The position numbers and the translations under genes are program-made. A model generated the notes under the pieces. That model was given only the letters and a program-made list of their open reading frames with translations. It was not told the origin of the DNA and did not search any database. From contig CAZQKP010000002.1 in the NCBI GenBank assembly GCA_964594005.1, positions 1 through 33,274 on the forward strand: a stretch of DNA of 33,274 bases, read 5' to 3'. Of the stretch, positions 1 through 33,274 are shown one piece after another; positions within the stretch are counted from its first letter, which is position 1, and each line of letters begins with the position of its first letter. Source of the DNA: an uncultured Candidatus Saccharibacteria bacterium (lineage in GTDB: Bacteria; Patescibacteriota; Minisyncoccia; Phycocordibacterales; DATDWN01).

Positions 1-486
1 ATATGCTCATCGAGAGTAATGAGTGCTACTAAGCTTGAAGGAGAAGTTCTAAATCATATCAAAAACTTATACTCTCACCCAAAAGTTCAAGATAAAATAA
101 TTTATGATCAGAAAGATCAGGATTTAGCTGATAATGAGAAAGATATTCAAAGACTAAATCGAGAAATAGCATCTATGCCTGAGAAAAAGAAGAGGCACGA
201 ACAAGCTTTTGAGAGAGGTATTGAAACTCTAGAACAATATCAATTTAATCTAGATAGATTAGAGAAAGAATTCAAAAGAAACCATAAGGAGAGGAACGAT
301 TTACTTTCTATATGTTCCCTAACCACACAGAAATCTGATATTTTAGCTAAATTGGTTAATTCAATGCATGACTTCGATAACTTCTGGGGAGCTTTAGAGT
401 TCCATGAAAAGAAGCTAATCCTTCGGTCAATTATCAAAGAAATTAGAGCTGGTGAGGGAAAGGTGGAAATCGATTTTATCTTGTAA
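1..486 (+). CDS. Large serine recombinase, C-terminal part (5' end lies outside the window)
   Basis: Frame 1 is open from base 1 (ICSSRV precedes the tracked ATG at 19). The K/E-rich coiled-coil segment and the C-terminal tail ...KKLILRSIIKEIRAGEGKVEIDF resemble the region after the zinc ribbon of large serine recombinases. The catalytic domain is not in the window. Confidence 0.6.
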   Translation: MCSSRVMSATKLEGEVLNHIKNLYSHPKVQDKIIYDQKDQDLADNEKDIQRLNREIASMPEKKKRHEQAFERGIETLEQYQFNLDRLEKEFKRNHKERNDLLSICSLTTQKSDILAKLVNSMHDFDNFWGALEFHEKKLILRSIIKEIRAGEGKVEIDFIL

Positions 487-518
487 ACAAAGGCATTCTA
501 CGGGCTTACAGGCGTTAC

Positions 519-558
519 AAAAGAGCTACTCCAGTTAGGAATAGCTCTTTTGTTTTGT
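519..558. terminator. Bidirectional intrinsic terminator between the convergent recombinase gene and secA
   Basis: Perfect 10-bp stem AAAAGAGCTA (519-528) / TAGCTCTTTT (542-551), followed by GTTTTGTGT. It lies in the 74-nt gap between two convergent stop codons. Confidence 0.6.
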
Positions 559-560
559 GT

Positions 561-3077
561 TTATTTCTTCTCGTTCATTAATCGGTTATGTTCATCTGTC
601 CCAATTAACCCACAGTTTTTGTATTTTTTACCGGAACCGCAAGGACAAGGGTCATTGCGACCGATCTTTTCGCCTGATTCATTTTTGGGCGCAGGCTTAG
701 CCTGAGATGGGTTACTTTCCCCAAGATTAAAGACATTTTCTCTGCCTTCGGTTAGCTTTATTTGTTCATTGTATAGTTTTATGTTTGGTACAATCTGTGG
801 AATTAACTTTATGATTTCTTGATTAATTGAAATTTCCATTTCTTTAAACAAACGTAGGCCCTCTTTTTTATATTCCACTAATGGATCTCTTTGGCCATAA
901 GCCCGCAAATTGACCGAAGATCTCATGTAATCCATAACCTCCAAGTGTTCCACCCAAAACATATCTGTGGCTTGTAGAATTACTCTTCTAAGTGTTTCGA
1001 AATAAGCTTCGTCCGCTTTTTTCAGTTTTTCTTCTATGATTTCTCTATCTTTGTCAGTTGCTTCCGAAAGGAGATCCTCGATATATCTTTTAACTTCCTC
1101 GTTACTCCCGGTTAATACGGTTTTTCTCCTTTCATACATTACTTTGCGTTGAAAATTTAAGACATCATCAAATTCCAAAACATGTTTGCGGGCATCAAAG
1201 TTAAACCCCTCTATCTTTTCCTGAGCACTTTCTAACGCATTAGTAATCATTCTATTTTGAATTGGCTCATCTTCTTTAATTCCCAGTTTACCCATCATAT
1301 TTTTGATAGAATCTCCACCGAAGACTCGCATAAGGTGGTCATCCAAGGAAACAAAAAACTGAGTCCCGCCGGGATCGCCTTGGCGGCCCGATCTACCACG
1401 AAGCTGATTGTCTATTCGGCGTGCATCATGTCTCTCTGTGCCCAAAACAAATAATCCGCCCGAGGACTTAACTTTTTCATAAGTTTCGGAGGTACCGGGA
1501 TTGCCGCCTATTTTTATATCTACACCTCTACCAGCCATATTTGTTGCAATAGTAACAGCTCCGGGTCTACCGGCTTGCGCAATAATTTCTCCTTCACGAG
1601 TGTGATTTTTGGCATTTAAAATTTCGTGGGGAATACCTTCCGCTTTTAAATACTGAGAAAGCATTTCATTTTTTTCAATGGAGACCGTGCCAATCAAAAC
1701 CGGCTGACCATTCATATATCTATTCTTTACTTCTTTGGAGATTGCCTTGTATTTACCAGCCTCAGTTTGGAAAATCATATCGTTGTCGTCGATTCTAGCT
1801 ACTGTCTTATTAGTTGGGACGGAAATTACATTCAAACCATAAACTTTGTAAAATTCTTCTTTGGAAGTCATCGCAGTACCTGTCATGCCTGAAAGTTTTT
1901 TATAAAGTCTGAAATAATTTTGGAAAGTAACTGAAGCAAATGTTTTAGATTCTTTTTGAATTGGTAAATGCTCCTTGGCTTCAATGGCCTGATGTAAGCC
2001 CTCCGACCATCGCCTACCAGGCTGAAGTCTCCCCGTAAATTCATCCACAATTACCACCTCTTCATCCTTAACAACATAATCTTTATCTTTCTTAAATAGC
2101 GCCTCTGCCCTCACCGCAGTTTCGAGATGATGTACATATTTAATACCTTTTTCGGTATAAATATTTTCAATACCTAAAAGCTCTTCTGCTTTGCTTATGC
2201 CCGAATCAGTTAAAGCAATGGATCTAAATTTTTCATCAATTGTGTAGTGCTCTCCCGATTGGAGCTCACCTGCAATTTTGGCAAAGCGCACATAAAGCTC
2301 ATCCGATTCAGTAGTCGGAGCGGAAATAATAAGAGGCGTACGTGCTTCATCTATTAATATAGAGTCAATTTCATCTACTATTGCATAATTCAATTCTCTT
2401 TGACGCAACTTACCTCGCTCATACTCAATATTATCCCGCAAATAATCAAAACCAAACTCATTGTTTGTCCCATAAGTTATATCAGCAAGATATGCTTCTT
2501 TTCTAGTGACTGGGCGTAGAAATTCACTGTAAACCTTAAATGTGCCGGTTTCATCTCTTTTTTTATCTAATTCGGTGTGGGTGGGATCATACAGAAATGA
2601 TTCGTCGTGATTTATAGCTCCGACAGAAAGGCCAAGAAAGTTATAAATTTGACCCATTAGAACCGCATGAAGCCGGGAAAGATAATCATTTACCGTAATC
2701 AAATGTACACCCTTGCCTTCTAGCGCATTTAAATAAATTGGCAAAGTTGCAACCAGAGTCTTGCCTTCCCCAGTTCTCATTTCTGCAATACCACCTTGAT
2801 GCATAATAATTCCGCCTAAAATCTGGACATCAAAATGCCTCTCCTCCAAAGTCCTTTTGGCAGCCTCGCGAACCAAGGCAAATGCCTCCGGTAAAATATC
2901 ATCCAGAGTTTCACCTTTATTTAACCTTACCCTGAATTCATCCGTCTTTGCTTTTAATTCTTCATCTTTAAGCAAGGCAAGACCACTCTCGAGAGAGTTT
3001 ATTTTTTCTAAGATTGGCTCGAGTTCTTGGAGTCTTTTGCTTGACTCGTCACCAAATATTTTGCCTAAAATTGACAT
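561..3077 (-). CDS. secA: Preprotein translocase ATPase SecA
   Basis: 838 aa. N-terminus MSILGKIFGD..SKR, Walker/DEAD-like VDEIDSILIDEARTPLIIS, motor-domain motifs GTERHDARRIDNQLRGRSGRQGDPG, and the C-terminal zinc-binding tail CPCGSGKKYKNCG. Confidence 0.97.
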   Translation of the reverse strand: MSILGKIFGDESSKRLQELEPILEKINSLESGLALLKDEELKAKTDEFRVRLNKGETLDDILPEAFALVREAAKRTLEERHFDVQILGGIIMHQGGIAEMRTGEGKTLVATLPIYLNALEGKGVHLITVNDYLSRLHAVLMGQIYNFLGLSVGAINHDESFLYDPTHTELDKKRDETGTFKVYSEFLRPVTRKEAYLADITYGTNNEFGFDYLRDNIEYERGKLRQRELNYAIVDEIDSILIDEARTPLIISAPTTESDELYVRFAKIAGELQSGEHYTIDEKFRSIALTDSGISKAEELLGIENIYTEKGIKYVHHLETAVRAEALFKKDKDYVVKDEEVVIVDEFTGRLQPGRRWSEGLHQAIEAKEHLPIQKESKTFASVTFQNYFRLYKKLSGMTGTAMTSKEEFYKVYGLNVISVPTNKTVARIDDNDMIFQTEAGKYKAISKEVKNRYMNGQPVLIGTVSIEKNEMLSQYLKAEGIPHEILNAKNHTREGEIIAQAGRPGAVTIATNMAGRGVDIKIGGNPGTSETYEKVKSSGGLFVLGTERHDARRIDNQLRGRSGRQGDPGGTQFFVSLDDHLMRVFGGDSIKNMMGKLGIKEDEPIQNRMITNALESAQEKIEGFNFDARKHVLEFDDVLNFQRKVMYERRKTVLTGSNEEVKRYIEDLLSEATDKDREIIEEKLKKADEAYFETLRRVILQATDMFWVEHLEVMDYMRSSVNLRAYGQRDPLVEYKKEGLRLFKEMEISINQEIIKLIPQIVPNIKLYNEQIKLTEGRENVFNLGESNPSQAKPAPKNESGEKIGRNDPCPCGSGKKYKNCGLIGTDEHNRLMNEKK

Positions 3078-3087
3078 GACAAGAGCG

Positions 3088-3096
3088 ATTATACCA
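3088..3096 (-). promoter_or_regulatory. Extended -10 promoter element (TGgTATAAT) for secA
   Basis: The minus strand reads ...tgTGGTATAATcgctcttgtcATG. The hexamer ends 10 nt before the secA ATG and there is no purine-rich SD in between. Confidence 0.4.
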
Positions 3097-3377
3097 CAAA
3101 AAACAAAAACCCATAAAAATGAGTTTTTGAAATCCTTGTATGATTTTTTAAAGAAATTATCTTCTTCTTTTCTTTGCTTTCTTCTTAGAAGATTTTTTCT
3201 TTGCCATCTTTTTCATTTTCTTTTTCATTGGAGTTTAGCTCAAAAAATTAATTGTAAAGGCTTCTCCGACCACAACTTAATTATAGAAACAGGAAAAAAT
3301 AATTAAATAGTTTTTGAAACAAAAGTGTGGATAACTCAAAAAATAATTTTGCTAAATTTTTTTAAGTCTTCTTGCGT

Positions 3378-3449
3378 TGACAAATGGTGAGCGGAGCGAG
3401 CTCCAACAAATATCAATTTTTGTGAGTGCATACCGCTCACCATTTGTTA
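3378..3449. other. Long stem-loop (15 bp perfect, about 17 bp with one G-T pair; 38-nt loop), function unknown
   Basis: ACAAATGGTGAGCGG (3380-3394) is the exact reverse complement of CCGCTCACCATTTGT (3433-3447). It lies in non-coding DNA. Confidence 0.5.
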
Positions 3450-3483
3450 AAACAATTCTGACTAAATAATACTCCAAATTTAA

Positions 3484-3603
3484 GACAAACAAAACAGAGC
3501 TAGGTGCTAAGCGCAGGAGATTTTGGGGGTAAGCCTTATATGTAATGGGGTGAACGAACAAAATCGAGGTACAACAAACGCAGATGGTTTTGTTTTGTTT
3601 GTC
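3484..3603. ncRNA. Candidate structured RNA of about 120 nt (closing stem, internal bubble, inner stem); family not recognised, strand unresolved
   Basis: GACAAACAAAACA (3484-3496) pairs perfectly with TGTTTTGTTTGTC (3591-3603), and the stem extends to ~19 bp if G-U pairs are allowed. An inner 7-bp stem is GATTTTG (3519-3525) / CAAAATC (3559-3565). The unpaired 16-nt and 19-nt strands lie between the two stems. Confidence 0.3.
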
Positions 3604-3610
3604 TATAAAC

Positions 3611-3638
3611 ACAAAGGCCTGCAAAAGCAGGCCTTTGT
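3611..3638 (-). terminator. Intrinsic terminator hairpin downstream of the O-antigen-ligase-like gene
   Basis: Perfect 12-bp stem ACAAAGGCCTGC / GCAGGCCTTTGT with an AAAA loop. On the minus strand it is followed by GTTTAT, and it lies ~85 nt after the stop at 3724. The T-tract is weak. Confidence 0.5.
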
Positions 3639-3723
3639 GCGATATTGTTAAGAACTTGTAACATTATTGCAAAGCAATCCTGTTTAAGCACTCACAGGAT
3701 AACTATAACATAGATTAGCCAAA

Positions 3724-5904
3724 TTAGCTATTTTGAATTTGTTTTATGTAAGCCTCACCTTGAGCTTTAAAATCAGGATTATCCGCAATAATTCCCCTAA
3801 TAACTTCTATAGCTTTTTGTTTTTGACCAACAGTTGCGTAAGCAGAAGCTAAGGTAAGCCTGGTTTGAACATCTTTTGGATTTTTTGCTAAGCGAGCATT
3901 AATAATGGCGAAAACATTATTATAATCTCCCATATCCGCATAAGCCTTGAGAAATCTGTCATCATTAACAATTGTGTCTTGATTTATTTTGCCCGAGAGA
4001 TCTAGCAAGGCCGCAGCATTTCTAGAATAGATAGCGCCCAGAGCATATATAACCTGAGACTCGGTAGCGGCAGTATCTAGCTCGTATGCCTGTTTAAATA
4101 GATCGAAGGCTTTGGCCACATCTTTTTTACCTAAATATGAAGTACCCAATTCAAAAAAGATAGTTTGTTTCTTGGGAGATTCCTCTAATGCTCTGGTTAA
4201 ATAATTAATCGCGTCATCATATTGACTGAAGCGATTAAAGAAGCTGCCGGCGAAAACTAAATACCGAGCATCATGAGGAGTTTGATTTACTTTCTCAACA
4301 ATTTTATCTTTGGCCAAATTGTAAAACTCTTGTTTAACAGTATCTGGTGAATTAGAACCGAGAACTTGGGCTGCAGTTTGAACAAGTTGTTCCACTGCCT
4401 CACTGTTACCAAAAGAATTGTAATCAAATACTTGTTTAAATAAGCTGAGATTTTTCTCCAGATCACCTTGGGGGCTAATGGACTGGATCAGAGTTTCATT
4501 GGCGGAAATAGCAGGCACATTTACAAAATAAACGATCAACACCGTGCAAATAACAGTAACGGGCAAAACAACATAATTAATTACATCTTTGGAAAAAGAC
4601 GTCGTGTTAAATTTACTTACCCCAGCCCTACCTTCTACCGTGACTGCATGAACAAAAGCTAGTACAGCAAAAAATAGAACGTAGCTAGTAAGATTGTCAA
4701 AAACAAAGATGTTGTGAAAAACATAAGCCGCAATCATACCGGTAAGCAAACTTTTTTGGGAAAGCGAAAATGTACTCTCCTTTCGCCAGATGTAATAAAG
4801 CAATGCAAGGTAAATACTAAAGTAAGCTAAAAAGCCAATTAAACCTCCAGCAATAAGCCAATCTAGGAAAATATCGTGGGTACGATCAAACCATTGCTCC
4901 TGACCATACATCCGCGGGTCATAATATTTATTAAATACAAAATTAAAACTCTCTTGCCCCCAACCAACTAAAACCGTTTTGGGACTTTGAATAAAACCTT
5001 TTATCGCCATAGGCCAAACATAGTATCGTCCCTGACCTTTTATTTCTGCGAGACCAATGGAAGAGAATCTAGACAAAACCAAACTATTTTTAACAAAGTT
5101 GGTATTTTTAATTGCCAAGAAACCTCCAACGAGTAGAAAAATCGCAACTAGTGCAGAAACTGCAACTTTTTTTAACTTTTTGTTTTGTCTCTCCCTAAAT
5201 CCAACGATTAAACCAAATAAAACTAAACCACCAATTAAACCCAAGATTGCTCCTCGAGTTGCTGTGTAATAAAGAACGATTGAATTTAAAATAGCGGCCA
5301 AAGAATACAACCATTTTTGCCAAGGCTTGCTGGAAGTTGTAAACAAGTACAGACAAAGGAAAATATGAAAAACTAAATAAATTGCAAAATATGAAGCATT
5401 CCCAAAAGTTGCGTCCACCCGATCCCCGCCTTGGTTAATTACTAATTTGCCACCTATTTGAAGCAAGCCATAGATAGAGGTTATAACCGATACAGCGATT
5501 GAAACATTAAAATAACGGTGCCACCATTCTTTGGTATTTAGAACAGAAGAGGCGACCAAATAATAGAGGAGCAAATGCGCTAAGAGCACGTAGCCTTCCA
5601 TTCTTTCAAAATTACTCCAAAAGCTCTTGTAAGGATTGGCGCTGAAAATATCTGCAATTAACATCGCTCCCATAAACAAAAGAATACATCTTGTGACCCA
5701 AGTATCTTTTGGCCTAAATTGGGGCGCAAGAAAAGCTAATACAACATAAATACCAAAAACGATTTCAATTAATATCCTGAAGGTAAACCCCTTTCCAGTA
5801 ATGAAAGGAAAGAACATCGTCTGTGGCACAATAAACGGAATGAAAAGAACACCAAATAAACCCAAAATAATCGTATATTTTAGAAAATTTTCCAGCGTTT
5901 TCAT
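3724..5904 (-). CDS. O-antigen ligase/polymerase-like (Wzy_C-type) multi-pass membrane domain fused to C-terminal TPR repeats
   Basis: 726 aa. The N-terminal ~460 aa are polytopic, with the ligase-like segment YYTATRGAILGLIGGL. The C-terminal ~250 aa show TPR-like repeats (ALEESPKKQTIFFELGTSYLGKKDVAKAFDLFKQAYELD; LAKNPKDVQTRLTLASAYATVGQKQKAIEVIRGIIADNPD). Confidence 0.8.
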   Translation of the reverse strand: MKTLENFLKYTIILGLFGVLFIPFIVPQTMFFPFITGKGFTFRILIEIVFGIYVVLAFLAPQFRPKDTWVTRCILLFMGAMLIADIFSANPYKSFWSNFERMEGYVLLAHLLLYYLVASSVLNTKEWWHRYFNVSIAVSVITSIYGLLQIGGKLVINQGGDRVDATFGNASYFAIYLVFHIFLCLYLFTTSSKPWQKWLYSLAAILNSIVLYYTATRGAILGLIGGLVLFGLIVGFRERQNKKLKKVAVSALVAIFLLVGGFLAIKNTNFVKNSLVLSRFSSIGLAEIKGQGRYYVWPMAIKGFIQSPKTVLVGWGQESFNFVFNKYYDPRMYGQEQWFDRTHDIFLDWLIAGGLIGFLAYFSIYLALLYYIWRKESTFSLSQKSLLTGMIAAYVFHNIFVFDNLTSYVLFFAVLAFVHAVTVEGRAGVSKFNTTSFSKDVINYVVLPVTVICTVLIVYFVNVPAISANETLIQSISPQGDLEKNLSLFKQVFDYNSFGNSEAVEQLVQTAAQVLGSNSPDTVKQEFYNLAKDKIVEKVNQTPHDARYLVFAGSFFNRFSQYDDAINYLTRALEESPKKQTIFFELGTSYLGKKDVAKAFDLFKQAYELDTAATESQVIYALGAIYSRNAAALLDLSGKINQDTIVNDDRFLKAYADMGDYNNVFAIINARLAKNPKDVQTRLTLASAYATVGQKQKAIEVIRGIIADNPDFKAQGEAYIKQIQNS

Positions 5905-5911
5905 GGGTCAA

Positions 5912-5917
5912 AGTATA
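5912..5917 (-). promoter_or_regulatory. -10-like hexamer TATACT, 7 nt upstream of the ligase ATG
   Basis: The minus strand reads tgtTATACTttgacccATG. There is no SD in the spacer. Confidence 0.3.
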
Positions 5918-5962
5918 ACAAATGAGTTAAATATTAGCTAGTAAATAAGCCAAAATTGAAGT

Positions 5963-5968
5963 ATTATA
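5963..5968 (+). promoter_or_regulatory. -10-like hexamer TATTAT, 5 nt upstream of the likely wzx ATG (5974)
   Basis: The sequence reads gTATTATaccaaATG. There is no SD. The tracked TTG start at 5956 is probably upstream of the real start. Confidence 0.3.
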
Positions 5969-5973
5969 CCCAA

Positions 5974-6939
5974 ATGAAAGAAAGGGCTATTAGGCTCCTG
6001 CGGTGGAGTGAAAAATATACTAAAACTGACATGGTTTATCTAGCCCATGGCGGCTTTTGGCTTGGGCTTGCCCAGTTTGTTTCAACTCTCTCTACCTTTT
6101 TACTTTCCGTAGCTTTTGCCAATTTATTAAGTCCAGCCCTGTATGGTACTTATAAATTTATACTTTCTATTTATGCTCTCTTAATAATCACCACCCTCTC
6201 CGGCATGGATTCGGCGGTAACCCAAGCAGTTTCTCGTGGTTATGAAGGCACACTTAATTTAGGTTCCAAGAAAAAAATGCAGTGGGGCACATTGGGAGGG
6301 TTAATTGCTTTAAGTATTGCTTTTTATTATTACTTAAATGGCAATACTCAATTAACTGCCTTGTTTGCCATAACTGCTCTCTTTGTGCCTTTTGCAGAAA
6401 GTTTGGATATTTATAACTCATTTCTATTCGGTAAAAAACTTTTTAGTATCCAAAGTAAATATAACCTCATAAATATTTTAATTACTTTAGTGCTCACCAC
6501 TGGGGCAATTGTCTTAACTAAAAATATTTACTGGATTGTCTTTGCTTACTTCTTTTCAATCACTGTACCCAACATATTTTTTATTTGGTTAACTAATAAA
6601 TACTACAAAACAAACAACTCTGTAGACCAAGATACAATAAAATACGGCAAAAATTTAAGTGCCGTTAATATTATTAGTTTAATTTTCGCCCAACTAGATA
6701 AAGTCCTGGTTTTTCATTATGTAGGAGCAGTAGATTTGGCAGTTTACTCTTTGGCTACGGCACCAAATGATCAAATTAAGGGCCTCCTAAAAAACCTGAA
6801 CACATTGGCAATGCCTAAATATTCTGAAAGATCAGGAGCTGAAGTTAGAGAAAATATTTGGCATAGAATTTTTAAACTTACATTTTTTTTGGTAATTATT
6901 GTAACCGGCTACATAATATTGGTTCCATATTTTTTTTGA
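5974..6939 (+). CDS. Wzx/MOP-family polysaccharide flippase, N-terminal three quarters, ended by an in-frame TGA
   Basis: Polytopic protein with the typical organisation of 'polysaccharide biosynthesis protein' flippases. The likely start is ATG 5974 (MKERAIRLL...). The stop TGA is at 6937-6939. Confidence 0.75.
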   Translation: MKERAIRLLRWSEKYTKTDMVYLAHGGFWLGLAQFVSTLSTFLLSVAFANLLSPALYGTYKFILSIYALLIITTLSGMDSAVTQAVSRGYEGTLNLGSKKKMQWGTLGGLIALSIAFYYYLNGNTQLTALFAITALFVPFAESLDIYNSFLFGKKLFSIQSKYNLINILITLVLTTGAIVLTKNIYWIVFAYFFSITVPNIFFIWLTNKYYKTNNSVDQDTIKYGKNLSAVNIISLIFAQLDKVLVFHYVGAVDLAVYSLATAPNDQIKGLLKNLNTLAMPKYSERSGAEVRENIWHRIFKLTFFLVIIVTGYIILVPYFF

Positions 6940-7215
6940 ATCTTTTTCCCTAAATATTTAATATCTATAAAATACTCCCAAATACTTTCCATCTCTCTTA
7001 TCCCAGTAGTTATTTCTGGTTTTATTAACACAATACTTGAAGCCCAAAAAGCAACTAAGGAAATCTACCAGTATAATTTCTATAGCAATATGTTTGGAAT
7101 TATCATTCTTTTCCCACTTATCTATTATTACGGGATTTGGGGTGCAATTTATTCCCGAGTTATTACTAGATTTTTTGGCTTGGCCTTAGCTGGTGGGCTA
7201 GTTAAAAAAATCTAA
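6940..7215 (+). pseudogene. In-frame continuation of the Wzx flippase (the last ~91 codons), cut off by the TGA at 6937
   Basis: The same frame stays open from 6940 to TAA 7213-7215. It encodes hydrophobic flippase-like helices (IFFPKYLISIKYSQILSISLIPVVISGF...GIWGAIYSRVITRFFGLALAGGLVKKI). Confidence 0.6.
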
Positions 7216-8768
7216 ATCTTTTTATATATATAAATATTCTTACCAAGTCTACTTGAAGTAAAGAATGATGGGTCAAAATAATTGCCGAAGTTATAATCCA
7301 TCGAGTGATAATCCCCATTGCCATGAATAAAAGATGCGGCTAGGGTTAGATTTGAATTATTTACCAAGTGATCTGTTATTAGAAAAGAATAATTTAAGCT
7401 AGTCGGAGGCCAATCTTTACTTAAGGGATCAATTACTTCCGGCTTGAAATCACTATTCAAATTATAGGCAATGATATTTCTACATTTAGTGGCACAATTT
7501 ACATTCAACATTTCTTGCGAGGAGATTTTATTTTTTACTAATTCTAATTGTGGTATTTCATTTACAATCACAATACTCTGATTTTTTAAATTAGTATTTA
7601 CCCAGTCATAGGCTAAATTGTAAGTAGTTGGGATAGATAAATAATACAAAGCGGTCACCCCGATAAAAAATGATACTCCCCCGATAAGATAAAAAGACTT
7701 TTTAAATTTTGGCTCAAAAGAAGCGGCTAGAAGAATTACAAAGAAACCAAGCGGGAAAAGATATCTTAAAGAAGTTTTTAAATCAGTCACCCAATTCGCC
7801 ACCAGTGTAATTAGAATAAAATAAGACAGGAAATATAAACCAGAAATTGCAAGTAATTTTTTATTGAAATTTTTCTTGAGTGAGAGAAGTAGAACCAGTA
7901 TAGATATGGGGAAAAGAATAAATAACTTTTCTACATAAACCTTAAGAGAATCGATGAAATTTAGGTTTTGAGTTAGACCACTAGAAATAGGGTGATACTC
8001 TGTAAATATACTTATTATTTGAGCTCTTATACCTTGAAAATTAAATAAAGTTATTAATACATAAGCTAAGAGACCGCAGATGGCATATAGAAATATCTTT
8101 TTGAGTTTTGCTCTGTCGTTTCTAAAAAAATAAAACAGGGTAGGAACACATATAAGAGAATACAAATTCAACGGAAAATTGGCTAGGGCAAGGAATGAAA
8201 AGAGAATGGATAGAAAAATTGATTTATTTTCGAACTCATTTAGGGATTTATATAGATAATAGAAAGATATAATTACTAAAAACTCACTTAAAACCCACAT
8301 TTTTCCAGTGTGCAAAATAGTAAGAGTAATAATATTGGAAAACAAAAGGATAAGTAAAAATAACCTGGTTTTTTTCTCCACAACTTCTTTTAAAAGTTTG
8401 TTAACAAAATAAAGAATCCCTAAAGAAAAACACGCGCTGATTAAACGTAGCGAAAAATAGACCAGATATGGGGATTGAATTAAATACAATTTGAGCGCTT
8501 GCAGTTTGAACTTGAATATAATGAGATAAATCGGCAAAGTAACCAAGGTGACTGCGTAACTTGCTAGATAGGTTAAAGTACCATAGGGCACATCACCAGG
8601 CGCGGGAATAATGGTGTGATTTTCCATCGCTCTTAGAACACCCCCCACATAATACATTTCATCATTGACCACGTTTAGCATGGGAAAAGCATGCCAAGTG
8701 CCAATAAAAAAAGAAAGGCCAATAAGTATTAGGATTATCTTTTCGTAATTTAGAGTTTTAAGTTTCAT
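7212..8768 (-). CDS. Multi-pass membrane protein, putative GT-C-fold (ArnT/PMT-like) glycosyltransferase
   Basis: 518 aa with at least 10 hydrophobic segments. An acidic motif NDEMYY follows the first TM helix, where GT-C enzymes carry their DxD/ExD loop. A C-terminal soluble domain is present. The assignment rests on architecture only. Confidence 0.5.
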   Translation of the reverse strand: MKLKTLNYEKIILILIGLSFFIGTWHAFPMLNVVNDEMYYVGGVLRAMENHTIIPAPGDVPYGTLTYLASYAVTLVTLPIYLIIFKFKLQALKLYLIQSPYLVYFSLRLISACFSLGILYFVNKLLKEVVEKKTRLFLLILLFSNIITLTILHTGKMWVLSEFLVIISFYYLYKSLNEFENKSIFLSILFSFLALANFPLNLYSLICVPTLFYFFRNDRAKLKKIFLYAICGLLAYVLITLFNFQGIRAQIISIFTEYHPISSGLTQNLNFIDSLKVYVEKLFILFPISILVLLLSLKKNFNKKLLAISGLYFLSYFILITLVANWVTDLKTSLRYLFPLGFFVILLAASFEPKFKKSFYLIGGVSFFIGVTALYYLSIPTTYNLAYDWVNTNLKNQSIVIVNEIPQLELVKNKISSQEMLNVNCATKCRNIIAYNLNSDFKPEVIDPLSKDWPPTSLNYSFLITDHLVNNSNLTLAASFIHGNGDYHSMDYNFGNYFDPSFFTSSRLGKNIYIYKKI

Positions 8769-9621
8769 TTTTTTCTAAAATCATAAAAAAATTGTCACGC
8801 AGATTGATCGGTATAGATATTTTTGACAGCAGACCCAGGTTAATCAAAAAAATTCGCATTTTTTGCCATTTATAAAGCATCTTTAAAATGTACTGTAAAG
8901 TAAAGCTCTTCCCTATCTTAGTATTTACTTTTACTTTAAAACCCAGACCTTTCAAATATTGACTTAAATTATTAGGCGAAAAGTAATTTACATGCTCAGG
9001 CGGAATTATTAATTGCCAATATTTACCTAGTACTCTTGCCCATAAACTACTTGCATCTGGAGTATTTATTACCAGAAGTCCTCCTTTTTTTAAAATTCTT
9101 TTTACTTCCAGGAGATCCTCCTCTGGTGAGGTTAAATGCTCAACTACATCTAACATCGTAATTACATCAAAATATCCCTCTGGGAATTTGCCGTCCTCTA
9201 GCTTGCCGGCGACAACATTGAGACCTTTATTTCGGGCCATTTCCGTGGCAAAATTGGACAATTCTACCCCGGTGACCTCAAATCCTCTTGCCTTGGTCAA
9301 GCCCATAAAAAAGCCAGTAGCCGCGCCAATATCAAGAAGCTTTCCTTTTTTGAATCCTAAATTTGAAATTATATCCAAGTACCGGTTAAAGGTAGACACC
9401 ATAGGTTCTTTATCGGCGTCATAATCCACGTAACCAAAACCTGCTTCTGCCCCAGAAAAATAAGCCTTGCTGTAAACGTCGGGAGGGTTTTTAAGAGGTG
9501 GATAAATAAAAATTAATTTGCAGTTCCCGCATTTGTACAGATCATAACCATTTTTATTACAAAAAAAATGAGCCTCACTACCACATAACCAACAATTTAT
9601 TTTTTTAGGATCATTCGCCAT
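8758..9621 (-). CDS. Class I SAM-dependent methyltransferase with an N-terminal zinc ribbon
   Basis: CWLCGS...CGNCKLIF gives four Cys. Motif I is LLDIGAATGFF, and VITMLDVVEHL is typical of Methyltransf_11/23-type enzymes. Confidence 0.85.
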   Translation of the reverse strand: MANDPKKINCWLCGSEAHFFCNKNGYDLYKCGNCKLIFIYPPLKNPPDVYSKAYFSGAEAGFGYVDYDADKEPMVSTFNRYLDIISNLGFKKGKLLDIGAATGFFMGLTKARGFEVTGVELSNFATEMARNKGLNVVAGKLEDGKFPEGYFDVITMLDVVEHLTSPEEDLLEVKRILKKGGLLVINTPDASSLWARVLGKYWQLIIPPEHVNYFSPNNLSQYLKGLGFKVKVNTKIGKSFTLQYILKMLYKWQKMRIFLINLGLLSKISIPINLRDNFFMILEKNET

Positions 9622-10298
9622 GGCGCTAATATTCCTTCGTTCACAATATTATTTGAAATCTTGCTTTCTCCGCCCAAACGATTAACAAAAACAATAGGCA
9701 CTTCTTTTATTTTAGCGCCTTTTTTATACAGTGCGTATTTTAATTCCATTATAAAAGCGTAGCCAGAGGCGCCTAAATTGTCTAGGTTAACTTTGCGTAG
9801 GACAGCCAAGTTTATACAATTAAATCCACCAGTCATATCATTAACTGGCATTCGAGTAATAGTCCTGGCATAAAAATTTCCAAAAAAAGAAAGTAGCCTG
9901 CGCCACAATTCCCAACCAACTGTTTTGCCCCCCCAAATATAACGCGAACCTATAACTAAATCATAATTGTTACTCTCTTCGATTATTTTTCTTAAATATT
10001 TTGGATCGTGCGAAAAATCTGCATCCATCATAAAAACGTGGGTGAAACTACCATCTTTTATAATTTCCTTGAAACCTTGGGTATACGCCTTACCTAAACC
10101 CTCTTTCTTTTCTCTTGATAAAAGAGACAGATTGGGATATTTATTTATCAAATTTTTAACCTTATTACCTGTACCATCCGGAGAATTATCATCTATTACT
10201 TTAATGTAAATCTCCGGACATTCCTCAAAAATTTTGGAGATTACTTTTTCGATATTTGCCACCTCGTTATAGGTGGGCAGGAGAATGACATATTTCAT
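9597..10298 (-). CDS. GT2 polyprenyl-phosphate mannosyl/glycosyl transferase (DPM1/Ppm1-like)
   Basis: Motifs LLPTYNEVANI, DDNSPDGT, GLGKAY, MDADFSHDP. The likely start is ATG 10298 (MKYVILL); the tracked ORF extends to a TTG at 10322. Confidence 0.9.
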   Translation of the reverse strand: MKYVILLPTYNEVANIEKVISKIFEECPEIYIKVIDDNSPDGTGNKVKNLINKYPNLSLLSREKKEGLGKAYTQGFKEIIKDGSFTHVFMMDADFSHDPKYLRKIIEESNNYDLVIGSRYIWGGKTVGWELWRRLLSFFGNFYARTITRMPVNDMTGGFNCINLAVLRKVNLDNLGASGYAFIMELKYALYKKGAKIKEVPIVFVNRLGGESKISNNIVNEGILAPWRMILKK

Positions 10299-10339
10299 GT
10301 TTGCTAAATATACTATAGGCAAATACCAAAAACAATTTG

Positions 10340-11065
10340 TTATTTTTTAGCTGCTACCACCATAGCTGAGACTCCGAAAGGAAAATTAAAATACTTGAGA
10401 ATTGGTCTCTCGGTCGAAAAAATCAAATACATTAACTTGTTGACCAGCTTGTTTCCAATTTTATTTTCATCCTGCATCTGTATGCCCAAGGTTTTAACTA
10501 AAAGTCTGACAGAGGCTATAGGCGAAAAAAGAAAGAAATTAAAATAACTCCTTTTTTTAATCACAAAATTGTTACCCTCAACCAATTGCACCAAATTCTT
10601 TAGACGATAACGTCTATAATGCTGACTCAGAACATCCGTGATGCTCCACAAAAAATTAAAGGCAGGTACAAAAATAATTATTTGCCCATTTGGTTTTAAG
10701 ACTCGATAAATCTCTTTCATTGCTTTATCGTCATCTTTTAAGTGCTCTAAAACATCTAGAGCTAAAACTAAATCAAAATTTTCGCTTGGAAAAGGCAGGC
10801 TCTCCGCCGGAGCGACCTGTACGGATTCTATGCCCCTGCTTTTACAAAATGAAACTGCATCGGGGGAAAAATCAACCCCTTCTACTTGCCCATATTGTTT
10901 AAGCTCAGTCATAAGTGCTCCAGGTCCACAACCTACATCCAAAATTGAAATAGGTTTATTTTTGACAAATTTGTTAATTAAATCATGTACAATCCCCCGC
11001 CTGGTTTTGTACCACCAGTGCCCCTGCTCTACATCGTAAATTGTTTGGTAATGAATCTTTTGCAT
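10340..11065 (-). CDS. Class I SAM-dependent methyltransferase
   Basis: Motifs HWWYKTRR, ILDVGCGPGAL, VLALDVLEHL. The likely start is MQKIH at 11065, 2 nt after the asnB stop; the tracked ORF extends to 11116. Confidence 0.85.
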   Translation of the reverse strand: MQKIHYQTIYDVEQGHWWYKTRRGIVHDLINKFVKNKPISILDVGCGPGALMTELKQYGQVEGVDFSPDAVSFCKSRGIESVQVAPAESLPFPSENFDLVLALDVLEHLKDDDKAMKEIYRVLKPNGQIIIFVPAFNFLWSITDVLSQHYRRYRLKNLVQLVEGNNFVIKKRSYFNFFLFSPIASVRLLVKTLGIQMQDENKIGNKLVNKLMYLIFSTERPILKYFNFPFGVSAMVVAAKK

Positions 11066-11067
11066 AA

Positions 11068-12936
11068 TTATTTCATCCATCTCTGCCACCACATTGAAAA
11101 TACAAATAATGTCCAAATTTGCTTGCGATTATCTCTTTTGCCACTAAAATGTTCCGCTAGTAGATTTTCAATGTAATCGTAATTAAATAAATCCATTTTT
11201 GAAATTATTTCTTTATTAAGTAAAGCCAGAATATCTTTTTTTAAATCTCCCCGTAGCCATTCTGCTATTGGCATACCAAATCCCTTTTTATTGCGATAAA
11301 CGATATCTCTAGGTAACTTATCTTTCATTAATTCTTTCAATATATATTTTCTCTCTAAACCATGAAGCTTCATATCGGACGGTAAATGATTGGCTAGATC
11401 CACAATCGCAGTATCTAAAAATGGCGCTCGAACCTCTAGAGAATTGAGCATGCTGGCACGATCTACCTTAACCAAAACTTGATCCATCATATAAAGCCTC
11501 TGGTTAAGTAAAGCCAACTCATCATAATAATCTTTAAAATTACTACCTTTAATATATCGGTCGACATCTTCGTATTCATTTTCTTTTTTTACTTTTTGCC
11601 AAATATTTTTTAAGAATAATTTAGATTTATCCTTATGAGAAAACGCACCTAACCATCTTTCGTTACGATAGTCCTGATTACCCTCGAACCCACTTGTAAA
11701 TTTCTTTAATTTAAAGTCTAGACTAATGTTAGAAAAGGAGGTCGGTAAATTATTTATTGCTGGCTCAATTATTTTCTTCCTCAGTACAGCTGGAATAAAC
11801 TCGTAAATTTTTGCTAATTTATGAGCCAAAAACGTGTCGTAGCCAAAGAAAAGTTCGTCTCCCCCATCCCCACCTAAAGCAACTGTGACATGCTCTCTAG
11901 TAAATTTAGAAAGCAAAAATGTTGGAATAATAGAAGCATCTGCGATTGGTTCATCTAAATTATTCCCAATCTCCTTGATAATTTCTAAACCATCTTTAAC
12001 CGACAAGATCTTCTCGTAATGTTCCGTGCCTAAATAATTAGCAACTTCTTTTGCATATTCTGACTCATCAAATGACTTTTCTTTAAAACCGATTGAAAAA
12101 GTCTTTACTTTAGATTTACTCACCCGGGTCGCATAATAAGCAACTGTGCTACTATCAATCCCGCCGGAGAGGAAAACTCCTATAGGCACATCGGAAATAA
12201 GACGCTTTTCTATTGATCTTAAGAGACTGTGATTTAATTCTGTTTTTGCATTATCTAGAGAAGTTTCTTTGGGTAAAAAAGTTGGCTGCCAAAAGTTTTT
12301 TTTGTCGATATTAATTCCGTCATAAGTCAGGTAAGAGCCTGGTTCCAATTTATATGTATTTTTAAAAATAGAATGGGGAGTTGGTATATACTCGTAAGAT
12401 AAATATTTATTTAAGGAATTTATATCAATTTCTCTTTTAAAATTTGGATGATTCATTAAGACCTTGAGTTCTGAACCAAATAAAAAAAGGCCTTCATACT
12501 TATACCAATACAATGGTTTTTTACCCATTCTATCTCTCGCTAAATAAAGTTTGTTTTTCTTTTCATCTAAAAGCGCGATAGTAAACATCCCAGCTAGTTT
12601 AGAAAAAACTTCTTCGCCATACTCTTCGTAAAGATAAATTATTACTTCCGTGTCTGAATTACCCTTAAAATTGTGTTTTTCTTTTAGCTCATTTTTTAAA
12701 TCTTTGTAGTTATAAATTTCACCATTAAATACCAAATGTACAGTATCACTTTCGTTTGACATAGGTTGGTGTCCCGCCGCGGATAAATCAATTATAGAAA
12801 GTCGTCTGTGTCCTAGGCCAATATTATTTCTGACTAAGGTCCCTCGATCATCCGGCCCTCGGTAAGAAACCGAATCAATCATCTTGTCTAAAATTTTTTC
12901 ATTGCCTTCGCCCCAATAGCCTGCTATGCCGCACAT
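11068..12936 (-). CDS. asnB: Asparagine synthase (glutamine-hydrolysing) family amidotransferase
   Basis: 622 aa. N-terminal nucleophile MCGIAGYWG and the PP-loop SGGIDSS. It sits inside a glycan cluster, so the real substrate may be a sugar acid rather than aspartate. Confidence 0.92.
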   Translation of the reverse strand: MCGIAGYWGEGNEKILDKMIDSVSYRGPDDRGTLVRNNIGLGHRRLSIIDLSAAGHQPMSNESDTVHLVFNGEIYNYKDLKNELKEKHNFKGNSDTEVIIYLYEEYGEEVFSKLAGMFTIALLDEKKNKLYLARDRMGKKPLYWYKYEGLFLFGSELKVLMNHPNFKREIDINSLNKYLSYEYIPTPHSIFKNTYKLEPGSYLTYDGINIDKKNFWQPTFLPKETSLDNAKTELNHSLLRSIEKRLISDVPIGVFLSGGIDSSTVAYYATRVSKSKVKTFSIGFKEKSFDESEYAKEVANYLGTEHYEKILSVKDGLEIIKEIGNNLDEPIADASIIPTFLLSKFTREHVTVALGGDGGDELFFGYDTFLAHKLAKIYEFIPAVLRKKIIEPAINNLPTSFSNISLDFKLKKFTSGFEGNQDYRNERWLGAFSHKDKSKLFLKNIWQKVKKENEYEDVDRYIKGSNFKDYYDELALLNQRLYMMDQVLVKVDRASMLNSLEVRAPFLDTAIVDLANHLPSDMKLHGLERKYILKELMKDKLPRDIVYRNKKGFGMPIAEWLRGDLKKDILALLNKEIISKMDLFNYDYIENLLAEHFSGKRDNRKQIWTLFVFSMWWQRWMK

Positions 12937-12937
12937 G

Positions 12938-13879
12938 TTATAAATTAATATGTTCTTTTATTTCATAAGGTGTCCGACCAGCACTTTCAAAGTAAAGCCG
13001 CATAATCATTTCCGCGATCACTCCCATAGCAACCAAGACGACTCCTACAATGATAAATAATGCAGAAAATATTGGTAAAGGGGTGTCTACAAAATGCCTG
13101 ATATTAGCAATTTTTAATATGAGAGAGAGAATACCGGATAGAATTCCAATTCCAAGAGAAATAAAACCAATGCCGCCGAAAAAATGCATTGGCTTATTCA
13201 TGTACTTCGATAAAAATTTCACAACTACCAAGTCCATGAGAACATAAAACGTACGGGCTAGTCCATAATTAGTTTTACCGAATGTTCTCGGGCGATGATT
13301 AACCACAATTTCTGTAATTTTTCCTCCGCGCCAAGAAACATATGCCGGAATAAATCTGTGCATCTCCCCATAAAGCTCGACACTTTTAATCACATCACTT
13401 TTATAGGCTTTCATAGAACAGCCGTAATCATGTATTTTGACTCCGGTAATTAGTCCGATTAATTTATTTGCAATTAGGGATGGAATTTTGCGACTAAAAG
13501 TAAAATCTTTGCGATCTTTACGCCAACCCGAAACCGAATCATAACCTTCGGAAATTTTGTCCAAAAACTTAGGGATATCTGCCGGATCATTTTGAAGGTC
13601 GGCATCCATTGGAATTATCACTTCACCAGTAGCTTGCTTAATCCCAGCTGACATAGCAGCAGTCTGACCTGAATTAAATCTAAATGATAAAACTTTTACT
13701 TTTTTATCTTTGTGAGCTATATCTTTGAGAACTACGAGGCTAGAGTCCCTGGAGGCATCATTTACACAAATAATTTCATAATCCTTTTTTAGACTATCTA
13801 GAACAACTTTCAATTCCTTGTATAAAATAGGCAGATTTTTCTCCTCGTTATAAATAGGTAAAACAATCGAAATTTTCAT
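12938..13879 (-). CDS. GT2 polyprenyl-phosphate sugar synthase with two C-terminal TM helices (GtrB/ArnC/CsbB-like)
   Basis: Motifs VLPIYNEEKNL, VNDASRDSS, NSGQTAAMSAG, MDADLQNDP. The C-terminal hydrophobic helices are FFGGIGFISLGIGILSGIL and LFIIVGVVLVAMGVIAEMI. Confidence 0.9.
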   Translation of the reverse strand: MKISIVLPIYNEEKNLPILYKELKVVLDSLKKDYEIICVNDASRDSSLVVLKDIAHKDKKVKVLSFRFNSGQTAAMSAGIKQATGEVIIPMDADLQNDPADIPKFLDKISEGYDSVSGWRKDRKDFTFSRKIPSLIANKLIGLITGVKIHDYGCSMKAYKSDVIKSVELYGEMHRFIPAYVSWRGGKITEIVVNHRPRTFGKTNYGLARTFYVLMDLVVVKFLSKYMNKPMHFFGGIGFISLGIGILSGILSLILKIANIRHFVDTPLPIFSALFIIVGVVLVAMGVIAEMIMRLYFESAGRTPYEIKEHINL

Positions 13880-13907
13880 TGTAGGAATTGAGCTAACAAT
13901 AGAATAT

Positions 13908-15659
13908 CTAGTTCACTTTGTAAATAATGAAGGATTCGTCTGTATAAACCTTGGTTAAAAAAGTTAACTTAGCTAAGCCATTTTGGGCCTCCGTATAATA
14001 TGGGTAATTTTTTGAAAGAAGAATATAATCCATCTCATATCTTTTAAATAAAATTTTTTTGTCTTCTTTCTTTAAATCATTGTACCTAGCTACAAGTGGG
14101 CTGATTAAATTATCTGGAATCATTTCAATTTGAGGCCCTCTTTTGTAACCGAGAAGTGATAGGATTTTATCTTTGTTCTGCATAAAAAAATATGAATCTA
14201 CGTATTTATTCCCCCAAATATCTTTTTGGTTTGCTCGAACATAGTCTAAATTAAAATTCGATACAAATATATTTTGTATAAACCACCTGTTTTGAATTTC
14301 CTCATCCGATACAAGATAAAAGATAGAGTATGGATCAAAATAAGGTTTGTTGCGAGTGTAGATTGTAATCAGAGGATTTACATCACTACCGAGGACATTT
14401 ATAACAGAGTTAGGTGGTGTATTCTTGTTTAACCACTCAAAAATTTTTTGTCTTTCTTCTAAAACTAGCAGTCCCGATCGCTCTGGTACTCTGGGGACCC
14501 GGACTGTAAATTCTCTGTACTGCCTTATTGTCAAAACAGCGAAGAATAAAGCAAGTGATACTGGAACTATGAATTTATAAAGTTTTGATGAGCTATTCCT
14601 ATCTAAAAACCACGCCTTTAAAATTATTGCCGAAGACAATAATACAAATAAAATAGTTACGACCAAATAATGGCTTGGGAATTGTAAGGCTTGTCCAGAA
14701 ATAACATTTTGCCAATTTAAAATAAAAACACTTAAGATTAAGCAAAAGGATAAATACAGACTTTTTTTATCAATCCTCGTTCTATATATAAAAAGAATTA
14801 TAAAAACTAAGATACTAAGTAGTATATTCGAATAAGCTCCAGGCCAATGAGAATAAATCATGCCTATTCTATACGACAAATCTAGATACCAAGGGGATGA
14901 TTTAGCCGTGAGGAAAGATGCTGTGTATATAATGGCAAGGGGAATAAATGATGTAAGGTAAAATTTTAAATTGTGAAAAGATTCTTTGGTACCTTTTGCA
15001 AGAGCTAACCCGGCTAAAGTAGTTAAGAAATACAAAACAACCAAAGCTGTCCAATAGTAAGGTGAGACGAAAAGACACAAGCCGGTTATAAAACCAAGCC
15101 ATAAATTGATAGGCTTATTTACTCCATTATTTATATAGTTCTTGAAAATTAGAATTAACCCGGGCAAAAGAAAAAGCATTGTTAACTGGGGGCTTATTGG
15201 TCGACCAAATGTTTGAAAAAACAAGATGAAGAAAAAGGAGGTAAACAAAACTGAATATATTTTTTCTTTTAGAATTGAATGGAAAAGAAAATAAGACAGT
15301 AAAAAAAGTGAAGGCACAATTAAATAGCCAGAAAGTAGCATAGCTAGAGGCACAGAAAGGCTAAATATTTCAGATAAAAGTGCGATTAGCCACTCTGGCA
15401 AAGGTGGCTGAGCAAAAATATCTTTTTCATGTTCTTTTAGATAAGGATTACCGATAAACAAATCCCCGTTTACTACACTTGAAACCCTGGCTAAATAATG
15501 AGTCTCATCTTCAATAAAAGTAGGATAAACCCCTTTAAAATCATGCCCCAGACTCGCAATTGAAATTAATCGCGGCAAAATAATTGCTATAGTAAAAAGT
15601 ACTGCAACTATTACCGCCAGCTTGTGATCAATAATAGATTTTTTAATTCTGCTGAGCAT
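13908..15659 (-). CDS. Large multi-pass membrane protein with a C-terminal soluble domain, putative GT-C-type glycosyltransferase
   Basis: 583 aa with about 12 hydrophobic segments. The acidic motif FIEDETHY follows TM1. It is adjacent to the GtrB-like GT2. No specific family was recognised. Confidence 0.45.
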   Translation of the reverse strand: MLSRIKKSIIDHKLAVIVAVLFTIAIILPRLISIASLGHDFKGVYPTFIEDETHYLARVSSVVNGDLFIGNPYLKEHEKDIFAQPPLPEWLIALLSEIFSLSVPLAMLLSGYLIVPSLFLLSYFLFHSILKEKIYSVLFTSFFFILFFQTFGRPISPQLTMLFLLPGLILIFKNYINNGVNKPINLWLGFITGLCLFVSPYYWTALVVLYFLTTLAGLALAKGTKESFHNLKFYLTSFIPLAIIYTASFLTAKSSPWYLDLSYRIGMIYSHWPGAYSNILLSILVFIILFIYRTRIDKKSLYLSFCLILSVFILNWQNVISGQALQFPSHYLVVTILFVLLSSAIILKAWFLDRNSSSKLYKFIVPVSLALFFAVLTIRQYREFTVRVPRVPERSGLLVLEERQKIFEWLNKNTPPNSVINVLGSDVNPLITIYTRNKPYFDPYSIFYLVSDEEIQNRWFIQNIFVSNFNLDYVRANQKDIWGNKYVDSYFFMQNKDKILSLLGYKRGPQIEMIPDNLISPLVARYNDLKKEDKKILFKRYEMDYILLSKNYPYYTEAQNGLAKLTFLTKVYTDESFIIYKVN

Positions 15660-16782
15660 TTTTAATAATATCTAAAATCTCTCTTGCTCTTTTATCCCAG
15701 GAAAACTTCTCCACATCTGCTCTCGCTTGTTTCGTAATCCTATTTGTAAGTTCGGTATTACTCAAAGCTTGGTTAATGGATGAAACAAAAGAATCCGCAT
15801 TATCGGCTTCAGCTAGTAGTGAGTTACTCTCATTTAATACTTCCCGTAAAGATGGCAAGCTGGAAGCAATGATGGGCCGACCCGAAGCCATGTATTCAAA
15901 CATCTTGAGAGGTGAAGTATATTCAGAAGAAATCTTGTAGCTTTTTGGACTAGGAATCACCAAAACATCTGCCGCCTTCAAGTAAAATGGCATATTATCC
16001 CTCGCCTCAAATGGTCTTATAATAATATTTTTTTGTAAGGCGTATTTTTTCTTGAAATTACTTATTTCTGGTTCCACCCCTCCCACAAAAACAAAATTTA
16101 CATCTGGCATCTTTATAGCAACCTGCGCCAGAGTTTCGACTCCTTTCCATGCATAAAGATGACCTTTATACAGTACAATTTTCCCCGCTAATGGCAGCTT
16201 GAGTCTTTCTCTAGCCTCTTCCTTATTAACCTGAATATCGAATTCTTTTATTTCTACCCCGCTCGCAAAAATAAATATTTTTTCTGCTGGAACACCGAGC
16301 TCGATTAGTCTATTTTTCAAATTATTATTTAGAACAAAAAATAGTTTTGATTTGTTTAAGGCCTTTTTAAATAAAAATTTTGATTCTGGAATATCGTGTA
16401 TTTCAAAACAAACAAATTTATCCTTGGGTAATATACATGGGATAAGATAATCCCTTGTATAAAAAATAGTATCAGGTGAAGAATCTGTGAACAGAAAATG
16501 GGTAATTGAAGCAAAGATTAAAGTATCGATCCAGTAGAATAATTTTCCAAGTTTCAGAGTCTTACCCAAAAGATCACTGTTGAAAATACTTTTTATTTCG
16601 AAATTTCTCTTAATCTTATAGTAACTGAAGGGCTCTCCCAATTTATCTGTATCTTTTCTTTCTGGCACATACAAGGTCACACTATGACCTAGACTTGCAA
16701 ACTCTTCGCACATTTTCATAATGGCATAGCCTTGCGCCCGGCTAGTCGGAATCCTGACGTTAGTAATATATTTAATATTCAT
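15643..16782 (-). CDS. GT4 (GT-B fold) glycosyltransferase
   Basis: 379 aa with the EX7E-type region SPLKMFEYMASGRPIIAS. Confidence 0.88.
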   Translation of the reverse strand: MNIKYITNVRIPTSRAQGYAIMKMCEEFASLGHSVTLYVPERKDTDKLGEPFSYYKIKRNFEIKSIFNSDLLGKTLKLGKLFYWIDTLIFASITHFLFTDSSPDTIFYTRDYLIPCILPKDKFVCFEIHDIPESKFLFKKALNKSKLFFVLNNNLKNRLIELGVPAEKIFIFASGVEIKEFDIQVNKEEARERLKLPLAGKIVLYKGHLYAWKGVETLAQVAIKMPDVNFVFVGGVEPEISNFKKKYALQKNIIIRPFEARDNMPFYLKAADVLVIPSPKSYKISSEYTSPLKMFEYMASGRPIIASSLPSLREVLNESNSLLAEADNADSFVSSINQALSNTELTNRITKQARADVEKFSWDKRAREILDIIKNAQQN

Positions 16783-16789
16783 GGGCTTA

Positions 16790-17653
16790 TTAACTCACTC
16801 GCTCTCCTGGACCAATAGATTTTTTATATTTGTATTTTTTCTGTAAGTGCACTTTAAATGTTTCAAAATGATTCTCGGAAGTGAAAGGAGAATAAAATTT
16901 GTCTTTAACTAAATCTGACCTGACAAAAAAAGTATCGTTGCCCATAATAGAACAGCCAACCAACGTGTAACCTTTTTCTTTGCCAAGAATCTCTAAGGCC
17001 TTAACACTGGCGCCAAAATAAGTAGACCTATCCCAGACATGTTCGGGGTTATATTTCATTACCCAAGAAATTGATGGCCCGAAAAAAGGGTTGCATTCAA
17101 TTACTACCACCCTGGGGTTATAATTTTTAATAGCTTGCCAGACCCAATAATCATTGCCATCAATATCAATCGATAACAGATCAAACTCTTTGGGCACCTT
17201 ACTTTCCTTAAATAAATTCTCAATATTTTCAGCAGTAATAAATGTATTTTTAACATTTAGCTCTTTACCAATATAATTTTCAAAATTTTTCTGAATACTT
17301 TTAAAAAAGGAGTTGCTACCCTCTAGCCACTCGCCATGCCAACCAGATAAGAGGAGAGAGGCGGTACAATTTTCCAAACCATCACTTACCCCAAATTCCA
17401 CAAAAAATTTATTGGTTGTGCCAATTCTTTTAAAAATCTCGGCAATAACCCCATCCTCTCCAGATTGAGAAAAAACATTGTATTCGTATCTATTTAATCT
17501 TTTAGGATCGGCGTATTTGGGATTGTTGAGAACATTTTCTTGAAAGTAATCCTCCGATAATACTTCCCTTACAAAAGAAACCTCGCGAGATAACTCTCCT
17601 ATCCCTAATTTTTCTTTAATATGAAAAAATAATTTTTTTATAAATGACTTCAT
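16790..17653 (-). CDS. FkbM-like methyltransferase (tentative)
   Basis: FVEFGVSDGLENC and DLLSIDIDGNDYWVWQAI...VVVIECNP resemble the FkbM/Methyltransf_21 pattern. The assignment rests on motifs only. Confidence 0.45.
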   Translation of the reverse strand: MKSFIKKLFFHIKEKLGIGELSREVSFVREVLSEDYFQENVLNNPKYADPKRLNRYEYNVFSQSGEDGVIAEIFKRIGTTNKFFVEFGVSDGLENCTASLLLSGWHGEWLEGSNSFFKSIQKNFENYIGKELNVKNTFITAENIENLFKESKVPKEFDLLSIDIDGNDYWVWQAIKNYNPRVVVIECNPFFGPSISWVMKYNPEHVWDRSTYFGASVKALEILGKEKGYTLVGCSIMGNDTFFVRSDLVKDKFYSPFTSENHFETFKVHLQKKYKYKKSIGPGERVS

Positions 17654-18652
17654 CTAGATGTGCTTCAAGAATTGCTGCGAGTGAGTCATGGGATTTTGAT
17701 ATTTTTCTAAATCAGCCTCTACCATCATTTTAACTAAATCTTTAAATTTAGTTTTCGGTTTCCAGCCTAAGTTTTTCATGGCCTTACTTGGATCACCCAA
17801 GAGATAATTTACATCTACCGGCCGATAAAACTCTTTACTACTTTTGACATATTTCTGGTAATCTAATCCCGCCAGCGTAAAGGCCTCCTCGCAAAATTCT
17901 CTTATTGAATGACTCTCGCCTGTCGCGATTACATAATCATCTGCTTTATCTTGTTGGAGCATGAGCCACATAGCTTCCACATAGTCCCCGGCAAAACCCC
18001 AATCGCGCTTGGCATCAAGGTTCCCTAAAATCAATTCTTTATTAAAACCCATCTTTATTCTGGCTAAACCATCTGTGATTTTTTTGGTAACAAAATCAAT
18101 CCCCCTAATCGGCGACTCGTGGTTAAAGAGAATTCCAGAGCAAGCATATAAACCATAACCTTCTCTATAATTTTTTACTACCCAGTGTGCATAAAGTTTG
18201 GCCGCAGCATAAGGACTTGCTGGCTCAAAAGGTGTATTTTCACTCTGGGGTTGAGGAGCATTACCATACATCTCCGAGGTGGAAGCCTGGTAAAATTTTA
18301 TTTTTGGGTTAGTTAATCTGATTGAATCAAGTATACGAGTAACTCCTAGCCCTGAAATTTCTCCAGTCGCAATCGCTTGGTCAAACGAAGCCCCCACAAA
18401 ACTTTGCGCTGCTAAATTGTATATTTCATCTGGATCCGATTCCTTAATTGCATTAATAATAGAAGTTTGATCCAGTAAATCCAGAGGTATTAAGGTTATA
18501 TCCTTTTTTACATCAAGATAATGTAGACGCCAAAAATTACGAGTACTAGAGCGTCTATAGCCTCCGTACACCTTATAACCCTTATTCGCTAGGAATTTAG
18601 CCAAATAAGCCCCGTCTTGGCCTGTTATACCTGTTATTAGTGCTCTTTTCAT
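17654..18652 (-). CDS. gmd: GDP-mannose 4,6-dehydratase
   Basis: Motifs MKRALITGITGQDGAYLAKFL, YAAAKLYAHW (YxxxK) and ILFNHESPIRG. The ATG overlaps the upstream TGA (ATGA). Confidence 0.95.
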   Translation of the reverse strand: MKRALITGITGQDGAYLAKFLANKGYKVYGGYRRSSTRNFWRLHYLDVKKDITLIPLDLLDQTSIINAIKESDPDEIYNLAAQSFVGASFDQAIATGEISGLGVTRILDSIRLTNPKIKFYQASTSEMYGNAPQPQSENTPFEPASPYAAAKLYAHWVVKNYREGYGLYACSGILFNHESPIRGIDFVTKKITDGLARIKMGFNKELILGNLDAKRDWGFAGDYVEAMWLMLQQDKADDYVIATGESHSIREFCEEAFTLAGLDYQKYVKSSKEFYRPVDVNYLLGDPSKAMKNLGWKPKTKFKDLVKMMVEADLEKYQNPMTHSQQFLKHI

Positions 18653-19929
18653 GACCTTTTATAATTCGATAATACCTCCTTAAACCAGCCTAGTTTTATT
18701 TTTGCTGTTAAATTTATATCACACTTTTCTGCTAATTTCTTGCTTTCTTCACCCATCGCTCCTCTCTCCTGCATACTCTTCTTGTAAATTTTAGTAAAAG
18801 CTTCTGCGGCAGAATTTATATCATCTGTTTTTGCTACATAACCATTTCTGTCTTCTATAACGGCCGTAGGCAGGGCTCCGTTGTCATAAACCACAATCGG
18901 CATAGCATTGGCCATCGCTTCCAGTAAGGCGAGATCTAAGCCACAACTCCTTGGACTATTGGATAAATTACAATAAGCGTCATTAGATCTGTGAAATTTC
19001 ATTAGATCAGTTTCAGAAAGTCGGCTAAAGAAAAAAATCCTATCTTCTACCCCTTCTTCTTTAGCGAGTTCTTGCCATTTAGATTTATCACCCGAGCCAC
19101 CACAAATCGCTGCACCAGCGTCTAAACCATTTCTTTTCATTATTGCGATCGCTTTAATTAGATGATCATGGCCTTTTCTAAACTCGAATGCTCCCACCGC
19201 CCCAACTACAAAAGTGGTTCTTGGAATTTTAAAATAATCCCGCAATTCGTCTTTAGTTTCTTTTATTTCCATTCTAGCCAGAGTAAAATCACAAGTATCA
19301 TAAAATTCTTTCACTTTATTATTTGGCAAATATTTTCTAGCTCCATCAGTGCAGTTACTTATGCCTAAGACCAGTTGAGCTCTTTCTAAAAAATTAACCC
19401 AGTATTTTCTTTGCTGACCGACATCCATGTGCTTATTTACACCCATATTCTGATCTCTAATTTCTGCGTATGAATCTATCACCACTGGAATGTTCCTCCT
19501 GTTCGCAATTTCTAAAACCATGTGAGTCTTAATAAGAGCAGTTTGAGAAAGAATAATATCAGGTTTAAATTCGGCAATTACATCGTTCATAAAAACACCG
19601 TAAGCTGAATAAAGTATAGTCTCAGTTTGTAATTTAGGATAAATCTTTAAATAACTAGATAAAAGAGAAAAATAAAGAAATGGATTTTTTAAAAAGTATT
19701 TTAATAAAAAAAGAGCTTTCTTAAATTTATTGGGTTTACTGCCATACTCAAAAAAATACTGACAATTAGCTTGAAAATCATCTGCATTTTCTGGCCGCCA
19801 CACAAAACTTATCGCCACTTGATTACCCATATTTCGCCACGTTCTGCCATATAAAAGAGAGACTTTTGGAATACCTCCGTATGGAGGCGGCATAGAATCA
19901 CCTGTAGTACCCGTAATTAGGATTTTCAT
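18649..19929 (-). CDS. GT4 (GT-B fold) glycosyltransferase
   Basis: 426 aa with motif GLDLALLEAMANAMPIVVYDNGALP...NGYV. It ends in a TGA that overlaps the gmd ATG. Confidence 0.85.
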   Translation of the reverse strand: MKILITGTTGDSMPPPYGGIPKVSLLYGRTWRNMGNQVAISFVWRPENADDFQANCQYFFEYGSKPNKFKKALFLLKYFLKNPFLYFSLLSSYLKIYPKLQTETILYSAYGVFMNDVIAEFKPDIILSQTALIKTHMVLEIANRRNIPVVIDSYAEIRDQNMGVNKHMDVGQQRKYWVNFLERAQLVLGISNCTDGARKYLPNNKVKEFYDTCDFTLARMEIKETKDELRDYFKIPRTTFVVGAVGAFEFRKGHDHLIKAIAIMKRNGLDAGAAICGGSGDKSKWQELAKEEGVEDRIFFFSRLSETDLMKFHRSNDAYCNLSNSPRSCGLDLALLEAMANAMPIVVYDNGALPTAVIEDRNGYVAKTDDINSAAEAFTKIYKKSMQERGAMGEESKKLAEKCDINLTAKIKLGWFKEVLSNYKRS

Positions 19930-21050
19930 TATTTAAAATTTTTAACCACTTCTTTTGTGGTTTTAATCACAAATTCAATTTCTTTTTTAGAAATATTTGG
20001 ACCACTTGGAATATAGAAACTATTTTCAGAAATTTTATTTGCAACCGGGCATTCATTTACCTTAGCCAAACCTTTAGCTAAAATTATTTTTTGGCGGTTC
20101 ATCGGTACAAAACCTTCTCGATTATCTACCCCTGCTTCTTTTAATTTAGCTAAAAAATCTTTTTTTCTGCCTGCCAGTCTACCAGTTAAAACAATATGGA
20201 ACATCCAATAAACATTTCTGGCATATTTTTTTTCTATGGGTAGCTGAAATTCTTTTACATCCTTAAATCCTTTCAAATAAGATGCAGCCAAATCTCTTTT
20301 AATCTTAATTATTTTATTTATTTTTTTTAATTGAGATAAACCAAGAGCGGCTAAGACATTACTCATTCTAAAGTTATAGCCAAAATAATCATGCATATAT
20401 CTATCAGTTTTCCCGAAAGCTAAAGAGCGCATGGCAAAAGCCTTATCAAAATAATCTTTATTATTAAAAACGAGCATCCCCCCTTCGCCGGTTGTTATAA
20501 ATTTATTTGCCAAAAAAGAAAAACAGCCGGCATCGCCAAATGAGCCTACTGATTTACCTTTATAAGTTGCACCTAGTGCCTCTGCTGCATCTTCTACAAC
20601 CAGAAGATTATGCTTCTTGGCTATTTTCATAATTGGATCCATATCCGCGGGATGACCATAGATATGTACTACAACAATTGCTTTGGTTTTGGAATTAACT
20701 TTCTTTTCCATTAGTCTAGGATCCATATTCCAGGTATCTTTTTCAATATCAATAAAAATTGGTTTTGCTCCCAAATAAATTATAGGCAGTACACTTGAAA
20801 TATTTGTGTAAGTTGAAACCAAAACCTCGTCACCCGGGCCAATACCTAAGGTAGCCATGGCCAAATGCAACGCAGTGTAACAACTTGTAGTGGCGAGCGC
20901 ATATTTTGCCCCACAAAATTTAGCAAAGTCATTTTGAAAAGAATTTAATTCCTCGCCAAAAAGTCCTGAGATATCACCTTTTTTTACAGCATTATAGACC
21001 GCCTTGGCATCTGATTCGTCTAATAAAGGTTTGGAGACTTGGACAAACAT
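19929..21050 (-). CDS. DegT/DnrJ/EryC1/StrS-family PLP sugar aminotransferase (GDP-perosamine-synthase-like by context)
   Basis: Motifs EDAAEALGA and FLANKFITTGEGGML (PLP lysine). It lies two genes upstream of gmd in the same operon. Confidence 0.9.
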   Translation of the reverse strand: MFVQVSKPLLDESDAKAVYNAVKKGDISGLFGEELNSFQNDFAKFCGAKYALATTSCYTALHLAMATLGIGPGDEVLVSTYTNISSVLPIIYLGAKPIFIDIEKDTWNMDPRLMEKKVNSKTKAIVVVHIYGHPADMDPIMKIAKKHNLLVVEDAAEALGATYKGKSVGSFGDAGCFSFLANKFITTGEGGMLVFNNKDYFDKAFAMRSLAFGKTDRYMHDYFGYNFRMSNVLAALGLSQLKKINKIIKIKRDLAASYLKGFKDVKEFQLPIEKKYARNVYWMFHIVLTGRLAGRKKDFLAKLKEAGVDNREGFVPMNRQKIILAKGLAKVNECPVANKISENSFYIPSGPNISKKEIEFVIKTTKEVVKNFK

Positions 21051-21086
21051 ACGGCCATGTTAGCAGAGAAACTCTCGTATGAAAAG

Positions 21087-21881
21087 TTATTTAATCTTAA
21101 GCAAAAAACCTTTTATTCCACCAAAATCATAGAGTTCTTCGCTATATAAATCCTGCCAATAAGACTGAAATCTTTTTTTGGTACGTAAATATCCACTGAA
21201 AATAATCTTGGTATTAGAAGTTTGCCATTTAAATTCTCGCCACTTGCGATTAAACACCGAAAGAATAGTCAGAAAAGAAGATGGAATAAAAATAATCTTA
21301 TTTACTCTCGCTTGATGCATTTTTTTAAATATGTCTCGCCATTTCTCGTCCGAAAAACTTGCATCAACTCTGTACATAAGGCAAGCAGATGAATCACCTA
21401 TGTATTTTTGGTTTATATCTCTCCAATTACCGTCGACAATATCAAACTCAATAATCTCATCTGCTTCGGCAAAGACTGATTTCAAGAGTTCTACATTGGT
21501 CGGCGCATATTCAGAACAAACAATTTTAAGGCTGGGGTTAATTTTTTTTATTTGATACTCCAGACCTGCCCCCCCTACCCCCACTGAGAAAATTTTATTT
21601 ATTTTTTCCTTGACGAGTAGACTATTTACATCTCTAGCCCTTTTTATAAGTCCAGAATCTTGTCCATCTTTTTTTATTTCTGCGTCAGCTGCTTTAATCC
21701 ACTCTTTCCTGTTTTTGGAAATTGAAAATTGGGGATGAGTTGTACGTAAGGCATCCCAAGACTCGGCAGAATTTAATTCATTGTCCTTAAATAGAGAAGC
21801 AGAGTAACCGAAAGTTTGGTAATGCTTTATGGTCAAAGAGGCTGGAATAGAATTAATGTATTTTAAAAATTTGTTTATCAT
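21087..21881 (-). CDS. Hypothetical protein with a Rossmann/SAM-methyltransferase-like glycine motif
   Basis: IFSVGVGGAGLEY is followed by IVCSEY and FDIVDG, in the usual order of class I methyltransferase motifs I-III. The evidence is weak. Confidence 0.35.
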   Translation of the reverse strand: MINKFLKYINSIPASLTIKHYQTFGYSASLFKDNELNSAESWDALRTTHPQFSISKNRKEWIKAADAEIKKDGQDSGLIKRARDVNSLLVKEKINKIFSVGVGGAGLEYQIKKINPSLKIVCSEYAPTNVELLKSVFAEADEIIEFDIVDGNWRDINQKYIGDSSACLMYRVDASFSDEKWRDIFKKMHQARVNKIIFIPSSFLTILSVFNRKWREFKWQTSNTKIIFSGYLRTKKRFQSYWQDLYSEELYDFGGIKGFLLKIK

Positions 21882-21887
21882 TATTGC

Positions 21888-22217
21888 TTAAAATCTGGGC
21901 AGAATCTCAACTACATCACCTACTTGCCAATTTGCAACTGGTTTTAAAAGTTCTACTACTTCAATATGTTTCGGATGTTTTTTAAAATCTTCAAATGACT
22001 TCTGATCTTTGAAAATAGCAATCTCGACCAGGTGAACACCTTTTCTTAAATCCATATTTGGTTGTACAGACCAAAAAAGTATGCCGGCGTTTTTCCCTCC
22101 ACAGTCATCCCCCAGAGTTGCGTATCGAGCTGCAATCTCTTGTTTTATTTCTTCACTCGCTTCGGGCAGAAAAGAAATGAAAATTACATGGTGTAGATAT
22201 GATTCCTTTATTTCCAT
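21888..22217 (-). CDS. Dabb (stress-responsive alpha/beta barrel) domain protein
   Basis: 109 aa. The protein has HHVIFISF near its N-terminus and ...FEDFKKHPKHIEVVELL later, typical of Dabb-family proteins. Confidence 0.7.
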   Translation of the reverse strand: MEIKESYLHHVIFISFLPEASEEIKQEIAARYATLGDDCGGKNAGILFWSVQPNMDLRKGVHLVEIAIFKDQKSFEDFKKHPKHIEVVELLKPVANWQVGDVVEILPRF

Positions 22218-22224
22218 GAGTCAC

Positions 22225-22253
22225 AATATACCTTAAAATTTTCAATTTGACAA
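22225..22253 (-). promoter_or_regulatory. Sigma-70-like promoter TTGTCA-17-TATATT, 7 nt upstream of the Dabb ATG (leaderless geometry)
   Basis: The minus strand reads TTGTCAaattgaaaattttaaggTATATTgtgactcATG. Confidence 0.45.
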
Positions 22254-22274
22254 GTAGGGATAATGTGTTAGCAT
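22247..22274 (+). promoter_or_regulatory. Candidate divergent promoter TTGACA-16-TAGCAT for the HD-domain gene
   Basis: TTGACA at 22247-22252 shares its bases with the minus-strand TTGTCA. TAGCAT is at 22269-22274. The SD GGAGGTG at 22304-22310 precedes ATG 22313. Confidence 0.35.
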
Positions 22275-22312
22275 TGAGACAGAAATCGGCCGCATTGGCC
22301 ATTGGAGGTGCG

Positions 22313-23020
22313 ATGGAGATTGACAGAAGCCGGATCCTCCTTACATTCGGGAGGCTCCGACAAGAAAACTGGGCATTCTATGAGGAGGTCAAGCGCCTCC
22401 ACACACAGAGCCCATCGAAGCGTCAGAGAGGCCATGGCATGGAACATAACGTGCACGTGGCCCTGCACGCTCTCGACATCATGCAGAGCGATTACGCTGG
22501 GCAGGAGCGTTTGGAGAAGCTGGTTTTCCTGGCAGCTATCGCCCACTCCCTCGATCGCCTGTTCGAGAGGGGCGCCGACAACAGCTTCGCGAACCTCGTA
22601 CACAATTGCCTCGAGCTGACCGACCTCAATGAGAGCGACAAGTCTGTCGTACTCGAATCAGTCCTCGATCATGAAAAGAAAAACGACGAGGGACGAATCG
22701 ACACGCGGGTCACAGTGATCCTCAAGGATGCCGACCGCGTTGCCAACATGGGTGCGGCTCTGGCGATCCGGAGCGGGCAATTCAGACCGGATATCCCGCC
22801 GTACGAGATGGCGCACCTGCGGACATCGAACCCTGCGTCGACCTACCGGGATCCCTCGTCGGTTTTCGAGGACTTGCGTGGCTGCTTCGAGTGGATCGAT
22901 TGGATGCGAACCGAGCGTGGTTACGCACTCATCGTCCAGAAAGCTGCGAACCTCCGCAAATACCTCGAGACGGTCGCCGACGAATTCGAGTTCATCGGCA
23001 TGATCCGTGTCGAGATCTGA
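22313..23020 (+). CDS. HD-domain phosphohydrolase (YedJ/YpgQ-like pattern), high-GC foreign gene
   Basis: GHGMEHNVHVA, LAAIAHSLDR and ILKDADRVANMGAALAIRSG occur in the usual order of HD-superfamily motifs, but HS replaces the canonical HD. Third codon positions are almost all G/C in this frame. ATG 22313 lies 2 nt after GGAGGTG. The tracked start at 22247 is the TTG of a -35 box. Confidence 0.6.
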   Translation: MEIDRSRILLTFGRLRQENWAFYEEVKRLHTQSPSKRQRGHGMEHNVHVALHALDIMQSDYAGQERLEKLVFLAAIAHSLDRLFERGADNSFANLVHNCLELTDLNESDKSVVLESVLDHEKKNDEGRIDTRVTVILKDADRVANMGAALAIRSGQFRPDIPPYEMAHLRTSNPASTYRDPSSVFEDLRGCFEWIDWMRTERGYALIVQKAANLRKYLETVADEFEFIGMIRVEI

Positions 23021-23027
23021 CACAGCT

Positions 23028-23068
23028 GGCCTGCACCCTACGGGGTGCAGGCCGGTTTCTATTTTCTT
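23028..23068 (+). terminator. Intrinsic terminator of the HD gene
   Basis: Perfect 11-bp stem GGCCTGCACCC / GGGTGCAGGCC with a TACG loop, followed by GGTTTCTATTTTCTT. Confidence 0.85.
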
Positions 23069-23106
23069 GCAGATTTAGCGTACTTTGATAAATTAGGATT
23101 ATTAAA

Positions 23107-23784
23107 ATGAAAAGGCTCTCCATAATTATCCCCGCCAAAAATGAGGCGAAAACAATTGGTGAAATAATAAGAAAAGTAAAAGAAATTAATTTACCTCTTT
23201 GGGAAAAAGAGATAATTGTAATTGATAATAATTCCGCTGATGGAACAGAAAACATCTCGCGGTCATTGGGGGTTACAACTCTGAAAGAAATGGGACCTGG
23301 TAAAGGTTCAGCAGTAAAAAAGGGGCTCGCGAACGCAACAGGCGACTTTATTCTTATTCAAGATGCGGACCTGGAATATAATCCGGAGGACATCCCCCTA
23401 CTTTTAGATAAAGCTAAAGATAAAACTGCTGTGTTTGGTTCTCGAAATTTAAAATCGCACCGTAAGGGCACATGGTTAGCTCGAGCCGGAGTTTGGTTTT
23501 TAACTAAAGAATTCAATTTGCTGTTCAGAACAAAACTAACTGATTTGTGGACATGCTACAAACTCTTCCCCAAAGAAGCGGCAAATTTATTTGCAGCTGG
23601 CGGCTTTGAATCGGAATTAACTTTTTCAGCCAACCTCATAAAAAATAAATTTATGATTGAAGAAGTATCAATTTCTTACAATAACCCCAGGACCGAAGCG
23701 GAAGGCAAAAAAATTCATTATATGGACGGAATACGAGGGATTTTTGTTTTACTGAAAGATAGATTTATAAACCCAAAAATTTAA
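23107..23784 (+). CDS. GT2 glycosyltransferase (DPM1-like, soluble type)
   Basis: Motifs IIIPAKNEAKTI, IDNNSADGT, GKGSAVKKG and IQDADLEYNP. Low-GC host composition. Confidence 0.88.
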   Translation: MKRLSIIIPAKNEAKTIGEIIRKVKEINLPLWEKEIIVIDNNSADGTENISRSLGVTTLKEMGPGKGSAVKKGLANATGDFILIQDADLEYNPEDIPLLLDKAKDKTAVFGSRNLKSHRKGTWLARAGVWFLTKEFNLLFRTKLTDLWTCYKLFPKEAANLFAAGGFESELTFSANLIKNKFMIEEVSISYNNPRTEAEGKKIHYMDGIRGIFVLLKDRFINPKI

Positions 23785-24880
23785 TTATTGGATTTATATT
23801 TATAAAATTTAGAATAAAAGCATCCATTAAAAAATTCGTGATTATATAAAGAAATAACACAGGTAATATATAAAGCATTCTTTTCTCAATTCTTTCAATA
23901 AATAAACAAGTCACCAACACGGCGGCTGGCATAGAAATAAATAAGACTCTCGTAACAACAGGCCAAAGTAAAATTGCAAAAGAAGAAGTAATTACTAGCC
24001 AAATAAAAAATACCCTTTTTTCTCTAAAGACCTCCCTGTATCTTTTAAGCAGCAAGTAAAATCCAGGCAAAAATAAAAACCAAGCAAAATTATAAATTGA
24101 GCCAAATGATTTTATGAACTCAACTACCCTATCTTGATATGCATAGACTTTTTGATAAGTAAACCAATTCCAGTAAGTATAGTGATCGTAATTAATAAAA
24201 GTATAAACATTCATTAGAGCAAAAGGTAAAAATGAAATTAAACCAGAAACAAAAACCTGCTTAATTACGTCTCTCCATTTGCGCCAATGTTTAAATAAAA
24301 TTACACCAAATAAAACCACATAAGCTACAAATGCATACTCTTTATACAGTCCACCTAATCCAATTGCTAAAGATGCAAAATACAACCATTTATTTTCTGC
24401 CTCTTCTAAATAACGATAGGTAAAATAAATAGATGCTAGATAGAATGCCCAGCCCCCCATATCCATTAGATAACCTAGGCCGAAGACAATAATCGCATAG
24501 TTGGTCATCAAAAATAAGGAGCCTAAAAAAGCTATGTTTTCTTCTTTAAAAATTTTTTTTAATAAAGAATGGAAAAACAAACCAGCAGATACATATAAAA
24601 TAACATCAACAATTAGCCACGAGATCGCAAGATCGTGAAAAAATATATCAAAAAGCATAATCGCCTTTAAACCAAGAGGTGTTGTCAAAATCATCTCCGG
24701 CATAAAACCCGCAGGCCTAATTCCGGTTCTTATAACATTTATACTGTCCACATAAAGTAAACTATCCCCCGCAATTTTTGGCTTTAAAGCTAATGGCGAG
24801 AAGATGGCCAGAAAAATCAAAATAAAAAATAACAAGGCGAAATAGTGATCTTGTTTAAATTTTAAAATTATTTTTTTCAT
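23765..24880 (-). CDS. Multi-pass membrane protein, possible small GT-C-type transferase
   Basis: 371 aa with about 10 hydrophobic segments. The acidic segment AGDSLLYVDS follows TM1. Its start is ATGA-coupled to the upstream methyltransferase gene. Confidence 0.4.
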   Translation of the reverse strand: MKKIILKFKQDHYFALLFFILIFLAIFSPLALKPKIAGDSLLYVDSINVIRTGIRPAGFMPEMILTTPLGLKAIMLFDIFFHDLAISWLIVDVILYVSAGLFFHSLLKKIFKEENIAFLGSLFLMTNYAIIVFGLGYLMDMGGWAFYLASIYFTYRYLEEAENKWLYFASLAIGLGGLYKEYAFVAYVVLFGVILFKHWRKWRDVIKQVFVSGLISFLPFALMNVYTFINYDHYTYWNWFTYQKVYAYQDRVVEFIKSFGSIYNFAWFLFLPGFYLLLKRYREVFREKRVFFIWLVITSSFAILLWPVVTRVLFISMPAAVLVTCLFIERIEKRMLYILPVLFLYIITNFLMDAFILNFININPIIKFLGL

Positions 24881-25725
24881 TTCTTTCTACCTAAGATATA
24901 AAGGTGAGCCGCTACCGCTTCAGCCCCTGGCATTTTCATAAAAAAATAATCTGGATATTTTAAAGGACCCAGAACTAACATAAAAACATGAGCTAAAAAT
25001 GGCGCGGCTTTTCTTGAACCAAAAGAAAAAATTACACCTAGCCAATAAGCCAAAAACATTAAGAAAGCACTCCATGGACCTGATCTAACTCCAGATTCAA
25101 CTATTTCTAATTCCGGAAACATGTACTTTAGACCAGAAATTGTCCAACGATTAAAATCATCCGGCGAAGCGTGATAAGGATGAATAAATGGCGCACTCAC
25201 ATAAATATAACCACCTGGCTTAACTATACGAACCATTTCCTTGGCAACTTTGTGCGCATCCGGCACATGCTCAAAAACTGATTCTGAAACTGCGCCATCT
25301 ACTGAATTGTCGGGGAATGGTAGCTCCTCTGCATTTGCCACAATATCTACTTCCGGGAAGGGATAGACATCTATATTTGTAAATTCTTTGCCTAATCTTT
25401 CTGGACCAGAACCAATATCTAAGATCGTGGCATCAGGCTTTACATTTTTTAAAATCATTCTCGGGCCATTTACTAACATCATCACTGGGCAAAAGACATG
25501 CCAGACTCCGTAATAAACTTTTGGCCATCTTTTTAAGAAAGACTTTAGCCAATTAACTCCTGACTCGTGTTGGTTAGAATTCTTAATATAAATTTTTTGT
25601 TCAATTAGAATTGGCCTTCCATCCACATCAATATCAAAATCACCATGAGTTGCACAGGTATATTTATCTGTTTTTTTTAGTTTACCTTTGCAAATAGGAC
25701 AAACTAGAGTTAGATTCGAGCTCAT
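24877..25725 (-). CDS. SAM-dependent methyltransferase with an N-terminal Trm112-like zinc ribbon and a C-terminal hydrophobic anchor
   Basis: Motifs CPICKGKL...CATHG, ILDIGSGPERLG and AVSESVFEHV. The C-terminal hydrophobic region is WSAFLMFLAYWLGVIFSF...FLAHVFMLVLGPL. The likely start is ATG 25725, overlapping the upstream TGA (ATGA); the tracked ORF extends to 25749. Confidence 0.85.
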   Translation of the reverse strand: MSSNLTLVCPICKGKLKKTDKYTCATHGDFDIDVDGRPILIEQKIYIKNSNQHESGVNWLKSFLKRWPKVYYGVWHVFCPVMMLVNGPRMILKNVKPDATILDIGSGPERLGKEFTNIDVYPFPEVDIVANAEELPFPDNSVDGAVSESVFEHVPDAHKVAKEMVRIVKPGGYIYVSAPFIHPYHASPDDFNRWTISGLKYMFPELEIVESGVRSGPWSAFLMFLAYWLGVIFSFGSRKAAPFLAHVFMLVLGPLKYPDYFFMKMPGAEAVAAHLYILGRKK

Positions 25726-27407
25726 TTTATATTTGGAGCATTGTGACAATCATAAATCTTTGCGGACATAGCTTTATCAGTTTCATTATATATAATCTGG
25801 CAACTATTAAAGTATCTGGCATAAATTGTATTTTGGTCAAAACGTGGTACATCTAGAACAAAATAGTCTTCTTTATATTTATTTAGATTTGCGATCTTAT
25901 CAGCAAAGGCAATGGGGTCGTTGTCAAATTTTGGATCAATATAAAGTCTTTTACGATACTTGCCAATTTGTTGAATATCAAAGCCACCATTGTCATTGTA
26001 AGTAGTGACCATATCTACTTTCGGATTATTTTTCATAAATTCCACTGCGTGATGTAAAAGCTTTGGCGCCGAACCATTTATTAAACCAAATAAATATTCT
26101 TCCATAAAAACTCCATTATAAATTATGCCTAATGGAATAAGAAACGAGACTGCGAGTAAACGGTGTTTGGAACTAACTAAACCCCAACCAGTCGCAAAAA
26201 GCGAAACAAGCCAGACTGATGCCATAAAGAGAAAAGAGACATAAAAACCTAAGGGACCGGAGCCTCCTGAAAAAGGATACAGAAAATTCCATTTTAGACT
26301 CAAGATGCGACTAATCCACTCTGTTTTGGGATTAAGCGGTGGCACATAGTGATTTATAAACTCTAGAGCAAAAAATAAAATAGATAAAAGTGAGGCAAAT
26401 ATAAAGAATTTCTTGTTTAATTTTTTAAACTGAGCTAAAGAAACTGCATTCATGACTGACAAAGGTAGGACTAGTAATTGTAAATAACGATCCAATGCTC
26501 CCGTTGAGAAATCAAATAAAACAACATAAAAAATAAAGGCAAAGATTAAAAAGAAAATAAAAACTCTTAATTTAGGTAAATCCTCTTTTTTTATAAATAA
26601 AGAGATAAAAACCAAGAAAGGCGAAGAATAAAGAAATGCTTTAACACACTGGATAAATGTCTGAAGCCATCCTTTATTTAAAGTGGCAAAGTGCTCCCAA
26701 TACGAAAGTGAAGCAGATAAATGAAAGAAGGGAAATATCTTTTGAGACAGAAATAGAATTAAAATAAACACGATGATCGCCGAAGCGAGCCAGCTAAGAT
26801 ATTTTAAAACGTCTTTTTTGGACAAATAATTTCTTCTGGACCACAAAAAATCAGCAAGGATTGCGCCAACAGCTAAAACAAAGCTAATTTTCACTAATAA
26901 CCCGAATAAAGAAGAAATAATTAGTAGAATCCCCCATTTGTACTTTTGTTGACCTTCTGTATTTAGTAATTTCGTGTAACCTATGAGAGACAAGAGAAAA
27001 AAGAAGGGTAAAATTTCACCATCGGTATCAACCATGAGTGATGCAAGAATAGAAAAATAAGCCAAAGACCAAATTAGAGATGCAAGTATCCCTTCTTTTT
27101 TACCAAAATTTTCCCGAACAAAATAATAAAGTAAAAATAAATTTAATGTACCAAAAAATAAAGGCACAAAACGAAAATTCACATTAAAACCAACAATATA
27201 ACCTGATGTTTTATAAATTAATTCACTTAAGGGCGGGTGTGGAATCGAAACATCACTTACATAACCCGGACTAGTTATAAGTGGCCACTTGTATTCGTCT
27301 TGATGTAGGGGCAGATGAACACCTGGAAGACGAACCAAAAGAAAGACTAAAATAATTAGAGGTAAGAATATTTTTTCGTTAGTAAAAATATCTCTTATTG
27401 CTTTCAT
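25722..27407 (-). CDS. GT-C-fold membrane glycosyltransferase (ArnT/PMT_2-like)
   Basis: 561 aa with about 12 hydrophobic segments. LHQDEYKW follows TM1 (the GT-C acidic loop position). A C-terminal soluble domain is present. Confidence 0.55.
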   Translation of the reverse strand: MKAIRDIFTNEKIFLPLIILVFLLVRLPGVHLPLHQDEYKWPLITSPGYVSDVSIPHPPLSELIYKTSGYIVGFNVNFRFVPLFFGTLNLFLLYYFVRENFGKKEGILASLIWSLAYFSILASLMVDTDGEILPFFFLLSLIGYTKLLNTEGQQKYKWGILLIISSLFGLLVKISFVLAVGAILADFLWSRRNYLSKKDVLKYLSWLASAIIVFILILFLSQKIFPFFHLSASLSYWEHFATLNKGWLQTFIQCVKAFLYSSPFLVFISLFIKKEDLPKLRVFIFFLIFAFIFYVVLFDFSTGALDRYLQLLVLPLSVMNAVSLAQFKKLNKKFFIFASLLSILFFALEFINHYVPPLNPKTEWISRILSLKWNFLYPFSGGSGPLGFYVSFLFMASVWLVSLFATGWGLVSSKHRLLAVSFLIPLGIIYNGVFMEEYLFGLINGSAPKLLHHAVEFMKNNPKVDMVTTYNDNGGFDIQQIGKYRKRLYIDPKFDNDPIAFADKIANLNKYKEDYFVLDVPRFDQNTIYARYFNSCQIIYNETDKAMSAKIYDCHNAPNIK

Positions 27408-27416
27408 GTTTTTAAA

Positions 27417-27422
27417 AATATA
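27417..27422 (-). promoter_or_regulatory. -10-like hexamer TATATT, 9 nt upstream of the GT-C ATG
   Basis: The minus strand reads tttgtTATATTtttaaaaacATG, with no SD. Confidence 0.3.
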
Positions 27423-27439
27423 ACAAATTAATCGTCTTT

Positions 27440-27477
27440 TTGATATCTATTGATAAATCCTAAAATTATGTTATCTT
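27440..27477 (+). promoter_or_regulatory. Host-composition promoter candidates upstream of the DUF218 gene
   Basis: Two options are TTGATA (27440-45)-15-TAAAAT (27461-66), or TTGATA (27450-55)-16-TATCTT (27472-77). The SD GAGGTG at 27487-27492 lies 4 nt before ATG 27497. Confidence 0.3.
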
Positions 27478-27496
27478 AGCGCGAGAGAGGTGCCGC

Positions 27497-28102
27497 ATGG
27501 CATTTATTGACTGGCTTGCAAGAAAGTGGGCAGTCTCAGATAACCCGCCCACTCACGCCGACCTGATCTTCGCGGTTGCCCACGGGAGTGTCAGAGAACG
27601 ACCGTCAAAAGGTCTGGAGGCTGTTGTAAGCAAGACCGAAGAGCTCACGAAGAGATACGCAGGGATGATTTCCCAGCCCTTCGTCGCCTTCGGAGAATTC
27701 ACGTACTCGGGGCCAACATCAAGGGATGTGGAAGCGGAATTCAAGCTCGATCACTTTCCCAAGGGCCGCTTCATCGGGCTTGTGGCAAGCACAACCGAAG
27801 AAGCAATGAAAGCCTACGACCTCGCGGCCAGGCTTCCGTGTGACCCGCGCAAGATCGTGATTGTGACCGATGAGTCACATTCGCGACGCTGCCGCCTGAT
27901 CTGGCAGGAATTCTTTCCGCTAGCAGAGATCTTCATCGTAACCGTCCCCCTCCGAGACGTTGTAGAGAGAAATAGCCCGATGTGGGCATACCGCGCCGCC
28001 TGGCGCATTCTCCTGCTCAACATCGCGCTCACACCGTTGTTCGCCGCGATGAAGCGCGAGCAAATGGAGAAGCTCTGCAAATTCCACCAACCCACATTCT
28101 AA
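27497..28102 (+). CDS. DUF218 (YdcF/SanA/ElyC-like) domain protein, high-GC foreign gene
   Basis: ADLIFAVAHGS, ASTTEEAMKAYDL and IVIVTDESHSRRCRLIW match the order and character of DUF218 motifs. A C-terminal hydrophobic helix is AAWRILLLNIALTPLFAAM. Third codon positions are G/C-rich. Confidence 0.6.
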   Translation: MAFIDWLARKWAVSDNPPTHADLIFAVAHGSVRERPSKGLEAVVSKTEELTKRYAGMISQPFVAFGEFTYSGPTSRDVEAEFKLDHFPKGRFIGLVASTTEEAMKAYDLAARLPCDPRKIVIVTDESHSRRCRLIWQEFFPLAEIFIVTVPLRDVVERNSPMWAYRAAWRILLLNIALTPLFAAMKREQMEKLCKFHQPTF

Positions 28103-28111
28103 CCACTTGTA

Positions 28112-28145
28112 CCCGCTGCCAGAAATGGCAGCGGGTTTTGTTATT
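28112..28145 (+). terminator. Intrinsic terminator of the DUF218 gene
   Basis: Perfect 10-bp stem CCCGCTGCCA / TGGCAGCGGG with a GAAA loop, followed by TTTTGTTATTT. The T-tract runs into the stop codon (28141-28143) of the convergent methyltransferase gene. Confidence 0.85.
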
Positions 28146-28779
28146 TCTTCGCCACAAAAAGCATTTGTCCTGCAAAAGGTTTAACCGGTGATTTTAAATA
28201 AGTTCGAACAATAAGAGGGTGAAGTGGCATTAATTTGGGACGGGAAGCCAAAGAAAAAGGCAAAAAACGTGGTTTCTCTAATTCAATATTAAAGCCAAAA
28301 CTTATTAGAAACGCTTTTAAGGAAACATCTGAGAAAACTTTTTTATGGGTTGGATCATCAAAATAAGTTTTGGAAGATAATCTAAAATTTGGCTGCATTA
28401 ATATAAGTCTGCCTTTCTTTTTTAAAACTCTATTTACTTCTTTCATGGTTAAAGAAAGCTCGTAGTCGGTTAAATGCTCAAAAAGATTGCTAGCAAAAAC
28501 TACGTCCACCGAATCTGTTGGGATTTTACTCATATCGGTTACGGACGACTCGATAGTCTTAACATCCTTATCTGCGTATTTTTTAAAATCAGGTGAGTGA
28601 TCTAGGGCAATTTTATTTTGCGCATCTACATTATTAATAAAATCACAATAACCTGCACCTAAATCTACAACTGTACCTTTTGCTGGAATGAATTTCTTTA
28701 AATATGAAACAATTTCTTTCCAAACTACGGAGCGATCGTTGTTCCAAACATATCTAGATTTGTAATAAGAGTCTTTCAT
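28141..28779 (-). CDS. Class I SAM-dependent methyltransferase
   Basis: Motifs VVDLGAGYCDF and VFASNLFEHL...GRLILMQPN. Confidence 0.85.
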   Translation of the reverse strand: MKDSYYKSRYVWNNDRSVVWKEIVSYLKKFIPAKGTVVDLGAGYCDFINNVDAQNKIALDHSPDFKKYADKDVKTIESSVTDMSKIPTDSVDVVFASNLFEHLTDYELSLTMKEVNRVLKKKGRLILMQPNFRLSSKTYFDDPTHKKVFSDVSLKAFLISFGFNIELEKPRFLPFSLASRPKLMPLHPLIVRTYLKSPVKPFAGQMLFVAKK

Positions 28780-29495
28780 TAAATGTTTCTGAAGCGGTAG
28801 TAAATAATCATTGGTATCATTTTAGCGCCTAAAACTGCGGCTTTCCAGATACTGCCTGTATACATCGACTGCCCGATTCGCGGTTTAAACATAATTGGAA
28901 TTTCAATCGGCATAAATCCTTTCTTGATTGTCCAAATCATAAATTCGGGAGACCATTTGCCATCGCCACTAGACAATGGAAAAAGTGGAATAATTTTTTG
29001 AAGCGCTTCGCGGGAAATAAGTTTGTAAGTGCAACCTACATCAGTGAATGTAGAACCGTTGTGAATAATTTCTAAAAGTTTTGCCACGGCCCAGTTGCCA
29101 AAACGCACCGGAAAGGGCATGAAAGCTCCAGACCAAATACTGGCTCTAGAAGTCCTGGTACCAAAAACCACCGGAAAATTTTCGCTGTAGAGTAAAAATT
29201 TGTGCAAATCATTGGGATCAAATGTACCATCTGCCTCAACCATAACAATTAAGTCTCCCCTTGCTTCTTTTAGCCCCCGCATGAGCGCATGGCCGTAGCC
29301 TTGATGCTCACTTTCGAGTACCCTTCTCGCTTTTGTTTTTTCAATCTCCTCCTTTGTATTACCCAATGCATTATTATCAACCGCGATAACTTCGTCTACA
29401 AAACCAGTCGCAAAAAAACCGTTGATAACCGACCTTACAGAATCTGCTTCATTATATGTACCAAAAACTACGCTTACTTTTTTATTCTTATACAT
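28779..29495 (-). CDS. GT2 glycosyltransferase (DPM1-like)
   Basis: Motifs VVFGTYNEADSV, VDNNALGNT, GYGHALMRG and MVEADGTFDP. Its TAA shares one base with the downstream ATG. Confidence 0.88.
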   Translation of the reverse strand: MYKNKKVSVVFGTYNEADSVRSVINGFFATGFVDEVIAVDNNALGNTKEEIEKTKARRVLESEHQGYGHALMRGLKEARGDLIVMVEADGTFDPNDLHKFLLYSENFPVVFGTRTSRASIWSGAFMPFPVRFGNWAVAKLLEIIHNGSTFTDVGCTYKLISREALQKIIPLFPLSSGDGKWSPEFMIWTIKKGFMPIEIPIMFKPRIGQSMYTGSIWKAAVLGAKMIPMIIYYRFRNI

Positions 29496-30519
29496 TAGAG
29501 TTCATTATAGTATAGAGTTTGTCTATTAAATTCGAGAGGCTCTGCGACTGTGAAAATTTTAAAAGTTCTGGTTCAATCTTTATCTTAACGTGTGGTTCCA
29601 AAAGTTTTTTTATAGAATCCGCGATATTTTCTTTATTATTTAAGGTGAGACATTCCATCGGTAACAAATTAGAAAGTGAAGAATTGGAAACCAGAGGCAT
29701 TGCCCCACAGCTAGCTGCTTCAACAATTGTTTTATCAAACGAACCGGAATCGGTTAGGTTGAGACAAATATCGAAACTGCTATAGATTTCAGGCAACTTG
29801 TCTTGGATGACCGCAGGTAAAAAAGCTACTGTATTAGTTAAATTATTTTCCGTAACAAAATCTTTTATTTTCTCAAAATAAGACATATTTTTCTCACCAG
29901 GAGATCCAATCACAGCAAATGATACCTGAAAACCATTTTGAACCAACAATTCTACCGCCTCCACCCCCATATCAACGTGTTTAATTGGAGAAATTCTGCC
30001 AATCATACATATTGAATATTTTTTGCGAACCGCACCTGGTATTGGTTTAAATAGATCAGTATTAATCCCCGCTGGCATAACAGTAGTTTTCTTATATCTG
30101 GCAGTAAAAGAATCCTTGGAAGTACAGAAAACACCTGTTGAAAGAAAAACTGCAACCCTGGTTAAAAATGATCCCTTGGGGTGGTTTCGCCAAAGATAAA
30201 CTGGAATATTTTTTATTTTCCAATATAGTCCAGCAAGTAAAACATACTCCTCATTCATGTGCACAAAGACACGATCGTATGAGCCAGAAATTAAAAAAAG
30301 ATACTTAAATAATTTAAGAATATACCCAGCTTTAGAAGTGCTGCTCTCCTTGCCCAAAGAATACACTGTGACATTTTTTGGCAAATCAAAGTTGCCGGCT
30401 TTAAGACAAATCACGAGAACCGAATCAAATTTTTTAGCAAACTGGGTAAGCCAATCATGCATGAACCCCAGTACGGGGTCATTTTTATCAACTGCCTGAG
30501 TTAAAATAAGTAATCTCAT
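29488..30519 (-). CDS. GT-B fold (GT4-like) glycosyltransferase
   Basis: 343 aa. N-terminus MRLLILTQAVDKNDPVLGF and a C-terminal nucleotide-sugar-domain-like segment DKTIVEAASCGAMPLVSN. Confidence 0.8.
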   Translation of the reverse strand: MRLLILTQAVDKNDPVLGFMHDWLTQFAKKFDSVLVICLKAGNFDLPKNVTVYSLGKESSTSKAGYILKLFKYLFLISGSYDRVFVHMNEEYVLLAGLYWKIKNIPVYLWRNHPKGSFLTRVAVFLSTGVFCTSKDSFTARYKKTTVMPAGINTDLFKPIPGAVRKKYSICMIGRISPIKHVDMGVEAVELLVQNGFQVSFAVIGSPGEKNMSYFEKIKDFVTENNLTNTVAFLPAVIQDKLPEIYSSFDICLNLTDSGSFDKTIVEAASCGAMPLVSNSSLSNLLPMECLTLNNKENIADSIKKLLEPHVKIKIEPELLKFSQSQSLSNLIDKLYTIMNSNV

Positions 30520-30923
30520 AAAACTACGCTGCCTTGATTAAAAATATATTTTTTAGAAATCGGGAAGGTGCACAATGCGGTGCAAATACCAGCAATAATT
30601 ACACCGATGATTGGTAATATCCCAAAAAAATGAACACAGACATACAAAACTAACGTGTTAACTCCTAACCCAAAAATCGAACTGAGAAGATATAGAATAC
30701 CTTGGATATGAATTCTGTCGGTGGATAAATCTTTAAAGGTCCAAAATTTCTGCAGAACCAAACTGACTCCAAATGCCAAGACAAAAGCAATGATATTGGA
30801 AATAAGATAGTGAATGTGAAAAATATAGAAAAGTAAAGAAAAAACAGACAAATTAACAAAAGCGCTTGTCCCACCAGAAATTATATACCGTACAATTAAA
30901 TGTTTAGTAAAATAATTTATCAT
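30516..30923 (-). CDS. GtrA-family small membrane protein (polyprenyl-phosphate-sugar flippase-like)
   Basis: 135 aa with four hydrophobic helices and the N-terminal signature RYIISGGTSAFVNLSVFSLLFY. Confidence 0.85.
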   Translation of the reverse strand: MINYFTKHLIVRYIISGGTSAFVNLSVFSLLFYIFHIHYLISNIIAFVLAFGVSLVLQKFWTFKDLSTDRIHIQGILYLLSSIFGLGVNTLVLYVCVHFFGILPIIGVIIAGICTALCTFPISKKYIFNQGSVVL

Positions 30924-32056
30924 TTGGTTAATTTCTCGAGTAACCCTACATACCTGCTTACATATTCCTCCTTGGAAATTGAGACCGCCTTAATACTATC
31001 CTGCATCTTTTGACTAAACAACTTCCCTTTTTCGGGATTCGTTATTAATTCTTCGATGCTTTTAGCTAGACAATCAACATCCCCGACTGGACAAACAAAA
31101 GAATTTTCCCCGCTTTTAAATAAACCTGTTTTAGCCAAACCTACCTTCGTTGTTACTACAGGAGTCCCTGCTACACTTGCTTCAACTAACGTCATGCCAT
31201 AGCCCTCAAATTCCGAAGTCAAAAGGAAGACATCAGCAAATTTATAAAATTGTAATAATTTTGCCCTATCTACCCAGCCCATTAATTTTATCGACACTCC
31301 ATCTTTTTTCGCCATTGCCTCTATATTTTCTCTTTCCTCACCCTCACCACATATAATCAGAACAACATCAGAAAGCTTTTCTTGCACTCTTTTCATTACG
31401 TGAAGTGCGATATCCAATCTTTTTTCTTTCGAAAGCCTGGAAGCCATGAAAACGTATCTCTGAGGAAAATCCGCTCCTAATTGTCTGCAGTCGATTTCTG
31501 TGTGATCTTTAACTGCTTCTGCATCGACAAAAATTGGTAGAATCGTTATTTCAGCCTTAAGGTTTGCGAATTTTTCTTTGACTGAATCAAAAATTACAGA
31601 ACTGACTACCCGTATCTGGTCTGCATTTCGAATTACATATCCGGATGAAAGAACTCTTAACCTATTTAAAAAAGAATTTTTAAAGTAAGGACTTAGGAAA
31701 TCAGTGTGAATCTGAACTTGCAGTGGCATTCCAGAAAAACACTTGAGACCCACACCGACCTTACCGCACTCAAATGGATCCTGTACTGTTATAACTCCCC
31801 CAGGATTTAAACTTCTTTCTCGTATGATCTTTTTTCCCAAAAGTATTGCATCTCGAATATATAAAAATTTAGAGGGTGAGTTTGTCGGATAAATATATAG
31901 ATTATTTTTGTGAAATTCCTTTAATCCAAGTTTTTTTACAGAAAAAACAATGATGTGAAGCTCTTCCATTTTAGAAGCATACTCCAAGGATCGTGCCATA
32001 ACGGCACTATTCTCTTCAAATAATTTTCTGTCTGTACTAATGGACAAGACTTTCAT
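30920..32056 (-). CDS. GT4 (GT-B fold) glycosyltransferase
   Basis: 378 aa with motif SEFEGYGMTLVEASVAGTPVVTTKVG. Confidence 0.88.
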   Translation of the reverse strand: MKVLSISTDRKLFEENSAVMARSLEYASKMEELHIIVFSVKKLGLKEFHKNNLYIYPTNSPSKFLYIRDAILLGKKIIRERSLNPGGVITVQDPFECGKVGVGLKCFSGMPLQVQIHTDFLSPYFKNSFLNRLRVLSSGYVIRNADQIRVVSSVIFDSVKEKFANLKAEITILPIFVDAEAVKDHTEIDCRQLGADFPQRYVFMASRLSKEKRLDIALHVMKRVQEKLSDVVLIICGEGEERENIEAMAKKDGVSIKLMGWVDRAKLLQFYKFADVFLLTSEFEGYGMTLVEASVAGTPVVTTKVGLAKTGLFKSGENSFVCPVGDVDCLAKSIEELITNPEKGKLFSQKMQDSIKAVSISKEEYVSRYVGLLEKLTK

Positions 32057-33069
32057 TTTATTTTGTTAAATAAATCAATATATTCTTGCGCAATATCACT
32101 CCAGGTGTGAGTAAAAGAAAATTCTTTTATTTTTTCTATCTGTTTTAGATAATTATCAGAATCAAGAAGCCATAAGACTTTTTTCTTAATATCTTCCTCC
32201 TTTTTTGGGTTTATAGTTATAGCAATATCACTTATCCTATCCATAAAACCGTTTTCTTCTGTTATTATAAAAGGCTTATTGAGACTTATGGCATCAAGAA
32301 TTAAATGATGACTTATATCCCACAGTAATCCCAAAATGACAGCGTAAGATTTTGCCATTTTTTCTAAAAATTCCTTATGAGGAGAGTTGGATATGTCGAG
32401 AGCTACATTTTTTGATCTTATCTCATCCTCTAAAAATACTTTTTGAAGAAAATCTATGTTTTTCCATTTCAAAGGCCTGACACCTGCAATGAAAGTCTTT
32501 GGGCCTGGTCCTGTATTATCAAAAGATGAATTAATTTTTTCGTAATGATTTTCAATAATTATGATCTTACTATTATCTAGCATGTAGGGTTTTAGAAAAA
32601 TATCTTTCTGCCATTTTGTGCTGAAAACTAGAACGTCAACTTTTTTTAAAGTCCACTTGGTAATCCGAAAGATTATTCTTTCCTTTAAAGAAAGGCTTTG
32701 TATTCTTGTGTCGTAAAAGTTCCGGAGGAGAACCAGATCATTTGTTCTCTCGACATATCCCTCCCACAAAAAATCACCACCTGTCCTAATTACTATTTTC
32801 TTTCCAAATATCCGAGATGCAAGGGTTGCTGGAAAACCCACACTAAAAGTGTCTAACGCAAAGACAACGTCTGATTGAATCAACGCTGGGATTATTTTTA
32901 TAAAAAAGAATAAGTGTCTTATACCAGTCGGCAAATAGTTTTCAATACCATAAGTCTTCACTCTGACTTCGTGCCCCATCTTGGACCACAAGTCATTCAT
33001 GTTCTTTGCGTACTGAGCTGGACCAGAAGTTTTTGGTGGATATATTCCTGTAGCAATAACTATCTTCAT
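32053..33069 (-). CDS. GT-B fold (GT4-like) glycosyltransferase
   Basis: 338 aa. N-terminus MKIVIATGIYPPKTSGPAQYA and a C-terminal segment LILDAISLNKPFIITEENG. Confidence 0.75.
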   Translation of the reverse strand: MKIVIATGIYPPKTSGPAQYAKNMNDLWSKMGHEVRVKTYGIENYLPTGIRHLFFFIKIIPALIQSDVVFALDTFSVGFPATLASRIFGKKIVIRTGGDFLWEGYVERTNDLVLLRNFYDTRIQSLSLKERIIFRITKWTLKKVDVLVFSTKWQKDIFLKPYMLDNSKIIIIENHYEKINSSFDNTGPGPKTFIAGVRPLKWKNIDFLQKVFLEDEIRSKNVALDISNSPHKEFLEKMAKSYAVILGLLWDISHHLILDAISLNKPFIITEENGFMDRISDIAITINPKKEEDIKKKVLWLLDSDNYLKQIEKIKEFSFTHTWSDIAQEYIDLFNKIK

Positions 33070-33274
33070 GGAGTTACTTTATTAAAAACTTCAGCCATCT
33101 GCTTGGCCACATCGTCCCAAGAATAGCGCAAAATGACCCGATTATAGGCTTTTTTAACTATTCTATCTTTTAGTACGGGGTCACCCAAAATAAGTGACAC
33201 AGCTTTGATGATGCTTTGCGGATTATCCGGAGAGCAAAAGATTCCAGTTTCGTGATCATCAATAAAATCTGGAA
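33066..33274 (-). CDS. GT4 glycosyltransferase, C-terminal fragment (the gene continues beyond the right edge)
   Basis: Not in the ORF track. The minus-strand frame reads PDFIDDHETGIFCSPDNPQSIIKAVSLILGDPVLKDRIVKKAYNRVILRYSWDDVAKQMAEVFNKVTP*, a classic GT4 C-terminus. Its TGA overlaps the next ATG (ATGA at 33066-33069). Confidence 0.75.
   Translation of the reverse strand, partial: PDFIDDHETGIFCSPDNPQSIIKAVSLILGDPVLKDRIVKKAYNRVILRYSWDDVAKQMAEVFNKVTP

Follow-up and report, generated by a model that had tools for sequence, protein, structure and literature searches.

The question raised by this locus is whether two genes that differ sharply in composition from their surroundings are foreign cassettes, captured by one route, or residents of the gene cluster in which they lie. 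The window (the whole stretch of DNA that was analysed, 33 kb) carries a long array of glycosyltransferase, methyltransferase and flippase genes of surface-glycan type. A composition scan gave 36.0% GC for the window and 35.1% with the two islands excluded, and against this background (35% GC, GC3 about 0.31) the islands stood out as the original prediction had claimed: ORF1 has 57.6% GC with a GC3 of 0.74 and ORF2 55.8% with a GC3 of 0.67. The coordinates and strings quoted in that prediction were all correct on re-check. In addition to GC3, GC1 and GC2 (amino-acid composition) are shifted in both genes, and their codon usage is C3-dominant and rich in CGN and CTN codons, which is atypical for the host. 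The island edges are razor sharp and coincide with the transcript ends, and the PMT_2, Dabb and methyltransferase neighbours remain AT-rich. No further GC island of comparable size was found elsewhere in the 33 kb window, in which SecA has about 40% GC; MAG names and local medians place these genomes at 35-44% GC. Orientation alone was ruled out as the cause, as the plus-strand GT2 gene at 23107-23784 has 37% GC.

Each island proved to be a self-contained module at an operon break point, with its own promoter, a GAGGTG-type Shine-Dalgarno (SD) site, one ORF (235 and 201 codons, respectively), an 11-bp stem and a T-tract, and with no recombinase nearby (Table 1). The common "build plan" proposed for the two islands is therefore real as a layout, but any bacterial gene with a monocistronic transcript is laid out in this way. 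On the minus strand, the -10 hexamers lie where they had been reported, 7 nt (Dabb) and 9 nt (PMT_2) from the ATG. As 7 nt separate the end of the Dabb -10 from the ATG (22217) and no SD is present, the Dabb mRNA is probably leaderless, and the same probably holds for the mRNA of PMT_2, a 561-aa gene with its ATG at 27407 and no SD. The -35 of the Dabb promoter overlaps that of ORF1, whose 5' UTR is itself GC-rich (about 61% GC). Downstream, the ORF1 terminator comprises a perfect 11-bp stem (23028-23038/23043-23053), the loop TACG and a T-rich tail. That of ORF2 also has a perfect 11-bp stem, here with a 4-nt loop (28111-28136), and a T-rich tail; it adjoins the stop codon (28141) of a convergent 212-aa methyltransferase gene and lacks a T-tract in the minus direction. 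A search of the islands and their UTRs for RNA families returned a single Rfam match at E = 0.85, which is chance.

Table 1. Promoters, translation signals, coding regions and terminators of the two islands and their divergent neighbours.
Feature	Position	Strand	Basis
Dabb promoter, TTGTCA-17-TATATT	22225..22253	-	Promoter scan, sequence
ORF1 promoter, TTGACA-16-TAGCAT, sigma-70-type, TG-extended -10	22247..22274	+	Promoter scan
ORF1 Shine-Dalgarno, GGAGGTG	22304..22310	+	Sequence
ORF1, 235 aa, HD-superfamily type	22313..23020	+	Profile, predicted structure
ORF1 intrinsic terminator, predicted	23024..23066	+	Scan: GC-rich stem-loop then T-tract
PMT_2 -10 hexamer, TATATT, TG-extended	27417..27422	-	Sequence, comparison with related loci
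ORF2 promoter, TTGATA-16-TATCTT, sigma-70-type, TG-extended -10	27450..27477	+	Promoter scan
ORF2 Shine-Dalgarno, GAGGTG	27487..27492	+	Sequence
ORF2, 201 aa, distant DUF218/YdcF-like	27497..28102	+	Sub-threshold profile, predicted structure
ORF2 intrinsic terminator, predicted	28111..28146	+	Scan: GC-rich stem-loop then T-tract

Profile searches and predicted structures, the latter run with database homologues, provisionally place both proteins in enzyme families. ORF1 is a predicted HD-superfamily phosphohydrolase of the YpgQ/YedJ/SE1688 type: its family profile matched 2pq7 in the PDB (E 3.6e-14), and the all-helical HD-fold model (pLDDT 95) gave 2pjq, 3dto, 2qgs and YpgQ 5dqw as top Foldseek matches (probability 1.00, TM 0.6-0.7). 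PF01966 matched 35 of the 61 family members; the window protein itself has no Pfam match, and its dyad reads H-S-L-D where HD is expected among the H...HD...D metal-binding residues. ORF2 is a putative, distant DUF218/YdcF-like protein of Rossmann type. It scored 21.4 bits against PF02698, under the 27.6 cut-off, and its orthologue P0008 has a precomputed match to the same family. The profile of the ORF2 family found no sequence in the PDB, and its model (pLDDT 81) reached a best TM of 0.49, to E. coli YdcF 3ca8, with weak E-values. The protein has a long hydrophobic C-terminal helix and the conserved motifs STTxE, VTDxAHSRRxR, SPM and HQPT; by analogy with ElyC and SanA, it probably acts on lipid-linked glycan intermediates.

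We examined 80 related loci, for which gene calls were crude, and all came from Patescibacteria/Paceibacteria MAGs. ORF2 relatives occur in 22 related loci and lie directly divergent from PMT_2 in 14 of 74 (at least 14 Paceibacteria species), with a spacer of 84-117 bp; additional metagenome contigs repeat this layout. The back-to-back promoters of the two genes are conserved in relatives. An TGTTAGTAT/TGTGGTAGCAT element equivalent to the PMT_2 -10 is kept in 11 or more related loci, "empty" ones among them, with the extended -10 positioned 7-10 nt upstream of the PMT_2 ATG. At the equivalent place, ORF2 orthologues have TGTGATATAAT/TGTTATAAT-type extended -10 elements, followed by a conserved GAGGTG/GGAGG SD and, after nearly all of them, a hairpin equivalent to the ORF2 terminator. 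Similarly, ORF1 relatives adjoin Dabb or PMT_2; in L003, L005 and L008 the neighbour is Dabb, and each relative is preceded by its own TTGAC-type promoter.

The divergence of these genes also follows their neighbours. Amino-acid identities of ORF2 and of the adjacent PMT_2 were 65 vs 66%, 71 vs 69% and 81 vs 80% in three orthologue pairs, and the two sets of distances were correlated (Mantel r = 0.41; reached in 0 of 5000 permutations). The nearest neighbours of ORF2 and PMT_2 disagree in 12 of 22 loci, and four-taxon groupings differ between Dabb and the HD gene. Genes are therefore exchanged or replaced at times, and may also be re-seeded from outside. The best outgroup for L049/L065, which form the closest pair, is only 50% identical. 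Both genes had been described as foreign and possibly drawn from a common donor lineage. We found instead that they are syntenic residents of the clade whose divergence matches that of their flanks, and that the nearest homologues of both lie in the host's own lineage and not in a donor. On these comparisons, neither gene looks recently acquired.

The composition of both families is likewise persistent. All 23 ORF2-family genes exceed their own background (mean 49.1 vs 35.6% GC; excess 6.7-20.5 points), and their GC does not track that of the genome (r = 0.14). Members of the ORF1 family have 43-65% GC in AT-rich genomes and equal the background in GC-rich ones. Four-fold sites are saturated among orthologues (K4 1.4 to infinity), and despite this saturation ORF1 has a GC4 of 0.67-0.87, where Dabb has 0.17-0.33; for ORF2 it is 0.40-0.69, and the PMT_2 beside it is lower, with 0.15-0.38 for most pairs. 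GC-richness follows the gene family even where the gene lies 3-4 kb away from PMT_2. Because this GC-richness persists past synonymous-site saturation, the sequences imply that a GC-favouring pressure must hold the two families GC-rich. Four-fold site identity (id4) is near random expectation, without sequence-specific conservation. As four-fold conservation is at chance, a sequence-specific overlapping element, such as an antisense ORF or a conserved RNA, is unlikely. A possible clue to the persistent GC-richness is excess mRNA structure: all 10 of the GC-rich genes analysed folded more stably than their block-wise synonymous shuffles (z -0.7 to -4.5), vs z of -0.6 to +1.6 for four AT-rich neighbours. 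Katz and Burge reportedly found in 2003 that such excess is usual in native genes of many bacteria, and for this reason it cannot separate selection in situ from a GC-rich origin.

The modules come and go as units. A promoter-to-terminator module of about 712 bp is present in L065 and L049 and missing from the otherwise collinear L070, and in relatives the present or absent unit is exactly a module of this kind. Modules are scattered patchily over the clade: on a neighbour-joining tree that carries no support values, their presence and absence require at least 14 state changes. The modules recur at one and the same seam in many lineages, and in the 80 related loci 27% of opposite-strand singletons are GC-rich genes, vs 1% of genes inside co-directional runs. 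The locus itself is a mosaic, in which neighbours differ between close relatives and signs of recombination surround the modules. In relatives, other GC-rich cargo (FdtA, or SDR plus HD) is found at site 1, and GC-rich relatives with PMT_2 are without the ORF2 module.

Taken together, these results lead us to favour, with middling confidence, the reading that the islands are native accessory-gene modules of a Paceibacteria (CPR) surface-glycan locus whose GC content is upheld by some GC-favouring pressure, and not recent foreign captures. Each module would be transcribed on its own, from a near-consensus extended -10 to a one-way terminator, with a single ORF behind a strong SD, and it stands back to back with the leaderless-type promoter that serves the minus-strand gene next to it; the YpgQ-like ORF1 is linked to the Dabb gene, and the DUF218-like ORF2 to an ArnT/PMT_2-type glycosyltransferase. 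Allele exchange by homologous recombination in the conserved flanks, together with deletion, is the most likely process, as in the loci for capsule and O-antigen, and gain and loss would then need no dedicated recombinase. An insertion away from a seam would disrupt an operon, which would account for where the modules lie. Our preferred cause of the GC content would be selection on transcript composition or folding, in which a stable, structured mRNA is favoured for a gene that lies head-on in an AT-rich operon array. Accessory genes with 45-65% GC may sit mostly head-on at operon seams in AT-rich CPR genomes, where GC-rich folded transcripts might, for example, better withstand RNases or antisense read-through when the transcriptome around them is AU-rich. 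Antisense read-through would be plausible because the island terminators appear to work in one direction only. In its general form we put this forward tentatively: a gene-specific, GC-favouring force may hold a small set of monocistronic accessory genes, namely HD, DUF218-like, NUDIX, FdtA, SDR and radical-SAM genes, at 45-65% GC over very long times, their transcripts needing to be GC-rich and highly folded.

The rival that survives best is repeated re-introduction of the modules at the same seams, through flanking homology, from a GC-rich source yet to be sampled, be it relatives, host bacteria or an unknown element, with amelioration never finishing because modules are often lost again. The whole coding sequence does have the composition of a GC-rich genome, in its amino-acid usage as well as its codons, and the many state changes, the partly incongruent phylogenies and the differing cargo at site 1 are as such traffic would leave them; a related HD gene also occurs in CPR genomes that are GC-rich (L091, 54% GC; L080, 48%). 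However, the closest homologues with context examined are all GC islands within AT-rich contigs, and no close homologue of ORF1 or ORF2 was found in a GC-rich context. The absence of the ORF2 module from GC-rich relatives with PMT_2 also argues against a reservoir, as do the three orthologue pairs that diverged exactly like the adjacent PMT_2 and the conservation of the promoters and the spacer of about 90 bp. No near-identical copies (at least 90% identity) of either ORF, or of the remaining GC-rich cargo, were found in other taxa, and neither gene had a match in IMG/VR, the INPHARED phages or the PLSDB plasmids. Scans of JGI metagenomes brought no closer relatives, returning nothing for ORF2 and the known L005 contig for ORF1. 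The search of 5.8 billion proteins relied on a word index, which may miss donors, and the exhaustive search covered ORF1. We judge this explanation to be unlikely, though a serious contender.

GC-biased gene conversion, in which accessory genes are recombination hot spots and biased heteroduplex repair raises their GC, is improbable. It would fit the recombination signs around the modules, the rise in GC at all codon positions and synonymous sites that show no sequence-specific conservation. It does not fit edges that stop at transcript ends while PMT_2, Dabb and the methyltransferase gene stay AT-rich, nor a trait that follows the gene family when the gene is kilobases from PMT_2. Furthermore, the effect here is 20-60 GC3 points, far above the bacterial gene conversion effects that Lassalle et al. 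are said to have described in 2015.

The original prediction had favoured capture by an undescribed route, that is, dedicated site-specific uptake of promoter-ORF-hairpin cassettes through a TTAGC..GAGA motif or the hairpin. The exactness of the present or absent unit, its recurrence at one seam and the excess of GC-rich genes among opposite-strand singletons speak for such a route, but the junctions do not. Local alignment of the two 5' regions gave a best score of 15, vs 14.6 +/- 2.3 in dinucleotide shuffles (44% at or above the observed score), and that of the two 3' regions 13, vs 13.4 +/- 2.3 (59%). Neither is above chance, and the motif was ruled out as a recombination signal. The letters common to the two 5' strings belong to the extended -10 and the SD, which take a generic form in orthologues; the ORF1 promoter covers most of the first string (22263-22280), and the ORF2 promoter includes the start of the second (27468-27487). 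The hairpins are ordinary terminators with no common sequence. As had been noted, searches for Pfam domains and repeats beside the islands found no integrase, transposase or terminal inverted repeat, and no recombinase turned up in the 33 kb window or among the related loci that were examined. The island boundaries were searched to a distance of about 60-120 nt, and none has a GTTRRRY / RYYYAAC attC core. The islands are not flanked by direct repeats of 8 nt or more, as a target duplication would leave, and no tRNA target was found beside them. The sole bracketing inverted repeat is 13 nt long, AT-rich and an 85% match, and is missing in L001. Orthologues, moreover, co-diverge with their flanks, and flank recombination with deletion explains the patchiness well enough; dedicated capture is thus very improbable. 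An assembly or binning artefact, in which GC-rich reads of another organism were joined into chimeric contigs, is next to inconceivable: ORF1 relatives do lie mostly on short, broken contigs, as where composition changes break assemblies, but the junctions recur in independent assemblies (the NCBI MAG L001 matches Logan L002), the layout is found in contigs from ENA, JGI and Logan as well as in more than 20 GTDB species genomes, synteny is conserved, and promoters of host type, SD sites and terminators all have precise positions.

The two modules differ from known systems in specific ways. Capsule and O-antigen loci are likewise mosaic glycan loci with accessory sugar-modifying genes present or absent at fixed positions and no recombinase, but in the classical cases the locus in its entirety departs from the genome in AT content, in one direction or the other, and its odd composition is taken as a mark of recent transfer, whereas here it is single genes that exceed locus and genome alike, by 20 GC points, and continue to do so across saturated divergence. 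Integron cassettes and CALINs are also single-ORF units with a structured 3' element and, as here, no integrase nearby. Such cassettes are usually promoterless, expressed from Pc and arranged in one-direction arrays, with attC sites (R''/L''-L'/R', GTTRRRY core) and IntI; here each ORF has its own TG-extended promoter and a perfect terminator hairpin, with no attC core and no array. Unlike transposons, IS elements and integrative islands, the modules lack terminal repeats, target duplications, a transposase or integrase and a tRNA target. In the Lawrence and Ochman model, horizontally acquired compositional islands ameliorate over time. The modules resemble such islands as sharp outliers in GC and codon usage, but show no sign of amelioration, as orthologues at four-fold saturation still have a GC4 of 0.54-0.87; no donor was found, and their synteny and promoters are conserved. 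Thus, of the features by which recent transfer is recognised, atypical composition was found, while the nearest homologues sit at the same Paceibacteria sites and not in a donor lineage. Listeria excludons share the single opposite-strand gene between co-directional genes, and GC-richness is not a described feature of them. Finally, the large GC-rich (lgr) genes of Protochlamydia amoebophila (PMC2216083) also form a markedly GC-rich coding family kept in a lower-GC genome; they are multi-kb leucine-rich-repeat genes of one genome, whereas ours are small enzyme genes that are GC-rich across many species. The anomaly here is persistent, family-specific GC-richness.

For the CPR bacteria, these findings document conserved bidirectional, leaderless-type promoter seams in glycan loci and provisionally place two "hypothetical" genes in enzyme families linked to glycan and envelope precursor metabolism. 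Atypical GC is routinely taken as a sign of recent horizontal transfer, and amelioration serves as a clock; in this locus composition stays far off that of the genome despite full synonymous turnover, and GC goes with the gene family, not with the host. If a gene-specific force of the kind tentatively put forward above is at work, composition would be something selected for in the gene, not a trace of where the gene came from. Should the persistence of atypical composition be genome-wide, composition-based transfer calls and binning filters would mislabel or drop such CPR genes, a worry that the short, broken contigs of the ORF1 relatives fit, and single transcripts would then seem to be subject to a selective or mutational force that has so far gone unrecognised.

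The window has a GC content of 36.0% (35.1% without the islands), and two blocks within it, at 22.2-23.1 kb and 27.4-28.2 kb, rise to peak values of 0.58-0.62. Each block holds a single ORF on the plus strand, in a gene array that otherwise runs on the minus strand, and forms a module of promoter, Shine-Dalgarno sequence (SD), single ORF and intrinsic terminator at an operon break point, or seam; the HD-type ORF1 diverges from a Dabb gene and the DUF218-like ORF2 from a PMT_2 gene. On re-reading of the sequence, the coordinates of the original prediction all proved correct. Orientation as the sole cause of GC-richness was ruled out, because the plus-strand GT2 gene 3' of ORF1 has 37% GC. A search around the islands of the window found no tRNA, attC core, flanking duplication or recombinase gene, and no Rfam family was matched. 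A 13-nt AT-rich inverted repeat (85% complementary) brackets island 2, its arms being the PMT_2 -10 region and the T-tail of the terminator; it is probably due to chance, since it was not seen in the related locus L001.

Coordinates of features in the window and in related loci, contigs or genomes (L numbers)
Feature	Position	Strand	Details
ORF1	22313-23020	+	235 aa; 57.6% GC; GC1/2/3 = 0.61/0.37/0.74
ORF2	27497-28102	+	201 aa; 55.8% GC; GC1/2/3 = 0.57/0.44/0.67
TG-extended promoter, ORF1	22247-22274	+	consensus scan
TG-extended promoter, ORF2	27450-27477	+	consensus scan
Terminator, ORF1	23024-23057	+	consensus scan; stem a perfect 11-mer
Terminator, ORF2	28111-28136	+	consensus scan; stem a perfect 11-mer
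-10 hexamer region, Dabb	22217-22230	-	sequence
-10 hexamer region, PMT_2	27405-27422	-	sequence
Overlapping -35 hexamers, ORF1/Dabb	22247-22253	+/-	TTGACA (+), TTGTCA (-)
Inverted repeat, island 2	27415-27427 / 28137-28149		13 nt
GT2 gene	23107-23784	+	
371-aa PMT_2 gene	23765-24880	-	overlap with GT2 gene, 23765-23784
SecA	561-3077		outside glycan locus
B12-binding radical-SAM gene	L037 19328-21100		GC excess; also L066, L055, L079, L030
GC-rich genes of L047	6327-6887, 9383-9916, 11755-12156, 12234-12938		around PMT_2
FdtA-like gene, site-1 seam	L001 5133-5537; L002 3308-3712		context comparison
SDR, site-1 seam	L003 1324-2073		context comparison

It had been proposed that the islands share a junction string and were captured at the seams by an undescribed mechanism. 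The string did not rise above background in local alignments, which scored 15 for the two 5' regions (14.6 +/- 2.3 in dinucleotide shuffles) and 13 for the 3' regions (13.4 +/- 2.3); the letters common to both 5' junctions are the extended -10 (TGTTAGCAT / TGTTATCTT) and the SD. An "empty" state, in which a 214-240-aa gene precedes PMT_2 on the same strand, often overlapping it by 1-4 nt, was seen in 52 of 74 related loci. A GC-rich opposite-strand gene lies beside PMT_2 in about 20 of 76 loci; on a neighbour-joining tree of PMT_2 (without support values) these loci are dispersed and require at least 14 Fitch changes. L065 and L049, which carry the module, differ from L070, which is without it and has an 80% identical PMT_2, by a clean indel of ~712 bp that runs from the module's terminator hairpin through its ORF and SD to its own promoter. 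Both states keep the upstream gene's end and the leaderless-type PMT_2 promoter, and no repeat was found at the indel boundaries. Some gene histories conflict: Dabb and HD yield different four-taxon groupings, and nearest neighbours by ORF2 and by PMT_2 disagree in 12 of 22 loci. Neighbouring genes vary among close relatives. The site-1 seam, that of ORF1, holds an FdtA-like sugar isomerase (50.6% GC) in L001 and L002, where Dabb and HD are absent, and in L003 an SDR (57% GC) that has a promoter and a terminator of its own is inserted between Dabb and HD. Because the indel, the scatter, the conflicts and the varied cargo fit recombination and deletion, no new capture route is needed: in a glycan locus that is a mosaic, homologous recombination would exchange accessory alleles and deletion would remove them. 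The modules and seams are real, and the indel is a whole module, but an undescribed capture mechanism is unsupported.

The modules had also been described as foreign. Both proteins are rare in a word-indexed database, where ORF1 has five homologues (55-62% identity) and ORF2 one (64%), the latter in the same position, between a 562-aa PMT_2 gene and a 212-aa methyltransferase gene, with 54.8% GC in a 37% genome; this layout was found both in a MAG of independent assembly and in a Logan contig. The same Dabb gene adjoins ORF1 homologues in L003, L005 and L008, and the homologue in L006 lies upstream of the same GT2 gene; these homologues have 56-63% GC (GC3 up to 0.91) and their flanks 33-38%. 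Scanning GTDB species genomes with PMT_2 gave 80 loci, all from Patescibacteria/Paceibacteria. A relative of ORF2 is present in 22 of them, and 14 of 74 loci have it directly divergent from PMT_2 across a spacer of 84-117 bp. In three independent pairs, divergence is equal for ORF2 and for the PMT_2 next to it (65/66%, 71/69% and 81/80% identity), and the two distance matrices are correlated (Mantel r = 0.41, 0 of 5000 permutations). The main rival explanation is that modules are repeatedly re-seeded from an unsampled GC-rich pool. Searches of IMG/VR, phage and plasmid collections found no donor or vector of ORF1 or ORF2, neither these nor other GC-rich cargo have cluster mates at >=90% identity in other taxa, and GC-rich relatives with PMT_2 are without the ORF2 module. 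As judged by sequence comparison, the modules do not look like recent transfers. The observation of modules at seams was largely right and its interpretation only partly so: with syntenic homologues in the same lineage, co-divergence of ORF2 with PMT_2 and no donor found, "foreign" is not supported.

The GC-richness itself has persisted. Between orthologues, four-fold sites are saturated or nearly so (K4 from 1.4 to infinity), their identity being 0.28-0.42 versus 0.25-0.34 expected from composition. GC4 is 0.67-0.87 in ORF1 versus 0.17-0.33 in Dabb, and 0.40-0.69 in ORF2, with the adjacent PMT_2 lower (0.15-0.38 in most pairs). By our own calculation under a resampling (F81-type) model, this residual identity leaves no more than about 30-50% of four-fold sites unchanged in each lineage, and neutral decay toward flank composition would give a GC4 ceiling of roughly 0.5-0.6 even from 100% GC; the ORF1 values and that of the window's ORF2 (0.69) exceed it. 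The ORF2 family lies above background in all 23 members examined (mean 49.1% versus 35.6% GC; GC3 0.55 versus 0.31), and the GC of a gene is uncorrelated with that of its genome (r = 0.14). Distant HD relatives in AT-rich glycan loci have 52% versus 38% GC (L092) and 49% versus 39% (L090); those in the GC-rich genomes L091 and L080 equal their background. L047 (background 36% GC) has four GC-rich genes around PMT_2: a NUDIX (60% GC), a Dabb-like (58%) and an HD gene (64.5%, GC3 0.89), and a 177-aa gene of 54% GC in the ORF2 position. Its Dabb and HD genes run in the same direction and are GC-rich alike, which differs from the window. Nearly all ORF1 relatives are on contigs of 1-3 kb (L003-L008, L089) that end within, or just past, the GC-rich gene; such jumps in composition may disrupt assembly or binning and leave ORF1-type genes under-represented in MAGs.

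By crude gene calls, 63 of the 1332 genes of the related loci (about 5%) lie at least 9 GC points over the local median, in a few families: DUF218-like, HD, Dabb-like, FdtA, NUDIX, SDR and B12-radical-SAM. Their share is 27% among opposite-strand singletons, 9% at strand-switch edges and 1% among genes within co-directional runs; without the two focal families it is 15% for singletons and 1% for co-directional genes, families not being independent samples. The B12-binding radical-SAM family (about 520-590 aa) is 9-16 GC points over background in five loci. Synonymous sites keep composition but not sequence, which argues against an overlapping sequence-specific element. When synonymous codons were shuffled inside 25-codon blocks, all of the 10 GC-rich genes examined were more stably folded as mRNA than their shuffles (z -0.7 to -4.5, mean -2.3) versus z of -0.6 to +1.6 for AT-rich neighbours (n = 4). 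The GC-rich values all fall below the controls, an outcome with an exact one-sided probability of 1/1001 by our arithmetic. With a dinucleotide-preserving control the ORF2 transcript gave z = -2.7. These results suggest RNA-level selection on GC-rich genes but do not prove it, since the same excess of mRNA structure can occur in GC-rich bacteria in their native genes.

Upstream of the minus-strand Dabb and 561-aa PMT_2 genes, a -10 hexamer ends 7-9 nt before the ATG and there is no SD. The extended -10 of PMT_2 (TGTTAGTAT / TGTGGTAGCAT) is kept at this distance across the clade (L001, L011, L016, L019, L024, L042, L049, L058, L062, L064, L065, L070), and together these features suggest that the Dabb and PMT_2 mRNAs are leaderless in these CPR bacteria. 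The -35 hexamers of the divergent ORF1 and Dabb promoters overlap, and the 95-bp spacer thereby holds a predicted bidirectional promoter of compact build. The GT2 and 371-aa PMT_2 genes converge with a 20-bp overlap, and no terminator was found between them.

A glycan locus takes up the window between 3.7 and 33 kb, with Wzy_C, flippase, GT1/GT2/GT4, PMT_2, methyltransferase, DegT and Gmd genes. ORF1 alone matched nothing in Pfam. Its family, defined by exhaustive profile search (272 cluster representatives), matches the HD domain in 35 of 61 sampled members, and the family profile matches the HD hydrolase structures 2pq7 (E 3.6e-14), SE1688, YedJ and YpgQ, as does an AlphaFold model (pLDDT 95). 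The metal dyad is H-S-x-D (H78, D81) in place of the canonical HD, and H41, H45, H120 and D141 are almost invariant in the family alignments A1 and A4; by these profiles and alignments the family is an uncharacterised HD subfamily (~270 clusters) with a predicted variant metal site. ORF2 matches DUF218 weakly (21.4 bits; cut-off 27.6), and its model is Rossmann-like in fold and has a long hydrophobic helix at the C-terminus, the best TM score being 0.49 to E. coli YdcF. DUF218 proteins, ElyC and SanA among them, have roles in the metabolism of envelope and undecaprenyl-linked precursors (PMC3879167, PMC8609368, PMC12176290), so a role for ORF2 as a partner of the PMT_2/ArnT-type transferase would fit. 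Taken together, ORF1 and ORF2 are best read as resident accessory modules that ordinary recombination exchanges and whose high GC is a trait maintained within their families.

What the first reader, a model, noticed from the sequence alone, without database searches (positions are those of the whole stretch)
22268..23068. High-GC island 1: an HD-domain gene with its own SD and terminator, inserted head-on in a low-GC glycan operon
Composition jumps abruptly. Line 22441-22500 has 35/60 G+C, against 21/60 for line 21901-21960 in the adjacent Dabb gene. In the 22313-23020 frame nearly every third codon position is G or C. The ORF track also shows five stacked Arg/Ala/Pro-rich ORFs over this stretch, a high-GC artefact seen only here and in island 2. 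The gene has a canonical GGAGGTG SD 2 nt before ATG 22313, whereas the host genes have none. It ends with a perfect 11-bp GC hairpin plus T-tract, and it is transcribed against the flow of the surrounding minus-strand operon. The product has the HD-superfamily motif order (H..H, then the HD position, then DAD..GA), but the canonical HD reads HS. I interpret this as a recent horizontal acquisition from a high-GC donor that has not yet ameliorated. For a small AT-rich, possibly episymbiotic genome, a high-GC host organism would be an obvious donor candidate.
Basis: partly seen in the sequence, partly recalled or inferred. Interest (0 to 1): 0.72.

Follow-up and report, generated by a model that had tools for sequence, protein, structure and literature searches.

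The report
Persistently GC-rich single-gene module, Patescibacteria
The GC-rich gene is real, but it is not a fresh import: the same self-contained gene sits at the same spot, still GC-rich, in several long-diverged AT-rich relatives, which simple "not yet blended in" gene transfer does not explain.

Summary
Window 22277-23062 is 58% GC against 35.1 +/- 2.7% background. Its edges fall at a predicted promoter and at the strongest terminator in the region.

The gene (22313-23020, +) encodes an HD-fold protein of the YpgQ/YedJ/SE1688 type. The canonical HD dyad reads HS, and this is a family trait. About 270 clusters are found, and every member that carries an organism name is from Patescibacteria.

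The "recent, unameliorated import from a high-GC host" reading is not supported.
- The five closest homologues (54-62% identity) show low-GC DNA on every flank that can be read. Three of them lie next to the same Dabb gene.
- All are GC-rich (GC3 0.74-0.80), although four-fold sites are at or near saturation.
- A distant homologue in a Saccharibacteria MAG shows the same pattern (GC3 0.89).
- Island 2 behaves the same way.
- GC-rich genes in these loci carry their own promoter, Shine-Dalgarno site and terminator, while host genes lack Shine-Dalgarno sites.

My reading is that this is an old, slot-conserved, autonomous expression module whose GC-richness is actively maintained. The main rival is repeated replacement from an unsampled GC-rich Patescibacterial gene pool. 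The cause of the persistence is unresolved.

The parts
22247..22274 (+). Predicted sigma-70-type promoter of the GC-rich gene: -35 TTGACA (22247-22252), 16-nt spacer, TG-extended -10 TAGCAT (22269-22274). It is AT-rich and host-like.
   Evidence: Top-scoring promoter-like site in 20-30 kb, 10 of 12 matches plus TG. The same TTGACA/TTGACT-N16/17-TGn-TAnnnT layout lies upstream of the orthologues in L001, L003, L006, L013 and L016. It is a consensus match only; the transcription start is not mapped.
22277..22312 (+). Predicted GC-rich 5' leader of about 36 nt, with a small GGCC/GGCC hairpin (22288-22300) and the Shine-Dalgarno sequence GGAGGTG (22304-22310).
   Evidence: Sequence read directly and MFE fold. 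Strong AGGAG/GGAGG sites also precede every GC-rich orthologue and other GC-rich genes in related loci, but not their AT-rich neighbours.
22313..23020 (+). CDS of 235 aa: a stand-alone HD-fold protein of the YpgQ/YedJ/SE1688 type, with H-S-x-D in place of HD. GC 0.58, GC3 0.74.
   Evidence: Pfam HD reaches only E 0.17 but spans the full length. Family profile against PDB: 2qgs 1.3e-12, 3dto, 2pq7, 2pjq, YpgQ 2e-8, YedJ 5e-8. AlphaFold model pLDDT 78 and pTM 0.78, with HD hydrolases as the top Foldseek hits at probability 1.0. Invariant G40 H45 H78 D139 D141 R153 Q156 across 26 diverse members. Among 155 aligned sequences (153 library proteins plus the window and L013 copies): HS 86, HN 52, HD 3, other 6, gapped 8.
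23024..23067 (+). Intrinsic terminator: a 15-bp stem (11 perfect G+C-rich pairs), a UACG tetraloop and an interrupted T tract. It reads as a terminator on the + strand only.
   Evidence: Best terminator-like site in the scan and part of the MFE fold. Orthologues in L003 and L004 keep a near-identical hairpin with UUCG loops.
21888..22217 (-). Low-GC Dabb (alpha/beta-barrel) gene, divergent from the HD-like gene. It is the conserved neighbour and probable functional partner. Its own promoter lies at 22253-22225, and the mRNA is probably leaderless.
   Evidence: Pfam Dabb 1.4e-10. The same neighbour occurs in L001, L003 and L006. A GC-rich Dabb-like gene lies next to the HD-like gene in L013. 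rhaM lies next to it in L014, L018 and L020. Promoter scan.
27450..28146 (+). Island 2, a second module of the same class. Promoter TTGATA-N16-TG-TATCTT (27450-27477), SD GAGAGG, CDS 27497-28102 (201 aa, weak DUF218 match, GC 0.56, GC3 0.67), and an 11-bp hairpin terminator at 28111-28136.
   Evidence: The only homologue (63-64% identical by the two aligners) sits in the same slot of a collinear 10-gene block in L008/L009 and is also GC-rich.

Best explanation
Island 1 is an old, slot-conserved, self-contained expression module, not a recent import.

Anatomy. An AT-rich consensus promoter (TTGACA-N16-TGnTAGCAT) drives a monocistronic, GC-rich transcript. The transcript has a leader of about 36 nt with a strong Shine-Dalgarno site. 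It encodes a 235-aa HD-fold protein and ends at a UNCG-loop intrinsic terminator.

Protein. It belongs to an H-[S/N]-x-D variant of the stand-alone YpgQ/YedJ/SE1688-type HD hydrolases. Every member of this variant that carries an organism name is from Patescibacteria. The family is embedded in nucleotide-sugar and glycan gene clusters and is usually paired with a small Dabb or RhaM protein. I infer that it is a metal-dependent phosphohydrolase or nucleotide-binding enzyme serving sugar activation for the surrounding glycan locus, with an altered metal site.

Composition. The high GC is a long-standing, actively maintained property of this gene. It is shared by a small class of similar modules in these loci: DUF218-like (island 2), Dabb-like, NUDIX, SDR and FdtA genes. 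In genomes whose ordinary genes are AT-rich and lack Shine-Dalgarno sites (many look leaderless), these modules use a second 'dialect': GC-rich codons, Shine-Dalgarno-led initiation, and their own promoter and terminator.

Most likely driver (inferred, not shown). Selection, or GC-biased conversion, acts over the transcribed unit. One possibility is selection for a stable, structured, RNase-resistant mRNA, which would then need a Shine-Dalgarno site to initiate. Module alleles are also occasionally exchanged between related lineages.

Shown: the anatomy, the fold and family, the conserved synteny, synonymous sites at or near saturation with persistent GC, and the link between Shine-Dalgarno sites and GC. 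Inferred: the enzymatic role and the force that maintains GC.

On the confidence figure: the core claims (a real island, an autonomous HD-variant gene of a Patescibacterial family, position and GC-richness old and shared, not a recent import from a high-GC host) stand at about 0.85. The figure of 0.5 applies to the whole statement, including in-situ maintenance of the GC.
For: 1. Conserved slot and conserved GC. The orthologues in L001/L002, L003 and L006 lie beside the same Dabb gene. L001 and L003 also carry the 264-aa neighbour (g264). Flanks are 0.32-0.38 GC and the genes are 0.56-0.61 GC, with GC3 of 0.74-0.80 where computed. In L004/L005 only the downstream flank can be read, and it is low-GC; that gene is also GC-rich by the sliding profile. 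A distant family member in a Saccharibacteria MAG (L013) lies next to the g264 orthologue at GC3 0.89 in a 37% GC contig.

2. Four-fold sites between all copies are at or near saturation (identity 0.32-0.48), yet GC4 stays at 0.66-0.82. The flanks are saturated too. By my estimate, a neutral two-state decay towards the host GC3 of about 0.25-0.30 predicts GC3 below about 0.35-0.47 over these divergences.

3. Island 2 is 63% identical to its only homologue, inside a collinear 10-gene block whose members are 42-89% identical. That fits co-divergence. Both copies remain GC-rich, with GC3 of 0.67 and 0.64.

4. There is no amelioration signature. GC3-implied GC is at least as high as GC1-implied GC in all the high-GC copies.

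5. The HD-like gene is GC-elevated relative to its neighbours in about 10 of 12 independent contexts across the family. These include L011, L014, L018, L020 and L022, at 0.45-0.51 against about 0.34-0.40.

6. No donor is visible. Every clade member for which low-GC flanking DNA can be read is embedded in it. Only L007, a 736-bp all-GC-rich contig, is uninformative. There were no hits in phages, plasmids, IMG/VR or GTDB representatives by pattern scan. Every source name that gives an organism is Patescibacterial.

7. The module syndrome is consistent. Promoter, SD and terminator are found for every GC-rich gene inspected. Host genes lack SD. Within L018 and L020 only the GC-elevated genes have SD. 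L016, a native 56% GC genome, is itself SD-poor, so the SD is not simply a donor trait.

8. Islands from two distant host groups share a codon-junction dinucleotide signature (r 0.72). That signature differs from the hosts' signature, which is r 0.70-0.90 among hosts and r <= 0.01 between islands and hosts.

9. Fold and family. Glycan context.
Against: - Holding GC3 at 0.74-0.89 against an AT-biased background needs a per-site bias of roughly 4Nes = 3 by my estimate. That is very strong for small-genome symbionts.
- Island codon usage resembles that of a native 56% GC contig carrying a family member (L016). RSCU r is 0.74-0.84, with a shared CTC >> CTG preference. This fits import from such genomes.
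- Gene trees are incongruent with the flanks. Dabb is 83% identical between L001 and L003 while the HD-like protein is 64%. Dabb is 61% identical between L003 and L006 while the HD-like protein is 73%. Allele classes cross-cut the flank clades. Modules therefore do move.
- The slot content varies: SDR + HD in L001, FdtA in L008/L009, and HD present in L013 but absent in L012.
- The islands have not taken on the host dinucleotide signature.
- mRNA structure beyond what composition gives is not consistent. Synonymous-shuffle z-scores are -3.2, -2.2, -0.2 and -1.0, and host controls give +2.0 and -1.7.
- Other soluble sugar enzymes (GDP-mannose dehydratase, DegT) and SecA in the window are AT-rich. 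Neither 'soluble enzyme' nor 'housekeeping' explains the class.
- No transcript data exist.
Confidence: 0.5

Rival explanations
1. Recurrent, slot-specific replacement from a GC-rich Patescibacterial gene pool. Self-contained promoter-gene-terminator modules evolve in higher-GC Patescibacteria such as the 56% GC genome of L016. They are repeatedly imported into, or used to overwrite, the resident copy in AT-rich relatives faster than amelioration can act. Overwriting could work through short identical stretches inside the conserved gene.
For: - Island codon usage matches L016 (RSCU r 0.74-0.84, CTC >> CTG) and is anti-correlated with the host.
- L016 carries a native family member with the same promoter type, the same opposite-strand monocistronic layout and a terminator.
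- HD-like allele classes cross-cut the flank clades.
- Slot content varies between loci.
- Family members show a continuum of GC excess, from 0.38 to 0.65, as expected for imports of different ages.
- Identical stretches of 19-32 nt exist between some alleles.
- The islands have not acquired the host dinucleotide signature.
- Published work finds that most gene transfer in Patescibacteria is between Patescibacteria (PMC12455944).
Against: - No GC-rich-genome carrier of the window clade was found among about 15 billion proteins. Every clade member with readable low-GC flanks is embedded in them.
- L016 is only 36% identical to the window protein, and the island junction signature correlates only weakly with L016 (r 0.23-0.35).
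- This model needs at least 5 independent hits into the same slot for island 1, and parallel hits for island 2, whose divergence simply matches that of its flanks.
- There are no integrases, tRNAs, direct repeats or attC-like sites.
- The AT-rich and GC-rich flanks share no nucleotide homology that could guide recombination.
- The SD is not a trait of the L016-type genome.
Confidence: 0.3
2. GC-biased gene conversion at a recombination hot spot. The modules sit in the variable part of a glycan locus that is often exchanged between strains. Repeated heteroduplex repair biased towards G/C then drives their composition upward without any selection on the transcript.
For: There is evidence of allele exchange among lineages. 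All three codon positions and the untranslated leader and terminator are GC-enriched, which fits a force acting on DNA rather than on codons. Established knowledge: recombining bacterial genes tend to have higher GC3 (Lassalle et al. 2015, from memory).
Against: The composition edges are sharp, within about 20 nt, and coincide with the promoter and terminator. The adjacent glycosyltransferase genes in the same variable locus stay at 0.30-0.37 GC. The size of the effect, GC3 0.25 to 0.75-0.89, is far beyond reported bacterial gBGC effects.
Confidence: 0.1
3. One reading: a single recent acquisition by this genome from a high-GC organism, possibly the physical host of an episymbiont, that has not yet ameliorated.
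For: The gene shows a strong compositional and codon-usage contrast with its contig. It has its own SD and terminator, and the high GC ends abruptly. The window's own allele could still be a recent replacement, because no relative closer than 62% identity is sampled.
Against: - The same gene, in the same slot and with the same high GC, occurs in at least 4 other diverged lineages. Synonymous sites between the copies are at or near saturation.
- Every family member that carries an organism name is Patescibacterial. No Actinobacterial or other high-GC non-Patescibacterial homologue was seen. The nearest solved structures are Firmicute YpgQ-type proteins at about 15% identity.
- There is no amelioration lag of GC3.
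- The promoter is host-type, and its -35 box overlaps that of the neighbouring Dabb promoter.
Confidence: 0.04
4. Assembly chimera: a GC-rich fragment from another organism was spliced into an AT-rich contig.
For: Reads could not be mapped here, so this cannot be excluded directly.
Against: The same AT-rich / GC-rich / AT-rich arrangement recurs with orthologous genes in independent assemblies from NCBI, ENA and Logan built from different samples (L001-L006, L008/L009, L012, L013, L018-L021). The junctions fall at a functional-looking promoter and terminator.
Confidence: 0.01

Closest known systems
Stand-alone HD-domain hydrolases of the YpgQ / YedJ / SE1688 (2qgs) / BH2835 (3dto) type
   Same: The alignment is collinear over the full length, about 205 of 225 residues. 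The fold is all-helical HD. The first His motif, the His of the HD dyad and the DADR motif (LKDADR in this clade, against DADRLDAIGA in the solved proteins) are conserved.
   Different: The Asp of the HD dyad is Ser here. Among 155 aligned sequences (153 library proteins plus the window and L013 copies) it is HS in 86, HN in 52 and HD in 3, with a conserved Asp two residues later. The window protein misses the Pfam HD threshold, at 12.6 against 22 bits. Every organism-named member is Patescibacterial, and the gene lies in glycan or nucleotide-sugar clusters. No activity is known. YpgQ is a Mn-dependent NTP pyrophosphohydrolase (from memory).
Phage 'morons' (Hendrix/Juhala): promoter-ORF-terminator modules of atypical composition inserted between genes
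   Same: The anatomy matches: a sigma-70 promoter, a single ORF, a factor-independent terminator, composition unlike the neighbours, and insertion between transcription units. The definition of a moron is from memory.
   Different: The module lies in a chromosomal glycan locus with no phage genes. There is no homologue in 50,697 phage records or in IMG/VR. Unlike a fresh moron, it is conserved in position and composition across deeply diverged lineages.
Classical horizontally acquired genomic islets that ameliorate over time (Lawrence and Ochman model)
   Same: GC, codon usage and translation-initiation signals are atypical. Presence and absence are patchy at larger distances: L012 lacks the HD-like gene that L013 has, and L008/L009 carry a different gene in the slot.
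   Different: There is no GC3 lag, no mobility genes, no tRNA and no repeats. The closest homologues are in compositionally unlike (AT-rich) genomes. High GC persists although synonymous sites are at or near saturation.
AT-rich islands kept AT-rich for xenogeneic-silencer (H-NS/Lsr2) control, for example Salmonella pathogenicity islands
   Same: This is a precedent for atypical composition being held for long periods by selection rather than by recency (established knowledge; see also PMC8476142, listed but not read in detail).
   Different: The polarity is opposite: GC-rich in an AT-rich genome. The units are single genes, and no GC-specific regulator is known or was found here.

Membership tests
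HD-domain superfamily (Pfam PF01966) | All-alpha HD fold | tested here: met
   AlphaFold2 model pLDDT 77.9 and pTM 0.78. Top Foldseek PDB hits are 2pjq, 3dto, YpgQ 5dqw, 2pq7 and 2qgs, at probability 1.00 and TM 0.5-0.74. Family profile against PDB sequences: 2qgs E 1.3e-12 and seven more HD hydrolases.
HD-domain superfamily (Pfam PF01966) | H...HD...D metal-ligand motif | tested here: not met
   H45, H78 and D139/D141 are invariant, but the dyad reads H78-S79. Counts among 155 aligned sequences (153 library proteins plus the window and L013 copies): HS 86, HN 52, HD 3, other 6, gapped 8. A nearly invariant D81 follows.
HD-domain superfamily (Pfam PF01966) | Score above Pfam's gathering cut-off | tested here: not met
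   The window protein scores 12.6 bits against a cut-off of 22 (E 0.17), although the match spans profile positions 3-116 of 116. Twelve of 26 diverse family members hit PF01966 at E <= 0.01.
HD-domain superfamily (Pfam PF01966) | Metal-dependent phosphohydrolase activity | not testable with these tools
   This needs biochemistry: metal content and activity on NTPs, NDP-sugars and sugar phosphates.
Recently acquired, unameliorated genomic island | Atypical base composition and codon usage | tested here: met
   GC 0.58 against 0.351 +/- 0.027. RSCU correlation with host genes is r = -0.58.
Recently acquired, unameliorated genomic island | Absent from, or at host-like composition in, related genomes at the same locus | tested here: not met
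   The gene is present and GC-rich beside Dabb in L001, L003 and L006, and beside the g264 orthologue in L013. L004 also carries a GC-rich copy, but only its downstream flank can be read. Differences in content appear only at larger distance (L012, L008/L009).
Recently acquired, unameliorated genomic island | Closest homologues in a compositionally matching donor lineage | tested here: not met
   All closest homologues lie in AT-rich contigs. The only GC-rich native context found, L016, is 36% identical.
Recently acquired, unameliorated genomic island | Mobility hallmarks (integrase, tRNA target, flanking repeats) | tested here: not met
   No tRNA in the window. No significant direct or inverted repeats at the borders. 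No integrase-like gene is adjacent.
Phage moron | Promoter + ORF + intrinsic terminator of atypical composition | tested here: met
   by consensus scans. Transcript ends are not mapped.
Phage moron | Resides between genes of a phage or prophage | tested here: not met
   The neighbours are glycan-biosynthesis genes. No homologue in phage records or IMG/VR.
Integron gene cassette | 3' attC site with RYYYAAC / GTTRRRY cores, arrayed next to an integrase | tested here: not met
   The 3' hairpins are simple G+C stems with UNCG loops followed by T tracts. No GTTRRRY core is seen by inspection of the sequences. There is no integrase, and the modules are dispersed and carry their own promoters.
Anti-phage defence HD nucleases | Match to a known defence-system protein model | tested here: not met
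   No PADLOC hit for the HD-like, DUF218-like, Dabb or 264-aa proteins at E <= 0.01.

The most novel reading that the evidence does not exclude
AT-rich Patescibacteria that lack Shine-Dalgarno sites may keep a second, selectively maintained 'expression dialect'. This would be a small set of single-gene modules whose whole transcript is GC-rich. Each has its own consensus promoter, a strong Shine-Dalgarno site and a stable terminator. Their composition would be held for hundreds of millions of years against the genome's mutational bias, for example to give RNase-resistant, privileged or condition-independent expression. That would be a bacterial case of gene-specific compositional equilibrium that mimics recent horizontal transfer.
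Probability: 0.3. Interest if true: 0.8.

Novelty: new variant of a known kind. Interest (0 to 1): 0.6.

Why it matters
Atypical GC is the standard marker for recent horizontal transfer, and amelioration is used as a clock. Here single genes stay 20-30 GC points above their genome at the same chromosomal slot. The lineages that carry them are so diverged that synonymous sites are at or near saturation. No GC-rich donor is visible among about 15 billion proteins.

If the GC is maintained in place, composition-based island callers will mislabel such genes in candidate-phyla genomes. It would also mean that a strong gene-specific force, selection on the transcript or biased conversion, acts in ultra-small symbionts thought to be ruled by drift. 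If instead the modules are constantly re-imported, that reveals a targeted cassette traffic among Patescibacteria with no known machinery.

Either outcome can be tested with population metagenomes and with the Saccharibacteria genetics now available. The finding also defines an uncharacterised H-[S/N]-x-D branch of HD hydrolases tied to cell-surface glycan synthesis in these bacteria. Every member of that branch that carries an organism name is from Patescibacteria.

Tried and rejected
- Antisense or overlapping coding. The stacked ORFs reflect the lack of stops in antisense frame 0 of GC-rich genes. They are not conserved: L004 has 5 stops and L018 has 4. Rejected.
- Selected mRNA structure. 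The whole-transcript z of -7.4 is largely due to the terminator. CDS-only synonymous-codon shuffles give -3.2, -2.2, -0.2 and -1.0 for four HD-like genes, and +2.0 and -1.7 for host genes. Inconclusive.
- A 16-nt long-range pairing at 22678/22852 is not conserved in orthologues. Taken as chance.
- Known RNA families and tRNAs: none in the window.
- Defence system: no PADLOC hit.
- Mobile element borders: no meaningful direct or inverted repeats. The 3' hairpins are not attC-like.
- Phage, plasmid or viral carriage: no hits.
- GTDB species representatives by pattern scan: no HD-like hit with the close-clade patterns. L011 and L013 carry distant members that were found only through the neighbouring gene.
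- The JGI metagenome scan returned only a duplicate of L003.
- 'Soluble sugar enzymes are GC-rich': rejected, because GDP-mannose dehydratase and DegT are AT-rich.
- 'Opposite-strand genes are GC-rich': rejected. The adjacent plus-strand GT2 is 0.37 GC, and the NUDIX module in L013 runs in the same direction as its neighbours.
- Taxon of the GC-rich contig L016: could not be determined. One cluster look-up was wasted on wrong minus-strand coordinates.
- Dabb against RhaM at sequence level: no similarity. Their shared alpha/beta-barrel fold is from memory only.
- Literature: four full-text queries found no description of this pattern.
- Expression in a GC-rich host cell after transfer of DNA or RNA: considered, but there is no evidence at all for it.
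Full report
OBSERVATION

The composition jump is real and sharp. Window 22277-23062 is 58.0% GC. The rest of the window is 35.1%. Background 700-nt windows give 0.351 +/- 0.027 with a maximum of 0.417. At 20-nt resolution the rise is at about 22270-22285 and the fall at about 23060.

The ORF from ATG 22313 to 23020 has GC1/2/3 of 0.61/0.37/0.74. The 28 host genes have GC3 of 0.26-0.38. GGAGGTG lies two nt before the ATG. The hairpin at 23024-23057 has 15 pairs, 11 of them perfect, a UACG loop and a T tract, and it is the best terminator-like site in 20-30 kb. The five stacked ORFs exist, but they are a by-product of composition and are not conserved.

A second island at 27478-28140 has the same build.

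One correction is needed. The gene lies between two minus-strand units, not inside one. It is divergent from the Dabb gene, which has its own promoter at 22253-22225, and it is followed by a plus-strand GT2 gene.

THE PROTEIN

Pfam HD reaches only E 0.17 (12.6 bits against a cut-off of 22), but the match covers the whole model. A profile of 26 family members hits eight solved stand-alone HD hydrolases over their full length: 2qgs SE1688 at 1.3e-12, then 3dto, 2pq7, 2pjq, 3djb, 3b57, YpgQ at 2e-8 and YedJ at 5e-8. An AlphaFold2 model (pLDDT 78, pTM 0.78) has the same proteins as its top Foldseek matches, at probability 1.0.

An exhaustive profile search finds 272 50%-identity clusters with E <= 1e-3. 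The HD dyad is replaced across the family. Among 155 aligned sequences (153 library proteins plus the window and L013 copies) the position reads HS in 86, HN in 52, HD in 3, something else in 6, and is gapped in 8. A conserved Asp follows two residues later. G40, H45, H78, D139, D141, R153 and Q156 are invariant across 26 diverse members.

Every source name that gives an organism is Patescibacterial: Paceibacterota, Gracilibacteria, Parcubacteria and 'Patescibacteria group'.

The gene always lies among nucleotide-sugar or glycan genes:
- GHMP kinase + nucleotidyltransferase + rhaM in L014, L018 and L020;
- NUDIX and epimerases in L015;
- dTDP-sugar isomerase, DegT and a dehydratase in L016;
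- Dabb, DegT, glycosyltransferases and PMT-type transferases in the window.

A small Dabb or RhaM protein is its neighbour in 8 of about 12 distinct contexts. I infer a phosphohydrolase or nucleotide-binding role in sugar activation, with an altered metal site. This is inference only.

THE ORGANISM

The window carries SecA, an O-antigen-ligase-like gene, a flippase and many glycosyltransferases, all AT-rich. The neighbouring 264-aa gene (g264) finds a 'Patescibacteria group bacterium' MAG at 67% identity and three 'Candidatus Saccharibacteria' MAGs at 53-54%.

WHY IT IS NOT A RECENT IMPORT

Only five homologues closer than 50% identity exist in 5.8 billion clusters, at 54-62% identity. Their contigs come from different samples and assemblers. 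Wherever flanks are visible they show the same picture.
- L001/L002, L003 and L006 carry the gene beside the same low-GC Dabb gene. L001 and L003 also carry the 264-aa neighbour.
- L004/L005 has an AT-rich downstream flank; its upstream flank is too short to read.
- The flanks are 0.32-0.38 GC and the genes are 0.56-0.61 GC, with GC3 of 0.74-0.80 where computed.

A distant family member (32% identical) in the Saccharibacteria MAG L013 lies next to the g264 orthologue at GC 0.65 and GC3 0.89, in a 37% GC contig.

Four-fold sites between all copies are at or near saturation. Identity is 0.32-0.48, against about 0.32 expected from composition, yet GC4 is 0.66-0.82 in every pair. Flank genes are saturated too, at GC4 of about 0.2. 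A simple two-state decay towards the host GC3 predicts, by my estimate, about 0.47 for the least diverged flank pair and about 0.3 for the rest. These values are far below those observed.

GC3 is also higher than GC1 would predict on the Muto-Osawa lines. That is the reverse of an amelioration lag.

Island 2 gives the cleanest case. Its only homologue sits in the same slot of a collinear 10-gene block in L008/L009. It is 63% identical, while the block's genes are 42-89% identical and the two immediate flanks are 66% and 77%. Both copies are GC-rich, with GC3 of 0.67 and 0.64, and synonymous sites are saturated.

Across the wider family the HD-like gene is GC-elevated relative to its neighbours in about 10 of 12 contexts. 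Examples:
- L018: 0.51 against 0.36-0.39.
- L014: 0.46 against 0.35-0.42.
- L020: 0.46 against 0.34-0.37.
- L022: 0.47 against about 0.38.
- L011: about 0.45 against 0.38.

It matches its genome only in L015 (0.38) and in the GC-rich contig L016 (0.58 in 0.56).

A CLASS OF MODULES

Every GC-rich gene inspected has the same anatomy: an AT-rich consensus promoter (TTGACA/TTGACT, 16-17 nt, TG-extended -10), a leader of about 35-50 nt, a strong AGGAG/GGAGG site, a GC-rich CDS, and a G+C hairpin with a T run. The genes inspected were the HD-like genes in seven loci, the DUF218-like genes in the window, L008, L012 and L013, the Dabb-like genes in L012 and L013, the NUDIX gene in L013, the SDR gene in L001 and the FdtA gene in L008/L009. 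In L001 the SDR and HD-like genes lie in tandem, and each has its own promoter and terminator.

Host genes lack Shine-Dalgarno sites, and several have a -10 box about 7 nt before the ATG, which suggests leaderless mRNAs. Within L018 and L020 only the GC-elevated genes have Shine-Dalgarno sites. The native GC-rich genome L016 is itself SD-poor. The SD therefore tracks the GC contrast rather than a donor habit. That fits the known need for an SD when the start region is structured, which is established knowledge.

Island codon usage is anti-correlated with the host (r about -0.6). It is similar among islands (r 0.65-0.85) and similar to L016 (r 0.53-0.84, with CTC >> CTG). The codon-junction (3,1) dinucleotide signature is shared among the three host sets (r 0.70-0.90) and between islands from two distant host groups (r 0.72). 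Islands do not resemble their hosts (r <= 0.01) and resemble L016 only weakly (r 0.23-0.35).

EVIDENCE THAT MODULES MOVE

Dabb is 83% identical between L001 and L003, but their HD-like proteins are only 64% identical. Dabb is 61% identical between L003 and L006, but the HD-like proteins are 73% identical. Two allele classes, {window, L001, L004} and {L003, L006, L007}, cross-cut the flank clades.

The slot upstream of GT2 holds HD in the window, SDR + HD in L001 and FdtA in L008/L009. L013 has the HD-like module where L012 has none.

No integrase, tRNA, border repeat or attC-like site is present. No copy was found in phages, plasmids or IMG/VR.

WEIGHING THE EXPLANATIONS

Some points are secure at about 0.85 confidence. 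The island is real. It is an autonomous HD-variant gene from a family whose organism-named members are all Patescibacterial. Its position and its GC-richness are old and shared.

What holds the GC up is not settled. I favour in-situ maintenance, by selection on the transcribed unit or by biased conversion. Three things point that way: the slot is conserved, island 2 co-diverges with its flanks, and no GC-rich-genome donors appear in a very large database. Against it, the required per-site bias is strong, and the islands keep a non-host signature with a codon dialect like L016.

The main rival is recurrent replacement from a GC-rich Patescibacterial pool. It explains the dialect and the incongruent trees. 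However, it needs many hits into the same slots with no visible mechanism or donors.

GC-biased conversion alone fits poorly with the sharp edges and the AT-rich neighbours. A chimera is excluded in practice by recurrence in independent assemblies.

COMPARISON WITH KNOWN THINGS

The protein is a divergent member of the YpgQ/YedJ-type HD hydrolases that fails the dyad motif. The unit has the anatomy of a phage 'moron' but is chromosomal, not in a prophage, and anciently conserved. It fails most criteria for a fresh genomic island and all criteria for an integron cassette. The nearest conceptual precedent for long-held atypical composition is the silencer-bound AT-rich island, with opposite polarity.

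Four literature queries found no description of conserved GC-rich single-gene modules in Patescibacteria. The one relevant paper reports that most transfers are between Patescibacteria and that old events escape detection through amelioration (PMC12455944).

VERDICT

I rate it as a new variant of a known kind, with interest 0.6.

Noticed in passing
window 27450-28146: Island 2 is a second GC-rich module. It encodes a 201-aa protein with a weak DUF218/YdcF-like match and has its own promoter, SD and terminator. Only one homologous cluster exists in 5.8 billion. It lies in the same slot of L008/L009 and is also GC-rich.
   Followed up: partly
window, upstream of the genes at 561-3077, 3724-5904, 21888-22217 and 28779-29495 (all minus strand): Host genes lack Shine-Dalgarno sites. 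Several have a TAnnnT -10 box about 7-12 nt before the ATG, which suggests leaderless or very short-leader mRNAs as the default in this organism.
   Followed up: partly
window 22247-22253: The -35 hexamers of the divergent HD-like (+) and Dabb (-) promoters overlap on the same 7 bp (TTGACAA / TTGTCAA). The two promoters might therefore exclude each other. The overlap is not conserved in L003.
   Followed up: partly
L013 3250-9900: A Saccharibacteria MAG carries four GC-rich modules within 7 kb of a 37% GC glycan locus: NUDIX, DUF218-like, Dabb-like and HD-like, with GC3 up to 0.89. L012 has the DUF218-like and Dabb-like modules but lacks the HD-like one.
   Followed up: partly
L007 1-170: This 736-bp contig is GC-rich throughout. 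Upstream of an N-terminally truncated HD-like gene, another reading frame looks like a histidine-kinase ATPase box (HQILLNLISNARIHG). It may be a chimera, a pseudogene or a different genomic context.
   Followed up: no
L008 5181-5510: The public gene call here (109 aa, minus strand, no Pfam match) appears to be on the wrong strand. The plus strand encodes the same FdtA-like 134-aa protein as L009 3308-3712.
   Followed up: yes
window 21087-21881 (-): A conserved 264-aa protein with no Pfam family. It has a VGVGGAG motif that resembles a Rossmann/SAM-binding loop. It is found next to the Dabb/HD-like genes from this lineage out to Saccharibacteria MAGs, at 53-69% identity.
   Followed up: no
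L018 2857-3183; L020 886-2010 and 3407-3730: In the GHMP-kinase-type clusters the rhaM gene, and in L020 the GHMP kinase as well, are also GC-elevated (0.45-0.47) and carry Shine-Dalgarno sites. Their neighbours are not GC-elevated and lack such sites.
   Followed up: partly
window 23765-23784: The plus-strand GT2 gene and the minus-strand PMT_2-type gene converge and overlap by 20 nt at their 3' ends.
   Followed up: no
P0012 (400 aa; library protein): One family member carries the HD-variant domain as the C-terminal half (residues 177-398) of a longer protein, so a fusion partner exists somewhere in the family.
   Followed up: no
window 22678-22693 / 22852-22867: A 16-nt, 94% complementary long-range inverted repeat lies inside the HD-like mRNA. 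It is not conserved in orthologues and is probably chance.
   Followed up: yes

Follow-up and report, generated by a model that had tools for sequence, protein, structure and literature searches.

A divergent DUF218/YdcF-type gene with a long-lived GC excess in a Patescibacteria surface-glycan locus

The GC-rich unit and its neighbors

The window (the whole stretch of DNA analyzed, 33,274 nucleotides) contains two GC-rich islands, of which island 2 (27476-28145) is the main subject here. It is 55.8% GC, compared with 35.1% for the window minus both islands, and lies at z = 7.5 relative to background windows of 670 bp (sd 0.028, maximum 0.421). Recounting gave the same local values as the original prediction, i.e. 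35/60 G+C at 27841-27900 and 16/60 at 28381-28440. The edges are sharp and coincide with a transcription unit, with no tapering, and a GC 'shoulder' in the neighboring genes was absent at every locus compared.

The unit has a single long ORF on the plus strand (27497-28102), as had been predicted, with GC = 0.56 and GC3 = 0.67. The ORF itself, selection, homologues and fold all identify it as the coding sequence of a divergent DUF218/YdcF-fold protein of 201 aa. Comparison of the frame with that of the orthologue in a sister locus, L001, gives pN = 0.24 and pS = 0.78, indicating purifying selection. A structured RNA is ruled out by this clear coding signal and the lack of any Rfam match. The protein has a GARP-rich amino-acid composition unlike that of the host proteins. 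The Shine-Dalgarno sequence GAGGTG is read directly at 27487-27492 on the plus strand, 4 nt upstream of the ATG as originally described, and AGAGGTG is also kept in the L001 orthologue. A consensus scan predicts a sigma-70-like promoter at 27450-27477 on the plus strand (TTGATA-16-TATCTT, with TG upstream). This sits in an AT-rich 89-nt spacer common to the island 2 gene and a divergent PMT_2 gene, and the spacer can be aligned with that of L001, where the elements are TTGTCA-16-CATAAT with TG. Given the position of the predicted promoter, the GC-rich stretch would start at about the expected start of transcription.

The unit ends in an intrinsic terminator (28111-28150, plus strand). The hairpin, ACCCGCTGCCA-GAAA-TGGCAGCGGGT at 28111-28136, has a stability of -23.3 kcal/mol (z = -5.3 compared with shuffled sequences) and is followed by TTTTGTTATTT, with the T-tract at 28137-28150. 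The original prediction had the hairpin and its GAAA loop right, but gave a perfect GC stem of 10 bp where there are 11. On the plus strand a stable GC-rich stem-loop stands directly before a U-tract, as in a rho-independent terminator; on the minus strand there is no U-tract 3' of the stem, so the terminator is one-directional. The T-tract runs over the end of the convergent 212-aa methyltransferase ORF, taking in its last Lys codons and its stop codon (28141-28143), an overlap that had been correctly noted. In L001 there is a hairpin of different stem sequence at the equivalent place, and on reading by eye a GC-rich palindrome and T-run lie downstream of nearly every family member examined.

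The island 2 gene runs opposite to the long minus-strand array of glycosylation genes that encloses it. It was described as flush against its neighbors, and this is so, the divergent PMT_2 gene lying 89 nt away and the convergent methyltransferase 38 nt away. The former encodes a PMT_2 glycosyltransferase of GT-C fold (561 aa, 25722-27407, minus strand; Pfam PF13231), and a second PMT_2 gene lies at 23765-24880 (PF13231). The latter is a class I SAM methyltransferase (212 aa, 28141-28779, minus strand; Pfam Methyltransf_11/25/23) that is 77% identical to its L001 orthologue and has a native GC3 of 0.27. Next is a GT2 glycosyltransferase (238 aa, 28779-29495, minus strand; PF00535), the most conserved gene of the block at 89% identity to L001; it is a candidate polyprenyl-phosphate sugar synthase that would have a GtrB/DPM1-like role. 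A GtrA-family small membrane protein (135 aa, 30516-30923, minus strand; PF04138, E = 8e-23) is a candidate flippase. The three-component GT-C set (GT2, GtrA and PMT_2) is complete in this one locus, where the enzymatic roles are those suggested by the family names. The locus also includes GT1/GT4 genes, methyltransferases, sugar-nucleotide enzymes, a Wzy_C-like ligase and a flippase. Orientation is ruled out as the reason for the high GC of island 2, since GT2_225, also on the plus strand, has native composition.

Island 1 (22313-23057, plus strand) is a sibling unit of like build. It has a 235-aa ORF (GC 0.58, GC3 0.74), a GGAGGTG Shine-Dalgarno sequence and a terminator with a 15-bp stem at 23024-23057, and a codon signature in common with island 2. 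Its protein gave no Pfam, NCBIfam, PADLOC or PHROG match.

Family, fold and conserved residues of the protein

The three motifs listed in the original prediction (ADLIFAVAHGS, STTEEA and VTDESHSRRCRLIW) are all found in the translation. The DUF218 identity drawn from them holds at the level of family and fold, but the protein's own score falls short. The match to DUF218 (PF02698) covers residues 98-155 only, with 21.4 bits (E = 2.5e-4), under the gathering cutoff of 27.6. DUF218 is matched by 39 of 71 relatives at E<=0.01 (best E = 1.4e-8), and the sister orthologue P0002 carries a precomputed PF02698 match. There are 149 relatives at E<=1e-3 among 1.84 billion representative sequences, and a scan of metagenomes with a 10-sequence alignment gave two short fragments only, while one of viral contigs gave no relatives. 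An NCBIfam search with the protein gave no match, and nothing useful came from sequence searches of the PDB, whether the protein or the family profile was the query.

An AF2 model of the protein built from the 71-sequence alignment has pLDDT = 96.3 and pTM = 0.92 (with a 2-sequence alignment pLDDT = 45). A structural comparison with YdcF had been suggested, and 3CA8, YdcF, is the top Foldseek match (probability 1.00, E = 7e-4, TMq = 0.49). It is the only match in the PDB at E<=0.001, and is moderate rather than close; the next are generic nucleotide-binding alpha/beta enzymes with E>=0.017. The island 2 protein is a divergent member of a small DUF218/YdcF-type family. Comparison of the family profile with the single sequence of SanA or YdcF using hhalign gave very weak probabilities of 2% or less, and homology to these proteins is therefore unprovable from profile-to-single-sequence comparison alone.

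The SanA variants T125A, H149A and E182A fail to complement (PMC12176290). H128 of the island 2 protein aligns with SanA H149; across the 71-sequence alignment its conservation is 90% or more, and the 10 closest members all have it. T99 aligns with SanA T125 and is likewise invariant in the 10 closest members. SanA E182 has no reliable counterpart in the family alignment, where the conserved acidic residues are E102 (invariant) and E79 (90% or more). At the C terminus the family has a helical extension of its own, which closes with the conserved motif HQPT. The N-terminal Kyte-Doolittle maximum (19 residues) is 0.25, compared with 2.93 for SanA, and a SanA/ElyC-type N-terminal membrane anchor was not found by this analysis. 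The sole hydrophobic stretch, at 167-185, is borderline (1.61). Lacking an N-terminal transmembrane anchor, the protein is probably cytoplasmic.

Sister loci and the persistence of the GC excess

Sister loci were gathered using the GT2 gene (28779-29495) as query. Of 24 sister Patescibacteria loci, about half have the family gene, mostly head-to-head with PMT_2. It lies at the equivalent site in L003, L006, L010, L012, L013, L014, L015, L017, L021, L023, L024, L085, L087 and the P0003 contig, and is directly head-to-head with PMT_2 in L001/L003, L006, L010, L012, L014, L015, L021, L024, L085, L087 and the P0003 contig; in L013 and L023 PMT_2 lies 3-4 kb further on. Family genes also stand downstream of GT2/GtrA genes. 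The gene is thus not absent from the site in close relatives, being present in L001/L003 and at least 10 further sister loci. Where it is missing the flanking genes are 6-14 nt apart (L016, L019). It is dispensable, as about half of the sister loci do without it, and on inspection of these loci its presence does not follow that of MT_212 or of any PMT_2 subtype. The proposal that the gene is functionally coherent with a polyprenyl-phosphate glycosylation locus is well supported, as family genes are found beside PMT_2/GT-C genes in many Patescibacteria genomes.

The window and L001 are collinear at 69% nucleotide identity straight across island 2, a divergence that excludes an origin of the window and L001/L003 in the same population. 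The island 2 protein is 64.6% identical to its L001 orthologue, and the neighbors are 41-89% identical, seven of the nine lying in the range 64-89%. Homology between the two extends to the promoter spacer and the terminator. For the island 2 gene, as for every flanking gene, window and L001 are each other's nearest neighbors, and the next relative of the island 2 gene is only 46% identical among 5.8 billion and 1.84 billion sequences. On these sequence comparisons the pair is orthologous along the whole unit. The original prediction spoke of a foreign copy landing in the locus. This is not supported, as there is an orthologue in the same slot of a sister genome that has diverged as the neighbors have, with saturated synonymous sites. 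L001, an NCBI MAG, is 100% identical over 9,957 bp to L002, a Logan assembly; differing GC-rich cassettes at the island-1 site of these two are ruled out, as the sequences are identical and only the gene calling differed. The locus is a recombination mosaic, in which the distance matrices of GT2 and PMT disagree (rho = 0.34). L010 and L012 have GT2 genes that are 93% identical and island genes that are 33% identical, and island alleles therefore move between lineages. Vertical descent is secure for the window-L001 pair only.

The GC3 of the island 2 gene is 0.67 in the window and 0.64 in L001, with neighbors at 0.27-0.38. Homologues of native composition at the same position in sister genomes had been named as evidence against an insertion. 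The position is indeed shared but the composition is not native, the sister copy being equally GC-rich. The anomaly is therefore old and persistent, and does not signal a recent arrival. It extends to the family, where 16 of the 18 genes examined are GC-richer than their flanks, with a mean excess of +0.115 (Wilcoxon p = 4e-5) across all clades. The L087 homologue is fully AT-adapted (GC3 = 0.22). High GC is thus unnecessary for the protein, which weakens the argument for universal selection. Family members in contigs of 50-56% GC (L089, L090) have the GC content of their hosts.

Between window and L001 pS is 0.72-0.80 in all genes, so synonymous sites are saturated. The excess identity at four-fold sites is 0.12 for the flanks and 0.06 for the island 2 gene, and GC4 is 0.69 and 0.54 in the two orthologues after saturation. 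A two-state neutral decay model, which assumes that island gene and flanks have equal mutation regime and divergence time, requires an ancestral GC4 of 1.06 or more, an upper confidence bound that is impossible, if barely so, with the island gene's own estimate drawn from 68 four-fold sites. Saturated four-fold sites with a persisting GC excess were found again in L010-L023 and L012-L021, giving three orthologous pairs in all. The atypical composition of island 2 is not decaying toward that of the host. Taken together, the sister orthologue, the family-wide excess, the saturation and the failure of the decay model mean that the GC excess is either maintained or re-imported. In our searches of the literature no account of persistently GC-rich genes from CPR/Patescibacteria came up.

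Origin, possible role and relation to known systems

Island 2 is probably not a recent insertion but a resident of a Patescibacteria surface-glycan locus, in which it is a monocistronic accessory gene. The earlier view was of a foreign cassette lately acquired from a GC-rich donor, before amelioration. The strong contrast in composition with its sharp edges, the GARP-rich protein, and the self-contained promoter, Shine-Dalgarno sequence and terminator would all agree with this. Yet a sister genome has an orthologue at this site that has diverged as far as the flanks, to saturation of synonymous sites, and this, together with the exclusion of neutral decay and the family-wide conservation of the site, makes the earlier view very improbable. 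Moreover no integrase or transposase was found in the neighboring ORFs, all of which are glycan-synthesis genes or unassigned; no tRNA is associated with island 2; and its borders gave only short, low-identity matches at chance level, with no target-site duplication or significant terminal repeat. An origin from phage or a defence system has no support, with no PADLOC or PHROG family matched and no relatives on viral contigs. An artefact is scarcely credible, be it an assembly chimera, contamination by a stray fragment, or a feature that is non-coding or on the wrong strand. There is no other record of the island 2 protein, but >12 MAGs and contigs with different project and sample labels show this architecture with GC-rich family genes, and L001 and L002 were assembled identically. 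The plus-strand frame has pN << pS, a confident fold and homologues, and there is no Rfam family.

Two further readings concern how the high GC is kept. GC-biased gene conversion at a recombination hotspot could in principle do so without functional selection; the locus is demonstrably recombinogenic, and GC3 and GC12 are both elevated as biased fixation would give. However, the neighboring genes also recombine yet keep their native GC, and the edges are sharp and follow the transcript without taper, so that we think this improbable. To our knowledge the GC3 differences ascribed to such conversion in bacteria are far below +0.35. Recurrent re-import is a more serious alternative, though still rather unlikely. 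Here the family would be native to GC-richer Patescibacteria, while AT-rich lineages would repeatedly lose the gene and pick it up again at one slot through recombination. The copies seen in AT-rich hosts would then mostly be young enough to have kept a GC-rich look, with those of the window and L001 arising as separate imports from related donors. Such a process fits the patchy presence and absence at one conserved site, the clear reassortment of alleles between adjacent genes, the agreement of gene and host GC in L089 and L090, and the complete amelioration of the L087 copy, from which decay can evidently reach completion. A single donor type would also be expected to give both window islands one codon signature. 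Against it, no candidate donor has been sampled, the next relative after the mutual neighbors window and L001 being the one at 46% identity, and window and L001 share a homologous AT-rich promoter spacer and a homologous terminator. Recombination tracts ending in flanking genes predict something other than a GC boundary that is the transcription unit, without shoulders, and the sequences from GC-rich hosts form one clade rather than being interspersed, albeit from few data. With neutral decay excluded, we take it that something keeps the transcribed unit GC-rich, and for the resident gene we prefer selection on the transcript or its codons as the cause of GC retention, with recurrent re-import as the main alternative.

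We know of no DUF218 protein with a known biochemical activity, and the role proposed here is therefore by analogy and gene neighborhood only. The island 2 protein may act at the cytoplasmic face, like YdcF and unlike the periplasmic SanA and ElyC. It could be a small-molecule enzyme acting on a precursor of a GtrB/GtrA/GT-C-type pathway, with a polyprenyl-phosphate-linked sugar, or its nucleotide or SAM-related substrate, as possible substrate. By analogy with the roles proposed for SanA and ElyC, it would tune the flux of carrier lipid or donor to the adjacent GT-C enzyme. On this analogy its likely function is that of a cytoplasmic accessory enzyme, tuning a polyprenyl-phosphate glycosylation system of the GtrB/GtrA/GT-C type.

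The assignment of the protein will not surprise a specialist; it is the lasting GC excess that is striking. Composition-based detection of horizontal transfer would flag the gene as recent, while the comparative data point to an old resident, so that a 'foreign' composition can evidently last indefinitely in a gene. This matters wherever transfer is inferred in lineages that are uncultivated, streamlined and AT-rich. Genetics links DUF218 proteins to envelope synthesis that depends on carrier lipid, and a compact, probably cytoplasmic subfamily that keeps the Thr and His, with its position locked to GT-C/GtrA/GT2, offers a comparative and biochemical handle on the fold. We suggest tentatively, as something rather short of an even prospect, that the accessory genes of AT-rich Patescibacteria include a class, small, monocistronic and capped by a terminator, in which GC-richness is actively maintained past the point at which silent sites have fully turned over. 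Candidate members are the island 2 DUF218-like family, the island-1 family, Dabb, FdtA and a second DUF218-like family, with GC3 of 0.43-0.74 compared with 0.2-0.38 in their hosts. If so, selection would act on the nucleotide composition of the transcribed unit itself, e.g. through mRNA stability against AU-directed RNases, translation rate, or insulation of an antisense-embedded gene. The alternative for such a class is an unusually strong local fixation bias. Either way the compositional 'island' would be a stable phenotype, not the footprint of a transfer.

The closest known structure is E. coli YdcF (PDB 3CA8), the best structural match of the model over 176 aligned columns. Both proteins are of soluble type without an N-terminal anchor, and their 'S-T-x-x-E' and 'V-x-D-x-x-x-x-R-R' segments align. 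They differ in sequence (12% identity, TM 0.49) and length (201 aa compared with 266 aa), in the C-terminal helical extension with HQPT that is specific to the island 2 family, and in genomic context, and YdcF has no His aligning with SanA H149. SanA and ElyC of E. coli are membrane-anchored periplasmic DUF218 proteins with links to peptidoglycan/ECA balance and carrier-lipid use (PMC12176290, PMC3879167). The envelope link invoked in the original prediction is borne out, in that SanA and ElyC are associated with polyprenyl-phosphate-dependent envelope glycan synthesis (PMC12176290, PMC3879167), as is the island 2 protein by its surroundings. The Pfam family is shared at family level, and T99 and H128 align with SanA T125 and H149. 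By contrast the island 2 protein has no N-terminal transmembrane anchor and no secure counterpart of E182, its hhalign probability with SanA is marginal (1.9%), and its family is found in Patescibacteria beside a GT-C gene. All parts of the three-component framework of extracytoplasmic glycosylation (PMC11127046), i.e. GT2, GtrA and PMT_2, are supplied by the genes flanking island 2. The systems differ in that a search for 'DUF' in the main text of that paper found no mention of a DUF218-type fourth partner, and that here such a gene is optional, in about half of the loci.

Like a classical genomic island, island 2 is atypical in base composition and codon usage and has sharp borders, the features expected before the amelioration of horizontally acquired genes (Lawrence and Ochman 1997, as cited in PMC12455944). 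It differs in being a single gene for which mobility machinery was not found, and in having an orthologue in a sister genome that is just as atypical, at a divergence where synonymous sites are saturated. Noncontiguous operons and antisense-embedded genes come from work in Staphylococcus aureus. In the present case the downstream PMT_2 gene may have its own promoter. The likeness lies in a terminator without a U-tract in the array direction, and in a gene that runs opposite to its surroundings within a co-directional array.

The GC-rich unit and its orthologue in a sister genome

Island 2 (27476-28145) has a GC content of 55.8%, compared with an average of 35.1% for the window outside its two islands, and lies 7.5 sd above comparable background windows. 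The line counts of 35/60 and 16/60 G+C in the original prediction are exact on recount. The sole long ORF is a plus-strand gene of 201 aa (27497-28102), with GAGGTG read as a Shine-Dalgarno sequence 4 nt 5' of the ATG. A sigma-70-like site (27450-27477, plus strand; TTGATA-16-TATCTT with TG upstream) lies in the AT-rich spacer, and a perfect 11-bp GC stem with a GAAA loop follows the gene (28111-28136, plus strand; −23.3 kcal/mol, z = −5.3). The predicted GC-rich, one-ORF island with its Shine-Dalgarno sequence and GAAA-loop hairpin is therefore confirmed in the sequence, the sole correction being that the stem has 11 bp and not 10. The T-tract after the stem (28137-28150) is the reverse complement of the Lys-Lys-stop end of MT_212, the convergent gene for a 212-aa methyltransferase, so that a single sequence doubles as coding end and terminator tail. 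The same T-tract from an AKK-stop end is kept in the sister contig L001 (10632-10645). On the minus strand no U-tract follows the stem, which should therefore terminate the island gene only. The placement of promoter, ORF and terminator makes the GC-rich stretch one predicted transcript.

A word-indexed search of 5.8 billion proteins returned one relative, P0002, which is 64% identical to the island-2 protein. Its gene is carried by a 40.9-kb MAG contig (GCA_964576615.1; L001/L003) and by an independent Logan assembly (L002) that is identical to it over 9,957 bp. The window and L001 are collinear over 23106-30520 at 69% nucleotide identity, unbroken across island 2. Protein identity is 64.6% for the island-2 gene and 41-89% for nine neighbours, seven of which fall between 64 and 89%, and every gene has reached saturation at synonymous sites (pS 0.72-0.80). 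The promoter spacer, Shine-Dalgarno sequence and terminator can all be aligned; the L001 stem has diverged in sequence but kept its hairpin. Given the collinearity, the comparable divergence and the alignable control elements, the entire unit is orthologous. The landing of a foreign copy proposed in the original prediction is thus not supported, since the orthologue at the same site has diverged like its neighbours. Sister-genome homologues at this position with native composition had been named as evidence against such a landing. Homologues at the site do exist, but the L001 copy is equally GC-rich (GC 0.55, GC3 0.64, with neighbours at GC3 0.27-0.38).

We gathered 24 sister loci via the conserved GT2 neighbour, all from Patescibacteria MAGs labelled Parcubacteria, Paceibacterota, Zambryskibacteria or 'Saccharibacteria'. 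In 11 of the 24 a family gene occupies the same slot, following GT2/MT_212 in the opposite orientation. Most of these are directly head-to-head with PMT_2, the divergent GT-C glycosyltransferase gene (25722-27407, minus strand, in the window); in L013 and L023 PMT_2 lies 3-4 kb further on. The slot is empty in most of the remaining loci, and is thus a presence/absence polymorphism at one fixed site (L003-L026, locus coordinates ~10700-12200). The more distant representatives P0003, P0004 and P0016 have the same neighbourhood. Recombination has made the locus a mosaic, with island alleles that reassort against the genes beside them. Between L010 and L012 the GT2 genes are 93% identical and the island genes 33%. 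Distance matrices for GT2 and for PMT_2 show poor correlation (rho 0.34).

Age and proposed maintenance of the GC excess

For 18 family genes with DNA context we compared the GC content of the gene with that of its flanks. The mean difference is +0.115 (Wilcoxon p = 4e-5); it is at least +0.05 in 16 of the 18 and at least +0.10 in 12, and all major clades of the family tree have members with such an excess. At four-fold sites of conserved residues the excess identity between the window and L001 is 0.12 for the flanks and 0.06 for the island gene, with GC4 values (window/L001) of 0.33/0.35 and 0.69/0.54 respectively. A two-state neutral decay model, taking as input the flanks' residual memory of strong or weak (G+C vs A+T) class with a bootstrap interval, demands that the ancestral GC4 was 1.44, and still 1.06 if the upper bound is taken. 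Neither value is possible, so the GC excess is not a fading footprint. It is old, and has been either maintained or renewed. Two further pairs of loci show the same pattern, with GC4 values of 0.40/0.51 (L010-L023) and 0.51/0.51 (L012-L021) in the family gene, and of 0.15-0.31 and 0.13-0.25 in the flanks.

We favor maintenance, in which selection on the transcribed unit would hold the GC-rich state. Any explanation has to fit several observations. The edges of the GC-rich stretch match those of the predicted transcript, and in every locus the neighbours are without a shoulder. Other small solo genes of these loci are equally in a GC-rich state, and every one of them has a hairpin terminator of its own. 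Both window islands share a codon signature, with an NNY C-fraction of 0.74-0.78 against 0.20-0.36 in host genes, and the composition extends to the island-2 protein (GARP 0.29, with host proteins at about 0.17-0.25; FYMINK 0.24, with host proteins at about 0.31-0.42). The main rival to selection is recurrent import from GC-richer relatives, which would renew the excess; contigs of 50-56% GC also hold family members. gBGC acting on the unit is a weaker explanation. The family member in L087 is fully AT-adapted (GC3 0.22). Orientation alone is ruled out as the cause, since the plus-strand GT2_225 gene is native in composition. That a composition should persist in this way, here and in a few comparable solo genes, is puzzling.

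Other GC-rich solo genes

The solo genes in question, besides island 2, are the island-1 homologues, Dabb (stress-responsive A/B barrel) in L016 and L087, FdtA in L001 and a second DUF218-like family. Island 1 (22247-23060; 22313-23057, plus strand) has the same build as island 2, with a GGAGGTG Shine-Dalgarno sequence, a 15-bp-stem terminator (−32.4 kcal/mol) and an unrelated 235-aa ORF starting at ATG 22313 (GC 0.58, GC3 0.74). This ORF has no match in Pfam, NCBIfam, PADLOC or PHROG; its H..H, HS.DR and DADR motifs look HD-phosphohydrolase-like. L016 (13501-14187) and L087 (2995-3714) contain homologues at 31-32% identity, which likewise adjoin a Dabb gene and have GC elevated by +0.09 and +0.17 respectively. 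At the equivalent position L001 has a different GC-rich solo gene (5133-5537; L002 3308-3712), an FdtA-like ORF of 134 aa with GC of 0.51 vs 0.37 and its own hairpin terminator. For this DNA, identical in the two sources, the NCBI record has a 109-aa minus-strand ORF, and Logan the plus-strand FdtA gene.

The second family (about 200-236 aa) is found in L019 (17763-18443), L025 (9581-10189), L089 (2404-3114) and the P0003 contig (2684-3271). It reads as DUF218-like from its motifs, with a recorded PF02698 hit in the P0003-contig gene only. GC exceeds that of the host by +0.18, +0.13 and +0.06 in L019, L025 and L089 respectively, and the gene is hairpin-terminated in L019 and L025. In L089 it directly adjoins an island-2 family gene. 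The Dabb gene of the window (21888-22217) is native (GC3 0.27), its next gene is 6 nt away and its downstream sequence has no terminator hairpin, whereas those of L016 (13080-13406) and L087 (3846-4151) have GC3 of 0.54-0.58 and are followed by their own GC hairpin terminators. Across these few copies, GC-richness accompanies solo, terminator-capped status. At the extreme edge of L008, a Patescibacteria contig of 35% GC, an ORF of 70% GC (8-598; GC3 0.86), whose product is rich in Ala, Pro and Gly, may be either a chimera at the contig end or a truly foreign gene.

The protein family, its surroundings and a possible role

Pfam DUF218 aligns with residues 98-155 of the island-2 protein at 21.4 bits, below the gathering score of 27.6 bits, and NCBIfam, PADLOC, PHROGs and PDB sequences gave no match. 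When 1.84 billion representatives were searched exhaustively with a profile, 149 proteins scored E ≤ 1e-3 and 57 of them E ≤ 1e-10, nearly always with a length of 180-220 aa, and 39 of 71 aligned family members match DUF218 (best E 1.4e-8). An AlphaFold model from the 71-sequence alignment (pLDDT 96.3, pTM 0.92) has a sole Foldseek match in the PDB at E ≤ 0.001. This is 3CA8, E. coli YdcF, the only solved DUF218 protein (probability 1.00, TM 0.49, 12% identity). The DUF218 assignment of the original prediction is essentially right, but the relationship is distant. The protein is a divergent member of the DUF218/YdcF fold, and is best regarded as a new variant associated with Patescibacteria.

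E102 is invariant in the alignment, and E79, H128, S129 and R130 are at least 90% conserved; in the ten closest members T99 and R131 do not vary, and a C-terminal HQPT motif is conserved in the family. Residues 167-185 form a moderately hydrophobic C-terminal helix.

Beyond secA at its left end the window is one big surface-glycan cluster, nearly all on the minus strand. It encodes a Wzy_C/TPR protein, a Polysacc_synt flippase, several class I methyltransferases, GT2, GT1 and GT4 enzymes, an asparagine-synthase-like enzyme, a GDP-mannose dehydratase, a DegT aminotransferase, two PMT_2 (GT-C) transferases, a GtrA-family protein and the Dabb protein. Searches of the window for tRNAs and Rfam families found none. 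Five ORFs of 155-583 aa in or beside the cluster (7212-8768, 13908-15659, 16790-17653, 32053-33069 and 19-486) are without a Pfam match at E ≤ 1e-5; with 518 and 583 aa, two of these could by their size be uncharacterised membrane glycosyltransferases or polymerases. A 290-aa methyltransferase (24877-25749) opens with a CxxC...C.H zinc-ribbon-like segment, weakly matching Zn_ribbon_RlmA and Trm112p. Its conserved partners on both sides are PMT_2 transferases, an order preserved in L001, L014 and L015.

The island-2 gene is optional in the clade, so its role is accessory. In L016 and L019, which are without it, the methyltransferase and PMT_2 genes are 6-14 nt apart. Since the flanking genes abut in such relatives, we speculate that an operon might run through the site, with the island-2 gene embedded antisense in it. 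Its adjacency to a GT-C gene within a GT2/GtrA/GT-C system is conserved. By analogy with SanA and ElyC, for which enzyme-like roles in balancing carrier-lipid-dependent pathways have been proposed (PMC12176290, PMC3879167), the protein would be an enzyme that acts at the cytoplasmic face on a precursor of a lipid-linked sugar donor and modulates supply to the GT-C transferase.

GT2, GtrA and GT-C make up the three-component extracytoplasmic glycosylation systems that use polyprenyl-phosphate sugars (PMC11127046), and the window likewise encodes all three component types. The T125A, H149A and E182A variants of E. coli SanA fail to complement (PMC12176290). H128 and T99 of the island-2 protein align with H149 and T125 respectively, and a secure counterpart of E182 is absent. 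Unlike SanA, with an N-terminal Kyte-Doolittle maximum of 2.93, the island-2 protein reaches 0.25 and so has no N-terminal hydrophobic anchor. It is probably cytoplasmic, and lies inside the DUF218 superfamily but outside the SanA/ElyC subtype.
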